DNA of 64,000 nucleotides from IMG/VR virus record IMGVR_UViG_3300027744_000008. One strand, written 5' to 3'. The notes under the pieces are model-generated. The model saw only the letters and a list, made by a program, of their open reading frames with translations. It ran no database searches and was not told the origin of the DNA. Positions within the stretch are counted from its first letter, which is position 1. Each line of letters opens with the position of its first letter. Positions 1 to 64,000 of the stretch are shown here, piece after piece. This DNA comes from a virus (Duplodnaviria > Heunggongvirae > Uroviricota > Caudoviricetes). A program made the position numbers and the translations under genes.

Positions 1-3000
1 GCTAACTCTGTATCATAGTCCATATCTTGAGGCCTAACTGATCCATCACTATTTGTTCTTCTAAATATAAAGCTATCACCAGAGGTTACAGTTAAAGTAT
101 TTGGAATACCAATAGACTTAGCAACTCCGTCACCTTCAAAAGTAGGCATGATTACATCGGGTTTTGTAAAAATAATTTGTCCCACATATTGCTCATCGTC
201 AATTCTTACGTAACGAATATTGTTCACTGCTCTATAATATATGTTTATCAACTCTGCTTGTTCAGGTACGTAAGGCAGGTCAACTGGGTATGTTTTATTT
301 TTAACAGTCATTGAGTCAATGTCATTAGATACTGTTAATAATGCACCATTAATTGTACTACTAACTGTTATGGACGGTATTGCTGTAAATGTACCTGCCG
401 GAAGGATTACGGTGTTTGCCGAAAGCCCAGAACTAGTATAAGTAAATTCATCGCTGTCTGTTATTGTTACAATTATTCCGTTTTCTGTATATTCACTGTA
501 ATTAGCACCAGCATTTAAATTAATTTTGTTACCAGTTACCAGTCCATGAGAACTTTGGGTTTTCACATACACTGTTGGAACTGCGGCTGAAACAAATCCC
601 GAAGGTTCAATAATAGTCGGGTCTGATCCAAAAATTCCTGGGTTAGTTGGATATGCTAGACAAACGGTTGACAGTGTTCTAACTGTAGCAACAAATTCCC
701 CGTTATAATCTTCATTGTCATTGCCACTGACTGTAAATTTATATCCTTGCGCCAACGGAACTCCTAAGACTGCAAAAGAGAATGTTGCAACTGCTGTTGC
801 ATTTATTGTTTGGCTAGTCACAGCCTGTTGTTGATTTACAGTATAGGTTCCTAGTCCACCTGCGCCAGTTCCTAAAGAAAGAATATATGTACCTTCTAAA
901 ACGCTGCCGCCGGTAATTAATTGTCCCACAGAAAGTGTTCCAGAAGTAACGCCAGTTACCGTTAAAACATATCCCGGATTAGTTGTTGCTCCATCATTAA
1001 TTGTGCCTACAACTTCAGCTGGCCCGACTGGAGAAGTTGCTAGTGTAACCGTGACAGTTGGCGAGGTTGATACCGTTAACGGAACTTCATCACCCGGATT
1101 TATATATGTAAATTCATAGTCATTTCTAACTGCATAAATTTCAATCCCAACTTGATTAAAGTCTGGAAGGTCAATACCTTCAATATTAATTATTTGACTA
1201 GAAGCTAATCCGTGTGGAATATCAGTTGTTATCACACTAATACCTTCAAGACTTAATCTTCTAAAAGAAGTAATCTTACTAGTACCAACTCGTTTTATAG
1301 AGTATATTGAGACAGGACTTTTAGGCGCAACCGATGCACAATAATAAACACTGTCAGTGGCAATGCCGCCGATCGAATTACCAGTAAATTCAAGTAATCG
1401 ACCTGTTTCAATATTAGTTGTAGAACTTACTTCAATAATATTTCCATAGCTGTATGTTCGAATAGCCGTAGTATTGATCTGTTTACTGTTAGCTCCCACT
1501 GTGACAATGTAGTCATCAAAGTTAGGATCTTGAGAATCCCACCCGTCTGAGAACCAAGGAGTACTTCCCCAACCTTGGGCAATGTTAAATCCAATTCCAG
1601 TAATTTGCACTCCGCCGTAGTCGACGCCGCGCATTAGTTGTCCTAACTGTTTTCCAAATTCATTAGTTCCTGGTTTGTAGTACCAATTGATTCTGTCAGC
1701 TGCTGACAAATAATTAAAATCTTTTAGATATGTAATCTTAATAACAGACCCCTTGGCCGGTGCTGTCAAGAAGGTTAGTAATCCATAGTAACTTGTATAT
1801 CCTCTAGTTGTGGTCTTTTTGCTGGACAGTATATAAGAGTTTCTAAGAGCAGAAACTTCGTCAATTAGTACTTCCGAGTCGACTAGGTTAATACTTGGAC
1901 TCCATCTTAGGATAAATTGAGTTTTACTTCCGGTTCCAACAAATGCAGAATCTGTGTCGCCTGATTCAATTTCTTGTAGTTCAGTTATATAATATTGGCT
2001 AGTAATTCTGTCAAATTTAATTCTTGTATAGTTTGATCTCACAAGACTGTTGCCAATCCTAGCACTTGCACTTGCACTTACTCCATTTGAATCAAGACCA
2101 CCTTCAAATGACACTGACGGAACTGTTAGATAACCGCTACCTTTCTTAATTAAAGATATCCTTGCAACTTTTCCGTTAGTTAAGTAGGCTCGAGCAGTGG
2201 CTCCGGATCCGCTGTCACTTTGTATAATAACCACAGGAGTGCTTATATACCCAGAGCCTCCATCATTAATAATAATTTCTGTAATTTGAAATCCTATATT
2301 ATCAGTCCAGTTCTTCCAAGGATATTCGTTAATAAATGCAGAATCACTGATTATTTCATTATCTATTACCGTTGCTGGAACTGTGGTAAATCTACCATTT
2401 TCATAGATCGGAGGTAAATCAAAATCAGTTACAACTGATCGAGCAACATCTGTTTTAGAATATGAGCTAACAAATTCTCTAATTTTTGTTCTGTAAGGTT
2501 TAACTTCAGAAATGTAAGATTCAAAATCAGTTAAATTGTCATTATTATAGGTAACTGTTTCTTTTAACTCGCCTACGTTATGTTGCGCTTTAATAAAACT
2601 TGTTTTAAATGCCCAGTCAACATACAGTTGTTCATAATGAACATATCGTAAGCAAGCAAAAAATGTATTGAGATACTCTTGTTTTAAATCGTCAGTTAGA
2701 ATATTATTTTTAATTGATTCTAAAATAATTCTTAATTCAGTCTCTGCTGAATTATCATAACCAGTACCATCATAAGAGGGACCATCATAACCAATACCAG
2801 TATTTCTAAAACTGTAAAGTGTATTTAAAAACTGTATAGTCCCCTTTTCTCTACCAACTACTTTATAAGATCGAGTATAGTCTGATGAAGTACTGGTTGC
2901 ATATTTTTCTAATAATAACCAACCACTAGTACCTACGTTTTTAATTTTAACCAGTTGCCCAATTTCTACAGTCACTTGATTAAGTTCATAGATAGAATTT

Positions 3001-6000
3001 AAAGAAAAGTTTGCAGGAGTAAATTGACTGTATCCATTATTATAAAAATCTACATAATCCCAAAATTTTCTAACATCATACCCTTGACTCTTTACTCGTG
3101 TCCAAGTAAGAGAGTCCGGGTCATAAGAATAAATGCTCCATCTTTCAAGGGCCTGCGAATCAAAATGTACAAGTGCAGAAAATGGTCTTAAAGTTAAAAC
3201 AGTATCATCTGTATAACCTTCACCAGAATTTTCTACAATAACTCCACTGATTCCGCCGCTGACATTTAACACTGTTTTAATTTTAGCATCAATTCCAGTT
3301 CCAGAAATTTCTAGATATGGAGCATAGACGTATCCCGATCCAGGATTATTAATAATGATTTCTGTTATCCTACCATCAATAATTATAGGAGTTAAAGAAG
3401 GATATCTAACAGCGGTTACCCCAATGGTTCTTAATTCTATGTCGTAATCTACAACTACATCGTACTGTCCAAGAATTTTATTTGGTTCTAATTCGTAGCT
3501 ATCCAACGCGGTAATATCTTTTTCTTCAACAATAATATGTTGTAGCATTGTTGCGTTTACACGCTCAAAGTATTGTTTTAGTGCTTCAAATCTGTTAACA
3601 AACATGCTCTGGCGGGGTCGATTTTCAATGCCGTAACGTAATTTAGGGGGTAGCTCAACGTCTGGAACTCGTCTACCATTAGCGTCTTTTCCGCAGAGAC
3701 TGTCTATCCATTTAGTTTCAATAGATGTTGGTATGTTAGTGTTAATACTATTGCTGATCAATTTCCATTGATCATGACTATTAATTGTATAATCATCAAC
3801 TACCCAATACTCGACATATAAGTTAATATCAGTGTGTTCTAATAAATTTTCTACATTGACTAAACTAAAGGTATTTGTTCCAGTAAATGCAACATACTTG
3901 TAACCGTATCCTTTAGGATCAGCTATAAGATTAGACACATCTTTTGCAGATAACTTTCGTCCTTTGACTTCCGGAATAAGAACTTTATTTTTTACCCAGA
4001 AGTAATAAGTGTTTCTAAAACTCTTGGAAACATTATCATATGTACGTTTAATACTATATGCAGAATTTCCATATAAACTAGTACCGCTAATACTAGCAGT
4101 GAATCCCTCTTCAGTATCAGCAATAGCATCCCAATCGTCAGGAAGAAGACTTGACGCTACCCATTCGTAGATATCGATACTGGCTGTCTCGTAGAGTGTA
4201 TTCCAGGTAGAGTTTCTATAAACACTGTCACCATTATAACTGTCTAAAAACTTAGCTCTTGTCAAGTTCCACCATAACGTACCAACATTAGCCGTAGTCC
4301 AGGCTTGTCCGTCATCGATGTTTAGTGTTTCAGTTCCAACAGTGTAGATTGCTGGATCATAATATGTTTTAAATTTAATTTCTTGTTCGGCTATGCCTGC
4401 AATTTTTCCTTGTATTGGATCAATTACATCAAGATAAGAAATTAATTTCTGTGTCTTTTTATTGTACAAGAAAATTTGTTTAATTTTACGTAAGTCAATT
4501 TTGTCAGTTTCTGTCCGTGTAGCAGTCCAAGAATAAACATTTGGTACCTTGTTGTAAGAATAAATCTTACCTGAAGTAGTATATGTGGCATCAGTTGCGT
4601 TAGATGCACTAGCAATAATATAATTGTTTGCAGCTACTAATTCAATACCGTAATCATCATTATTAACATTAGTAGTTGTTAAACTTTCAGCAAACACCCA
4701 TTTAGTAGAATATCTATCATAGACGTCAATCCTTCCAGAGTCAGTGACAGTTGAACCATTTTGTATAGTATCACCGTTGGCACTAGAAATTACAAGAGTT
4801 TCATCATTGTTCATGAAGGCAACTTTTGCGCCATATCCTTCAGATCCTTCTGGTAGTCTACTTGTTATAGTTTGATATACGGTATAAGAATCGTTAACCA
4901 GTTTATAGATAGTAACACTTCCTTGATTAGTGCTAGTAGTTTTATTTCCTACAGCAATATATGTTCCGTCGTTTGACACAGTAACGCTATAATCTGCAGA
5001 GGTTGCTAATGATATATCATCAATTAATGTATCATCTGCTGAGTATACAAATATTTTTCCAGTGCCGTTACCGTAGGCTGTGACTGCAATAGTTGATCCA
5101 TCTTTAGATGTAGCAACTGTATTTCCAAAATAATCCGCGGCTGCTGCGGATGACCCGAATGAAACGCCCACAGCAGTCCATTGCAGGATATCATTCTCAA
5201 CAGTATAGTTAAACTCGTAAAGTCTGCCAGCAGCATTGTTTAACTCGGCAGCAACAATTAGTTTATTATCATCTGCAAATTTTACAGTTGATCCAAACTT
5301 TTCGTCGGCAGCTACATTAGGTGATAAGATAACTCTGTATAATGAATATTCATTAGCGATGTTAAGTTTATATAAACAAACTATACCTTGATTATCAAGT
5401 CCACTAGTTTTAGCAACATATTTTAAACAATTATTCCCATGCATTTTATATTCAGTATTATCATAACCAGTAATCAACTCGTGTGATGGGATATGGCCTG
5501 CATCAGAAAATTCACTGTTAACAACCACTGTCATTTTACCAGTGTCGTCTGTCATAGCATATGAACCACCGGGCACAGTAGGAATACCAAAAGTATTCCC
5601 ACCTAAGGTTTCACTAATTGTAATTATTGTGGCACTATAAATGGATTTAATATAATAAGTAGTTGTTGGATCTATTCCACCAAACGAAGATCCAAAAAAT
5701 CGTAATCTCATTCCTACAACCATACCGTTAGTTGTACCAACCGTAATGTATCCTTTATCAATACCGGAAACTTGAGGTGTAGTTGCAGTGGCCACTGTGG
5801 TAAGATTTCCAATGGTGGCAGTTAAAGTAGCAGAAGGTACATCATATTCAGTCCATTCTGCTAAAATAAAATCGCCCTCAGTTGAAGAATTAACTGTGCA
5901 TTTATACAGTACATGGTCATATAAAACTATGTTATTGAGAACATAGGTTTCATTAGTTTGATAGATTCCTTGATATTCGATATCAAATTGAGCAGTTGTT

Positions 6001-9000
6001 AAAGTTAAAGCTGCACCAACACTGTCTTCTACATCAGGATCATTTATATCAGCTGTGGCACTAATAGTAATTTTATATTCGTTAACTAGAGTCTTTACAT
6101 AATACGGACCTACACTTGATACTAAATTGCCAAATGCAGTGCCATTGAGTACTACCGGCATACCTATATGGATGCCGTCTGTGCTAGTAAGAGTTATTTG
6201 ATTTGTGCCGCTGACCGTAGACACCACTGTGGCTGTAACGTGCGGTACTGCTTGATAATAATTTATAACATTACCACCTTGTGGTACTCTAACATATAAA
6301 TTATCGGCGATTGCAGCACCTGTGGCATTAGAGTTAGGATCTGAGTCAAACGATAATGAAGATCTAACTATAGTATATTCAGCTTTGTTTTCACCGTCTT
6401 TTGATAGTATATTTCCCGACTCGGGAGATCCAATGGCTAACCAATTTTTATCATTAGATATTGAGATACTATGTCCAAAGGATCCTAGAGGGGTATCGTG
6501 CCAAAACGCATTAGGTGGATCATATGCTGACACATAATTAAATGTTAAATTAATATTTTGATTTCTTGTCCAAGAGGAACTATAGCCAGCACGATTATAA
6601 ATTACAACACTATTTTTAGCGGTAGATACTGCAAGTGTAGATGCCGCTGGGTCAATAGCTAGAACCTTGCCGAATTCTAACCCGTTAGCAGAATCTTTAT
6701 TTTGTATGTTACTAGCTGCTGAATAAACTAGATCGTACTCATAAACAGCCCATTTGCCTTGTCCATTATTGTCAACCCACAGTAGTTCGTTATCTTTAAT
6801 CTTTTTAGGAATTTCTACATTTATATCATCGATGTTGTCTATCTTTTGACTGTCAAAGTAATATACTTTAATCTTATCATCATAGACTATCACTGTTGGA
6901 AAGTCAGCAATCGTTGCTGTTACATTAATGATGTCGCCAACAATACTATCAATTTTGTAAAATCCTTGTACGTCGGTTATACCAGTTAAACCTAGATAAT
7001 CACCTTCTTCTAAATAATTTACTGAATCTACTGTTATCGATAAAGTAGTATCTGTATACTCTAATAGAGAAACACTACTTTCTGTATCAGTGATCCTATA
7101 GATATTCCAATAGACTGATGGATTTTCAAAAGCTGTCCACACATAATCACCTGGAGAAAACTCAGTGACATCGTATGTTAACAGGTCAGCTAGAGTATCC
7201 ACATTGGCTGCAACTTCGTCTATTCTAATATAACCGGGAGTTCTTAGATAAGGACTGTAATTATTATTAATTGGCCACGGATTTGAATTGTAGCTCATTG
7301 GTTTTAAGTAGACGTCGTTAGGCGTTTGTCTAATTACAAAGTCAACTAGGTTAGAGTCTATGTTATTAACTAGCTCAAACGCCTGCGGTTTGTTTTTAAA
7401 TAGGCTTTCGTCTAATTCAAACTCAATTTGTTCAAACGTATCAATAGCACCATACTGTCCTACACGAACAGCCCATTCTTCAAAGAACGTGAGACTTTCT
7501 TGATTATCAGCACTTAGTACATCAAATAATTTATTAAGAACATTCTGAGTACCTTTTTCAATAATCATCCCTTGATAAAACTTATACTCACTAATATCGT
7601 CTTTAATAATATTTTCAAGATACTGACGTTTCTGATAACCTATCAAATGTTGTGCAATTTTTTGTTGTCCTACATCAAAGTTATCACTGTCTAAACTATA
7701 AAAATCAGTAAATTGTTCTGCTTTATATGACCAGTTAGGCAGTAATCTAGATGTAGGTTTTTTAGATAATTTAACCCAGTCTTCACTTACAAAATCACTT
7801 GTTCCAATCAATTTGCTAGTTGCGCTGTAGTAAAACTCTTTATACTTAACAGTATCACCTATATTATAGGCTATCCAAGATTCCCAATCTTTTATCACTG
7901 CTTGATCATAGATGAAGCCGGGAATATTAAATCCGCCATTCCATCCAGTTGATACATAACTTAGTACTTTTATTTTTTCTTGTCTGTAACCTGTACGTGG
8001 ATCATACAACGTGTCATTAAATAATGTTGAATTATCTAATAATATCACATGTTCTTTTTGCACAAAATAAAATGTTGCTCCGTATATCCCATCGCCGGTT
8101 GTAGTATAAGATGATTGGTTATCATCTCTATAAGAATTTAAAAAATCTTCATCTAATTTAGTGCCGTCTACTTTAAAAAATTCATATACATTAAATTGAT
8201 CTTTAATATCATCAATAACTGATAATTTAGAATTAATAATTATAGTGTTAGCCGATGGGCTTAATGCTAGAACACTTGCACCAACTGTTGATAATCCGTC
8301 TAGTTTAGTCCAATTATTTTCTAAAAATAAATCGCTAGCATCTATGGCCACCTCTGCCTTGTAATAATCGCCATCAAACTTTACAATCTCCCCTGCTTGA
8401 TAACTATCGGTTGGTAACCAATCTTCCCATTTTTCTACGCCGCTTGACCAATTCTGAGTGGTCCAGAATAAAAATTCTTTAGCACTAGTTACCCAATTAC
8501 AAATTTCTCCTATGTTTGCATTAAATTCATCAAATACAAAACCTTGATCTTTTAGATATTCTCCGTACCCTACTAAAAAATCTACAACTTCTTGTATTGT
8601 TCTAAATTTAGTACTGTATGCAGCCGTGATAGGAGTGGTCCGATCCCATGCAGTTCTAATAAGGACTGTTTTGCCGCCGTTAATAGGAAGTGAGGGTAAT
8701 GAGCTATAATTTAAAGGATTAAATGTATCATTTGAAGTATGTGTTAATGATGCCCTATAATAAGTAGTGCCATACTTAACTATTTTTCCGCTGGAGTACA
8801 ATTGATTAGGTGCCCATTCAGTAAAAGATTCACTGATGCCGCCTACGTTTATGCTATATCCGGGCGAGGTCCATCCATAATAGTAGAAGTAGGGACTAGA
8901 TTTGCTATACCCTTTTACTTCAAATCCAGTTGATAATTTTGTTATAATTACACCACTGTAAACTAACTTCTTTATAGGACTAGAAGAATTTAAAAATACT

Positions 9001-12000
9001 GAATAATTTTCTTGAGGAACATAAATTCCACTAACTGCTGTAGGAGATTTTGAATCTAACAGTATATTAAATCTTTCTTTTTCAGTAAATCCTCCAACAC
9101 GATAAGATAACTGCATCTTGCTATAGAGTAAATCATACTTGTACTGATCTAAAGATCGTTGATTGTCGTGTTGAATATAGTCAACAATGTAATTTACAAG
9201 TCCGGCAGTTTGCACTCTTTCAGTGTCGGTGTAGATGCTTGGAATAATAATATCTTCCAAACGAAGTCTTAACTGAGTGTCTTTATAAACTATTTGATTA
9301 GACACATCTCGATAAATTCTTGAACGATCAAACAATACACCCATAACTTTAGCAGGATATGTTAGTAAAAGAGTTGAAATTATACTAAAAGAATAATACG
9401 AACTTCTGCGCCACGCACTTTCTATTGGACTAACATCTCCAAATATAAAATCTTGTCCTGTTATTTCTGTAACAAGGCCGCTGGCTAGATTGTTGTCTGT
9501 AGGGCTAACAATATTCCCGTCTTGATCAACTGGCAAATAGTTAGTCAAATAAGGTTTAACGTATTTTGGATTTCGATACACTGGTTGTCCTGGAACCTTA
9601 ATTATACCTTCGCTAATATCTTGCCACATAACCTTGTTATCCGATGTATAAGGTGCTGGACCATATTGTTCAACCCACCAAGACGGCACAATACTAAATC
9701 CCAACATTTCCCACGGACATATATTGGGTCTATCAGTGTCATATATCCAACGATATATGCCTCTCCAATAACCTGGTAATTCTCTCCCATCTGGAGCAGA
9801 TAATCCTCTATAATTAAAAGTTAAAGGATTATACTGATCGTACGATAAAGGTTTTGAAAAATCTCTATTAATCAAGGTAGTCCATTGATAGAAAGAAGGT
9901 GCTAACACTTTATTAAATTCATCTAAAGAATAATCACCAACTTGACTATAACGTGGTATTAAATCATTAACATCAAAGATATCAGTATTATAATTTACTT
10001 TTATATTGTTAAAAATTCTTTTTTCTAATTCTAAAAGTAGATCATCTCTATAGTCTCCATAAGCCAAGACTATGCTACCGTCATGCCCCTGGATAACTTC
10101 TCTAGGTGTTAAAAGGCTAGTGTCTAAGTATTTTTTAGGCTCAAATTTTGGCCACATTCCTAACTTAGTAGGTGTAGCCGGAACATAACTGCCGTCTGTA
10201 CTTTCATATTCTACAATAGTGATTGTATCATCGTTGGCTACCACTGCGCTGTTAGTTAATACTATAAACCCATCAGAGTGAAATGTGTAGTCTATTCCAT
10301 ACAATAATTGATTACTATTGATATAAACTAGTACAGCTTTAGAAGATAAAGTATCTAAACTATATGTTTCAGTCAATGGATATGTTTTAGTTCTATAGTC
10401 AACTACTGTTATGTTTGTAGTAATAGCTGGTCCAGTTGGAATCATATCACTAAAATAATAAGACGATATCTTAGGTTTATTCTTATTAATTTCGGTTAAA
10501 ATTAAATCAACGAACGGAACGGTATCTGTATCAATTCCTAGATTTTCTGAGATGTTTATAAAATTACGTTTAAATGCACCGTAATCGTTTCTTGCTTGCT
10601 CCAAGGCTTTAAGAATATTATTTGTTTTATTAGTAATATGATAAAGAGCTAGAGGCAAAGCCCCTTCATGTTGTACAAATCTTGTACCATAAGGACTAAC
10701 ATTGCCTAAATCTCTTAGATTGCTTGCGCCAAGATATTCACCGTTAAAATTATCTAGATTATCTATAATCGAATCTACATGATCAATAACTTCACCTAAT
10801 GTAAACTCAACAGGGTTTTCATTCATTGGATTATTTTGAAGATTTATAGGAAGCTCGTAATATCCGTTTGAATTTTTTACTTGTGAGGAAAAAGTTTTTA
10901 ATGTTATAACATCGGTTGCTTGATAATCAATTCCGGCAGCCGTCATAATGTCTACATTAAAATAGACATACTTAAATCTAGTACCGTTTTTAATTTCCCA
11001 ATATTTTTGATCTAATCTTTTTCCATTAATATAAACCCTAACTTCAAGATCAGCAAGGGCAGTTATATTATCGTAAACATCTATATCAAAATTGTTTGTC
11101 TTATCAGGGTCTCTATAAATTCTTACCACTGGTTGATAACGGATAACACTGCTACGTTCCCAACCAGACACATATGATATGTCAGTTAAACTATTAAATT
11201 TCACTAGTTTTCCAACAGCAATGGATTGTGTTGTTACATCAATAACTCTTTTGTAAACAAACGTGTCGCTTAACAGGTTAAAATTAAAAACAATGTCGCC
11301 AATATTATTAATATTCTTGTAAGATAATGGAAATCCTAACTTACTGTCGTTAGTGCCAGTGCCTATTTTATAAGAAAAAAGTTTTGTTCCGATAAAACTG
11401 GTGCTGTCATATACAGTGATATCTCCATAACTATAACCATCCGCATCAACTACGTCAAACAACGGTGCTTGATTAACTCCGGTTTTTTGTTGCCCTTTAG
11501 TCCAAGTTGTGCCGTTATAATAATATGTCAATCCTTGATTATTAACACCAAATTTAACTATTATTGATTGATTTTCTATGGGTATAGCTTCTTCAACTAA
11601 ATGTATCTGACGTTGAAAAGATTCTCCCGGAGGAGTGACTCTAACAAAGTCTACCCTATAAATTTTATTTTTTACAAGTATGTCAGTGTCGGCTAAAAAT
11701 AGTACACGCTGTCCTTGAGTTAGATTAATACCATCAACAATATACCCAGTTTGCCCTTCAATATTTGAAAATACATCTGTAGTAAACGTATCTATGAGAT
11801 CAACGTCAATAGTAGCTTCTAATCCAAAATTATATAATTTTATACCAGCTTCAAACTCGATAATAGGACGAAGCGCCCTAGCATCTTGATCTAAACTTGC
11901 AATTTGTCCATTAACTGTATAACTTGTTTCGATTACACTTTTATGATACCATCGATTGTTACGTGCCCACGGGTTTCTATCTTTACTTCCTCGATTAATA

Positions 12001-13130
12001 ATAACATAGTCTTTAGATGAACTATAGGTTGTAGCAACATCAAATGAGTACTGATCAAAAGGACCATCATCGAATGGTACATCAAAACTATCTGTACTAC
12101 TAGTAATAAGTTCTAGATCGTTTTCAAGAATTAATTGTATTCTTGTACCAACACCTTCTACATAATACTGGCCAGTTTTATAATTTTCAGGAGTAACATT
12201 ACCTTTAAATTGCAATTTCATTCCATTGCTTAACTGAGTACCGTCAGATAATTTGAATGTTTTTTTACCTACTACTTCGTTCTCAACATCAATCGCAGTA
12301 TTTTCTTTAATGTCATATATTTTAAAAATCCCTCCTAGATTAGGATCGTTCTCACTAACATAATAAAGAACATTGGGGGCTTTTTCAGGAATTTTTATTG
12401 TGATCGTGCCGGACTCTACCGCGTATGTAGTATCATTCCCCCAATTGTATCGATCAACCACACCGGCAGTTCGATCAGTTTTGATGCTGAATGGCTCGCC
12501 TGGACTGTCAATTTCAAAGTGATATGTTTGGCCTCTATACAGTTTTAAAGGCGGATTTCTATCTAACCCGTTAGGAGTAAGAAGATATTCTTTATATCCG
12601 CCAGCGTCATCTATCTTTACTGTATAGGTGCTCTCAATTTTTTGTTGTAACCCATAGACATTAATGACCGGAGGTCCGTATGGTAGCCAGTAATATTGTT
12701 GGAAGTTAACAAATTTGTCCCAGTCCACATGAGGATTCCAAGAGTACAGCTCTTGGCGATTTAGACGTTCATGATTATCGATATTTGCGCCGAACACCCC
12801 TAGTTGATTTATATAATCAATATAGTCTTTATAAAATTCTACATTACCCAGTGTATCTGTTGACACTAGGCTTGGCTCTAGCTGATAATTTTTACGCTGT
12901 GTATTAACTGCTTCAACAAAAATATCGTTAGTAGTAGATGATTTAGCATTTCTTCTACCAATAAACCCTGTAACTTTTCTTACGGCGCCTGGCTGAGTAA
13001 GTTGGTCAAGAGTAGCTTGAACAAATTTTTTATTAGAATCAGTTCTATAATATCTTGGCAATAGTTCAGAATTTCTTCTTTTACTATTTTTTGAAATTGG
13101 AACTGGATTTTCAGATTGATCGTTGTTCAT
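1..13130 (-). CDS. Giant virion structural protein (>4,370 aa), probable baseplate wedge/fibre-attachment protein; 3' end lies beyond the left edge
   Basis: ATG at 13130 with GGAG 6 nt upstream, directly after the gp6-like gene. It translates [48 protein letters not shown]..., and the same frame is still open at position 3 (...[22 protein letters not shown]). The ORF track lists no minus-strand fragment starting here, consistent with no in-frame stop in the window. It contains FG-GAP-like segments ([19 protein letters not shown] near 6480) and WxxxxxYxxGxxV motifs ([22 protein letters not shown] near 8420). Confidence 0.85.
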
Positions 13131-13141
13131 TTAATCTCCGC

Positions 13142-16100
13142 TTATGCGCTTGTAATATTTTGTTGTAGTAGTGCTGTAGGTGAAATTACAATACTTCCTG
13201 ATGATTTAATAGTGCTGGCTGTAATATTTGTAATAATTTCAATATCGTCAACTGATGCTCCGTTGATAAACAATTGATCAGATTCAGCAGATATTTCAAA
13301 TAAACTGCCAAACGTTAAATTATTCGACTTTGGTACTATGATAAAATTAGTAATCAATGGTGCAAGCCTGTTCATTACATAGGTTGACATTTCTGAAAAG
13401 TAGAACTTGTCTCCAAAGTCCCAATTTTCTAAAGCAAAAAATTCATTTACTGCCGACAACACATTGGCTTTAATTTCGTTATCGCTAGAAACCTGTGCTG
13501 AATTTTTTACTACTTTAAATGTTGCCTGTAGGTCCTGAGATGAATCTGGTCCAAATAGCACTTTGTATCTCACAGGATGATAGATAATTTCATCACTTAT
13601 TGATTTAATTAGATTTAGACTTGGAGCAAGTGTTTGATATAGACTATCGGAGCTAGGTGGCAACGGCTCATACTCTCTGCTACCAGAAATCCACTGCCTA
13701 AATTGTACATCGTATGATTTACTTAATACAAAAATATCAATAATGTTACTCATGCCTGGATCAATTCTTGATTCATAATCTGCACTGTGTACATATTGAA
13801 ATTTAATATTATCTCTGCCTACAAAGGCTTTGTAGTCCAATGATACAACTAACTGTGGTGTTTTTGTTCTATCAAGTTTCTTAACAACATTAGTATCAAT
13901 AAAATAAAAATATTGCCCATTAACAGCTGCCTCAACCGCAGCATTAGCACTTGATTCAGATCTCAAAATTATCACAGTTTCAGAACTATTATCTACATAT
14001 CTATAATCTTCTTGCCCTTCTTCAATTTTATATTTTTCTTGGACAATATATTTTGGTTGTAGTATTGTATCTGTAACTGACGGAGGCGCTACTAATGTTA
14101 GAAACAAATCTGGTCTATCAACAATTCCGTCATCGTTTGAATCAGCAAATACTATTTCAATTTTTTTAGTATCTTTATAACCGTCAAGTCCCTTAAAATC
14201 ATCGTTAATTTCCCAATTTAAATCTAAACTTAACGGCGTAGTGTTATCAGGATTAGTGTTTATATTTAAAATATTAATTTTATCTTTGACTATAAGATTT
14301 GTAGTGCTATCATAAACTTTATCAGTACTATCAAAGTAAAAACGAATCTGTGCCTTGCTTTCAAAAATATAACGTAATAATCTACTAGTTACTGTGTACT
14401 TCTCTGTGTCTGTAGTAAACAGTATCAACCAACTAGAATCTAAATTTTTATTAGAATCATCTCCCTGATTTCCTAGATTGAAATTAGATTTAGAATCTAA
14501 ATTAGTTTCAAAAATAATTTCCCACGAGGCAGTGTCAGCAGCATATCTCAATCCAAATGTTTTATTGGCAAAAATTAAATCAACCATTGTAAAAACTACT
14601 GTCGGATCTATAGTTGCACGCCATTTAGGGATAACTTGAGATAATTGGGCAGCAGAGCCGCCTGGTATTATTTGATTTAAAATCACTGGTCCAAGACCAG
14701 TAGAAGTTACAACACCGTTAGTTGCTTCAGCAGTGCCATCACCTACAACTGATACTACCGAAGCCCATATGGATGTAGAGCCGTTTAGAGGAATTCCAGC
14801 CGCTGGTATATCTGCTAGATCGTTGTTGTTATCTGTTTGAAAATATTTGTTAGCTGGGGCTATAAATTTAATGAGAGATCCGACTTGTATATATTTTAAA
14901 TTACTAGTAGTATAAGAACCTAATTTATACTTTGTTTGATCATCTTTAGATTCAAAATAACCTGTAGATTCATTAGTGTCTTTAGTTATTTGATGCCAAA
15001 CAATATTCAAATTATCATACGGCAATATTGAAAATTTCTCATAGTAAAAGTTTCTTAAATTTTTATTTTTAAGTGTATCAATAATTTTGTTGTATATAAA
15101 TCCCTCAATATCTGTTCTTGAACTATAGGTAAAGTTAATTGAGGTTGTATAATTTTGTTTATATATTACTCCATCATTTGCAAATAAGTTTGTAGAACTA
15201 TATTTGCCAGTGGGATCTTTTAAGTCAAAATATCTACTAATACCACTGCTTGATCTATTAACAGATTTAATTTTTACAACGTCTTGGTTAACAGACAAAG
15301 GACTAATATTATAATCTTCACCTGTAATCATTCTATTCTGAGTATAGTAAGTTGCAGGTGCATTGGCCTTAATATTTTCATTACTTTCCGTAGAAACTGA
15401 ATTATTAATAGTTGTTTGTAAATTTAAAGTAACAGTCAATGTTTCACGCTGACCTACATTAGATACATAAGGAATATCAACAGTGATCCCCTTCATATCT
15501 TTTGGATTAATTGTATAAGTCAATCCATTGCTAGTTCTGTAATAGGTTCTAAATGAACCCAATGGTAAGTTACCAAAAGTGCCGTCGCTGAATACTAGGC
15601 TAATTCTATCACCTGTACGACTAACCACTCCGTAAATATTTTTAATATTCTTCTTTAAACTGTTATAGATAACATTGTTACCTTCAAAACTAGGAACTTT
15701 TGCCCATTCTTCTGATTCTAAACCATTCTTATCTAATCGGTGTAGCCATACATCTGAGTCATTAATATTGATAGCATCAATATCAATTGATTCATTATTA
15801 TTAGGTTGTGTAATTGTAAACGTGCCTTGATTGAGAGTACCTTGACGGAAATGCAGGAAGAAACCAGAATTAGAACTTGCTGCTCCACGACCGTCATCTC
15901 TATACAAAAATGCTAGATGATTGCCTACCCTTGGGGTTTCTTCGTAGATATAATCTTGGCCGGCAAACGCTGTAGACACAAGTTCAAAACTCATTGTTCT
16001 ACCGTCGATTGCTTTGTTAAAAGCATAAACTGGCACATCGGTATTAATACCTTGAATACGATACTGTTCTGACAGAATGCCGTAGATAGTGGCTTTATCT

Positions 16101-16621
16101 TCTGGGCTACCGTATTGATTAGACTGTGATACTGCGGCGTTGATGATCTTAATAAACTGATCATACCAATTTGAATTAGCAGGGTCATTCCATACTACCA
16201 GCTGTCCAGCAATGTTACGACCGTTACTGTCTATAAGTGCTTGGGTAGTTCTTACGCTTCCAAACTTTAATAGACCGTTCGAAGGTTGATTACGTTTAGC
16301 ATTGTAACTTAGTAAACGTGCAAGTCGTAATACCGATTCACGACGCTCTGCTAGCTCTAAGAAGTTTTCACGGGCATTTAAATCAACACGGAAAGCTATG
16401 CTTTGGCCCAAGAATGCAATAAGGTCAATTAGGGCAAGGTATTCTGATGATTCGATATAATCGTTATAATCTTCTGGATAATTTTGACGAATGTAGGAGA
16501 TCATTGTCCTACGTAGATTCTCAAAGTCGTAGCTTTGGAAGTCGGCATTGCGGAAAGACTGGTATACTTTCTTCCAGTCTTCTGCCACTAATAATCTATT
16601 TTGTCTATCGGTTGATGACAT
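13142..16621 (-). CDS. Baseplate wedge subunit, T4 gp6-like (extended)
   Basis: N-terminal DFQSYDFENLRRTM...NDYIESSE...AERRESVLRLARLLSYN and TQNRMITGEDY motifs of gp6/baseplate-J proteins; next to a gp25-like gene. Confidence 0.85.
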   Translation of the reverse strand: MSSTDRQNRLLVAEDWKKVYQSFRNADFQSYDFENLRRTMISYIRQNYPEDYNDYIESSEYLALIDLIAFLGQSIAFRVDLNARENFLELAERRESVLRLARLLSYNAKRNQPSNGLLKFGSVRTTQALIDSNGRNIAGQLVVWNDPANSNWYDQFIKIINAAVSQSNQYGSPEDKATIYGILSEQYRIQGINTDVPVYAFNKAIDGRTMSFELVSTAFAGQDYIYEETPRVGNHLAFLYRDDGRGAASSNSGFFLHFRQGTLNQGTFTITQPNNNESIDIDAININDSDVWLHRLDKNGLESEEWAKVPSFEGNNVIYNSLKKNIKNIYGVVSRTGDRISLVFSDGTFGNLPLGSFRTYYRTSNGLTYTINPKDMKGITVDIPYVSNVGQRETLTVTLNLQTTINNSVSTESNENIKANAPATYYTQNRMITGEDYNISPLSVNQDVVKIKSVNRSSSGISRYFDLKDPTGKYSSTNLFANDGVIYKQNYTTSINFTYSSRTDIEGFIYNKIIDTLKNKNLRNFYYEKFSILPYDNLNIVWHQITKDTNESTGYFESKDDQTKYKLGSYTTSNLKYIQVGSLIKFIAPANKYFQTDNNNDLADIPAAGIPLNGSTSIWASVVSVVGDGTAEATNGVVTSTGLGPVILNQIIPGGSAAQLSQVIPKWRATIDPTVVFTMVDLIFANKTFGLRYAADTASWEIIFETNLDSKSNFNLGNQGDDSNKNLDSSWLILFTTDTEKYTVTSRLLRYIFESKAQIRFYFDSTDKVYDSTTNLIVKDKINILNINTNPDNTTPLSLDLNWEINDDFKGLDGYKDTKKIEIVFADSNDDGIVDRPDLFLTLVAPPSVTDTILQPKYIVQEKYKIEEGQEDYRYVDNSSETVIILRSESSANAAVEAAVNGQYFYFIDTNVVKKLDRTKTPQLVVSLDYKAFVGRDNIKFQYVHSADYESRIDPGMSNIIDIFVLSKSYDVQFRQWISGSREYEPLPPSSDSLYQTLAPSLNLIKSISDEIIYHPVRYKVLFGPDSSQDLQATFKVVKNSAQVSSDNEIKANVLSAVNEFFALENWDFGDKFYFSEMSTYVMNRLAPLITNFIIVPKSNNLTFGSLFEISAESDQLFINGASVDDIEIITNITASTIKSSGSIVISPTALLQQNITSA

Positions 16622-16639
16622 AGTTGTTCCTGTTTTTAA

Positions 16640-16646
16640 TATTTAT
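16640..16646 (-). promoter_or_regulatory. Putative late promoter ATAAATA
   Basis: Match to the T4 late TATAAATA core, 18 nt upstream of the gp6-like start. Confidence 0.6.
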
Positions 16647-16668
16647 CGGATTTAAATAACTGCGTATT

Positions 16669-17115
16669 TTACTCTGCTAATAACCCGTTTCTTTGATCAA
16701 ACGATAATCTCATACTTTGACTAATATTGTAGGGCAAATAGGTCAATACACACTCTATCTGTATGCCGCTTTCATAGGCAGTTACAATAACTTGATCGGC
16801 TTTGATGCGGGGATCATAATTAATGATGTCAGTTACATTTTTTGTGATTATTTGTTTAAGTCCTTCAGTCAACGGTTCAAATAATGAATCCCATATCACT
16901 GTTCCAAATGTGGGATTCATTAATCGCTCACCCTGGCGTATATGAAAGTGATTAAGCAAATCTTGTTTGATCAGCTCGAGATCAAACAGAGAAGAATTTT
17001 CACTGGCATTACTGACTGTGCTGAATCCTTTGTAGGTCTGTGTGCCTGGAACTTCTGTGGATTGATACGGCGGGACCAACACAATTTTTTCATATAAGTT
17101 AGCATTAGTAGTCAT
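16669..17115 (-). CDS. Baseplate wedge subunit, gp25-like
   Basis: IKQDLLNHFHIRQGERLMNPTFGT...LFEPL...IINYDPRI is the gp25/GPW signature. Confidence 0.88.
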   Translation of the reverse strand: MTTNANLYEKIVLVPPYQSTEVPGTQTYKGFSTVSNASENSSLFDLELIKQDLLNHFHIRQGERLMNPTFGTVIWDSLFEPLTEGLKQIITKNVTDIINYDPRIKADQVIVTAYESGIQIECVLTYLPYNISQSMRLSFDQRNGLLAE

Positions 17116-17117
17116 AA

Positions 17118-18674
17118 TTATCTTCCTTGTCGGTTACCAAATGGGGTTGCATTTCCAGGTGGAGGGTTAGTATCTGGTGGTCTAATTTTTTCAAACGTGT
17201 CAGTTGTAGTGGAGTATTTTTTCCATGCTGTTGGAGTTTCGATAGCCGCGGCATTTTCTCTACTAGTTTTTTCTGCTGTAAATTTAACAGGATCTAGATT
17301 TTCATGATGTGGCCAAGGCTCGTGCGTTGGAATACGTTTCATTATACTAGTATAATTTTGAACATTTGTCTCGTCTGGCAGTTTAAAAGTCGTCATTACT
17401 GTTAGGGTCGCTGCGGTAGCAGCGGTTGGGCCATTCATGTGAACTTGGCTAGCAGTTTCCACATGGTTCCCACCGCTCTTAATATTAGTTGCTCCGCTGG
17501 CAGTAAATTTATTTGCTCCGGTTGTATTGAGATCAAATCCTGCTTTGCAGGTAATTTTTCCATTGGCTCCAACATAAATTTCCGTGTTGGCAGCAGACTC
17601 TGTACAAATTTTTGCACCTGATTTAATATTAATATTTCTGCTGGCTTCTAAATTGATATCTCTATCTGCTCTAAAATTAATATCTTGTTTAGTATGCACA
17701 CTAATACTATCCTCAGCATAGATGTCAATTTTTCCATTACTAGATAATTCTATCCAACTAGTCCCACGAGCGTTACCAATATAAATTAAGTCTTCACTGT
17801 TATGCATCAGTATTTGATGGCCTGTGCGAGTACGAATTCTTAATAACTCGTTGTGGGGAATGTCAGGTTGACCATTAGTTTCACCGTTGGCCACTGTAGC
17901 ATATTCAGGAGGCGCTTCACTTGCAGACTTTTTACGGAGAAATTTATCATCGCCGTCGTCCATGACAAATGTAGTTCCCCCAAGTCTACTAATAAATTTA
18001 TTAACTTGGTTATCTAATTTTCCAACCCGTCCTTTAGGAGCTCCGGATCTTTTATCAACAGGTCCAGGTGTGCTAATGCCAAACACTGAGCTAGGAGTTT
18101 CTCTACGGGCGCTGCTAGTTGTAAGGCCGCGTATGTCATCGTTGATCAACCCCTGCGTTACTAGTCTATCTGTCAGCGGATGTTGAGGTTTTTTAATTTT
18201 AGTTGAATCTAATTCAGCAGCGCCTGCTAATTTTTTATTATATTCTGCTACTGGAGACCTAGCATAGTTGCCTTCAACATTGTATTTTGTTGCAGCAACT
18301 CCGGGTACCATAAAGTTTTGATCATTATCAGCAACGCATCCTATCCAAAAACCACGTTTAGGATCACCGTCAATAAAGATCACCATGACTGTAGATCCTA
18401 CATCTGGCGGAACAAACCACATGCCATAAGATTTCTGTGTTCCGTTATAATCATTATTTTGAGTTATAAAATCAACACTGGTTTGTCCAGCGAACGGACT
18501 CATGTATTTTACTTGAACAAGATTTCCTTCGGCGCCGCCTTCGTTACCAACGGGTCTTAAAATTTCAACTTGTAGGCCACCCATATAATTTGGATCAAGA
18601 TGGCTAATCACCTTGGCAAGGAACGGTCCGGGTTGTGGTGTAGGCTGCTGTGATGATCTAATTTCTTCTGCCAT
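17118..18674 (-). CDS. Baseplate central spike, gp5/VgrG-like, no recognisable lysozyme domain
   Basis: N-terminal OB-fold motif (SYGMWFVPPDVGSTVMVIF), RTRTGHQILMHNSED, beta-helix-like repeats and a C-terminal PTHEPWPHHE. Confidence 0.75.
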   Translation of the reverse strand: MAEEIRSSQQPTPQPGPFLAKVISHLDPNYMGGLQVEILRPVGNEGGAEGNLVQVKYMSPFAGQTSVDFITQNNDYNGTQKSYGMWFVPPDVGSTVMVIFIDGDPKRGFWIGCVADNDQNFMVPGVAATKYNVEGNYARSPVAEYNKKLAGAAELDSTKIKKPQHPLTDRLVTQGLINDDIRGLTTSSARRETPSSVFGISTPGPVDKRSGAPKGRVGKLDNQVNKFISRLGGTTFVMDDGDDKFLRKKSASEAPPEYATVANGETNGQPDIPHNELLRIRTRTGHQILMHNSEDLIYIGNARGTSWIELSSNGKIDIYAEDSISVHTKQDINFRADRDINLEASRNINIKSGAKICTESAANTEIYVGANGKITCKAGFDLNTTGANKFTASGATNIKSGGNHVETASQVHMNGPTAATAATLTVMTTFKLPDETNVQNYTSIMKRIPTHEPWPHHENLDPVKFTAEKTSRENAAAIETPTAWKKYSTTTDTFEKIRPPDTNPPPGNATPFGNRQGR

Positions 18675-21133
18675 TATGCACCGCCTCTTGTTCCACGATC
18701 GCCGCCTGCAACACCTTGAGTAGCTCTATTTGTACTATTATTATTTCCAGTTATTGCACCCAATATGCTGGCATTGATTGTGTTGACTGCTTGTTGTCCT
18801 TCATTAGGCGGAACTGACGTAGAATTAGTATTCTCAGGATCAGCTTGTACTTCAACTCCCGGAAACTTAGTTGCATAATCGGACTTATTCTTTTCAGCAG
18901 CTTCTTGCATGCCTCTTCTATTAAGATGCAGAACCTGTGTGAATTGTCCACGACTAAAAGTATGCGTAACAGTCATAATTTTAAACAATCCAGAATAATT
19001 TAATAATATTTTTGAATCTCCAAAATCATACATACCAGTGCTTTGATTAATATCTATTGGGGTTCTAAAATTAACCACTATATCAACTTCTCCAGTTTGA
19101 TAACTTACCGACCCAGTGTCATTCATATTTGTTAGACCAGTAGTAGTAGGAGCAGAATAATTTCCTAATCCACTGTCACCAATATAATATGGATCTCCGA
19201 TTATTTTTAAATCAACAGTTAACATATCAGCACCTTCAGTAACTGCTTCATAAAACTGTCTTGCTACTCGAGTTTCAACTGTTTCAGCGCCGCCACCGCC
19301 ATGTCTATCCGAGCTAGTCATAGTGCCAACCGGTAATGTTTTAGTTCCAACAGATCCTATTACAGGATTTTTTTGTCCATCTAAGGGCGGAGTTTCAACA
19401 TTATTGCCATCTACATTACTATTACTGGCCTGTGATTTAACGTCTTGGGATTGACTGTTATTTCCAGCTGTAAATTTTGTATAGAAACCAGCTTTTATAT
19501 CAATACTAAAATCTATAACGTCTAAATTTTTACCAGTATAAATATAATTGTATTCTTTAATTGCTTGTTTTTTTAAATTATCAAAACCAGGTGCTGGTGT
19601 ATTTGCTGGCATGAACTTTCCGGAATGCACACGATAGGGCACAACCCTATAGACTATCAGTCTCGGCTTAGTACCAGTCTTAGCATAGTTTTGTTCGTTG
19701 GGTATTTGATAAAATTCAGTGTCAATGCGCCACCAAGGTATCATACCATTTTCATCAATCTGTTCTTTTTTCAATGCTTGTCTAGCATAATCACTTTGTA
19801 TAATAACTTGGTTAATTGCATTGACTACATCACTACTCTGTTTAAACTGTAGATTGCCCACACTAACATCAGGAGATGAAGGAATCCAAGTGTCAGTTTT
19901 TTCATCGTATGATTGTCCTTCTTTAGCATAAGGAGTATCACCTTTTTTCACTGTGCTGTATCCCATGCTTGACAAACCAATGGCGTTACAGTTAGTAGAT
20001 TCTTGCACTAAATTAGTAACTGATCCAATATTTGTTTCAACAACTCCTAACTTTTGGAACAATGTATTTTCGTTTGCGCTTGTACTAGGATTGGCTGTAG
20101 CAGTTGATGAGTTTTCTTTCTGATTCGATCCGGAATTAGAAGTTGATGATGAACTAGCAATATCTGTTGGAAACAAAATAACTATTTGATCTGCTACATT
20201 TACTGCGCCGTCTTTTACCTGCAGTCTTTGATAGTCGTTTAATACTTTTTGAAGTCCGTTTTCACCTGTTTGTAAAACTTCTTGGACTGTTTTTCCTTTA
20301 ATGCCAACATCAGATTTAAGTTTAGTATATCTATCCGAGTGTGCTCCATCGTTCCATGCTATGGCACTAATTTTATAAGTAGAACCTTTACCAGTTACAT
20401 GCATTTCAATAGTCTGTAATTTAATGGGAATATATTTTTTTAATTGAGGTAAATCTATTACTTCATTTTGTTCCGTAAATCCTTTAAATTCAATAACAAA
20501 TAAAAAGGGAGTTTCTACATATCCATTATGGCCTGCACGTTGAGAAGCAACTGCTATTGATTGCATAAACATTCCCATTGAATAAGGCTCGGTTATTTCA
20601 AAATCCATAGTAGTGGCGCTGGTATTCTGCGTGGTCTTATCCCACCCCATGATACTATTCATGGTAAAATTATCAATAAAAAAATCAAACTGACCGTATT
20701 CTGTTTGCACTCGGTTAAAGGGATCACCATTTCCACTTTTACAAATGATAGTCTTGGGACCTGTGGCTCTATAGGTAGTATCAGGAAAATTTATTTCTTC
20801 ATCACTGAGCGCTGCCAGTGTAAAAATGTAATTGTAGCTGGCAAAAATACCCAGTACATTTGGATATGGAGGATTAGTATCCAGTGATGTTGTAGCTGCT
20901 CGCATTGACGGTGCTTTTAACAAACTACTAATGTCAACATTAAAGGCGCCCAGCGGATCTTTTACTAGATTAGAAACTTGTCCTACTACTTTATTTGCTG
21001 CCACTTGCAGTTGGCCAAGTGACTGAGGTAAATTTGCAGATAATTCTTTAGCTAACCCTGTGTTACTAAGTTTGTTTATAGCTGTTGTAACTGCATTAGT
21101 AGCAGTTTCTTTTATATCAAAACCATATGCCAT
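18674..21133 (-). CDS. Putative baseplate hub/tail protein (gp27-like position)
   Basis: 819-aa ORF between gp53-like and gp5-like genes; C-terminal IIGDPYY...YSGLFKIMTVTHTFSRGQFTQVL resembles hub proteins. Confidence 0.55.
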   Translation of the reverse strand: MAYGFDIKETATNAVTTAINKLSNTGLAKELSANLPQSLGQLQVAANKVVGQVSNLVKDPLGAFNVDISSLLKAPSMRAATTSLDTNPPYPNVLGIFASYNYIFTLAALSDEEINFPDTTYRATGPKTIICKSGNGDPFNRVQTEYGQFDFFIDNFTMNSIMGWDKTTQNTSATTMDFEITEPYSMGMFMQSIAVASQRAGHNGYVETPFLFVIEFKGFTEQNEVIDLPQLKKYIPIKLQTIEMHVTGKGSTYKISAIAWNDGAHSDRYTKLKSDVGIKGKTVQEVLQTGENGLQKVLNDYQRLQVKDGAVNVADQIVILFPTDIASSSSTSNSGSNQKENSSTATANPSTSANENTLFQKLGVVETNIGSVTNLVQESTNCNAIGLSSMGYSTVKKGDTPYAKEGQSYDEKTDTWIPSSPDVSVGNLQFKQSSDVVNAINQVIIQSDYARQALKKEQIDENGMIPWWRIDTEFYQIPNEQNYAKTGTKPRLIVYRVVPYRVHSGKFMPANTPAPGFDNLKKQAIKEYNYIYTGKNLDVIDFSIDIKAGFYTKFTAGNNSQSQDVKSQASNSNVDGNNVETPPLDGQKNPVIGSVGTKTLPVGTMTSSDRHGGGGAETVETRVARQFYEAVTEGADMLTVDLKIIGDPYYIGDSGLGNYSAPTTTGLTNMNDTGSVSYQTGEVDIVVNFRTPIDINQSTGMYDFGDSKILLNYSGLFKIMTVTHTFSRGQFTQVLHLNRRGMQEAAEKNKSDYATKFPGVEVQADPENTNSTSVPPNEGQQAVNTINASILGAITGNNNSTNRATQGVAGGDRGTRGGA

Positions 21134-21136
21134 ATA

Positions 21137-21436
21137 TTATAATCCTAGAATTGTTTTCAAACTATTTCCTTTTGGAATATAAATTTGTGTACCGGGTATA
21201 AAATCAAATACAGGATCTTGTATAACATCTAAATTCCTCTGTGTAAACACCCACCATAGAGCAGCATCTCCGTACAGATCATAGGCTAATAAATCTGGAC
21301 GGTAAGTGTATTGAGCTTCGATGGTGTAGAGAAAATCATCAGGCTCTGCTGACACTGTGCGAATAGATAATACATCTAAGTAATCATCTTTAAGTGTAGT
21401 AGTATACCACGGACTTTTTGCTGTATATTTTGCCAT
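21137..21436 (-). CDS. Baseplate wedge protein, gp53/LysM-like
   Basis: YRPDLLAYDLYGDAALWWVF...N...DP...IYIP motif. Confidence 0.8.
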   Translation of the reverse strand: MAKYTAKSPWYTTTLKDDYLDVLSIRTVSAEPDDFLYTIEAQYTYRPDLLAYDLYGDAALWWVFTQRNLDVIQDPVFDFIPGTQIYIPKGNSLKTILGL

Positions 21437-22419
21437 TATACGTACCCTGCTCCTGAACTTGTCATATAATCACCATTGACAAATTTTTGTAAGCTAAATG
21501 TTCTAACACTTTCTCTACTATAAGTAGGCTGTAGTGAGATAGTAAAACTACTTTTAGTTGGTACATGGCTACCGCCGGTAGCGCCGCCACTTGACGATAA
21601 TGCCGAATTTAACAGTGATGAGCCAGCGCCGATAGCAGCACCCAAGGCCTGTGCGCCCGGTATTTGACTTACTACATTTCCTAATTGTCCTAATGCACTG
21701 CTGGCGCCACCGGTTGAAATTGTAGAGATATAATCTGAGCCTGCATCTAATGACACTGAAAAATTTGTAACTACTACAGGTACATTTTTAAAAACATATT
21801 CTCCGTAGCCATTTAAACTAAGAATAGGAGGAGGATTGCCCGCCGGACTAGAATCACCACTAAACATTTTTGTTACCGATCTTAAAAAATGCAATGCGGC
21901 AATCCAATATTGTGCTTGTACTGCATCTTCAACATTCATAGGAGCAGTGATTGTTATAGCATCAGGTGCGCTGTTTTGATATGCCTGGAATGGATAGTTA
22001 TTATGCACTGGATCTATAGAGCTGTATTTTGCACTGGATCCTATACTGATTGTAGGTGTATAAGGAAATACTAATCCACCGGCGGCCTTTAAAGGAGCAA
22101 ATATAGAACTTGAATCAAATATTGTGCCGCCGGGCACTGTTAGCCGCACACGCCAATCTGAATTAGCATCGGAGCCGCCGAACATAGCAGATGATCCGGT
22201 TAATTTTCCTATTATGTCGCCGCCAGCAGGAAGATTAACACTTCGAATCTTGCTGATTAGATTAGCAGGATTTGCTAAATTATTAAGTGCCGAACTTAAT
22301 TGCATGCCTACACTAGATGCTGAACCTAATTGTCCAAATGATGCTTGTGCATTAGACCCAACAGATTGCGCTTTACTTATTATAGTACCAATGCTTGCAC
22401 CTAAATCAAAATCTGCCAT
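21436..22419 (-). CDS. Putative tail tube initiator/baseplate-tube junction protein (gp48/gp54-like)
   Basis: LVFPYTPTI...GNPPPILSLNGYGEYVFKNVPVVVTNFSV motif of tube-like proteins; first gene of the baseplate operon. Confidence 0.55.
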   Translation of the reverse strand: MADFDLGASIGTIISKAQSVGSNAQASFGQLGSASSVGMQLSSALNNLANPANLISKIRSVNLPAGGDIIGKLTGSSAMFGGSDANSDWRVRLTVPGGTIFDSSSIFAPLKAAGGLVFPYTPTISIGSSAKYSSIDPVHNNYPFQAYQNSAPDAITITAPMNVEDAVQAQYWIAALHFLRSVTKMFSGDSSPAGNPPPILSLNGYGEYVFKNVPVVVTNFSVSLDAGSDYISTISTGGASSALGQLGNVVSQIPGAQALGAAIGAGSSLLNSALSSSGGATGGSHVPTKSSFTISLQPTYSRESVRTFSLQKFVNGDYMTSSGAGYV

Positions 22420-22438
22420 TTGAGTATCTCCTATACTC

Positions 22439-22445
22439 TATTTAT
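22439..22445 (-). promoter_or_regulatory. Putative late promoter ATAAATA for the baseplate operon
   Basis: TATTTAT on the + strand, 19 nt upstream of the 22419 start, with GGAG between them on the minus strand. Confidence 0.65.
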
Positions 22446-22474
22446 TTGACAAAATTATCTGAGTAGTTTATAAT
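22446..22474 (+). promoter_or_regulatory. Consensus sigma70 (early-type) promoter TTGACA-N17-TATAAT
   Basis: TTGACA 22446-22451, 17-nt spacer, TATAAT 22469-22474, then GAGG and the ATG at 22496. Confidence 0.9.
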
Positions 22475-22495
22475 ACTACATGAGGATCGCATAGA

Positions 22496-23320
22496 ATGAC
22501 TAAAGTCAATTACCTAAATAATAAAGATATATTAGAAGAAATACACCGCTCAAAAAATACATTTTCGAGCTATACAAAGCCAGAATACAGTCGATACGAC
22601 CTTATACTGCCCAGCGTGGACAAGATTAACATACGTACAATCGCTGAAGCAAAGCGGGCTAAAGCCAAGAGACTCGGGCATCAAGAATACGATCGAAGAA
22701 AGACCGCTGGCGAAAAAGTCAAACAAGCAGATTGCGAGGTTGACTATAAGAAAATTGCCAAAACAGATGTGGTATTTCGTATTATGACCTTTGAGCATAT
22801 ACCGTTAAACACTGTTAGAAAACGTAATCCAAAGACCATAGCTGATGGACGGGATAAAGTAAACTTCCCTCCGTACCAACATTGGAAATACAACGAAACC
22901 GATGAACTAGAGTGTGTGGGTAAAAGTCATTGGAAGGGCGACATGGACACTGGTGCCTTTAATAAAGATCACGGACAGATAACAAACACCTTAGCACGTA
23001 TGTTTATCAAGCTCTGCGAACGATATGCTACACGTGGAAATGTTAGAGGATACACATATAATGACGAAATGCGGGGACAAGCCATTCTACAGCTAACGCA
23101 GATTGGTCTACAATTTGATGAATCGAAGTCAGATAACCCGTTTGCCTATTATACTGCCGCAGTTACCAACAGTTTTGTAAGAATTATTAACATAGAAAAA
23201 CGTAATCAAGGCATTAGAGACGACATATTAGAAATTAATGGTATGAATCCTAGTTACTCTAGAACCAACAGTGGAGAGTACGAGGCTGGATTGAATAGAT
23301 TTAACGAAGGTACTGAATGA
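22496..23320 (+). CDS. Late-transcription sigma factor, gp55-like
   Basis: N-terminal YLNNKDILEEI and RGYTYNDEM...FDESKSDNPFAYYT...NSFVRIINIEKRNQ motifs; upstream of gp47/gp46 as in T4-like phages. Confidence 0.8.
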   Translation: MTKVNYLNNKDILEEIHRSKNTFSSYTKPEYSRYDLILPSVDKINIRTIAEAKRAKAKRLGHQEYDRRKTAGEKVKQADCEVDYKKIAKTDVVFRIMTFEHIPLNTVRKRNPKTIADGRDKVNFPPYQHWKYNETDELECVGKSHWKGDMDTGAFNKDHGQITNTLARMFIKLCERYATRGNVRGYTYNDEMRGQAILQLTQIGLQFDESKSDNPFAYYTAAVTNSFVRIINIEKRNQGIRDDILEINGMNPSYSRTNSGEYEAGLNRFNEGTE

Positions 23321-24327
23321 GTTTATTCAAAAAAATTGCCTGTTTCACAGACATACACTTTGGTCTTAAGAGTAATAGTCATACACATAATCAAGATTGT
23401 TTAGATTTTGTAGACTGGTATATCGCCAAGGCTAAAGAACAAGGATGTGATACTGGAATCTTTATGGGAGACTGGCATCATAATCGTAATAGTCTTAATA
23501 TTACTACCATGGACTATAGTCTTAGAGCTTTAGAAAGGCTGGGTCAAGCGTTTGATCAGTTTTATTTCTTTCCAGGTAATCATGATTTGTATTATAAAGA
23601 CAAACGAGACATTCATTCTGTAGAATTTGGCAAGTATATTCCAGGCGTTACTGTTGTTCATGAACCTACAACCGTAGGTGATGTACTACTTTGTCCGTGG
23701 TTAGTAGGTGATGAGTGGCGTAAAGTAGAAAAGTCAAAGGCAAGATATTGCTTTGGGCACTTTGAATTGCCATTGTTCTACATGAATGCCATGGTACAGA
23801 TGCCGGATCACGGTGAGATACAGCTCAAACATTTTAAAAACTTTGAACTAGGCTTTAGTGGACACTTCCACAAACGCCAGCAAAGAGAAAATGTTGTCTA
23901 TATCGGTAATGCTTTCCCCCACAACTATGCAGATGCATGGGACGACGAGCGAGGCATGATGGTGTTAGAATGGGGCGGACAGCCTGAATACTTCACTTGG
24001 GATGATCAACCTAAGTTTAGAACTATTAAACTTAGCGAACTGATCGATGGTGCTGATACCATAATTAAATCTAAAATGCACTTCCGTGTAACATTGGATA
24101 TTGATATTAGCTATGAAGAGGCGAGTTTTATCAAAGAAACTTTCATGAAAGACTACGATATTCGTGAGCTAACCCTAGTTCCCGAGAAGAAAGATGTTGA
24201 AGTTCACACTAACATTGACATACAAGCCTTTGAAAGTGTCGACGAGATTGTCAGTAAACAGATTATTAACATACAAAGTGAACAATTTAAAGCCAATACA
24301 CTGTTGGCAATATACAATAGCCTATGA
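23317..24327 (+). CDS. Recombination endonuclease subunit gp47 (Mre11/SbcD-like)
   Basis: Metallophosphoesterase motifs DIHFG, GD, GNHD, GHFE and SGHFH. Confidence 0.92.
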   Translation: MSLFKKIACFTDIHFGLKSNSHTHNQDCLDFVDWYIAKAKEQGCDTGIFMGDWHHNRNSLNITTMDYSLRALERLGQAFDQFYFFPGNHDLYYKDKRDIHSVEFGKYIPGVTVVHEPTTVGDVLLCPWLVGDEWRKVEKSKARYCFGHFELPLFYMNAMVQMPDHGEIQLKHFKNFELGFSGHFHKRQQRENVVYIGNAFPHNYADAWDDERGMMVLEWGGQPEYFTWDDQPKFRTIKLSELIDGADTIIKSKMHFRVTLDIDISYEEASFIKETFMKDYDIRELTLVPEKKDVEVHTNIDIQAFESVDEIVSKQIINIQSEQFKANTLLAIYNSL

Positions 24328-26108
24328 TTCGCATTAAGGATTTAACAGTTAAAAATTTTATGAGTGTTGGTAACCAGACTCAAGCAGTGAACTTTTGTCG
24401 AGAACAACTAACTCTTGTCTTAGGTGAGAACTTAGATCAAGGAGGAGACGACAGCGGAAGCCGTAACGGCACTGGTAAAACTACAATTATCAACGCATTG
24501 AGCTTTGCACTCTTTGGTCAAGCACTGACTAACATTAAAAAAGACAATTTGATCAACAAGATCAATGTTAAAAACATGTTGGTCACGCTGACATTTGAAA
24601 AAGACGGGCAAGAATATCGCGTTGAACGTGGTCGTAGACCTAATATTTTAAGATTCTTTGTTAACGATCAAGAGCAGGCCAACGAAGAAACAGACGATGC
24701 ACAAGGCGACATGCGTGAAACGCAGAAAGACTTGGATGATATTCTAGGCATGAGCCACGATATGTTTAAACATATTGTTGCGCTTAATACCTATACTGAG
24801 CCGTTTTTATCCATGAAGGCAGGCGAGCAACGTGAAATTATTGAGCAGTTGCTGGGCATTACCTTGCTGTCTGAGAAGGCAGAATCTCTTAAAGAGCTTG
24901 TTAAGACTACTAAAGATGATATTATACAAGAAACTGCACAGATAGAAGCTACAAAAAAAGCAAATGCAAAAATCGAAGAGGGTATAGCAGGTTTAAAACG
25001 TAGACAAGACTTATGGTTAAGGAAACGACAGGAAGACATTGAATCGTTGGCGCTGCAATGGTCTGAATTAAATCAATTAGATATAATAACAGAACTACAG
25101 TCACACAAAGACCTAACTGCGTATAATCAAAAGCGTAAAACAATTGACGAACTTAATAAACTTATTGCTCGGTGCGTTGCCGACGAAGCAAAAGAAACTA
25201 AACAATGTGAAAAACTTAAAAAAGAAATTGTAGATTTAGAAGATCATAAGTGTTATGCTTGTGGACAAGACATGCACGACGAGAAACATGAACAAGTTCT
25301 AGCAGACAAACAAAAGGCATTGCAAGAAGCGGCACTACAGGCACTGTCTACTAACACTCAGTACATAGAAAATACCGATGCGCTTACTGTGTTAGGGGAA
25401 CTTGGTCTTCAACCTACAGTGTTTTATAGTCGAGAAGAAGATGCTATCAATCATAGAAATACAATTCAAAATCTTGAACAGCAGATAACTGCCAGAGAAT
25501 CTGACGAGGATCCCTATCAAGAACAAATTGACGAGCTAAGTGAGACTGCCCTACAAGAAATTCTTTGGGATAAAGTAAATGACTTGAATAATCTTAAAGA
25601 GCATCAAGAATTTCTACTAAAGTTGCTGACCAGTAAAGATAGTTTTATTCGTAAAAAGATTATTGATCAAAACTTAGCCTACTTAAACAATAGACTAACA
25701 TTCTATCTTGACAAGATGGGCTTGCCACATAGTGTAACGTTCTTAAATGATCTCACTGTGGAAATTACGCAGCTTGGACAAGATTTAGACTTTGATAACT
25801 TGTCCAGAGGTGAACGCAACAGACTTATCCTAGGATTAAGCTGGAGTTTCCGTGATGTATGGGAAAGTTTGTATCAGAATATTAACCTGCTGTTCATTGA
25901 CGAGCTCATAGACAACGGGTTAGATGCCAGCGGTGTTGAAAGTGCGCTGGCAGTATTAAAGAAAATGGCACGTGAACGCAACAAAAACATATATTTGATC
26001 AGTCACAAAGATGAATTAATTGGTAGAGTAAACAACGTTCTTAAAGTGATTAAAGAAAACGGCTTTACCAGCTACGAGCATGATCTTGAAGTAACAGATG
26101 AGCAGTAA
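24324..26108 (+). CDS. Recombination ATPase subunit gp46 (Rad50/SbcC-like)
   Basis: KNFMSVG, Walker A NGTGKT, zinc hook CYAC, signature LSRGE, Walker B LFIDE, H-loop ISH. Confidence 0.93.
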   Translation: MIRIKDLTVKNFMSVGNQTQAVNFCREQLTLVLGENLDQGGDDSGSRNGTGKTTIINALSFALFGQALTNIKKDNLINKINVKNMLVTLTFEKDGQEYRVERGRRPNILRFFVNDQEQANEETDDAQGDMRETQKDLDDILGMSHDMFKHIVALNTYTEPFLSMKAGEQREIIEQLLGITLLSEKAESLKELVKTTKDDIIQETAQIEATKKANAKIEEGIAGLKRRQDLWLRKRQEDIESLALQWSELNQLDIITELQSHKDLTAYNQKRKTIDELNKLIARCVADEAKETKQCEKLKKEIVDLEDHKCYACGQDMHDEKHEQVLADKQKALQEAALQALSTNTQYIENTDALTVLGELGLQPTVFYSREEDAINHRNTIQNLEQQITARESDEDPYQEQIDELSETALQEILWDKVNDLNNLKEHQEFLLKLLTSKDSFIRKKIIDQNLAYLNNRLTFYLDKMGLPHSVTFLNDLTVEITQLGQDLDFDNLSRGERNRLILGLSWSFRDVWESLYQNINLLFIDELIDNGLDASGVESALAVLKKMARERNKNIYLISHKDELIGRVNNVLKVIKENGFTSYEHDLEVTDEQ

Positions 26109-26352
26109 GCATGACGACATTATGAGTGCGGTTCGAACATACTTCGAAGCAAATCAAAAGTGGGAAGTAGAGAGGACCAAACGGTCTTCTATACAGCTAC
26201 GGCAAAGTCTAAGTAGGATTAGAGAATTATGTTCAGATCAACGTGTAATTGTGCGTGAATGGGCAAGGATTAAAGAGGCAGAACTAGCAGAAAGAGAAGC
26301 AAATCGACAAGCTCAGAAGAGACAGCAAGCAGAGGACAGTGATGATAACTAA
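26098..26352 (+). CDS. Small helical protein, possibly a divergent Hc1/histone-like nucleic-acid-binding protein
   Basis: 84 aa, helical, with YFEANQKW...KRSSIQLRQSLSRI resembling phage Hc1-like small proteins; overlaps the gp46 stop. Confidence 0.4.
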   Translation: MSSKHDDIMSAVRTYFEANQKWEVERTKRSSIQLRQSLSRIRELCSDQRVIVREWARIKEAELAEREANRQAQKRQQAEDSDDN

Positions 26353-26357
26353 TTGCC

Positions 26358-26783
26358 ATGACATGGTATTTCCAAAATGAAATTATTGAATCGCTGCCCG
26401 AAGATTGTGTTGGATTTGTGTATCTGATTACAAATAATATCACAGGCAGAAAATACATAGGCAAAAAATTAGCCAAATTTGCAAAGACCACATATAAAAC
26501 AGTAAAATTAAAAAACGGTAGCAAAAAGAAAAAGAAGATTAGATCTAAGATTGATTCAGATTGGCGCGATTACTACGGGTCAAATCTAGAATTAAGCAAA
26601 GACGTAGACACACTAGGCAGAGAAAATTTCAAACGAGAGATAATGTTTTACTGTAAAAGTAAATCAGAATGTTCTTACATAGAGGCCAGAGAACAATTTA
26701 CACATAAAGTTCTAGAATCACGCGATTACTATAACGGACAAATTTCAGTCCGTGTACATGGCTCACACATATTAAAATCATAG
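26358..26783 (+). CDS. Stand-alone GIY-YIG superfamily nuclease domain protein (Seg-like catalytic domain only)
   Basis: GFVYLITN...RKYIGKK, YYGS, conserved E (YIEARE) and N (YYNG); lysine-rich insertion KTVKLKNGSKKKKKIRSK; no C-terminal DNA-binding domain. Confidence 0.8.
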   Translation: MTWYFQNEIIESLPEDCVGFVYLITNNITGRKYIGKKLAKFAKTTYKTVKLKNGSKKKKKIRSKIDSDWRDYYGSNLELSKDVDTLGRENFKREIMFYCKSKSECSYIEAREQFTHKVLESRDYYNGQISVRVHGSHILKS

Positions 26784-27220
26784 GCTCCTAAGCGGTATAA
26801 GCAAGCACAAGCTAAAGTCGTGTGCCCACGCCAACTCGATAATAAGAGGGACGGAAATCTCTAGCCGCCAGAGTACTCAATCACTACCCGAAAGGATGAT
26901 GATAGCAAAGCCCTTGCTGTTTGATTGTTTTAGAAATAACAGGCGAAATGAGGGTGAGAAACCCACGTTTGCTGGCATGTTAGCGTATGCAAGTAGACCG
27001 CCGTCGTAATAAAGACTGAGCTCGAGGTACCGGACGACCGCCTCTGCAATGCTCTAACGCTAGGTGACATAAGTGCAACTCAGATAATGTCCATTTCTTT
27101 GCCCGGTCAGGGCAAAGTGTGACTGAACAATCTAGATAATATCTTAAGTGCTTCGCACAATTACTTCTAGATAAATGCATTGAGCCTAGCGAAATGCATG
27201 TGAGCGTGAGCTCACATTTA
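26784..27220 (+). ncRNA. Candidate large structured non-coding RNA, family unassigned
   Basis: About 440 nt with no credible ORF in an otherwise gene-dense genome, more GC-rich than its flanks, with more than 10 helices including several with G-U pairs, GNRA loops and a 6-bp pseudoknot (see findings). Confidence 0.65.
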
Positions 27221-27227
27221 ATAAATA
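27221..27227 (+). promoter_or_regulatory. Putative late promoter ATAAATA
   Basis: Motif 20 nt upstream of the ATG at 27248. Confidence 0.55.
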
Positions 27228-27247
27228 AACTATAATCCACTATTCCT

Positions 27248-28249
27248 ATGAAAATTAAAGACATTATCTCTGAAGCAGGACCTACTAGCTATGTGCCAGC
27301 TAGTCCTGGAAGTTCTATTGTTGTCCCTACTTCACTGAGTCCTAATGGGTCTACTATTCCTGTTGCTGCTAGCGGTGGTAGTGCAGCACCTGCTGCTAGC
27401 GGTGGTAGTGCAGCACCTGCTGCTAGCGGTGGTAGTGCAGCACCTCGTCCAAGAGCTCAACGTCAATCAGGTAAACGTGCCAGTGCTCTTAGACAGCAAC
27501 GAATCAAAAATGCAGTTATTAAGATGTCAACTATTGGCAGTGGTCGATACAAGAATATGATAAACATGAAGTATTCGAAGTTTACCGCTACAATGATTAT
27601 TCCTCTTAGACTACTTCAATTTTTAGGCCTTGGAGAGATGATAGTAGATTTTGGTACCACTGTTTCTACTCTGAGAACAATGAAGGAGTTACCAGAAGGT
27701 GATCCTGGCCATATTACTGAACAAGAATATGATGATAATTGGCGACAGGCTTTAGAATTATTGGCCGTACAAATAGCTGCCAGTGCGGCACTTCCTAGAT
27801 TAATACAGGCCTTTACCCTAGGTAAATGGGTCACTAGAATTTTAGGATTTTTAGGTACAACAGCAACATGGGGCGCTACACTTGCAATATTTGTAGCATC
27901 TGAAGTGGCCATGATCGCTTTTCAAAGATGGTTAACTAGTCCAGAAGGTAGAAAACAACTAACGTATCTAATAGTGTATGTTATAGATCCATTGGCTACT
28001 TGGTTATATCCCACATCTTTTGTTGACAAGATAAAAGAGATAGTGGGTATAGAGACTAAAAAGACAGATGATAAGAAAAAAGATCCCAACGCACCTAAAA
28101 CAGATACTGGACAAGCAGCACAGCCTAAACCTCAGGGACAAACAGATACAACTATACCTACTGCTAACGTACCGCCGAGTTATGTAGGTAATCCTAACGA
28201 TCTAATGAAGCGCGATGAGCCAAAAGTTAAATTTGCGATGGACATTTAG
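27248..28249 (+). CDS. Hypothetical protein with hydrophobic helices; possible internal head/ejection protein
   Basis: 333 aa; N-terminus MKIKDIISE, low-complexity termini and several hydrophobic segments. Confidence 0.6.
   Translation: MKIKDIISEAGPTSYVPASPGSSIVVPTSLSPNGSTIPVAASGGSAAPAASGGSAAPAASGGSAAPRPRAQRQSGKRASALRQQRIKNAVIKMSTIGSGRYKNMINMKYSKFTATMIIPLRLLQFLGLGEMIVDFGTTVSTLRTMKELPEGDPGHITEQEYDDNWRQALELLAVQIAASAALPRLIQAFTLGKWVTRILGFLGTTATWGATLAIFVASEVAMIAFQRWLTSPEGRKQLTYLIVYVIDPLATWLYPTSFVDKIKEIVGIETKKTDDKKKDPNAPKTDTGQAAQPKPQGQTDTTIPTANVPPSYVGNPNDLMKRDEPKVKFAMDI
27365..27445 (+). repeat. Perfect 3 x 27-bp tandem repeat encoding (AASGGSAAP)3
   Basis: GCTGCTAGCGGTGGTAGTGCAGCACCT at 27365, 27392 and 27419. 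Confidence 0.95.
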
Positions 28250-28470
28250 ATCAAAGGCATCTGAGTTTTTTCTGTAATTTCTATATTTTCTTTAATAATC
28301 TTAGACATTATTTCTCTATCTTCAAATGAATACAGATAGAGTAGATCGTTGATAGTTACACCACCGCGCATGTACCAACTGGTTCTAAACATATTTTCTT
28401 TAAGATTTTTTGCGCTTGCATCGAGGCTGACTAGATATGCTTCTATGTCAGAGTTAGGCATTTCGATCAA
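28246..28470 (-). CDS. Small baseplate/tail assembly chaperone ORF (gp51-like position), probably translated as a -1 frameshift extension of the upstream gene
   Basis: TTG start with no clear SD; lies in the -1 frame of 28467..29291 just after a T-TTT-TTC heptamer; WYMRGG...L...DRE motif. Confidence 0.7.
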   Translation of the reverse strand: MIEMPNSDIEAYLVSLDASAKNLKENMFRTSWYMRGGVTINDLLYLYSFEDREIMSKIIKENIEITEKTQMPLI

Positions 28471-29291
28471 GCGCCGACGAAAAAATTTGATTGATCCATT
28501 TGTATTGCCACTAAGCTGTCGTGTCCGCAGGACTCACATTTGACCTTCATCTCGGGCACCCTCCATGTCTGATTGTTTTTTTCTATCTGTAATTTAATAG
28601 CATCAAACATACTTTTTTCTGAGTTGATAATCCATTCTGTAATGTATTCTCTCTCGTTGACTACTCCTGCAGGCGCTTGTACACTTTCGATACTTTCAAT
28701 ATAAGATTCATTTTGTATCACAGCTAACTTTTCATAGAGCTCTGCAATTACTTTATTCTTAGCATCTTCATCCTCAACGTCTAAAATTTGACGCAGTTGG
28801 CGTTGTAGCTCAAAGTTTTTTATATTGAACTCGGTCATTTTTTTATAGTTCAACGGTCGAATAAAAATAGTTAGGTCGTCTATAACAACTTTATTGTCAT
28901 ATTTGCAACTATTGAAATGATTAATCAAAGACATTAAGTCTACATCGTATTCATTATCACTTCCGCAGTTTGGACAAATATGTCCGATGTTCATGCCGTT
29001 GCCATAGGTAGCAATGCGTATTGCTACTAAGATTTGATCTAAATCTAGATTACAGACTTCCCAGGCATTTTTAATGTTTGGCATACAACTTTGTAGCACA
29101 CGCACTGTGGCATCACCGTTCATAAGAGCATCGGGTGTCTTTAACAGCAGTTCATCCATACCAGTCATAGACATAACTGGTATTTCTCCAGTGGCATTAT
29201 CCACTGCATCTCCGCTGTAGTATACGCCTTGACTGGGCAACCGTATATAGATTTTTGGCTGGCGGAAATATTTTTGTAGCGGATTGTTCAT
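28467..29291 (-). CDS. Baseplate hub assembly/tail chaperone, gp26-like
   Basis: FRQPKIYIRLPSQG...MTGMDELLLKTPDALMNG...LVAIRIATYG, two CxxC motifs and a C-terminal SNFF. Confidence 0.78.
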   Translation of the reverse strand: MNNPLQKYFRQPKIYIRLPSQGVYYSGDAVDNATGEIPVMSMTGMDELLLKTPDALMNGDATVRVLQSCMPNIKNAWEVCNLDLDQILVAIRIATYGNGMNIGHICPNCGSDNEYDVDLMSLINHFNSCKYDNKVVIDDLTIFIRPLNYKKMTEFNIKNFELQRQLRQILDVEDEDAKNKVIAELYEKLAVIQNESYIESIESVQAPAGVVNEREYITEWIINSEKSMFDAIKLQIEKNNQTWRVPEMKVKCESCGHDSLVAIQMDQSNFFVGA

Positions 29292-29304
29292 GTTTTTACC
29301 TTGG

Positions 29305-29328
29305 ATAAATATATTAAATGTATTTATA
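29305..29328. promoter_or_regulatory. Pair of opposed late promoters (ATAAATA on +, TATAAATA on -)
   Basis: ATAAATA 29305-29311 (+, toward the tape measure) and TATTTATA 29321-29328 (exact T4 late consensus on -, toward the chaperone). Confidence 0.7.
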
Positions 29329-29352
29329 TACCCACTTATTTGATAAAAAATT

Positions 29353-31617
29353 ATGACAATATCTAAACAAGAAATGGAAGACGTCCTACGGGACGCTGCT
29401 AAACGAGGTTACTTTCAAGGAAGTGGTGGCTCAGCACCGAGTGGTAGCCCACCGTCATCTTCTTCCAAATCTGTCACTGACGAAGCAGCTTACAAAGCAG
29501 CAGAGAAAGCTGCTGCTGTTCTCGGAATTACTGCCGAAGAAGCTTATCGCGGATTTAAGAAAGTATCTGATCAAAGTTTTACACTTGCTGACGCTTCAGA
29601 GAGTGCGGGTAAGATATTCCGTGAGATGGGCGGCCCGCTTGGGGAGGCAGCAGCAACGGTTATAGGTGATCTAGGAACTTACGGTCAACAAACAGTAGAT
29701 AAATGGAGAGAAGTCAGCAAGTTTGGTGCTAGCTTTGGCAATGATGCTATAGGATTTAGAGCAGGTGCTGCTCAGACTCGTATGAGTTTTGAGGAATACA
29801 CAAACTTTTTATCCAAGAATAAAGAAAGTTTAATAGGACTTGGCGGTTCAGTAACTGAAAGCGCAAGGTCATTTAACAAGTTCTCAAAAGATTTCATGGA
29901 TACCGATACCGCAGATAAGATGCGATCTATGGGCTATACCACTGAAGAACTTAATAATGTTCTAGCAGGCACTATGGCCTCACAGAGGTTGGTAAACTTA
30001 AACAATAAAGAAGCTAACGGCATTGCTATGAGATCAGCAGCAGATCTAGCAACACAGATGGATGCGGTGGCCAAGATAACTGGTAAAAGTAGACAAGAAC
30101 AAGAAGATGCAATGAAAGTTAGAGCCACTGATGCACAATATCAGGCTATGGAAAAGTTATCATTGATGGGATTATCTGAAAAAGAAAAAGCAGCTAGGGC
30201 TGCTGCCATTGAAAGTATGAAAACCAGCGCAGCTTCTCTTGGTCCTTCCGTTGAAGGTGTAGTAAAAGAAATGGCCACAGGTGGTGTCCGTAGTAAAGAA
30301 GCCGGTGAGATGATGGCAGCACTTGGTCCTGCAGGCAAACAACTACAAGATGCAGTTAATGCCAGTAAAAATGCCAAGACTGAAGACGATAAAATTCGTG
30401 CTGATAGGTTAATGAAAGAGGCCGAAGCCGCAGTTATTGCACAGCAGAATAGTAAAGGTTATTTAGAAGCTCAGATGTTAGGCATAGGTGCATTTAAAAC
30501 TGGTGCTGAAAGTACCATGGGTTATAGCAAGTCCATGGATGGTAATCTTAAAGAGATGAATGAAGCTAGAGCTAAAGCAGGAGAAAAACTATTAGATCTT
30601 GCTAATCCAGCAGACGCTAAAAAAGTAAAAGAGTACATGGATCAACGGGTTAAGAATGAGCAAGCAGGTAAAGATGCAGACGGTGTAAACAAAAACAAAG
30701 GAGCCGAAACTACTGATGCTATAGTTAAATTTGAAAGCCGTGCCAAAGATGCAGGCGCTGCTATTAATGCAAACCTAGTTGCACCGTTGAATGAAGCACT
30801 GGGTAAAAATATTAGAGCATATAACGAAAAAAATGAAGGCAAAGAATTATTCGGAAATGTCAAAGATGGAAAGAGTGCTAGAGCACGTTGGGAAGAACCT
30901 ATTGGCGGATTGACTAAAACATTTCTTGGTGACGGTCAAGCAGCACAGCCTACTAAAATAAAAGATCCTAAAACTGGAAAAGACCTTAGTGTGCCAGATA
31001 GTGTAGGCATGAATCGACAAAAAGCAGGAGTAACGGATTCTCTAGGCAGTTTAGGTCAGATGATGGTTACTGAACTGAATGTAACAGGAAAGTTTAATCC
31101 TGGAGTTGGTAGATCTAAAGGATCACTAGGTGAAACTGGTAACCTATTTGAAAATTTTGGACAAGGTACACTGGCCATGCTACATGGAAAAGAGTCTGTG
31201 GTCACAGAAGATCAAATGAAAAATCTAATGAAAGGTTCTCAAGGAATCAGTTTAGAAAACATTGCCAACAATTTTAAAACATCAATTAGTGCGATGCCAT
31301 CAATGAGTGGCCTAGGCCAAACCAAAGATACTTCACAGTCATCGCCGACAATGAACAATCTAAAGAAATCTAGTAGCGGACTTGCAGGCATGGGAAATGG
31401 TGTCGAAGGTGTTGCCGCTACCGCCACAGCCACTGGAACGGGTAGTAGTGATATGGGTGCCAGCGGCAAAGAAAAATCAATAACTGATTTGGACGACAAG
31501 CTAGATCAATTAAATAAGACTATGATGCAATTGGTTGTAATATCGTCGCAGACTGCCGAAAATAGCGGCAAACAGATCAAAGCCACTAAAGGGTTGGGCG
31601 GAAACTTATTCGCTTAA
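29353..31617 (+). CDS. Probable tail tape measure protein
   Basis: 754 aa, Ala/Gly/Met-rich and helical; C-terminal FGQGTLAMLHGKESVVTE motif typical of tape-measure C-termini; next to the chaperone and portal genes. Confidence 0.65.
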   Translation: MTISKQEMEDVLRDAAKRGYFQGSGGSAPSGSPPSSSSKSVTDEAAYKAAEKAAAVLGITAEEAYRGFKKVSDQSFTLADASESAGKIFREMGGPLGEAAATVIGDLGTYGQQTVDKWREVSKFGASFGNDAIGFRAGAAQTRMSFEEYTNFLSKNKESLIGLGGSVTESARSFNKFSKDFMDTDTADKMRSMGYTTEELNNVLAGTMASQRLVNLNNKEANGIAMRSAADLATQMDAVAKITGKSRQEQEDAMKVRATDAQYQAMEKLSLMGLSEKEKAARAAAIESMKTSAASLGPSVEGVVKEMATGGVRSKEAGEMMAALGPAGKQLQDAVNASKNAKTEDDKIRADRLMKEAEAAVIAQQNSKGYLEAQMLGIGAFKTGAESTMGYSKSMDGNLKEMNEARAKAGEKLLDLANPADAKKVKEYMDQRVKNEQAGKDADGVNKNKGAETTDAIVKFESRAKDAGAAINANLVAPLNEALGKNIRAYNEKNEGKELFGNVKDGKSARARWEEPIGGLTKTFLGDGQAAQPTKIKDPKTGKDLSVPDSVGMNRQKAGVTDSLGSLGQMMVTELNVTGKFNPGVGRSKGSLGETGNLFENFGQGTLAMLHGKESVVTEDQMKNLMKGSQGISLENIANNFKTSISAMPSMSGLGQTKDTSQSSPTMNNLKKSSSGLAGMGNGVEGVAATATATGTGSSDMGASGKEKSITDLDDKLDQLNKTMMQLVVISSQTAENSGKQIKATKGLGGNLFA

Positions 31618-31627
31618 ATAATACACT

Positions 31628-33349
31628 ATGTCATGGAAAAAATACTTCTCACCAGTATCAACTGGTAACTCTACCAATAATGTCACTTCAATGAACTCTG
31701 CTAGCAAAGCAGGCCCAGCGAGGACAAACTACAGTTCTTATCTGCCAGATATCTATACAGGCAGTCCAAATCGTGTTGAACGATATATGCAGTATGATAC
31801 CATGGACGGCGATCCAGAAGTTAATGCTGCACTGGATATTCTAGCAGAATTTTGCACACAATTATCAAGAGAAAATAATACACCTTTCACGGTACAGTGG
31901 CGCAGCAAGGCTACTAATAGCGAAATACATATCTTAAAAGAGTACCTACAACAGTGGACTAAGCTACAGAAGTTTGACACTAGAATGTTTCGTATCATTA
32001 GAAATATTTTCAAATACGGTGATGGATTCTTTATTAGAGATCCAGAAAATCAAAAATGGTTCTACGTTGATTCAGGTAAAGTTGTCAAGATCATTGTCAA
32101 CGAAAGTGATGGAAAGAAGCCTGAACAATACGTTATCCGTGACCTAAATCCAAACTTTATGAATTTAGTTGTAACACAGATTACACCTAATTCTCAACAA
32201 ACAAACAATCGTGGATCTAATTATGTTGCAGGTGGTGCTGCTCGAGGCATGACTGGAACATATCCTACACAGTCAGGCACACGTTTTAGCACAGGCGATC
32301 AAGAACTAGCAGTTGATGCTAGACACGTGATACACCTAAGCCTATCAGAAGGACTGGATAACAACTATCCATTTGGTAACAGTCTACTTGAAAATGTTTT
32401 TAAAACCTATAAACAAAAAGAATTATTAGAAGATGCTATTCTAATCTATCGAATACAACGTGCTCCAGAGCGTAGAATTTTTTACATCGATGTGGGAAAT
32501 ATGCCCAGCCATTTGGCCATGAGTTTTGTTGAACGTGTTAAAAATGAAATTCATCAGCGCAGAATTCCAAGTCAGAACGGCGGCGGCAATAACATCATTG
32601 ACAGCGCATACAATCCGTTGAGCATCAATGAAGACTACTTCTTTCCGCAGACAGCAGAAGGTCGTGGATCAAAGGTAGAAACACTACCTGGTGGTACAAA
32701 CCTAGGTGAAATTGACGATTTAAAATATTTTACCAACAAGTTGTTCCGTGGTTTAAGAATTCCAAGTAGCTATCTGCCAACGGGTGCAGATGATAGCCAA
32801 GCACAGTATAACGATGGTCGCGTTGGCACAGCATATATTCAAGAGCTACGTTTTAACAAGTATTGCGAACGGTTACAAGCCCTAGTTTCAAGTATTTTTG
32901 ATCAAGAATTTAAAATGTTCTTGTACTCAAAAGGTGTAAACATTGATTCTTCATTGTTTGATCTTAAGTTTAATCCACCAATGAACTTTGCTAGTCAGCG
33001 TCAAGCAGAGCTAGATGGTAATAGAATTAATACATTTAACACAGTACAAGCAGTACCGTTTATGTCAAAACGATTTGTATTAAAACGATTCTTGGGACTA
33101 ACAGACGAAGAAGTAGCAGAAAACGAGCGTTTGTGGGCAGAAGAAAAAGGTGAAGCTATACCTGTACACACTGACAGTGCCGGCGAACTACGTTCAGCAG
33201 GTCTGAGTCAAGCAGGTATTGAAGCAGATATAGATGCCAGTGCACCTGAAGCTGCACCTGAAGACATGGTGCCATCTGAACTAGGCGCTGCTGGAGCACC
33301 AATGCCAGCCCCAACGGGAGCACCAGCAACTCCTCCGCCGACAGCATAA
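31628..33349 (+). CDS. Portal protein, gp20-like
   Basis: YDTMDGDPEVNAALD, LLEDAILIYRIQRAPERRIFYIDVGNMP, EDYFFP...GRGSKVETLPGG and YFTNKLFRGLRIPSS motifs. Confidence 0.95.
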   Translation: MSWKKYFSPVSTGNSTNNVTSMNSASKAGPARTNYSSYLPDIYTGSPNRVERYMQYDTMDGDPEVNAALDILAEFCTQLSRENNTPFTVQWRSKATNSEIHILKEYLQQWTKLQKFDTRMFRIIRNIFKYGDGFFIRDPENQKWFYVDSGKVVKIIVNESDGKKPEQYVIRDLNPNFMNLVVTQITPNSQQTNNRGSNYVAGGAARGMTGTYPTQSGTRFSTGDQELAVDARHVIHLSLSEGLDNNYPFGNSLLENVFKTYKQKELLEDAILIYRIQRAPERRIFYIDVGNMPSHLAMSFVERVKNEIHQRRIPSQNGGGNNIIDSAYNPLSINEDYFFPQTAEGRGSKVETLPGGTNLGEIDDLKYFTNKLFRGLRIPSSYLPTGADDSQAQYNDGRVGTAYIQELRFNKYCERLQALVSSIFDQEFKMFLYSKGVNIDSSLFDLKFNPPMNFASQRQAELDGNRINTFNTVQAVPFMSKRFVLKRFLGLTDEEVAENERLWAEEKGEAIPVHTDSAGELRSAGLSQAGIEADIDASAPEAAPEDMVPSELGAAGAPMPAPTGAPATPPPTA

Positions 33350-33352
33350 ATA
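33346..33352 (+). promoter_or_regulatory. Putative late promoter ATAAATA
   Basis: Overlaps the portal stop codon, 5 nt before the ATG at 33358. Confidence 0.55.
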
Positions 33353-33357
33353 ATAGC

Positions 33358-33597
33358 ATGATTCTAAGAGAACTTTTTTATATTGATCCAGATACTAAGG
33401 CAATAGCCACAGATCTGCGCTACGATCAAGGACGTGATACGTCTTTAATTCGTCGTAACGACACTAGAAAAACTAGATTAAGTCTAGGACAGATTAATGA
33501 ATTAAGAAAAAACTCTGAAAGTCACATCCTCGAACAAGAAGACGAGTTAAGTTTTATCAACACAATGTACGGCGCAGAGCCAGCACCTGCCGTCTAA
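33358..33597 (+). CDS. Small head-module protein
   Basis: 79 aa between the portal and core genes; DTRKTRLSLGQINELRK motif. Confidence 0.7.
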   Translation: MILRELFYIDPDTKAIATDLRYDQGRDTSLIRRNDTRKTRLSLGQINELRKNSESHILEQEDELSFINTMYGAEPAPAV

Positions 33598-33713
33598 TAC
33601 ATTTTTATTAAAGGTTTGTTACAAAAACCTCTGTTTTTCCACCATTATAGTGCCGTTTTTTACATTAATATGTAAATATAATCGACAGCCTTATACTATA
33701 TAGGAGACCTAAT

Positions 33714-34544
33714 ATGACTGATCGTTCTAAGTTTGAGCTAATGCTCGACGCTCTAATCAATGAGCAACAAGATAAAGCAAAAGAAATTTTTCACGACATC
33801 GTAGTTGAAAAAAGCCGTGAAATTTACGAAAATCTTTTAGCTGACGACATGGAAGATGATGACATGGAAGAAGCCTTTGGTGATGACGAGTCAGGCGATG
33901 ACAGCGACATTGGCGGCGATCCTAGTGATGACTTCATGAGTGACGTTAGTGACGAAGAAGGTGACGAAGGCGAAGAAGAAGGTGACGAAGGCGAAGGCGA
34001 CATGGAAGATCGTGTTATGGACCTAGAAGACGCCTTAGACGAACTAAAAGCAGAATTTGAACAACTCATGTCTGGCGAAGAAGGTGACGACATGGGCATG
34101 GATGACATGGGCGGTGACGACATGGGCATGGATGACATGGACAGCATGGACATGAAATCAGAAGACGAAAGCTATGCTTTTGAAGCTGACGACGAAGACG
34201 AAGACGGTGACCTAGAAGAAAGACTAATGCGTGAATACGTAGAAAAAGTTTCTGCTCCTACGCATGGTGACAATGGCACTAACACAAAGTCTATCGTAGC
34301 AAAGCCAAATCGCATGGGTGGCACAAGTGCTAACATTGCAAAAGGTTTCTCAACAGAGAAAGGCGGTACACAAGGTGGACTATTAAATCCTTCTACTAAA
34401 GAAGAAAATTTTGGTAACATCAATGTACCAGGTGGAAAAGCTGGAAAGTCAGCTTTTAAGAAATCTGAGCCAGGACATGGCGCAGATAAAAAAGGCAAAG
34501 CAGAGCAAGCCGATAATAGAAAAAGTATTGTAGGTTCAAGATAA
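33714..34544 (+). CDS. Acidic prohead core-like protein
   Basis: Very D/E-rich, with internal DNA repeats (30-bp duplication near 34083-34142); AGGAG SD and TAAATA at 33673-33678 upstream; precedes the protease. Confidence 0.65.
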   Translation: MTDRSKFELMLDALINEQQDKAKEIFHDIVVEKSREIYENLLADDMEDDDMEEAFGDDESGDDSDIGGDPSDDFMSDVSDEEGDEGEEEGDEGEGDMEDRVMDLEDALDELKAEFEQLMSGEEGDDMGMDDMGGDDMGMDDMDSMDMKSEDESYAFEADDEDEDGDLEERLMREYVEKVSAPTHGDNGTNTKSIVAKPNRMGGTSANIAKGFSTEKGGTQGGLLNPSTKEENFGNINVPGGKAGKSAFKKSEPGHGADKKGKAEQADNRKSIVGSR

Positions 34545-34545
34545 G

Positions 34546-35175
34546 ATGAAATATCTTCGTGAGCACTTGAGTTTTGATCAAGCTCAGATTACCCTCTTAG
34601 AAAGCGATGACAAAGAGGGTAAGAGTCTATATATGAGTGGTATTTGCATTCAAGGAGGAATCCGTAATGCAAACCAACGTATATATCCTGTACATGAAAT
34701 TAGCAAGGCTGTCGAAACCCTAAACGATCAGTGTGCCGGTGGATACTCAGTACTCGGCGAAGTAGATCATCCAGACGACCTAAAAATTAACTTGGACCGT
34801 GTTAGCCACATGATAACGCAAATGTGGATGGACGGTCCTAATGGTTATGGAAAGTTGAAAATTCTACCTACACCTATGGGCAACCTTGTTAAAAGCATGG
34901 TTCAAAGTGGCGTGAAGTTAGGAGTATCAAGTCGTGGATCTGGAAACGTCCGTGAGGACGGTTCCGGTGAAGTGTCAGATTTTGAGATTATCACAGTGGA
35001 TGTGGTAGCTCAACCAAGTGCCCCGGGGGCCTACCCTACAGCAATATATGAACATCTCATGAACACTCGAGGTGGTAATAGAGCCGTTCGCATAGCGAAT
35101 GAAGTTCAGGGTGATCCTAAGGCACAGCGTTATCTCAAAGAGAGCTTATTATCTGTAATAAGCAAGCTCCAATAA
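34546..35175 (+). CDS. Prohead protease, gp21-like
   Basis: NANQRIYP, GEVDHP, TPMG, GVSSRGSG and DVVAQPSAPGAY motifs. Confidence 0.93.
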   Translation: MKYLREHLSFDQAQITLLESDDKEGKSLYMSGICIQGGIRNANQRIYPVHEISKAVETLNDQCAGGYSVLGEVDHPDDLKINLDRVSHMITQMWMDGPNGYGKLKILPTPMGNLVKSMVQSGVKLGVSSRGSGNVREDGSGEVSDFEIITVDVVAQPSAPGAYPTAIYEHLMNTRGGNRAVRIANEVQGDPKAQRYLKESLLSVISKLQ

Positions 35176-35188
35176 AGAGGAGAATCAC

Positions 35189-36289
35189 ATGTTGGATGCA
35201 TTAAAAACGTTAATTGAGAATAATGTGATTTCTGAAGAGACTAAAGTGGCTATTGAGTCAGCTTGGGAATCTCGTATTACCGAGAACCGTGAACAAGTTA
35301 CTCAACAACTACGCGAAGAATTTGCTCAACGTTATGAGCACGATAAGGCCACAATGGTAGAAGCTGTTGACAGAATGTTAACAGATTCACTATCAGCTGA
35401 AATCGTAGAATTTGAAGAAGATCGTCGTCAATTAGCAGAAGCTAAGGCAAAGTATGCAGTAAAAATGCATCAAGCTGGCAACGTAATGAAGGAATTCGTT
35501 ACACGTCAACTAGCCTCAGAAGTTCGCGAGTTACATGAAGATCAAATTCAAATGGCTCAGAAGTTTGGTAAACTAGAAGAATTCGTAGTAGAAGCTCTAG
35601 CTCAAGAAATTGCAGAATTTTATAAAGACAAAACCGACCTAGCAGAAACTAAAGTTCGTTTAGTTCGCGAAGGCCGTGAAGCATTAGCACAAATGAAAAC
35701 AAAATTTGTACAACGTGCCGCTAAGATGGTTGAAAATATAGTTGAAACTAATCTATCAAAAGAGATTAATCAACTTAAAGAAGACATCGATGCTGCTCGC
35801 AAGGCAGATTTTGGTCGTAAGTTATTCGAAGCATTTGCTAATGAATATCAAACCAGTTATCTTTCTGAGAAATCAGAAACCAGTAAATTGCTCAAAGTTA
35901 TAAACTTGAAAGATCTAGAAATTGCAGAAGCTCAACACGCTGTGGCCCAAGCAAAACAGATCGCAGAAAGCAAACACTCAGAGGCTCGTGCTCTTAAAGA
36001 AAGTATTGAGCGCCAAAAAATTATGCATGAATTGTTAAATCCTTTATCTAAGGAACAACAAGGCATCATGACAGAATTGTTGGAAAGTGTACACACTGTA
36101 AAACTTGAAAATAGTTTTAACAAATACCTTCCCGCAGTAATTGAAGGCAAAGCACCGCAGAAGAAACAGGCACTAGTAGAGGCTAAAGAAATTACAGGCA
36201 ACAAAATAAGTAACAGCGTAGGTAGTGGCGAGAACGAGTCATCAAATAATATTGTTGATATACGTAGGCTCGCAGGATTAAAAATTTAA
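35189..36289 (+). CDS. Prohead scaffolding protein, gp22-like
   Basis: Coiled-coil, E/K/A-rich protein between the protease and major capsid genes. Confidence 0.8.
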   Translation: MLDALKTLIENNVISEETKVAIESAWESRITENREQVTQQLREEFAQRYEHDKATMVEAVDRMLTDSLSAEIVEFEEDRRQLAEAKAKYAVKMHQAGNVMKEFVTRQLASEVRELHEDQIQMAQKFGKLEEFVVEALAQEIAEFYKDKTDLAETKVRLVREGREALAQMKTKFVQRAAKMVENIVETNLSKEINQLKEDIDAARKADFGRKLFEAFANEYQTSYLSEKSETSKLLKVINLKDLEIAEAQHAVAQAKQIAESKHSEARALKESIERQKIMHELLNPLSKEQQGIMTELLESVHTVKLENSFNKYLPAVIEGKAPQKKQALVEAKEITGNKISNSVGSGENESSNNIVDIRRLAGLKI

Positions 36290-36300
36290 GGAGAATTTAA

Positions 36301-37476
36301 ATGTCAGAACTACTACATGGCCGCTGGACAGAAACTAAGGAAGCCCTATTAGAAGGCTTATCAGGCACAAAAAAATCAGTAATGGGTGTAACACTAGAAA
36401 ATACTCGTAAGTATCTACTAGAAAGTCCATCAGCTGGTGCCACTTCTGCCGGCAACGTCGCAACATTAAACCGCGTGATTCTTCCAGTGATTCGTCGCGT
36501 TATGCCAACCGTTATTGCTAACGAGTTAGTTGGTGTACAACCAATGACTGGCCCAGTGGGTCAAATCCATACTCTACGTGTTCGTTATGCAGATAACGGT
36601 GACGGCGTAGTAGCAGGTGAAGAAGCACTAAGTCCATTCAAAATTGCTGAAGCTTATTCCGGTAATAATACCGCGAGTAATCCTAAAGCAGCTTCTACAG
36701 CAACTCTTGAAGGTGCTGCTGGTAAGCGTATGTCTATTCAAATCTTGAAACAGACAGTCGAAGCTAAGTCACGCAAGCTATCAGCTCGCTGGACATTTGA
36801 AGCTGCTCAAGACGCACAAGCCCAACAAGGCATTGACGTTGAAGCAGAAATCATGGCTGCTCTAGCACAAGAAATTACAGCTGAAATTGACCAAGAGATT
36901 CTAGCTAGCCTATCATCTCTAGCCGGTACAGCTACAGAACTATATGACCAAAGTGCTGTTTCAGGTACAGCTACATTCGTTGGTGACGAACACGCTGCTC
37001 TAGCTGTTCAGATCAATCGTGTAAGCAACTTGATCGCCCAGCGTACACGTCGTGGTGCTGGTAACTGGGCTGTAGTAAGTCCATTTGCTTTAACAATTCT
37101 ACAAAGTGCTACTACTTCTGCTTTTGCTCGCACAACAGAAGGTACATTCGAAGCTCCAACAAACACCAAGTTCGTTGGTACATTGAACAGCGCAATGAAG
37201 ATTTATGTTAACACATACGCAACCGATTCAACTGATATTCTTATTGGTTACAAAGGTTCTAGCGAAAGTGATGCAGCAGCATTCTATTGCCCATACATTC
37301 CATTGATGAGCAGTGGTGTTGTTCTTGACCCAGCAACATTTGAACCAGTCGTATCATTCATGACACGTTATGGTTATGTTGAGTTGTCAAACGTAGCTTC
37401 TTCTCTAGGTAATGCAGCTGACTATCTAGGTAAAGTTGGTCTAAGCACAACTTACACTAGCGTTAAGTTTAGCTAA
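36301..37476 (+). CDS. Major capsid protein, gp23-like
   Basis: VGVQPMTGPVGQI, VEAKSRKLSARWTFEAAQD, FYCPYIPL and FMTRYG motifs; AAGGAG SD. Confidence 0.96.
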   Translation: MSELLHGRWTETKEALLEGLSGTKKSVMGVTLENTRKYLLESPSAGATSAGNVATLNRVILPVIRRVMPTVIANELVGVQPMTGPVGQIHTLRVRYADNGDGVVAGEEALSPFKIAEAYSGNNTASNPKAASTATLEGAAGKRMSIQILKQTVEAKSRKLSARWTFEAAQDAQAQQGIDVEAEIMAALAQEITAEIDQEILASLSSLAGTATELYDQSAVSGTATFVGDEHAALAVQINRVSNLIAQRTRRGAGNWAVVSPFALTILQSATTSAFARTTEGTFEAPTNTKFVGTLNSAMKIYVNTYATDSTDILIGYKGSSESDAAAFYCPYIPLMSSGVVLDPATFEPVVSFMTRYGYVELSNVASSLGNAADYLGKVGLSTTYTSVKFS

Positions 37477-37503
37477 TCAACATACCGAGAGGTTGTTAAT
37501 CAT

Positions 37504-37528
37504 AAAAGGCTCTTCGGAGCCTTTTTTT
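37504..37528 (+). terminator. Rho-independent terminator after the major capsid gene
   Basis: AAAAGGCTC-TTCG-GAGCCTTTT followed by more T; C(UUCG)G tetraloop typical of T4-like phages. Confidence 0.9.
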
Positions 37529-37535
37529 GTTGTGC

Positions 37536-37542
37536 ATAAATA
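37536..37542 (+). promoter_or_regulatory. Putative late promoter ATAAATA
   Basis: Directly after the terminator and before the structured leader of 37631. Confidence 0.65.
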
Positions 37543-37550
37543 CATAGTAC

Positions 37551-37626
37551 GATTCACATGGTGTGAGTTTTATGCGGAAATCCAACCGCGTACAGCCTAG
37601 AACGCTGTTTTTCTATAAGGAGAAAA
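37551..37626 (+). promoter_or_regulatory. Structured 5' leader, four consecutive hairpins
   Basis: GATTCACA/TGTGAGTT, TATGCGG/CCGCGTA, CAGC/GCTG and TTTTCT/AGAAAA; the last overlaps the SD. Confidence 0.6.
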
Positions 37627-37630
37627 TAAA

Positions 37631-38347
37631 ATGGGACGTCCTTTAAGTAAAAAATATTTTGCCAACACAAACTATGCAAAATTTGGCACGGCAAATGTTG
37701 GCGGTGAGAGCGCAGCCAGTGTAGCAGTGTCAGGCGTATTCGGTGGCAAAACACCCGGTACATATACAATCCCAGCAAGTGTGATCAGTGCCCCACAAAT
37801 TACTGGTGGTGTAAAACCAACAATGACTTTAACATACGTAACTTCCACTACTGCTACAGTTGCAGTGGTTACATCAGGTTCTGGTTATACTGGCACAGTG
37901 ACCATCAGTGGTGCCGCACTACAAGCATTAGGTGGTGCTGGTACAGGTACTATTGTACTAACAGCAACAATGACAACTACTCGTCAAAACGGTATTGTGT
38001 GCGAAGCACAAATTGGTGCTGGCGGTAGTGAACTTACTACTGGCGACGTTATTAAACAAGTTAGTAGCCGCCGCTATAAAGTTCAAACTACTGACGGTGT
38101 AGCAGTTTGTAAATTAGTTACAACAGAAGCTAAAGGTGCAAATGAAATGTCAATTAAAGCCACCGACAGCGCAGGTAACACATACTTTGTTGCTAAACTA
38201 ACAGCACGTAAAGCTGTACTAGTTCCTGCGGCCAACGTTCACGGCGGTGTGACAACTATTGGTTCGCAATTTGTTTCAGGTACAACTGCTAAATGGACTT
38301 TTGGTAGTGCCGTAGTTAATACTACAGTGACTATTGAAAATCAATAA
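37631..38347 (+). CDS. Virion structural protein (possible head decoration/neck-associated)
   Basis: MGRPLSKKYF N-terminus, T/G/A/V-rich, capsid-like codon usage, strong SD. Confidence 0.6.
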   Translation: MGRPLSKKYFANTNYAKFGTANVGGESAASVAVSGVFGGKTPGTYTIPASVISAPQITGGVKPTMTLTYVTSTTATVAVVTSGSGYTGTVTISGAALQALGGAGTGTIVLTATMTTTRQNGIVCEAQIGAGGSELTTGDVIKQVSSRRYKVQTTDGVAVCKLVTTEAKGANEMSIKATDSAGNTYFVAKLTARKAVLVPAANVHGGVTTIGSQFVSGTTAKWTFGSAVVNTTVTIENQ

Positions 38348-38362
38348 TCAATAATTAGGAAC

Positions 38363-38378
38363 GGGGACTTCGGTCCCC
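38363..38378 (+). other. GGGGAC-TTCG-GTCCCC hairpin with no U-tract (mRNA stabiliser or pause site)
   Basis: Perfect 6-bp stem with a C(UUCG)G loop in the intergenic gap. Confidence 0.7.
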
Positions 38379-38391
38379 ATTAAGGATAAAC

Positions 38392-39324
38392 ATGGCAAAG
38401 ATAGTAAGAGTTAATACTGGAGGATCAAACAGCTATGCTGGAGATTCAGCTGCCTATAAAATTGTTGTTGATTCAGGTGGTAAAATTGTTTTTAACACAG
38501 GAAATCAACTAGGCGACGTTGTTATAACAGGTAGTTTGACTGTTCTTGGAACAACTACATCTCTTGAAACAACAAATACTCAAATTAGTGACAACATCAT
38601 TGTACTAAACAAAGGTGAAGATGGTGCAGGAGTTACACTGGGTACTAGCGGATTAGAAATTGATAGAGGATCTGTTCCTGCTGCTCGTTGGGTATATGAA
38701 GACAGTGGCGATCTTGCAGCAGTACCTAATGTTTGGCGGGCAAAATATGCTACCACTGAAGCATTTATACCAATTGCTACCAATTATATTTGGACCGACG
38801 AAGGCAACTTGACATTAATTGGTCAAGGCACAGGTGTAATCACTGTTACTGGTACCACAGACTACGAAAGTCAAGTTACTAGTGATGATGTGATACCAAA
38901 TAAGAAATATGTTGATGACTATGTTGCCTACTACGTTGCAACACACCCACCCGATGAAATTATTGATGCTGATACTAGAGTTACAGTTAGTGATTTTGCT
39001 ACATCAGGCAGTCCAAGTCAAGTTGAGTTCGTAGTAAATAATATTGTAAAAAGTACAATTGATGCAAATGGATTTGTAGCTGGCACTGTAAGACTCGAAG
39101 GAAACACAATTAGTGAAGATACTAGTGATACATTGCATATTGATGCATACCTAGCGTTGGACAATAGAGTAACAACTCCGTCAACACCTAGTACTAATGT
39201 AAAATTATATTCTACAGCAACTCCAGGTAATGGAGGAACTGGTGTATACTTTGTTAATACTGAAGGTACCAATGACGAATTAATCAGCAAGACCAAAGCA
39301 CTTTTATTTGCTTTAATATTGTAA
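38392..39324 (+). CDS. Virion structural protein, fibre-associated
   Basis: GSLTVLGTTT...ISDNIIVLNKGE...SGLEIDRG motif shared with fibre proteins; PNKKYVDDYV. Confidence 0.6.
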   Translation: MAKIVRVNTGGSNSYAGDSAAYKIVVDSGGKIVFNTGNQLGDVVITGSLTVLGTTTSLETTNTQISDNIIVLNKGEDGAGVTLGTSGLEIDRGSVPAARWVYEDSGDLAAVPNVWRAKYATTEAFIPIATNYIWTDEGNLTLIGQGTGVITVTGTTDYESQVTSDDVIPNKKYVDDYVAYYVATHPPDEIIDADTRVTVSDFATSGSPSQVEFVVNNIVKSTIDANGFVAGTVRLEGNTISEDTSDTLHIDAYLALDNRVTTPSTPSTNVKLYSTATPGNGGTGVYFVNTEGTNDELISKTKALLFALIL

Positions 39325-39333
39325 GGAAAAATA

Positions 39334-39912
39334 ATGGCTTTAGTAAGCACAATTTTAACAAACTCAGCACTGCCAATCAGCGATGATCTAGCTTCATCTT
39401 CAGCTGTGACTGTGATGCTATTTTGTAACTATAACACGCCAAGCAGCGTTGACAGTGCGTTAGGTAGACAGTGGTTAGAAGTATATGCAGTAAAAGATGG
39501 TGACAGTCCAGGTACTGCAAATAAATTAATGCATCGAGTACCATTGGATGCAGGCGACACTTTTACGTTTAGTACTGAAAGAATTGTTTTAGATGCACAT
39601 GATAGAATACATGCTAATACTCTAGGACAAGGTGTTGCAAGTGTAATCATGGGGGGAGCAGGCAGCTCGTACGTCAATGGCGATCCAATTTACTTTTCTG
39701 ACCCAGATTTTTCTGAAGGTGTAACTGCTACAGGTTATGCACTAGTAACTGGAGGAGCAGTAACTGGAGTTTATATTACAGAAGCTGGATCAGGATACAT
39801 TACTCCTCCGTCGATTGATTTTACACAATCTGGTAATGGTCTAGCAACTGGGACCGCAGTATTATCAAGCACAAGTCAAGTTACTTGTACAACTAGCTAT
39901 GTGTTAATCTAA
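39334..39912 (+). CDS. Virion structural protein
   Basis: Beta-rich, containing a GSSY/GSGY module; lies in the late cluster. Confidence 0.55.
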   Translation: MALVSTILTNSALPISDDLASSSAVTVMLFCNYNTPSSVDSALGRQWLEVYAVKDGDSPGTANKLMHRVPLDAGDTFTFSTERIVLDAHDRIHANTLGQGVASVIMGGAGSSYVNGDPIYFSDPDFSEGVTATGYALVTGGAVTGVYITEAGSGYITPPSIDFTQSGNGLATGTAVLSSTSQVTCTTSYVLI

Positions 39913-39914
39913 TT

Positions 39915-42900
39915 ATGAAATATATCCGTAGACAAAACCTTAATCAACAAAATGCACTTGATAAGAAAGTTCTAATAAAACCTAATGGTGATATTGAATT
40001 TAATCCAACAACTAGTGTAACTGTCAACGGGGAATTTATCACAGTAGGCAACCAAGCTGCCGGCCCCGAAGTTACGAATGTAATGTATGTTACCGTAGAC
40101 GGTGACGATGATAATGATGGATTCGGCGAAGGTCCTCGACAGGCCAAGAGAACTATTAAATCAGCTTGTGAAGTAGCACAAGAGGGTACTACTATTTTTG
40201 TCAGAAGCGGAGAATACTACGAAGACAATCCTGTTAGAATTCCACCTAAAGTAAGTATTATTGGCGACAATCTGCGTAGAACAATTATAAAACCATTAAA
40301 CGGCACAACTAAATGGAACATAACTTTTGTTGAAAGAATTGACGGCGTTGTCACTATTACCACAGATGTTGAACATGATTTAAATTTACGTGACAGAGTA
40401 CGAGTAATTTCTTCTCAGACAAATATTGACGACGAGTGTGCAACAGTTGAATCAATTCCAGATTCAATGTCATTTACCTATATTGACTATGGAAACAATC
40501 TGACCTATGCAGCAGCCACAGGCACAGTAGAAAGAGGTACAGACCTTTTCTTGGTCAATAGTGCAAATTATATTGCACAAGTAGTATTCAAAGCTATACA
40601 GGCACCTGCTTACTGTGTTAATATTGACAATGATGCCGTTGTTGATACTTCACCGTATATTCAAAATTGTTCTAATATCAACGGTCCTTGGATGAACAAC
40701 GGTGATGAATGGTTTCCATTTATTACGGAACAACGAAACATTGACGGAGATATGGTAACTGGTCCTCGACCACTACTAGATGCTGAATTAGACCCTGCAT
40801 ACTTAGATGTTTATAGTATAAATCAACGTGGCGCAGGCGGCGGCATGCTAATAGATGGCGACAGATATAGCTCAGTCTCCCCTATTAAATCCATGGTAGC
40901 AGATGCATTTACACAAGTGGCGCAAGGCGCTGTAGGATTCCATATTACTAATTTTGGTTATATGCAATTAGTTTCTTGTTTCAATGTTTTCTGCCATATT
41001 GCCTACTACACTACTAAAGGTGGATATCTAAGTATATCTAATTCAGTATGTGACTTTGGTAACTTTGGATTTGTTGCCGACGGTTATTATAACATCCCCT
41101 ATGATAGCGGAGTTATTCTATCAGATTATTATTCTTATGTGGCATCAGTGACTATTGATAGTCCTGGTAGTAATTATACTCTAGCACCAATAGTTACATT
41201 TGATCCTCCTACATCACTCGGCGGAGTTCAAGCACAAGGCACTGCCAGTATAGATGTGTCAACTGGGTTATTAATTGCAATCAGCATTGACGATCCTGGA
41301 TCGGGATATGATTTTCAACCCAACATCACGCTAACTGGCGGCGGCGCAAATCCTTCATTAGTCCAGGGTATTGCCACTGCTAACCTGTATAAAAATGAAA
41401 CAATTACTATAAGTAACCTAAGTAACAAACCCCAAGTAGGCAGTATTGTATTTTTAGAAAATGATCCAACTAGTTATTATATTTCTAATACAGATAATAT
41501 TGTCCAAACATTTACCTATAACGAAATAAAATGTCGCAGAGACGTTGCACTTATATTAGACGCAATTTTAACAGACATGACATTTGGATCTACTTATTCA
41601 AGTACAGCAGCAGGCCTGTCCTACCTAAGATCATATGCTGCTAAAGTTACAAGTCTGCAAAAATTACAAACTATCGCAGGATTAAATGAGGCTAGAGACC
41701 TTGCACTTTCTTTAACAGTTAACCCAACAGCACAAACTGCCATAACTGATAATTTTGCCATAGTCACTGACATTATTGATATTGGGTTAGTCGCAGTTCC
41801 AGCTTTAGATATTCCTAGTTCACTAACTAGAGAAGAAGGTTATTCTCAAGCTGCTGCTATCTTAGAAGCCAATAAACTGTTTGTTCAAGATGAAATTACT
41901 GCTTGGATTGCCTACAATTATTCAGTATTAGATTATGACAGCGTAACATGTTCTCGAGATGTAGGGTTAATTGTTGATGCTCTATGTTACGATTTAATGT
42001 TTGGATCTAATTTTAGAACAATAACAGCCGCACGTAGCTACTACAGGGCCGCTGCTTCAGTGGTTACACAACAACAAAAGTCTGCTACTCTAGCAGCGTT
42101 CCGTTATTTAAAAATAATAGTTGCTGCAAAAATTACTGACAACCCAACAGCCAACGCTAGTGTAAAGAGTAATATGGACATTATTATTAATGTCCTTGAA
42201 AACGGGTTAGAAGAAATTGGTGGAATAGTTAGACCTGATCCAACAGGATATAGTAATAATTATAAATTTGCTAGAAACTTAATTGATGAAAATAAAGAGT
42301 TTATTAAAGCAGAAATTAGTGCGTATCTTAATATAAATTGGACTGCGGTATGGACCGGATTGAATGCAGCAGGTCAGGCCAGAGTCCAATTAAACATTGA
42401 ATATATTTTAGATGCACTTTATTACGATATTACCTACGGCGGCAACTTAGAAACTACTATTGCAGGTCGCGCCTACTATTCGTTTGGCGTGTTGCAGATA
42501 AGTGCTCCAGAAAAAACAGCTATTTTAGATGCCTATGATCATATGAAAACTATCATAGGTGATATTGCTCAAAATATTGATATTGTCCAACTACAAGGAG
42601 TTGTAATACAAGTTACAGGTTTACCTGGATCAGCTGGTGCCACTAGCGATGCACAAGACTTAATTCAAAATGTCATTGATATTATTGACACCGGTGCATA
42701 CGTTGACGTACCACCAAGTACTGCTTGGGTTAGTGCAAGTTTATTAGAGGAAGATACAGCATTACAGTATGCAAGAAGTTCTATTCAAGATTCTGTAATC
42801 AAATATATTAATGCTAATAATTTTATCTATGACGAAAATACATGTCGTAGAGATATTGCATATATTATCGACGCTATGATATATGACATGTCATATGACG

Positions 42901-45900
42901 GAAATACACAAACAGCAAATGCAGCCGCAGCATATCTTGAAGGTAGTGTAATTGCTGGACAAGTAGAAGAAACCCTGGCAGCATACAAATATTGGAAAAC
43001 CATAGTTGGAAACATTGTACGAAACATTGAAATTACGGCTACTCCAGGAAATAATACTAGTCAAGATATAAGCATATCAAAAGGCTCTCCGGTACCTGCT
43101 AGTGGTCCTGCTAATTATGCACAAGAACTGTTACAAATTATTATCGATGTAGTTGATCACGGAACTGGCTACTTACCTGATCCTAAAACTCCACCGGACT
43201 ATGCACTCGGTGACAACACATTGGCCGCTATTAGAACTAATATTTTAAACAATGTGTTATCTATACAAGATAGTGTAATTGATTATTTGAATGGTGCTTA
43301 TGGTGGAACAGTTGATGTAACTCTTTTCCCGGCAGTACAAAATGTAGTTGCTGGAACCATTGCAAGGTTACACAACGTATCTACTATAAGCACTGGCGGA
43401 ACAGCATTAGAATATGTGGGCGCAGGTGTAACGTATAATGCACTACCGTTCTTTGGTGGAGAACCAATTCCTGCTAATGAACGCACAGAGATAAACAACG
43501 GTAAATGTTTCACGGTTACAAACGATCAAGTTGGTAATTTCCGAGTTGGGTCAATTTTTAATGTTAATGCGCTAACAGGTGAAGTAACCATAGATGCTGA
43601 AGATATTAGTTTGTCTGGATTGTCAAGTGTTGGTCCATTTAAACGTAATGGTATCTTTGTTGGTGTTGTATTAAGAGAAATTAGTGATAATACAACGCTG
43701 GTTGCCAGCACAGGTTTTCAAGAGGATGATACTGTACCAACACAGTTTGCAGTTTCTACCTATGTAGAAACAAATTACCTTAACAAAGTAACTACTGCTG
43801 CTGAAACTGTGGCCAGCAATTCCATAACATTTGATGGTAGCATTGCAGTCAATGGTGGAACATTAAGTACAACTTATACTAATTTTAGTCTAGTCAATGC
43901 CGCAGCAACCACTGTTAATTTTGCCGGAGCAGCTACCACAGTTAACATTGGCGATGCTACGGGTATTGTTTATATCAACGGCGACCTACAGGTCAAAGGT
44001 GGAGACTTAACCACTGATCAAACAACATTTAATTTATTAGACACAACTGCTACTACTATAAATTTTGGTGGTGATGCTACTGTTATTAGCATTGGTAAAG
44101 ACAGTGGTACCACTACAGTTAACAATAATTTTAAAGTTAATATTAATTCAACACTAGGTGACGACACCACTGTTGAGAACACGCTTAACGGTAAATTAAT
44201 ATCTAATATTCCTGATAATGTTGGATCAGCAGTTGAATTTAAACAAAGTACAAATAGCTACTTAAAATTTGATACTTCTAATAGTCTTGAACTTACAACA
44301 TTTGGATCAACACCATTAGTTACATTTAAAAATGTTACAGATGCCAGCGGATCAACTACTGCGTCCGTTACATTTGACGGCGGTGTTGGCATTGCTAAGA
44401 AATTATATGTGGGCACAGACTTAACTGTTAATGGAAATAGTGCGCTAGGTAATGATAGAGCTGTGGATACACATACAGTAGATGGTACACTATCAATTAA
44501 TGTGCCTGATAATACTGCTGTGGCATTTCAAATTAAAGAAAATACACAAACTTATATAACCGCAGTCACAACTAACGGCAGCGAAAGTATAACAATTGAG
44601 GCAACCCCAACACTACTAGTTAAAAATGTCACTGATAATACACTGGGAACCAATGCCAGTGGTGCATTACAAGTTACTGGCGGTGTGGGAATTGCTAAGA
44701 ATTTAACCGTTGGTGTTGATCTAAGAGTAACGGGCAATACCGTTATGACCGGCGATTTAGATGTACAAGGTGGTGATATTACCACTAACCAAACAACATT
44801 TAATCTAGTTAATACAACAGCAACTACCTTAAATATTGGCGGCGCAAGCACTGCTACTGCTATTGGCAGTACAGCCAGCGGTAATACTACAATTAATTAT
44901 GATGCAACTGTTAAACATGACCTAACAGTAGATGGTGATGTGCAGGTCAAAGGTGGTGATATTACCACTGACCAAACAACATTTAATCTAGTTAATACAA
45001 CAGCAACTACCTTAAATATTGGTGGAGCAAGTACTACTACTGCTATTGGTTCAGCTGTCAGTGGTACTACCACTATTAACTACGATGCGAATGTTAAACA
45101 TGATCTAACAGTAGATGGTGATGTGCAGGTCAAAGGTGGCGACCTAACTACTAATCAGACAACGTTTAACTTATTAAACGCCACCGCCACTACAATTAAT
45201 GCCTTTGGTGCAGCCACTGCAATTACTGTGGGTGCCAGTGGTGCCAATACATTTACACTAAATCACGGTACCTTAGTAGGTAGTCAAACAACACAGAATG
45301 TGTTTAATACCACGGCTACCACAGTCAATGCCTTTGGTGCAGCCACTACTATTGGTATCGGTGCAAATACTGGTACACTAACACTAAACAATGCTATAGT
45401 TACAACACCTGGTCAATTTATTAGCACACGGGCCAGTGATCTAGCAGACGGTGCAGGACAATTATATCTAAATGGTGCTACCGGTAATAGAATTGATTTT
45501 AATAACAACGGTACAGCAGCTCCTGCGTTTACCACAAGAAGTGCTGGAAGTAAAATTGTATTATATCCACTGACTAACAGCACTAACACAGATTATGCAA
45601 TAGGTATTAACAGTGGCACATTTTGGTCAAGCGTTCCTCAATACGATGCCGCACTGACGTTTAAATGGTTTGGTGGAATTACTGAAATAGCCAGCCTTGA
45701 CGGTCTTGGTAATCAAATACTCACAGGCGATCTTGCAGTCAATGGTGGTGACTTAACTACTACTCAAACAACATTTAATTTAATTAATGCCACTGCAACA
45801 ACGTTGAATATAGGTGGTGCTGCTACCACAGTCAATCTTGGTATTAACACAGGAACGGTAAATATTGGTGTACTAGCATTAACCACAGATCTTGAAGTAC

Positions 45901-46088
45901 AGTATGGTGGTACAGGTGTAAGTAGTTTTACAGCCAATGGTGTAGTATATGGAAATAGTACTAGCGGATTGTTAGTTACTGCCGCTAGTAATCCAGGTAG
46001 CAATGCTACTGCTAGTTATGGAATTTTAACCACAGACGGAACTAATGTTCCAGTCTGGACAGATGTGATAGATGGCGGTACTTATTAA
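39915..46088 (+). CDS. Large tail fibre/spike-like structural protein (2057 aa)
   Basis: YVTVDGDDDNDG...RTIKSAC beta-helix-type N-domain, repeated Y(D/N)xxxCxRD helical modules, C-terminal GGDLTTxQTTFNL fibre repeats, ending IDGGTY. Confidence 0.7.
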   Translation: MKYIRRQNLNQQNALDKKVLIKPNGDIEFNPTTSVTVNGEFITVGNQAAGPEVTNVMYVTVDGDDDNDGFGEGPRQAKRTIKSACEVAQEGTTIFVRSGEYYEDNPVRIPPKVSIIGDNLRRTIIKPLNGTTKWNITFVERIDGVVTITTDVEHDLNLRDRVRVISSQTNIDDECATVESIPDSMSFTYIDYGNNLTYAAATGTVERGTDLFLVNSANYIAQVVFKAIQAPAYCVNIDNDAVVDTSPYIQNCSNINGPWMNNGDEWFPFITEQRNIDGDMVTGPRPLLDAELDPAYLDVYSINQRGAGGGMLIDGDRYSSVSPIKSMVADAFTQVAQGAVGFHITNFGYMQLVSCFNVFCHIAYYTTKGGYLSISNSVCDFGNFGFVADGYYNIPYDSGVILSDYYSYVASVTIDSPGSNYTLAPIVTFDPPTSLGGVQAQGTASIDVSTGLLIAISIDDPGSGYDFQPNITLTGGGANPSLVQGIATANLYKNETITISNLSNKPQVGSIVFLENDPTSYYISNTDNIVQTFTYNEIKCRRDVALILDAILTDMTFGSTYSSTAAGLSYLRSYAAKVTSLQKLQTIAGLNEARDLALSLTVNPTAQTAITDNFAIVTDIIDIGLVAVPALDIPSSLTREEGYSQAAAILEANKLFVQDEITAWIAYNYSVLDYDSVTCSRDVGLIVDALCYDLMFGSNFRTITAARSYYRAAASVVTQQQKSATLAAFRYLKIIVAAKITDNPTANASVKSNMDIIINVLENGLEEIGGIVRPDPTGYSNNYKFARNLIDENKEFIKAEISAYLNINWTAVWTGLNAAGQARVQLNIEYILDALYYDITYGGNLETTIAGRAYYSFGVLQISAPEKTAILDAYDHMKTIIGDIAQNIDIVQLQGVVIQVTGLPGSAGATSDAQDLIQNVIDIIDTGAYVDVPPSTAWVSASLLEEDTALQYARSSIQDSVIKYINANNFIYDENTCRRDIAYIIDAMIYDMSYDGNTQTANAAAAYLEGSVIAGQVEETLAAYKYWKTIVGNIVRNIEITATPGNNTSQDISISKGSPVPASGPANYAQELLQIIIDVVDHGTGYLPDPKTPPDYALGDNTLAAIRTNILNNVLSIQDSVIDYLNGAYGGTVDVTLFPAVQNVVAGTIARLHNVSTISTGGTALEYVGAGVTYNALPFFGGEPIPANERTEINNGKCFTVTNDQVGNFRVGSIFNVNALTGEVTIDAEDISLSGLSSVGPFKRNGIFVGVVLREISDNTTLVASTGFQEDDTVPTQFAVSTYVETNYLNKVTTAAETVASNSITFDGSIAVNGGTLSTTYTNFSLVNAAATTVNFAGAATTVNIGDATGIVYINGDLQVKGGDLTTDQTTFNLLDTTATTINFGGDATVISIGKDSGTTTVNNNFKVNINSTLGDDTTVENTLNGKLISNIPDNVGSAVEFKQSTNSYLKFDTSNSLELTTFGSTPLVTFKNVTDASGSTTASVTFDGGVGIAKKLYVGTDLTVNGNSALGNDRAVDTHTVDGTLSINVPDNTAVAFQIKENTQTYITAVTTNGSESITIEATPTLLVKNVTDNTLGTNASGALQVTGGVGIAKNLTVGVDLRVTGNTVMTGDLDVQGGDITTNQTTFNLVNTTATTLNIGGASTATAIGSTASGNTTINYDATVKHDLTVDGDVQVKGGDITTDQTTFNLVNTTATTLNIGGASTTTAIGSAVSGTTTINYDANVKHDLTVDGDVQVKGGDLTTNQTTFNLLNATATTINAFGAATAITVGASGANTFTLNHGTLVGSQTTQNVFNTTATTVNAFGAATTIGIGANTGTLTLNNAIVTTPGQFISTRASDLADGAGQLYLNGATGNRIDFNNNGTAAPAFTTRSAGSKIVLYPLTNSTNTDYAIGINSGTFWSSVPQYDAALTFKWFGGITEIASLDGLGNQILTGDLAVNGGDLTTTQTTFNLINATATTLNIGGAATTVNLGINTGTVNIGVLALTTDLEVQYGGTGVSSFTANGVVYGNSTSGLLVTAASNPGSNATASYGILTTDGTNVPVWTDVIDGGTY
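44769..45180 (+). repeat. 183-bp (61-aa) tandem repeat, a little over 2 copies
   Basis: GGD(I/L)TT(N/D)QTTFNL units start at 44769, 44952 and 45135. Confidence 0.85.
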
Positions 46089-46089
46089 C

Positions 46090-46146
46090 GGGCGATAGTA
46101 ATATCCTGACCCAGGGCGACGAAAGTCTTGACCCAACCTAGATAGG
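46090..46146 (+). promoter_or_regulatory. Tandem GNRA-hairpin RNA element plus an SD-overlapping hairpin upstream of the 2436-aa fibre gene
   Basis: GGGC-GATA-GTAA-TATC-CTGA-CCCA, then GGGC-GAC-GAAA-GTC-TTGA-CCCA, then CCT-AGAT-AGG. Confidence 0.65.
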
Positions 46147-46154
46147 AAGATGAG

Positions 46155-49100
46155 ATGGCGACAAAAATTAAACATAGACGGTCCAGCGTATCTGGAAATG
46201 TTCCAACGGCTGGACAAATTGATGTAGCAGAATTTGCCTTCAATACCACAGACGGATCAATCTTCATTAAGAATGAAGCCAGCGACATCATTGATGTAAC
46301 AGCAAATTTATACAAGAAAAATACCAGTATTGCCCTAACAGATACTGGCACTGATGGTACGATCACCATGAAGGCTGACGGTACTACTACATTTGAAGCC
46401 ACATCAACCTTAACATCTATTAAGCAAAATACCAGTATCGAAAATGCCAATGAACTGCGACTAAAAGAACTGACTAGCAACGGTACAGACTATGTTGGCC
46501 TTAAGTCTCCAGATAGTCTAGCCTCTAGCTACACATTTACTCTACCCACTACCAACGGAACACTTGGACAACTAATGTCAACTGACGGCGACGGACAGTT
46601 GTACTTCTCAGATCCGGACACTTTTGGCGGTAATAGAGTCTACGTATCGGCCAGCAAAGGTAACGATGCTAACGATGGTCTTACTAAACCAGTATTAACA
46701 ATTAAAAGAGCCTGTCAAATAGCATCCGGCTTAGTTTACACATCAGGCGGCGCAGTCAACGGACAGAGGGTAAACGTAATTGTTGCTGCAGGTAGTTATA
46801 CAGAACAAAATCCTGTTATTATTCCCGACAACGTTACCATTAAAGGTGACAGTCTACGCTCAGTTATTATTCGTCCTGCAAATGCTAATCAAGATATGTT
46901 GCGTGTGCGTAACGGTTGTTACTTTGGTGAATTTACATTCCGTGACGGACTTAGCGGAAGTACTCCAACGTTTACATTCAGCTATAGTGTGGCCTTTGAT
47001 GATCCACTAGATGTCACAGTTGATAGAACTCTATATACCTATCTTCCTTCGACTAAACCATTGATCACGCAATCCCCCTACATTCAAAACTGTTCAATTA
47101 TTTCATTCTTGGGCGGCAATGGCGTACTAGTAGACGGCAGTAAGGTTATTACACCTAACACTTCAGCGACTCAAATTGAAGCTGAAAATCCAGTAAGCGG
47201 TGCAGCACCTGATCAAGGTAAGTCAATGGTTGCCAACGCCTTTACCATGTTGTCATTTGGAGGTACAGGCTGGCGATTGATCAACGATGCTTACGCACAG
47301 ATTGTTTCATGTTTCCAAATTTTCATGTTGAACGGTGTGTACACACAGAGTGGTGGTTACTGTTCTATTACTAACTCGGCTACTAACTTTGGTTTATATG
47401 CTCTACGTGCCAGCGGCTATAGTCCCAACGCATTTGCCTTTGACAAGGGATACATTGGAACCACTGGAACAATTGGTAGTACACAGACTATTACAGCCTT
47501 TGGATGGACTCGCGAAGATGGTCCAATCAACGAATTTGTCATACGATTATATGACCCAAGTACAACTGCAGACTTAACTAGCACTTATAAAACTACCTTA
47601 CCTGGTTATGTATCTGAAAGTTTTGATGCAGCCACAGACGTTAATACCACTACTAATGTTTTTACTATTACTAGTCATGGATTTTTAAACGGTGACACTG
47701 TCTCATATGATTCCAATGGCGGAACAGAAATTAGTCCGATATTCAACGGAGAAGTGTTTTATATTGGTTATCTAACTGGTAATACTTTTAAATTATTCTA
47801 CGACGACAGTCTAACACGAGAAGTAAACATACTTTCCGTTGGCGTTGGAACACAGTCTTTTAACACACAAGATTACGAAATGTATGTTGACGAAGTCACA
47901 GAAACTCATAATCAATTCCAAACATTGACCTTAGATGCAGGAAGTCCATCGGGATATTCATTTACCATAGGTGATACAATTGAAGGCACCACAGGAGCAT
48001 TTCCTAATAACGCCTTTGTATACAGTTATGACGCCGGCACTAGGCAACTGGTAGTCTGTCTAAATCCAGTAACTATTGGTCTAACAGAAACTAGAAATAA
48101 TTTTACTACATCAAGTCAAATTACCAGTGTAGCCGGAGTAGCTGCCAGTTATTTTATGACAACGAGTGTGGTATCAAGGACTGATTTATATGGTGCTGAC
48201 TTTGAAATCCAACCTACAATCGTAGGCGGTGCATTTACCAGTATAGCAACACTACCCGGTAAACAGATATGGTTCCATAGACCTAGTATTACTAACTCAT
48301 CTGCACACACTTGGGAATATGCAGGATCGGGAACAGACTATAATGCTCTACCACAGAACGGCGGCAAAGGTATTCCAGCTTATGAACAAGTAAGTCAGGG
48401 CACTGGCAAAGTTTATACATCTGGTACTAATGAACTTGGTGACTTTAAAGTTGGTAATTTTATTACTGCCTTTAACAGAACAGGTAACGTCACTTTCACA
48501 AACAAGATCACAGTTGACACACTGGACGTTCTAAAGCTAGGGGTTGGTGGTGTCACTGTTGAAAGTATTAGTATTGATCCTGAACTAGGACTAAACGAAA
48601 CAGGTGGTCCAAAAGACAGTAGAATTAGCACTCAGTTGGCTGTATACAGTTATAATCAAATTCACCTTGGCAACGTCATTGACAAAAACGTGAGTACAAA
48701 TGCTGTTCCGGGATCACTGGTGCAGTTAAACTCTAACGGACAGATCAACAGCGACTTAATTCCTACATCAAGAAGTTTTAGCAGTTTTAGTTCAGCAGGT
48801 ATTAACAGTAGATTAGACCACTCAGATAATATACCTGCAGGTGATGTGTTAAGCGGAGATATTGCAGTTGAGGCATTTTATCAACAAGAATTAACCATTG
48901 ACAATCCAATAACTGCTGAAGTTGGCACGGCAGTGATACAAACTACTGCTAATACAGCCACAACATCAATTACATCTACTATAAATTCATTTACAGTGAC
49001 CCATGCTGGTACGCTGGCCAATAGCACCTATGTTCTAATTGAAGGAGTCACCCCCACAGCCTATAATGGTGTGTGGCTGATCAACCGAGCTATCGCAGGA

Positions 49101-52100
49101 TCATTTACAGTATTCACTAATATTAATCCTGGAACTGCCAGTGTACAAGGTACAATTTATTATGGTGGCGCCAGTGGCCGATTAAAAGGTTCTTATACTG
49201 CTGCCACTTCTATCATCGTTGGCAGTGTGTTCTCTAACTTTAATACACCATTTGTCACAGGTGCTAGCACTTTAATTATTGGTACAGACAGAACACCAAG
49301 TGATACTAATACCGCAGTGACCGTGAGTATTGCCAGCGCAGCAAGCACATCAAGTTTAAATTATTTCTTAAATGTTGGAACGTATTCACAATATCTAGTA
49401 TTAGAAAACTCGGCTACACCAACATTTACCAATGGCAGCATCAGCGCAGCACTTAGATATAGCAACGTAGGATACATTACAACTAGCCTAGCACATAACT
49501 TTAGCACAGGCAACGAAGTTAAAGTTAATGCGACGACAGATAACTTTGATGGCACTGGCTATGTCACTGTGATTTCTTCAACTGATTTTAGTTATAGTAA
49601 CAGCGGCACCGACACTACTGCCACTGCAACAACAACTTCAACAGCAACTCTGGTTGCTGTTACTGGGACAAGTACCACAGGCAGTGTGGCAACTGCCGGT
49701 CTAACCGGCACCATTACCTTAGGAGATTATGTGTTTGGCGCTACACTGCCCTACGGTGCCAAAGTTACAGTGGTCAACATGGCCGTCGACCCAAGAACAT
49801 TTACCATAGCTTGGCCAACGTCGGCAACAGTTACAGGTACTAGTACCGCTGCACTGACATTTGTTACACCTGTTAGTGAAACAGGCACAGTTCGATCAGT
49901 ACTAACAGCAGCCGACTCTTCAAGTCAAGGTGAATTTACAGAATTACGTTCAGGTGTGCTAACTTCAGTTAACAACTTATCAGGACTAACCGGAGGAAGT
50001 AGTTATGTAGCTGGTATATATTCTAGGGTGCCGTTGACCAATCAAACTGTGGCAACAACTAGTATTAGTAGTACAGCCACTGTGGCCACTATCACGCACG
50101 GCACCACGGTTATAAACACTTTTGTCACAGGTTCTCAAGTGGTCATTGCTGGCACTACAGCTTCTAGTGGCAGTGCAGGACAGTACAACGGTACATGGAC
50201 TGTGACTACAGGCGCCAGCGGATCATTTACCATAACTGGAACATTCACTAATACTGCCACTGCCAGTGTACAAGGCACAGTGGCCAGTGGAGTTGGAGAG
50301 TGTGCTCTTGCAGCTATCACAGTATCTGGAGCAGGAGCTGTTACTGATGTTGATCTAGTATTTGGCGGAGCCAACTATGCTGTGGGCAGTACGCTAACTA
50401 CCAGCAATGCATATCTAGGCGGTGCTGGTTCTGGATTTAAAATAACAACCACAGCAATAGAAAAACGTGCCTATGTAAAATTATTTGGCGGCCAAACATT
50501 TATTGCCACACCGGGAGCACCTGACTTTGTAGAAGAAAACGCCAGTGTAACAGATACTGCTGATGCAACAACAACTGTAGTGGCAACATTTGATGCCCAA
50601 TCAACCGGTGCAGGTGGCGGTGTCAACACTGTTCTAAACAGAATTACAACATTGGCGCCACACGGATTTAGCACAGGCGACCCAGTACTCTACAATCCAG
50701 GCGTTGATCCAGCAATTGGGGGCCTAACCAGCGGCGCCATATATTTTGCCAAGACTATTGATCCAAGTACTATAGAACTTTATACAAATTATGGCGTATC
50801 AACCATTATTGTATTAGCTACATCAACAGGCGCTGGACATACATTCACTAGAAAAACAATAGACATTATTAATAATACAGTAACTATACCAGCTCATGGA
50901 TTTAATACAGGCGATGCTTTCCGTATTACCGGCAGTGATTTACCTTACATAAGTAGCGTACAGATTACGTCAGGTGATCATTACTTTGTTGGTTCTGTGA
51001 CAACTAACAGTTTTAGCATCCACGAACTACGCAGTGATGCATTGGACAGTGTTAGTGGTGTTACTATTAATGCTCTTAATATTACAGCCACCGGTTCTGG
51101 CACTTTCACTATTACAAAAAATAACATTAAAGTAACTGCAACAGTTAATACCAGTAGTACTTTTAGCGACAATTGGAATAGTCTAACAACCAGCACCATT
51201 GACGCAAGCAGTATCATCTCAGGTATTATTAGCACATCAAGACTGGCCTCTGGCAGTGCAAGTAGTAGTACATTTTTAAGAGGTGATTCAACTTGGAGTC
51301 CTGTGGTACAAACAGCCGTGCTGGCAGCAAGTTCTGCATTGACCTTAACTGGTACAGGTGTTGGCCCTTATACAGGTGCACTGACATTTGACGTAGTCAA
51401 AGCAGATAAAACTGGAGGTAGCGGCGGCTATTCAACTACAGGTGTGGCCAGTTTCAATACCACACAGTTTTCAGTTGGTACTGGCGATAGTTTAACTGCT
51501 GGCCAAGTGTTGATCAAAGCTGGAGTCATTGACGCGGGCACACTAGATACCTACGATTCAAGTTACTTTTTAAATCCTAGCAACTTAACCAGCGCAGTGC
51601 CAGTGAACAAAGGTGGTACAAACTTAACTTCATACGCTGTTGGTGATACACTGTATGCCAGTGGTTCTACTACAATAAACACCTTGGCTATCGGTGTTGC
51701 AGACACTGTAATGACCAGCACTGGTAGTGCGCCACAATGGAGTCCAGCGTTAACCATCGCAAAAAACATTAGTGTTTCTGGAGCAGACGTTACCACATCT
51801 AGTACTGGCGCAACTAAGGTATTCAACACTAACTCAACAGCATTAAATCTTGCCGGTGCCGCAAACAATGTTTATATTGGTTCAAGCACAGCCAGTCAAT
51901 CATTGTCGAATAGTGTGAAAAGTTATACAACTGCTGGATCTTCAAGCACTACTGTCACAGTCAACGTTGGATTAACAGCATCAATTAGCCTCATGGCCAG
52001 AGCAACTAATAGTGCCTCCATTGCTACCAGTAGTAACCACGGACTATTCAGTGGAGATGTAGTCACAGTGGTATGCACCAGCGATACTAGTTTTACCTCA

Positions 52101-53465
52101 ATAGCAACTAGTGTTGTTGTCACTGGATTAACAACATTTGCCTACACAAATAACGGAACTAATGTTGGCAGTACCGGGGGAACAGGTAGTGTTTATATTG
52201 GAGCAACAGGTATTGCTCTTGGAACTACAGCAAGCAACGGTGATACAGCACTAATATTTGTCAGCACCACGGGTGTTAGAGCAGGCATGTTAGTACAAAG
52301 TGCCGCCAGCGTACCTGCAGGCACTACAGTCGTTGGCGTTGACGCTACTAGAGTATATCTAAGCGCAGCCTTAACTGGCACAATTACCAGTGGTGTTGCC
52401 ATAATTTTTACCAATACCAATACCAGTTTAGGTATTAGCACAGGTGATCAAATTACCATTGCTAGCTCAACAGTGACTAATTTAGATGGTACTTGGCCAG
52501 TTACCAGTGCAGGTGCAACTTCAACAACATTCAACGTTAAAGTTACCACTGCTGTTACACAGACAAATGTTGCTCGAGTAGGCACCATAGTAAGAATTAA
52601 CAATTTGCTGTTGAAGAATAGAACTGTGACATTGGGCAGTTCAGAAGCCAGTGCTAGTCCTGTAGCAGCAACGCTCAAAGGTGAAAATGCTGTAGGTACT
52701 GATGTTGCAGGAGCAGCTTTAACTGTTCGACCAGGTTTATCAACTGGCAGTGCCACAGGCGCTGTGATCAACTTCCAAACAGGCACTACGAGTACTACTG
52801 GTGATACTACTCAGACAGCTGTGACCAGAATGTCAGTGACTCAGAGTGCTGCCACTACCACATTAGATTTGACCACAGCAATGACCACAGCCAATGTGTT
52901 CAACACTATAGCAACCGCAGTCAATGCCTTTGGTGCTGCCACAGCAATCACAGTAGGTGCTAGTGGCGCAAATACATTTACATTGAATCACGGCACCATA
53001 GTTGGTAGTCAAACCACACAGAACGTATTCAATACCACGGCAACAACTGGCAATTTGTTTGGAGCAGCTACAACTACTAATATTTCTACAACTGCTGCCA
53101 CTGCTAATACAACACTAGTTGGTCCTGCAATTACTAATAATACATTTAGAATAAACGGTACTACCATTGGTACTATTAACTTAACATCACCTGTGACCAC
53201 TGGCATCGTTAATCTCTATACTGGTACTACCACTGGTACTATCAACGTGGGTAGCACTGCCGCAGGAAAAGTTGCCATAGCATTCAACACAGCAAGTACA
53301 ACATCAACCACGGGTGCGCTGACTGTCTCAGGTGGTGTTGGAGTTACTGGTAATGTTTATGTTGGTTCAGCCAGTAGAGTTGGTTTTGTAAATGCCAGCA
53401 ATGTTAGTGTGGTTTATCAGGTCTACAACAGTGTGGCCAATAGTTTAGATACGGTGTTCGGATAA
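46155..53465 (+). CDS. Large tail fibre protein (2436 aa)
   Basis: MATKIKHRRSSVSGNVP fibre-type N-terminus; shares the SPYIQNCS/SMVANAFT domain with 39915; HGFxxGD repeats; T/S/G-rich. Confidence 0.72.
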   Translation: MATKIKHRRSSVSGNVPTAGQIDVAEFAFNTTDGSIFIKNEASDIIDVTANLYKKNTSIALTDTGTDGTITMKADGTTTFEATSTLTSIKQNTSIENANELRLKELTSNGTDYVGLKSPDSLASSYTFTLPTTNGTLGQLMSTDGDGQLYFSDPDTFGGNRVYVSASKGNDANDGLTKPVLTIKRACQIASGLVYTSGGAVNGQRVNVIVAAGSYTEQNPVIIPDNVTIKGDSLRSVIIRPANANQDMLRVRNGCYFGEFTFRDGLSGSTPTFTFSYSVAFDDPLDVTVDRTLYTYLPSTKPLITQSPYIQNCSIISFLGGNGVLVDGSKVITPNTSATQIEAENPVSGAAPDQGKSMVANAFTMLSFGGTGWRLINDAYAQIVSCFQIFMLNGVYTQSGGYCSITNSATNFGLYALRASGYSPNAFAFDKGYIGTTGTIGSTQTITAFGWTREDGPINEFVIRLYDPSTTADLTSTYKTTLPGYVSESFDAATDVNTTTNVFTITSHGFLNGDTVSYDSNGGTEISPIFNGEVFYIGYLTGNTFKLFYDDSLTREVNILSVGVGTQSFNTQDYEMYVDEVTETHNQFQTLTLDAGSPSGYSFTIGDTIEGTTGAFPNNAFVYSYDAGTRQLVVCLNPVTIGLTETRNNFTTSSQITSVAGVAASYFMTTSVVSRTDLYGADFEIQPTIVGGAFTSIATLPGKQIWFHRPSITNSSAHTWEYAGSGTDYNALPQNGGKGIPAYEQVSQGTGKVYTSGTNELGDFKVGNFITAFNRTGNVTFTNKITVDTLDVLKLGVGGVTVESISIDPELGLNETGGPKDSRISTQLAVYSYNQIHLGNVIDKNVSTNAVPGSLVQLNSNGQINSDLIPTSRSFSSFSSAGINSRLDHSDNIPAGDVLSGDIAVEAFYQQELTIDNPITAEVGTAVIQTTANTATTSITSTINSFTVTHAGTLANSTYVLIEGVTPTAYNGVWLINRAIAGSFTVFTNINPGTASVQGTIYYGGASGRLKGSYTAATSIIVGSVFSNFNTPFVTGASTLIIGTDRTPSDTNTAVTVSIASAASTSSLNYFLNVGTYSQYLVLENSATPTFTNGSISAALRYSNVGYITTSLAHNFSTGNEVKVNATTDNFDGTGYVTVISSTDFSYSNSGTDTTATATTTSTATLVAVTGTSTTGSVATAGLTGTITLGDYVFGATLPYGAKVTVVNMAVDPRTFTIAWPTSATVTGTSTAALTFVTPVSETGTVRSVLTAADSSSQGEFTELRSGVLTSVNNLSGLTGGSSYVAGIYSRVPLTNQTVATTSISSTATVATITHGTTVINTFVTGSQVVIAGTTASSGSAGQYNGTWTVTTGASGSFTITGTFTNTATASVQGTVASGVGECALAAITVSGAGAVTDVDLVFGGANYAVGSTLTTSNAYLGGAGSGFKITTTAIEKRAYVKLFGGQTFIATPGAPDFVEENASVTDTADATTTVVATFDAQSTGAGGGVNTVLNRITTLAPHGFSTGDPVLYNPGVDPAIGGLTSGAIYFAKTIDPSTIELYTNYGVSTIIVLATSTGAGHTFTRKTIDIINNTVTIPAHGFNTGDAFRITGSDLPYISSVQITSGDHYFVGSVTTNSFSIHELRSDALDSVSGVTINALNITATGSGTFTITKNNIKVTATVNTSSTFSDNWNSLTTSTIDASSIISGIISTSRLASGSASSSTFLRGDSTWSPVVQTAVLAASSALTLTGTGVGPYTGALTFDVVKADKTGGSGGYSTTGVASFNTTQFSVGTGDSLTAGQVLIKAGVIDAGTLDTYDSSYFLNPSNLTSAVPVNKGGTNLTSYAVGDTLYASGSTTINTLAIGVADTVMTSTGSAPQWSPALTIAKNISVSGADVTTSSTGATKVFNTNSTALNLAGAANNVYIGSSTASQSLSNSVKSYTTAGSSSTTVTVNVGLTASISLMARATNSASIATSSNHGLFSGDVVTVVCTSDTSFTSIATSVVVTGLTTFAYTNNGTNVGSTGGTGSVYIGATGIALGTTASNGDTALIFVSTTGVRAGMLVQSAASVPAGTTVVGVDATRVYLSAALTGTITSGVAIIFTNTNTSLGISTGDQITIASSTVTNLDGTWPVTSAGATSTTFNVKVTTAVTQTNVARVGTIVRINNLLLKNRTVTLGSSEASASPVAATLKGENAVGTDVAGAALTVRPGLSTGSATGAVINFQTGTTSTTGDTTQTAVTRMSVTQSAATTTLDLTTAMTTANVFNTIATAVNAFGAATAITVGASGANTFTLNHGTIVGSQTTQNVFNTTATTGNLFGAATTTNISTTAATANTTLVGPAITNNTFRINGTTIGTINLTSPVTTGIVNLYTGTTTGTINVGSTAAGKVAIAFNTASTTSTTGALTVSGGVGVTGNVYVGSASRVGFVNASNVSVVYQVYNSVANSLDTVFG

Positions 53466-55156
53466 TGTCTAGACTTCTTAGCACAGGAACATTGATTGTC
53501 AACGGTGAGTTTGACGAAGTTACGTCTATAGCACCGTTAAAGTTTCGCACAACATCAAATACGGTGTTTGCCAGTGAGTTCGATGAATTCACAGGGGCAC
53601 CTGTTGTAGACTCTAGTTTAAAACTTTGGTTGGATGCTGGCCAGACTACTAGTTATTCGGGCTCTGGTTCAACTTGGACTGATTTAAGCGGTAATGGTAA
53701 CAACGGTACCATAGTAAATAGTCCAACATATTCTACTGACAACGGTGGATATTTTAGTTTTGGAAGTGGTGGATCACAAAGAACTAGTTTTGCCTATCAA
53801 ACACCAGTACAATCGGCTTCTACAGCCTTCACATGGAACATATGGGTATATCCTGTCGCTAATCAAGATGGATATGTTCTCATGGGCTATAGAGGAACCA
53901 CCCCTTTACAATTCTACAAATTAACCACCCAGAAATTTGAGATGTATCCAGCTGAAATATTTTATCTGTTTACTCTGAATGTCTGGCAAAATATATGTGT
54001 AACTTATGATGGCACACAAAGTGGAACAGCTAATATGAAGATGTATGTAAATGGTATACAAGTAGGATTACGAGATGCTGACCAACCAGATTTTTCGCCT
54101 AGCACCATGCCATTTTATGTAGGAGGAGATCCTATTGCCAGTGAATTTGCTACCGCAAGGATTAGCCAAGTTATGGTATACGACCGTGCTCTATCCACAG
54201 CTGAAATTGTACAAAATTATAATGCATTACAAAGTAGATATGAATTATCAGCTGTAACAGCAACTCAAATGCCAGTGGTTCAAAGACAACAGAGTTCAGG
54301 AACTTTATTGGTCAATGGTGAATTTGAAGAGTATGATATACTTAGTAACAGTAACACGTTTACAACAAATGATCTGTTTGTTGTACCTGCTGGTGTAACC
54401 AGTATCTCTGCTGTTGCCGTTGGCGGCGGAGGTGGAGGTGGAGGTGGAACAGACGGTAGTAATGGTGGTGGTGGTGGTGGCGGGGGTGCTTTAGCGTATG
54501 TCAATAGTATAGCAGTAACACCTGGAGAAACATTAACAGTAGTGGTAGGTGCAATTGGTGCTGGTGGAGCAGGATTAAATGTTGGAACTTCTGGTGGACT
54601 TTCTAGTATTGCAAGATCTGCTACAATTTTATTACAAGCAAATGGTGGAACAAGAGGTAATTGTTTTGCAATTAATGGAAATAATAATGGTGGTGCTGGT
54701 GGAATAGTAGTAACTGGCTCAGGTGGTGCTGGTGGTGCTGGTGGTGCTGGTACTAGTTTTGGTGGTGGTGGTGCAGGTGGTGCAGGTGGATATTCAGGTA
54801 ATGGGGGTGGTGGTGGACTTAGTGGGAATCAAGGGAGCGATGGTACTGGTGGTGGTGGTGGTGGCGGATATGGAGCAAACAGTCGGGGTGGTGGCGGTGG
54901 TGGAGTCGGAATTAATGGAGTTGGATCAAATGGAACTGCTGGACTAAGCGATGCTGCTCCCGGAAGTGGTGGTTCTAACGGATCCTCTGGGACTACAGGT
55001 GCCCTCACTGGTATAGGTGGAAATTTTGGTGGTGGTGGTGGTGGTGGTGCAGACGTTTCAACAGGTACAGGTGGTAATGGTGCTGGAGGTGCAGTAAAAA
55101 TATTTTATAATGCTGGTGGAGGAAGTAATCCTACATTTCCAGCTCTTTTGTTTTAA
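53465..55156 (+). CDS. LamG/concanavalin-like domain protein with a glycine-rich C-terminal domain (putative adhesin)
   Basis: LWLDAG...SYSGSGSTWTDLSGNGNNGT...YDRALSTAEIVQNYNA, followed by VPAGVTSISAVAVGGGGGG and polyglycine repeats. Confidence 0.78.
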   Translation: MSRLLSTGTLIVNGEFDEVTSIAPLKFRTTSNTVFASEFDEFTGAPVVDSSLKLWLDAGQTTSYSGSGSTWTDLSGNGNNGTIVNSPTYSTDNGGYFSFGSGGSQRTSFAYQTPVQSASTAFTWNIWVYPVANQDGYVLMGYRGTTPLQFYKLTTQKFEMYPAEIFYLFTLNVWQNICVTYDGTQSGTANMKMYVNGIQVGLRDADQPDFSPSTMPFYVGGDPIASEFATARISQVMVYDRALSTAEIVQNYNALQSRYELSAVTATQMPVVQRQQSSGTLLVNGEFEEYDILSNSNTFTTNDLFVVPAGVTSISAVAVGGGGGGGGGTDGSNGGGGGGGGALAYVNSIAVTPGETLTVVVGAIGAGGAGLNVGTSGGLSSIARSATILLQANGGTRGNCFAINGNNNGGAGGIVVTGSGGAGGAGGAGTSFGGGGAGGAGGYSGNGGGGGLSGNQGSDGTGGGGGGGYGANSRGGGGGGVGINGVGSNGTAGLSDAAPGSGGSNGSSGTTGALTGIGGNFGGGGGGGADVSTGTGGNGAGGAVKIFYNAGGGSNPTFPALLF

Positions 55157-55177
55157 ATATTAAGGTAGATATAATAA

Positions 55178-58100
55178 ATGGCTAAACTAAACTCAGGAAC
55201 AAGAATATACGGAACGGCAACAGTTGATTCCACACTGACGCTACAGGACCTAGTGACATCTGCTGTCACGGCCAACATAGCAAATACCACATCAACAACA
55301 GTCAATGCGTTTGGTGTGGCCACTGCTATAAATCTTGCAGCCACAGCAGCCGCCGCAACTACACTGACAGTGGGATCATCTAGTAAAGATAATACGTTAA
55401 CTATCAACGGTAACAGCACCACTGGCACTGCCACACTAACATCAAATGTGACCACTGGTACAACAAGCATTTTTACCACGGGTCAACTTATTAGTATTGG
55501 TTCAACTTCTGGTACATTGACAGTTAACAATGCCCTAACAATATTCAACAGCACCAAATCAATACAATTACCAGTTGGCAATACAGCAGCCAGACCCACA
55601 GCAGCAGCTGGACAAATTAGATATAACAGTGAACTTAGCACATTTGAAGGCTATGGGGCAGCATGGGGCAGTCTAGGCGGTGTTAAATCAGTTGATGGAT
55701 TGACCTACATTATTCCGGAAACAACGCCAGGCGCCAGCAATGGTGAACTAGAATTCTACGCTGAAGATGCTACTGGTTTAGCAACTGTAAAGGTCGGCGG
55801 TTGGAATTACACACGATTATTGGTATCAAACACCACAGAATCAACTGCATATACAGACGGTGCTCTAATTGTATCAGGTGGTGTGGGCATTGCCAAGAAA
55901 TTATTTGTACAAGGTGCTGCCACATTCAACACTAGTATATCATCCGGCGGTAATATCACACTCACTGCTGCCACACCAACTATTAACTTTAATAACACTG
56001 CACCCACTATTGCAACCAATAGTTCAGGCAGTACTGCAAGTATATTTGATACTAATGTGACAACTGGCCAACTATTCAGTGCAGGTACATCAGTGACCAT
56101 TGGTGCTACCACTGGCACATTGAATCTACGTAATGTGACTATCACTGCGGCCAATGCCACTGCATTTAATATCAACGGAGCAAATCCAAGTATTGCCAGC
56201 ACAGATACCGGTACTGCCTCAGTGTTCAATGCCAACATTACTACGGTTAATTTTGGTCAAGCAGCAGATATATCAATGAGTGCCGTGGGAAAAACAGTCA
56301 CAGTACGAGGCGCTCTAACAGTCAATGGTAATACTACACTGGGTGATGCCAGTGGAGACAGTGTAATATATACTGCCAGCACTGGTACCGTGACAACTAC
56401 CCACGCTTTCACCAACAACGACGCTGGCACAAACACAGTAGTTTATCCAATTAAATTTGCACATACCCTATCATCGGGTACAGCCGCAGCGGGCATTGGA
56501 TCAGGATTCCAATTCACCGCACCAAATGCAAGTGGCAGTGCGATCGCAGGCGGCAGCATTGAAGCAGTTTCAACCAACGTAACTGCTACATCAGAAGCAT
56601 ATGACGTTGTTGTCCGTGCCTACACTGCGGGATCAAGTGGGACCGTATTAAAAGCCAACGGTACCTCACTGGAAGTTGGCGCAAGTAACACTAATACCAC
56701 TGTTAGATCTAACGGAACTGGAACACTAACAGTAACAGCTGGCACCACAGGTGCTAGTAGTGCTGGTGCAATAGTGACAGTCACCGGCGGTGCAGGTGGC
56801 TCAACTACTGGTGCAGGTGGTCAAGGCGTATTTAAAGGCGGCGATGGTACTACTTCAAGTGCAGGCGGAGTGGCCACACTCAAAGGTGGTGCAGCAGTGG
56901 GTACAAACATCACTGGTGCAAACACTGTAATCGAAGCAGGTAATGGTACTGGCACCGGCGGTTCAGGCAGTATTATCTTAAGAACAGCAGGTGCAGGTTC
57001 AAGCGGCGCAGTAGCAGATACAATGACTGATAGGTTGACTATCAGTAACACAGGTAATATTACTTTTGCCGGTGCAGTGACCATCGGCGGGGACCTAACA
57101 GTTAATGGAACTGTTACAACTATTAACTCAAGCACAGTTACCATTGATGATAAAAATATTGAGCTGGCCAGTGTTGTTGGGCTCAGTGGACTAACAGTTA
57201 CTCTAACCAACGGTAGTGCAACGGTCACATTCATTGGTTCAAGTACAACTACAGGTTTACTAGCGGGCCAAACACTAACAATCTCCACCACGCAAACTGG
57301 TAGTCCAGCATTTGCTGTTGGTGCAACTATTCAAAGTGTTGACAGTCTAACAGTGGTAACAATGACTGGTAATACCACTGGTACCAGTGGTAATGTAACT
57401 GTTAGCTCAAGCGGCAGTTCAGATGCCACAGCAGATGGCGGCGGTATTACAGTTAAAGGTGCCACAGATAAGACTTGGAGTTATGTAAACTCAACAACTG
57501 CTTGGACCAGTAATCAAAATATTGATGCTGCATCGGGAAAAACATACAAAATAAATGGTACCGATGTACTCAGCGCAAGTGCCGTGCTACAAAATTCAGC
57601 CACATCCAGTATTGGTGCAACAGGCAGTGCAGCCACAGTGAATATTGGATCTACTAGTAACAACAATATATTAAACATTTATGCTAATGGTACCACTGGT
57701 ACAGCCACACTAGGTACTAATGTAACCAACGGAACGGTCACTGTATTTGCAGGTGTGACCAACATTATTAATTACAGTGAAGCAGCAACTACTATTACCG
57801 TGGGCAATACTGCAACAGCGGCACAGAGTGTTAGCATGTTCACCGCCAGCACTGGTTCAAGCACCTATAACTTTGCCACAGGTGCTACACTCAATGGAAA
57901 TACCAAAGCCATTAACATTGGCACTGCCGGTGTAAGTGGAAGTACATCAAATATCAGTATCAACTCTACAGTAAGTGGCGCACTTGGAACTACAACGATT
58001 GGTGGTGCAACACTAACAGTATCAACCCCAACAAGTATTAACTTAGGAACTGGCACTAGTGCTCTTACTACAACCACAGTTGGCGGCGCTATCACAGGAA

Positions 58101-59602
58101 ATATATTAAAGATTGCCGGTGTCGCAGCGGGCATTGCTAATATTACAACAGATGTAACCAGTGGTACATTTAATATTGCTCAAAGTGTAACTGGTACTGT
58201 GGCCATTGGTGCAAGTGGTACTGTGCAATTAGGTACAAGTGCAAGTGTAACTACAATAGCACAAGTTGGCGGTGCCGTTGATGGTAATACCTTAAAAATT
58301 GCTGGTACCGCAACGGGAACTACCAGCGGTATTACAACAGATGTAACCTCAGGTACATTTAACATTGCACAATCAGTAACTGGAACAGTAAAAATTGGAT
58401 CTAGTGGCACTGTGCAATTAGGCACTAGTGCAAGTGTAGTAACTATTGCTCAAGTTGGTGGTGCCATTGATGGTAATACATTAAAGATTGCCGGTACCGC
58501 AGCGGGAACAACCAGTGGCATTACCACAGACGTAACCACAGGTACATTCAATATTGCACAATCAGTAACTGGTACTGTAAAAATTGGATCTAGCGGTACA
58601 GTTCAATTAGGAACTAGTGCAAGTGTAACCACAGTGGCACAAGTTGGCGGTGCAGTTGATGGCAATACCCTAAAGATTGCAGGCGTTGCTGCAGGTACAA
58701 CCAGTGGTATTACAACAGACGTAACCACAGGTACATTCAATATTGCACAATCAGTAACAGGCACTGTGAAGATTGGTCTAAGTGGTACGGTTCAATTAGG
58801 TACCAGTGCAAGCGTAGTAACTACAGCTCAAGTTGGCGGGGCTGTCACAGGTAATATTCTAAAGATTGCAGGCGTTGCTGCAGGTACTGCCAACATAACA
58901 ACAGATGTCACAACTGGTACATTTAATATTTCTCAAAGTGTAACAGGCACTGTGGCCATTGGCCTAAGTGGCACTGTACAACTAGGTACAAGTGCAAGTG
59001 TAGCAACTACTGCTCAAGTTGGTGGTGCCGTCACAGGCAACATATTAAAAATTGCTGGCACTACTGGAGGCACAGTCAGCATAAGTTCTGATGTGACCAC
59101 AGGCACTGTAAGTTTATTCACAGGATTAACCACAGCAGTAATGACTGTTGGTAGCGCCGCAGCAGGTACATTGGCCATAGCATTCAACAAGGCCAGTACA
59201 AGCACTACAACAGGTGCAGTGACCATTGCCGGTGGACTTGGGGTGGCCGGTGCCGTTAATGCACAGACCAAGAGCTTTATTATTAATCACCCAACTAAAC
59301 CTGGCAAACTGCTGAAACATGGTAGCTTAGAAGGTCCTGAATTTGGTGTTTATGTACGTGGTCGTTGCCAAGGCAAATATATTCAACTTCCCGACTACTG
59401 GCTAGGCCTAGTTGCTGCCGATAGTGTAACAGTTGATCTAACACCTATCGGCAGTCATCAGAAATTATACGTAGAAAAGATAGAAGGCGACAAGGTTTAT
59501 ATTGCCAACGATGCACTATTTGGTAAATCAGTTGACTGTTACTATACAGTATGGGGCGCACGTAAAGATGTGGCTGCTCTAGAGATTGAGGCAGATGAGT
59601 AA
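55178..59602 (+). CDS. Tail fibre protein (1474 aa) with a putative C-terminal intramolecular chaperone-like domain
   Basis: MAKLNSGTRIYG start, LPVGNTAARP...GQIRYN...FEGY motif, 63-aa repeats, C-terminal KSFIINHP...HGSLEGPE..VYVRG. Confidence 0.72.
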   Translation: MAKLNSGTRIYGTATVDSTLTLQDLVTSAVTANIANTTSTTVNAFGVATAINLAATAAAATTLTVGSSSKDNTLTINGNSTTGTATLTSNVTTGTTSIFTTGQLISIGSTSGTLTVNNALTIFNSTKSIQLPVGNTAARPTAAAGQIRYNSELSTFEGYGAAWGSLGGVKSVDGLTYIIPETTPGASNGELEFYAEDATGLATVKVGGWNYTRLLVSNTTESTAYTDGALIVSGGVGIAKKLFVQGAATFNTSISSGGNITLTAATPTINFNNTAPTIATNSSGSTASIFDTNVTTGQLFSAGTSVTIGATTGTLNLRNVTITAANATAFNINGANPSIASTDTGTASVFNANITTVNFGQAADISMSAVGKTVTVRGALTVNGNTTLGDASGDSVIYTASTGTVTTTHAFTNNDAGTNTVVYPIKFAHTLSSGTAAAGIGSGFQFTAPNASGSAIAGGSIEAVSTNVTATSEAYDVVVRAYTAGSSGTVLKANGTSLEVGASNTNTTVRSNGTGTLTVTAGTTGASSAGAIVTVTGGAGGSTTGAGGQGVFKGGDGTTSSAGGVATLKGGAAVGTNITGANTVIEAGNGTGTGGSGSIILRTAGAGSSGAVADTMTDRLTISNTGNITFAGAVTIGGDLTVNGTVTTINSSTVTIDDKNIELASVVGLSGLTVTLTNGSATVTFIGSSTTTGLLAGQTLTISTTQTGSPAFAVGATIQSVDSLTVVTMTGNTTGTSGNVTVSSSGSSDATADGGGITVKGATDKTWSYVNSTTAWTSNQNIDAASGKTYKINGTDVLSASAVLQNSATSSIGATGSAATVNIGSTSNNNILNIYANGTTGTATLGTNVTNGTVTVFAGVTNIINYSEAATTITVGNTATAAQSVSMFTASTGSSTYNFATGATLNGNTKAINIGTAGVSGSTSNISINSTVSGALGTTTIGGATLTVSTPTSINLGTGTSALTTTTVGGAITGNILKIAGVAAGIANITTDVTSGTFNIAQSVTGTVAIGASGTVQLGTSASVTTIAQVGGAVDGNTLKIAGTATGTTSGITTDVTSGTFNIAQSVTGTVKIGSSGTVQLGTSASVVTIAQVGGAIDGNTLKIAGTAAGTTSGITTDVTTGTFNIAQSVTGTVKIGSSGTVQLGTSASVTTVAQVGGAVDGNTLKIAGVAAGTTSGITTDVTTGTFNIAQSVTGTVKIGLSGTVQLGTSASVVTTAQVGGAVTGNILKIAGVAAGTANITTDVTTGTFNISQSVTGTVAIGLSGTVQLGTSASVATTAQVGGAVTGNILKIAGTTGGTVSISSDVTTGTVSLFTGLTTAVMTVGSAAAGTLAIAFNKASTSTTTGAVTIAGGLGVAGAVNAQTKSFIINHPTKPGKLLKHGSLEGPEFGVYVRGRCQGKYIQLPDYWLGLVAADSVTVDLTPIGSHQKLYVEKIEGDKVYIANDALFGKSVDCYYTVWGARKDVAALEIEADE
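58142..59080 (+). repeat. Five tandem 186-189-bp (62-63-aa) repeats
   Basis: ITTDVT(S/T)GTFNI units start at 58142, 58331, 58520, 58709 and 58895; protein nearly identical, third codon positions diverged. Confidence 0.92.
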
Positions 59603-60297
59603 TGGGAGTTAACTATAACGCTAGAGTTGTAACTCGCGGATTAGTATTATACTTAGATGCGGCTAATCCTGCAAGCCTTCCTGTAAACTCTGCAATATGG
59701 AAAGATTTAACCACTGTGGGGTATACTGCGTATATTCGAGGAACACCGACAACCTCAACGTCATGCGGCGGCGCAGTAACAACACCACAAAACCAAACTA
59801 CAACTTATGTTGAGTTGCCCGAAGCTGCACTCCAGGCTCTGCCCAATGGATTGACTTGGACAATGGAATGGGCATTGACTATACTATCGCATGACGGCAC
59901 ACGATATGGCCCGCATATGACAGTCTCCGGTGGTAACGATTTTAGCTGGCAGTGGTCAACAACAGATAGCCAGCTGTTTGCTAGCTCACTAACGTCTGGT
60001 ACAAATCCACCTTGGACACTGAATGTTCCTGCAAATTACACACTTACTAGAAACGACTCGGTTTGGAGAATATACAAGGATGGTGTATTTGCTGCCGAAT
60101 ATTCTTTATCTACAACTGATACTAGATTAATTCAGGGCTGGATATTAGACCAAGAAGCTGACGGATTAAAAGGATCATTTGATCCGGCTCAAAATTTACA
60201 TGCAAACTGGCACTACATTAAATTGTACAATAGTGTGCTAACAGATGCAGAAATTTTAGAAAACTTTATTGCATTTAGAGGACGATTTGGATTATGA
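59602..60297 (+). CDS. LamG-like domain protein
   Basis: GLVLYLDAANPAS...YNSVLTDAEILENF...RGRFGL. Confidence 0.75.
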   Translation: MGVNYNARVVTRGLVLYLDAANPASLPVNSAIWKDLTTVGYTAYIRGTPTTSTSCGGAVTTPQNQTTTYVELPEAALQALPNGLTWTMEWALTILSHDGTRYGPHMTVSGGNDFSWQWSTTDSQLFASSLTSGTNPPWTLNVPANYTLTRNDSVWRIYKDGVFAAEYSLSTTDTRLIQGWILDQEADGLKGSFDPAQNLHANWHYIKLYNSVLTDAEILENFIAFRGRFGL

Positions 60298-62072
60298 GTT
60301 TAGCCCACAGCCCCAGGATAGTTACTAGTGGATTGGTCTTAGCAGTTGATGGAGCCAACACAAGATCATATCCTGGTACCGGAACCACTTGGTCCGACCT
60401 AAGCGGAAATAATAACACTGGAACGTTGGTCAGTAGTCCAACATATAATACTAGTAATGGTGGAACATTAGTGTTCAACGGGTCAAGTCAAAATATTAAT
60501 ATAACAGATTCTACATCTCTGCGGGTCACTGATACTTTTACTATAAGTGCGTGGGTGTATGCCGTTGATTTATCCGGCAGATACGGCATATTTTCCACCA
60601 GATACAACAACACAGCCGGAAGTTGGCAACTAGAAATTGGAACTGCCAACGGCGGCACAGGCCGCGTTGCAGTCACTGGAGTGGGAACAACATGGATATG
60701 GGAATCAGGTAATTCAGTGGTTACTTCAAATACTTGGTACCACATATGCTTTGTAAAACCCAACAATGCAACCGTTGGAGGATCTATGTACATTAACGGG
60801 ACATTACTAATTCCACTACAAACCACAGCATATACTATTATTAATAATTCCGATATAAAAACAATTGGCAACGGCACCAGTAACGGACAATTTTTTCCAG
60901 GTGGAATTGCAAACGTCACACTTTACAATCGAGCACTCACAGCAGACGAGGTAGCACAGAATTTTAATGCTCTACAAGCCAGACCCCTTCAAAATATAAC
61001 GGTAATAACTCTACCACCTAGAATTCAATTGCTGTCCGGGACTACCTACGATGCTACTAACTGCGGTGCCGTTGTATCAATTGATGCGCTCACTACTGAG
61101 CCACTGTATTCTATCCTGCCAACAGCGGGATTCTTAAGATATACTATTGCTAAATCTACTGGAAATCAAACTATCACCGTTGCATATTTAAGAAGCGGCA
61201 CTACAATTTCACAGTCTGCGTTCTCAACATTGGGACTTGCACTATCCTATAGTACCGCAGTTAGTAGTATTCTATTTTATGTAAACGATGACCACGATTC
61301 GTTGTTCATGGATGCTGATGGTGCAGGGGTGATTTCTAGAACTAACACATACTCATTTACCTCCAATTGGGATAAATTCCGAGGAACTACTGAAGTTATT
61401 ACAAATTCAACGTTAAACAGCGTAGTCTTATATCCCTCATTTGTTGCAGCGAGCTCAACAATAGTGTCATTCCCTAAAACAACCAGCGGCGTCTGGATTA
61501 ATTTAAGTGCAGGTACGTATAAAGTTAATAATCTTACAGTTCAAACAATGCCCGCAGCTATGTTAGCATTGGGGACCGGGGCGCCAGCAAATTTTCTATA
61601 CACAATATCAGACGGTGTTAATCAATTTATTGCTGGAAGATGGGGCTCTGCTACAGCAGCATTATGCACTGTAGATCTTACCACTGGAATAATATCAGCA
61701 ACAGCCATTACCTATACAATTACACCAACTCAAACCAACGCTGCTGAAGAAGATGCAGTGGGAACACAGTTATTTGCAGTCGATGGATCTGTATCTTTCT
61801 TGTTTAATACTGCCTTCTATTACGGCGGCATACGCCCGTGGAAAGATCTTGGAGGATCTCCAGTCAGCATCACCGGAAAAACACTATTTCTCGCTGGTAA
61901 TAGCACACAAAGCGACATGGATATCTTTGGCTCTATTGATGCCAGTGATAGATATGTATGGTTTGCAGACTGGGGACATGATAACGGTGGTTTATTCAAT
62001 GTAGGTAACGACAGTCAACTGGGTGTAAGGAAAACCAATATTATTCATATATCTGATTCCTATACAAATTAA
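60294..62072 (+). CDS. LamG-like domain fused to an unknown C-terminal domain
   Basis: GLVLAVDGANTRSYPGTGTTWSDLSGNNNTGTL...YNRALTADEVAQNFNA, then about 360 unrelated aa. Confidence 0.75.
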   Translation: MSLAHSPRIVTSGLVLAVDGANTRSYPGTGTTWSDLSGNNNTGTLVSSPTYNTSNGGTLVFNGSSQNINITDSTSLRVTDTFTISAWVYAVDLSGRYGIFSTRYNNTAGSWQLEIGTANGGTGRVAVTGVGTTWIWESGNSVVTSNTWYHICFVKPNNATVGGSMYINGTLLIPLQTTAYTIINNSDIKTIGNGTSNGQFFPGGIANVTLYNRALTADEVAQNFNALQARPLQNITVITLPPRIQLLSGTTYDATNCGAVVSIDALTTEPLYSILPTAGFLRYTIAKSTGNQTITVAYLRSGTTISQSAFSTLGLALSYSTAVSSILFYVNDDHDSLFMDADGAGVISRTNTYSFTSNWDKFRGTTEVITNSTLNSVVLYPSFVAASSTIVSFPKTTSGVWINLSAGTYKVNNLTVQTMPAAMLALGTGAPANFLYTISDGVNQFIAGRWGSATAALCTVDLTTGIISATAITYTITPTQTNAAEEDAVGTQLFAVDGSVSFLFNTAFYYGGIRPWKDLGGSPVSITGKTLFLAGNSTQSDMDIFGSIDASDRYVWFADWGHDNGGLFNVGNDSQLGVRKTNIIHISDSYTN

Positions 62073-62837
62073 TAATATGACAATTATAAGAAATACAACT
62101 TTATCTAATGTAGCACAGAATTTTAATGTTATTTTTGGGAGATACGGATTATGAGCATAATAGTAAGTCCAGATCTGGTAGAAACTGGATTGGTCTTAGC
62201 AGTTGATGGAGCCAACACAAGATCATATCCTGGTACCGGAACCACTTGGTCCGACCTAAGCGGAAATAATAACACTGGGACACTAGCTGGTAGTCCAACA
62301 TATAATACTAGTAACGGTGGAACATTAGTGTTCAACGGGTCAAGTCAAAATATTAATATAACAGATTCTACATCTCTGCAGGTCACCGATACTTTTACTA
62401 TAAGTGCGTGGGTACATGCCACTAATTTATCCGGCAGATACGGCATATTTTCCACTAGACTTGATAATCCATCCGGAAGTTGGCAACTAGAAATTGGAAC
62501 TGCCAACGGCGGCACAGGCCGCGTTGCAGTCACTGGAGTAGGAACATGGATATGGGAATCAGTTGATTCAGTGGTTACTTCGACTACTTGGTACCACATA
62601 TGCTTTGTAAAACCCAACAATGCAACTGTTGGGGGATCTATGTACATTAACGGGACATTACTAATTCCACTACAAACCACAGCATATACTATTATTAATA
62701 ATTCTAGTGTAAAAACAATTGGCAACGGCACCAGTAACGGACAATTTTTTCCAGGTGGAATTGCAAACGTCACACTTTACAATCGAGCACTCACAGCAGG
62801 CGAAGTACAACAAAATTACAATGCCCTACAAGCCAGA
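60329..62837 (+). repeat. Near-identical ~650-bp duplication (60329-60983 and 62186-62837)
   Basis: Long identical DNA tracts in the LamG-coding parts of two neighbouring genes, with one 3-nt indel and clustered substitutions. Confidence 0.92.
62077..62154 (+). pseudogene. 25-codon remnant of a LamG-type gene (MTIIRNTTLSNVAQNFNVIFGRYGL)
   Basis: Ends in the family C-terminal motif QNFN...GRYGL; its TGA overlaps the next ATG (ATGA); 19-nt exact match to 60951-60969. Confidence 0.6.
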
Positions 62838-63470
62838 TACCTTCGAAATATAACACCACCTTTTGTAGGAGCACAATTTTCTTCTGCCGACGGGATTCTT
62901 GAAAGCACAATTACTGTTCCGGCAGGATCAACCGTATCGACTACATTATATCTTTGGATAGTCTTTGAAAACTCTAGCTTTGGCAGACCTGCTATTTCTG
63001 GATTTTCAATATTAACTAGCGGCAACGGCTTCCAAAGTGGATCTAACATCGACGGCCCACCTTCAACTTGGATACTTTATAAAGGAACAACTGCGCTTAG
63101 TAGTGTAACTATACCTAATGCTGCACTATTTGGAGGATTTGCAGCTACTATTTTAGGATTTAATTCAGTTACTAGCGAATCTACTTTAGTTTTAGGTAAT
63201 AACAGCGCCGTTGCCCTATCTATTCCGGTAACAAAAACTAGCTCACAAATTTCAGCTGTGCTATCTTGCTACAACATGGGAGTAGACATTATTGGTTCAG
63301 TGACACAAACTGGATTTACCACAACGGGAACTTATTTGCAAGCTAACGGAGCACCCGCCGGCCGTGGATGTGCATACGGACTGGATACTAGCACAGCTTC
63401 GTCAGGTACATATACTATTTCACCACCACCTGCAGCAGGATATTATTCTGTTAGAATTAACATCAGTTAA
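62151..63470 (+). CDS. LamG-like domain fused to a different C-terminal domain
   Basis: N-terminal ~230 aa nearly identical to 60294; unrelated C-terminal ~210 aa. Confidence 0.75.
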   Translation: MSIIVSPDLVETGLVLAVDGANTRSYPGTGTTWSDLSGNNNTGTLAGSPTYNTSNGGTLVFNGSSQNINITDSTSLQVTDTFTISAWVHATNLSGRYGIFSTRLDNPSGSWQLEIGTANGGTGRVAVTGVGTWIWESVDSVVTSTTWYHICFVKPNNATVGGSMYINGTLLIPLQTTAYTIINNSSVKTIGNGTSNGQFFPGGIANVTLYNRALTAGEVQQNYNALQARYLRNITPPFVGAQFSSADGILESTITVPAGSTVSTTLYLWIVFENSSFGRPAISGFSILTSGNGFQSGSNIDGPPSTWILYKGTTALSSVTIPNAALFGGFAATILGFNSVTSESTLVLGNNSAVALSIPVTKTSSQISAVLSCYNMGVDIIGSVTQTGFTTTGTYLQANGAPAGRGCAYGLDTSTASSGTYTISPPPAAGYYSVRINIS

Positions 63471-63486
63471 AAACTAAATATAATAT

Positions 63487-64000
63487 ATGGCAAACTTAGA
63501 CAAAAATATTGTTATTACTCCTAATGTAGGCAGTACAACAGCACAGCCCAACATTGTTTTTACCGGACAAAACGCCGTTCCTATCACCTTAAGGGTAACA
63601 GACACTGGCGCCCTAAGCTGGGAAGGATCAGCTGGACAACTTTTTAGTATCACCAACAGCTTAACTGGTACATTGTTTAGTATCAACGATATATCGGGAT
63701 TGCCCATATTAGAAATAACAGATACACCTGCAATAGTGACCTATGCACCAATATCGGGCGCAGCTGGCTCTACTTTGATGACTGACATCAGCAATTTATG
63801 TGACGGTGATAGAACTGTATTTGATATTAAATCCGAGCAGACAATTATAAGTACAACCTATATAATCGATAGTAAAGATCTAGAAGTCACTGTTAACGGA
63901 CAGAGACTAACACCTTACACACTACCACAGCCCAGCGCTTGGATGCCGGCATTTGACTGCTATTCCAGTAAGATGTTTAGGGTAAGAGAAAATCGGCTAA
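63487..64000 (+). CDS. Structural/fibre-associated protein, truncated by the right edge
   Basis: ATG at 63487, open to the end: MANLDKNIVITPNVGS...LSWEGSAGQLFSITNSLTGTLFSINDISGLPILE...; TAAATA at 63475-63480 upstream. Not in the ORF track. Confidence 0.75.
   Translation, partial: MANLDKNIVITPNVGSTTAQPNIVFTGQNAVPITLRVTDTGALSWEGSAGQLFSITNSLTGTLFSINDISGLPILEITDTPAIVTYAPISGAAGSTLMTDISNLCDGDRTVFDIKSEQTIISTTYIIDSKDLEVTVNGQRLTPYTLPQPSAWMPAFDCYSSKMFRVRENRL

Follow-up and report, generated by a model that had tools for sequence, protein, structure and literature searches.

A long pseudoknotted form of the Polynucleobacter-1 RNA downstream of a minimal GIY-YIG nuclease gene in freshwater phages

GOLLD and ROOL are large, ornate RNAs of several hundred nucleotides with a complex conserved fold, which are associated with phages and mobile elements and whose function is not known. 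In OMEGA/HEARO systems (IscB, TnpB), a large structured RNA adjoins a small nuclease gene of the RuvC/HNH type on a mobile genome. RNA II of ColE1 is a primer and origin RNA. At the origins of T4, an R-loop RNA serves as primer (PMC3016281). The closest described RNA is Polynucleobacter-1 (Rfam: RF01718), which was named in 2010 (PMC2864571). In Table 1 of the discovery report (Weinberg et al. 2010, PMC2864571) the motif is marked 'cis-reg? y', and in its supplementary alignment a 3' extension is present in 11 of 16 sequences. A full-text literature search for the name Polynucleobacter-1 returned the discovery paper only.

The stretch of DNA analysed here (the window; 64,000 nucleotides, IMG/VR record IMGVR_UViG_3300027744_000008) contains an operon (22496..26108, plus strand) that begins with a late-sigma-like gene (22496-23320), continued by a gp47/Mre11-like gene (23317-24327) and a gp46/Rad50-like gene (24324-26108), the latter matching AAA_23 and SMC_N. 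The identical order of sigma factor, SbcD-like protein and gp46 is annotated in PA5oct and Atu_ph07; the names gp55 and gp47 for genes of this operon are provisional and follow that synteny. An 84-aa ORF without a family (26098..26352, plus strand), which has homologs at the equivalent position in some relatives, is followed by the gene of a 141-aa GIY-YIG nuclease consisting of the catalytic domain only (26358..26783, plus strand; PF19835, phrog_447). The largest non-coding gap of the window begins at the stop codon of this gene, as the first-pass annotation had pointed out, and comprises 464 nt (26784-27247). An antisense ORF of 94 aa (26980-27264) was rejected as a real gene, its frame in locus L096 being only 48 aa long and not conserved in relatives; even if it is counted, 196 nt of the gap are left, still more than the next gap of the window (154 nt). 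No tRNA or tmRNA was found in the window or in the RNA units of the phage G001 discussed below.

The gap is followed on the plus strand by ATAAATA (27221..27227) and by a 333-aa ORF without a family (27248..28249). The consensus of T4 late promoters is TATAAATA, which the heptamer resembles. It was counted in 38 of 68 loci, always with an ATG-led ORF of at least 100 aa within the next 80 nt, compared with 104 of 3252 background windows. The 333-aa ORF is a facultative neighbour, missing in 14 of 68 loci, where the convergent orf74/baseplate genes end less than 700 nt from the RNA.

Positions 26800-26930 are RF01718: the match scores 81.6 bits, where the gathering score is 37, and spans the whole model (positions 1-141 of 141). 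Over the following ~135 nt, which include a pseudoknot, the layout (SS_cons, SS_cons_1) is that of the 3' extension in the supplementary alignment of Weinberg et al. The first-pass annotation had proposed an Rfam scan and had counted a strong match to a known family among the outcomes that would speak against it; the scan returned such a match. Since the family has no known function, the match names the RNA without explaining it. The gap is a long (~430-nt) pseudoknotted form of the known Polynucleobacter-1 RNA and not a new RNA. New here is the extension of the element to ~27220: the Rfam model ends at 141 positions, whereas this element has conserved a further ~155 nt past the pseudoknot domain, with twin direct repeats changing in parallel, two further hairpins and a conserved tail of two hairpins (T1 and T2).

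Apart from RF01718, the gap gave at E ≤10 only a weak match to manA and two weak chance matches to eukaryotic families. The manA RNA (RF01745) was rejected at 19.3 bits against a gathering score of 55.2, none of 12 relatives having a manA match at E ≤10. Matches to cow-rumen-2 on the pseudoknot domain in four loci (17.7-24.3 bits, cut-off 66) were treated as sub-threshold. GOLLD and ROOL resemble the gap RNA in size, complexity of fold and association with phages; the Rfam scans showed no family or sequence relationship to them, and there are no tRNA genes near the gap.

Covariation was counted on an alignment of 41 sequences, with 500 shuffles and slid alignments as controls. Paired cells amounted to 84.0% compared with 74.8% in the shuffles and 37-42% in the slid controls; both sides had changed in 34 of 56 pairs, and none of the 500 shuffles reached the observed values. 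The z-score of the minimum free energy was -2.20 on the plus strand (3 of 100 shuffles were as good) and -0.83 on the minus strand, and the G-U pairs of the alignment sit on the plus strand. By these measures the gap can be folded almost throughout as a plus-strand RNA, in agreement with the first reading of its letters, and it is a single conserved RNA supported by covariation.

The element, all parts of which lie on the plus strand, opens with a junction or leader (26782..26799; AGGC..., (A/G)C(G/A)GU(A/U)A) that overlaps the stop codon, is a putative 5' part of the RNA and is semi-conserved with either a GIY-YIG or a PD-(D/E)XK gene upstream. A second pseudoknot, between this leader and a UAC bulge, was rejected, inspection revealing no covariation. 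In the 5' domain (26800..26930), the previously drawn helices 26878-83/26922-27 and 26901-08/26914-21 and the CC-GAAA-GG hairpin are identical to helices of RF01718. The proposed pairing of AGAGTA (26870-75) with TGCTCT (27050-55) had to be given up: the partner of AGAG in the Rfam structure is CUCU 26860-63, and GCUC 27051-54 pairs with GAGC 27018-21 (92% paired, 3 of 4 pairs compensated).

The pseudoknot domain (26931..27065) is defined by the layout of Weinberg et al. and by covariation. Its pseudoknot (26980-85/27058-63), suggested beforehand as a possibility, has all six pairs compensated and 94% of cells paired, and the long hairpin 26967-98 has changed on both sides in 10 of 12 pairs. 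The GAGG/CCUC helix is 99% paired. A further hairpin of the domain lies at 26952-64; the GGGT-GAGAA-ACCC hairpin is found in every row of the alignment, poorly aligned and 52% paired. The GGCG/CGCC helix shrinks to three invariant pairs at most, its fourth pair failing in 30 of 41 sequences. Helix 27018-21/27051-54 encloses an invariant hairpin at 27024-44 (GGUACCGG...ACCGCC), and the latter sequence and GGGAYGGAAAU are the invariant unpaired stretches of the RNA.

Two repeats follow, R1 (27063..27090; GUGAC...ACUC-AGAUAAU-GU) and R2 (27118..27142; GUGACUG...AUCU-AGAUAAU-AU), which change in parallel: each element has the same 4-7-nt segment in both repeats, and this segment differs from one element to the next. 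That holds for phages as well as for bacterial islands, whose versions also contain the R1/R2 module. Between them stands the hairpin CUUUGCCC/GGGCAAAG (27097..27117), which had been proposed earlier and is 91% paired, with both-side changes in 4 of 8 pairs. The short hairpin GUGC-UUC-GCAC (27148..27158) shows both-side changes in all four pairs, with 72% of cells paired in a gappy part of the alignment. Tail hairpin T1 (27177..27197) is built of stem, GA, GC, loop, GC, GAA and stem; the motif occurs in 66 of 79 relatives, compared with 138 of 3030 background windows, and also in bacterial versions. T2 (27198..27217), a hairpin of 8 bp with a GUGA loop followed by UUUAAU, had already been noticed in the window and recurs as the second tail hairpin of relatives, where T1 is followed by a hairpin with a U/A-rich tail. 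T2 is terminator-like and could act as a terminator; a scan with the consensus of terminators left it uncalled.

Contigs of three metatranscriptome runs cross the stop codon (X3, 26450-27089; X4, 26448-26887; X1, 26737-26996); they carry no information on the ends or levels of the RNA, and the parts they leave uncovered prove nothing. In lake metatranscriptomes the RNA is thereby continuous with the ORF before it. Immediately before the RNA, the window showed no sigma-70-like promoter; promoters at the RNA were seen only in the units of G001.

The 141-aa protein has a single family match, PF19835 SegE_GIY-YIG (E 1.7e-32; 112.7 bits, cut-off 25), over residues 3-129. Across 22 aligned sequences, the GIY, YIG, Arg, Glu and Asn positions do not vary. 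An AF2 model (pLDDT 79.6, residues 119-141 of low confidence) was closest, in a wide structural search, to the catalytic domain of I-TevI (Z 7.1, rmsd 2.7, 77 aligned residues), followed by PD-T4-3 (Z 6.7), UvrC-N (4.9) and T4 EndoII (4.4); every one of the best five matches (Z 7.1 to 3.5) is a GIY-YIG enzyme. In the model the Lys-rich insertion forms a beta-hairpin (residues 40-66). Searches of PDB sequences with the protein gave a best E of 0.27 for the single sequence and nothing significant for a profile, and Foldseek against the PDB matched nothing to the model at E ≤0.001. By domain model, motif residues and predicted fold the protein belongs to the GIY-YIG nuclease superfamily, sharing these features with I-TevI, the T4 Seg proteins and EndoII.

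Seg/I-TevI homing endonucleases have a C-terminal DNA-binding domain, whereas the 141-aa protein, nearly all of which is covered by PF19835, lacks one, as had been noted beforehand. Homing endonuclease genes are sporadic; in contrast, this gene is vertically conserved, about as well as gp46 (identity among relatives 54-93% for the nuclease and 54-92% for gp46). A free-standing homing endonuclease was rejected on the grounds of the missing domain and of the occurrence of the gene in 69 of 72 loci collected by the RNA and in 56 of 59 loci collected by gp46 with room for one. In L096, L092 and L310 the nuclease slot is occupied by PDDEXK_15. Because a PD-(D/E)XK protein of the 'RusA-like resolvase' family can substitute beside gp46, a role of the nuclease in recombination or repair is hinted at.

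The RNA core is held by ~660 IMG/VR stretches. The element occurs in lake-water metatranscriptomes, and bacterial copies are found in Polynucleobacter, Limnohabitans and Comamonadaceae records; the 5' domain is common to phages and to islands of freshwater Betaproteobacteria. The setting is the freshwater Burkholderiales setting of RF01718, with fresh water as the common habitat. The first search pattern for the RNA found a single locus (L082) without an RF01718 match and was set aside as a chance match. Within the phage lineage the order of gene and RNA is a fixed synteny: the GIY-YIG gene accompanies the RNA in the 69 of 72 RNA-first loci mentioned, the RNA is present in 17 of 20 loci collected by the GIY-YIG gene, both are present in 51 of 59 gp46-first loci, and in 67 of 72 loci the stop codon marks the start of the RNA.

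The RNA is independent of the nuclease in both directions. The jumbo phage G001 (92% complete) has four RNA copies and no GIY-YIG homolog; three of its four units lie far from the gp46/nuclease locus with no such enzyme adjoining, and all four have tandem TTGACA-N17-TACAAT promoters and repeat arrays. The G001 12-mer CTAAAAGATAAT is not specific to the RNA, as only 30 of its 139 copies lie in the four units and the others elsewhere across the genome. In all 14 bacterial island loci tested, the RNA stands beside DUF6641 and a short integrase, without a nuclease; the integrase-family protein downstream has 188 aa, and the bacterial RNA copies are divergent from the nearest gene. Conversely, the GIY-YIG family occurs in 510 cultured phage records, and RF01718 is absent from all three of those genomes that were searched. 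With the RNA as query, blastn matched none of 50,697 phage records, and RF01718 is absent from Melnitz-3, phiM12, P-HM1, PA5oct and Atu_ph07. A non-coding stretch near gp46 in PA5oct resembles that phage's own published ncRNA004 region and has no blastn or nhmmer similarity to the RNA.

The content of the slot was compared across 22 DUF6641 island loci. Seven of them contain the full RNA there and four its 3' part only; three have a small HUH-type Rep-like ORF, and the remaining eight have other ORFs. The RNA and the Rep-like ORF never occur together. Of the Rep-like ORFs, one just reaches the Pfam cut-off (27.9 bits, cut-off 27.8) and another stays below it (21.7 bits). A DUF6641 search of the phage records G000-G002 gave no match, and neither did its control, which makes the result uninformative.

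The first-pass annotation had offered two interpretations, an RNA that guides or scaffolds the nuclease by analogy with HEARO/OMEGA, and a phage ncRNA in its own right that shares a transcript with the nuclease gene. The second fits: contigs span the junction of ORF and RNA, and the RNA family occurs alone elsewhere. The first is not supported, in view of the RNA copies without the nuclease, of the nuclease family without the RNA and of the exchange of GIY-YIG for a PD-(D/E)XK nuclease in the same slot with unchanged twin-repeat sequences. The RNA is likely to be self-standing rather than an enzyme guide.

Tentatively, and with a probability clearly short of even, this self-standing RNA could act in replication initiation, at or near its own locus. 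The RNA gene is the last element of the operon (late sigma, gp47, gp46, GIY-YIG) in a jumbo T4-like freshwater phage; operon read-through would produce the RNA, which would end at the tail hairpins; the twin repeats could be read by a co-evolving partner, either protein or nucleic acid; and the transcript could be an origin or pre-primer RNA, like the R-loop RNAs of T4 origins and RNA II of ColE1. Hints of replication are the position of the RNA at the end of a replication/recombination operon, the RNase H gene adjoining the RNA in G001 and L092, the tandem promoters and repeat arrays of all four G001 units, the island slot with either the RNA or a Rep-like ORF and the precedent of R-loop primers at T4 origins. 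With the T4 and ColE1 RNAs the element shares, as judged from sequence and context alone, the form of a several-hundred-nt transcript near replication/recombination genes and RNase H, a host-type promoter (in G001) and a slot that can hold a Rep-like gene instead; in contrast to them, it has a terminator-like tail and a far more elaborate tertiary structure. A replication role is opposed by the position of the element at a convergent gene junction, by the terminator-like T2, which would release the RNA and not leave it paired to DNA, by a fold more elaborate than known primer RNAs need, by the negative promoter search just before the RNA in the window and by the small base of the Rep swap (3 of 22 loci). 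The GC skew of G001 follows gene direction, with no signal at the four RNA copies.

Alternatively, a stable trans-acting RNA, freed from the 3' end of the operon, could bind or sequester a protein or RNA during infection (as scaffold, decoy or sponge) without a role in replication. The large conserved fold with its invariant unpaired stretches, the terminator-like tail, the four G001 copies with host-type promoters, which suggest high dosage, and the same 5' domain in phages and freshwater Betaproteobacteria islands are consistent with this possibility, which is only slightly less probable than the replication role. Its partner is hypothetical, and twin repeats that change in parallel imply one that co-evolves with each element, not a fixed host factor. 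For a sponge of the CsrA type, inspection of the sequence found too few GGA-type motifs.

An element of the 3'-UTR of the nuclease operon, acting only in cis in mRNA stabilisation or termination or in tuning nuclease expression, is unlikely. It would account for the start of the RNA at the stop codon, the contigs spanning ORF and RNA and the tail hairpins at the unit's end; however, the G001 units have their own promoters and three of them are remote from the gp46/nuclease locus, the bacterial copies point away from their nearest gene, and ~430 nt with a pseudoknot far exceed the needs of a stabiliser.

It is very unlikely that the RNA is the partner of an adjoining minimal DNA enzyme (GIY-YIG, PD-(D/E)XK or the island tyrosine recombinase) with recognition via the twin variable segments. 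In the syntenic phages the RNA copy always follows a small catalytic-only nuclease, the islands have the 188-aa integrase-family protein downstream, and the 4-7-nt segments are the same within and different between elements of phages and islands. Against this stand G001, which lacks GIY-YIG and has no such neighbour enzyme at three of its four RNA copies, the wide occurrence of the GIY-YIG family without the RNA, and L096, where a PD-(D/E)XK enzyme substitutes in the same slot and the twin-repeat sequence is identical to that of the window with its GIY-YIG enzyme; moreover, segments of this length could not specify a unique target. A programmable recognition module, in which the twin segments would read two identical short sequences for GIY-YIG, PD-(D/E)XK or the 188-aa tyrosine recombinase, is just as improbable. 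A search for guide-like segments yielded only these twin segments, with no longer guide and no target. The tandem ATTATCTA at 10749-10766 was rejected as a pairing target, lying inside a giant minus-strand ORF in the same sense as the ORF mRNA. The gap shares with OMEGA/HEARO systems a large structured RNA beside a small nuclease gene. An RNA-guided nuclease system of that type is likewise not supported: the nuclease here is GIY-YIG and not RuvC/HNH, RNA and nuclease do not always travel together and each occurs alone, and the RNA has no long guide at its end.

That the RNA is a cis-regulatory 5' leader, or a riboswitch, for the gene behind it, as Weinberg et al. 2010 guessed in the Table 1 entry and as the plus-strand gene starting at 27248 in the window would allow, is already largely refuted and hardly credible: the 14 of 68 loci with convergent genes have no co-oriented gene downstream, ATAAATA stands between the RNA tail and the next gene in 38 of 68, the downstream protein is poorly conserved, and the RNA is found in contexts that speak against it (the end of a jumbo-phage operon, four copies within a single phage, islands with DUF6641 and an integrase).

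Of the ~430-nt RNA, only the front third had been catalogued, as a motif of 141 nt. Jumbo freshwater phages of an abundant lineage carry this RNA, as do small integrative islands in the bacteria that are their likely hosts. The interpretations as nuclease guide and as riboswitch leader, both tempting, are removed. The boundaries of the RNA, its fully covarying pseudoknot, the twin co-varying segments and the island slot with either the RNA or a Rep-like gene are handles for experiments. If the self-standing RNA does act in replication initiation, giant phages would possess a ColE1-like RNA-based initiation module.

The 464-nt gap between the 141-aa GIY-YIG ORF (26358–26783, + strand) and a 333-aa ORF (27248–28249, +) contains a real RNA, the core of which is already catalogued. 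The Rfam search proposed in the first-pass annotation returned a strong match to RF01718 (Polynucleobacter-1; 26800–26930, 81.6 bits, cut-off 37), a family which is known, yet unexplained in function. In the supplementary Stockholm file of Weinberg et al. (2010, PMC2864571), 11 of 16 sequences carry a ~150-nt 3′ extension, annotated as a short hairpin, a long hairpin and a nested helix that encloses the invariant hairpin GGUACCGG...ACCGCC, with a pseudoknot between the long-hairpin loop and an ACGCUA box. The helices and pseudoknot drawn at 26942–27063 in the first-pass annotation are identical to those of this alignment. Its observation of a large structured RNA behind the nuclease gene is confirmed. 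Its helix 26870–75/27050–55 conflicts with better-supported pairings, and its GGCG/CGCC helix retains three invariant pairs at most. Among 41 non-redundant IMG/VR relatives, paired cells reached 84.0% versus 74.8% in shuffles and 37–42% in slid controls; covariation is present, with both-side changes in 34/56 pairs and compensation in 6/6 pseudoknot pairs. The assignment to the + strand holds as well, given the G-U pairs there and folding z-scores against shuffles of −2.20 (+ strand) versus −0.83 (− strand).

Conservation persists 3′ of the pseudoknot in relatives. On the + strand it covers repeat R1 (27063–90), a covarying hairpin (27097–117), R2, which is a near-copy of R1 (27118–42), a short covarying hairpin (27148–58) and two tail hairpins, T1 (27177–97; stem, GA, GC, GNRA-type loop, GC, GAA, stem) and T2 (27198–217; 8 bp, U/A-rich tail). 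The T1 motif was detected in 66/79 relatives versus 138/3030 background windows. T2, a hairpin already noticed at first pass, reads as a putative terminator; it was not called by a consensus terminator scan. Since R1, R2, the hairpins and the T1/T2 tail continue past the pseudoknot, the unit extends over ~26782–27220, in close agreement with the ~440 nt estimated earlier, and exceeds every catalogued version of the element in length.

The window originates from an IMG/VR virus record of 88 kb with a completeness rating of 25%. The 141-aa protein recurs unchanged on contigs as long as 320 kb, and the closest cultured gp46 relatives belong to jumbo phages (PA5oct, 49.5% identity, then Phosso and Atu_ph07); therefore the genome is that of a jumbo T4-like phage. 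On the + strand, a late-sigma-like gene and a gp47-like gene precede the gp46-like gene (24324–26108), which is followed by an 84-aa ORF and the GIY-YIG ORF; convergent genes (− strand), including a T4_baseplate family protein, lie beyond the 333-aa ORF. The latter carries AASGGSAAP three times in tandem and matches no family; relatives either lack a counterpart or have one of weak similarity (24–33% identity). Elsewhere in the window, a giant ORF of at least 4376 aa (3–13130, −) runs off the window end, and freshwater-2 RNA (RF02980; catalogued, function unknown) matches at 37552–37633 (+; 74.1 bits, cut-off 49.9) within the second-largest ORF-free gap (37477–37630). In PA5oct (L359 ~6000–7530, and L364), genes for gp46 and a RusA-like resolvase lie close to a ~1.5-kb stretch that contains a TTGACA-N17-TATAAT promoter and no annotated ORFs other than tiny ones. 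Between this stretch and the published ncRNA004 region (PMC7318152, Table 1), 126 nt are 82.5% identical and a 32-nt block matches exactly; RF01718, blastn and nhmmer gave no link to the window RNA.

The sole Pfam match of the 141-aa protein is PF19835 SegE_GIY-YIG (residues 3–129, E 1.7e-32), and its description as a minimal GIY-YIG protein without a DNA-binding domain was correct. The protein also matches phrog_447; the name 'NAD synthetase' given to that family is an annotation error that persists in phage records. Across 22 homologs (down to 56% identity), the columns for GIY, YIG, Arg, Glu and Asn, which we take to be catalytic, are invariant. Foldseek with the AF2 model (pLDDT 79.6) gave no match; in a structure search independent of Foldseek, GIY-YIG enzymes took all of the top five places, namely the I-TevI catalytic domain (Z 7.1; 77 residues aligned at rmsd 2.7), PD-T4-3 (Z 6.7), UvrC-N (Z 4.9), T4 EndoII (Z 4.4) and HIGLE (Z 3.5). 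The Lys-rich insertion is a beta-hairpin in the model. GIY-YIG matches gp46 in conservation, with identities among relatives of 54–93% versus 54–92%, and the gene is an ordinary, vertically kept minimal nuclease of these phages.

Lake metatranscriptome contigs from three runs (X3, 26450–27089; X4, 26448–26887; X1, 26737–26996) cross the ORF–RNA junction, which fits the suggested co-transcription; such contigs give a span, but no RNA ends, strand or level. RF01718 lies directly 3′ of the gene in 17/20 loci collected by GIY-YIG, and the gene lies upstream in 69/72 loci collected by the RNA (67 abutting, 2 with insertions). Among 59 gp46-selected loci with room downstream, 51 hold both, five the gene without detected RNA (at the locus end in four), two neither, and one a PD-(D/E)XK gene with the RNA. 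Three loci (L014, L073, L252) have the GIY-YIG gene and room 3′, yet the RNA was undetected. Within the lineage this order is fixed, and it represents synteny among relatives.

Outside the lineage, RNA and nuclease separate in both directions. G001, a 327-kb phage record (92% complete), has no GIY-YIG homolog, though it carries four RNA copies, each inside a repeat unit of ~1.15–1.2 kb that is poor in ORFs and has TTGACA-N17-TACAAT promoters in tandem. The units are 77–83% identical to one another; the 12-mer CTAAAAGATAAT occurs 139 times genome-wide, often as inverted pairs ~26 nt apart, with 30 of the copies in the units. At phage locus L096, the gene 5′ of the RNA encodes a 173-aa PDDEXK_15 protein (2.5e-29; 'RusA-like resolvase' in phrog) and stops 10 nt short of it; despite this replacement of GIY-YIG, the RNA has exactly the twin-repeat sequences of the window. 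The 5′ domain also occurs in 40 stretches from bacteria (Polynucleobacter, Limnohabitans, Comamonadaceae and others), of which 14/14 tested pass the Rfam cut-off. In these, a DUF6641 gene lies divergently on one side of the RNA and an integrase-family gene of 188 aa on the other; the middle domain differs, and the twin-repeat and T1/T2 modules are as in phage. Conversely, 510 cultured phage records have the GIY-YIG family in other settings, and RF01718 was absent from the three such genomes searched (0/3). The proposal that the RNA guides or scaffolds the nuclease is thus not supported.

R1 and R2 covary in parallel, not as complements: one position reads A/A in 21 sequences and G/G in 19, with a single discordant case, and another reads A/A 31 times and G/G 8 times. 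Within a sequence, their 10-nt cores agree on average at 7.6/10 positions versus 6.45 when shuffled (0/2000 shuffles reach the observed value; kinship uncontrolled). Bacterial island RNAs share the module ACUC-NNNN-AAAG, hairpin, AUCU-NNNN-AAAG, in which both tetramer copies (AGCG, AUCG, AGAG, GGAG, ACCA and others) agree in almost every locus shown, L214 differing at one base. No cis complement to the twin repeats was found. Such parallel change points to a common reader, which may co-evolve with each element.

Of 22 DUF6641 island loci, 7 have the full RNA in the slot, 4 its 3′ part alone, 3 a small Rep-like ORF bearing an HUH-type motif and 8 other ORFs; RNA and Rep-like ORF occurred together in 0/22. 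The Rep-like ORFs (L347, L354, L367; 149–182 aa, LHxHxAxG motif) are divergent from DUF6641, exactly at the RNA position of other islands. Their PF23343 matches are weak (27.9 and 21.7 bits, cut-off 27.8), and they are mutually homologous (E 2e-6 and 1.5e-22).

The RNA stands at the end of a replication/recombination operon and can adjoin RNase H (the order is PDDEXK, RNase H, RNA in L092 and G001). From this position, RNase H, the four promoter-driven copies retained in G001, the swap with a Rep-like ORF and the T4 precedent, where R-loop RNA acts as primer at origins (PMC3016281), a role as origin or pre-primer RNA is tentatively favoured. Against replication, the element occupies a convergent gene junction, its tail is terminator-like and known primers require less ornate folds; GC skew was uninformative. 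The RNA could instead, almost as probably, be a trans-acting RNP or decoy. It is unlikely to serve the next gene as 5′ leader or riboswitch, the guess made in 2010 ('cis-reg? y'; PMC2864571, Table 1), because only convergent genes lie 3′ of the RNA in 14/68 loci and a promoter-like ATAAATA follows T2 in 38/68, with the next gene's ATG at most 80 nt beyond. This box resembles the T4 late promoter. The element as a whole is a longer-than-catalogued member of a known, unexplained RNA family.
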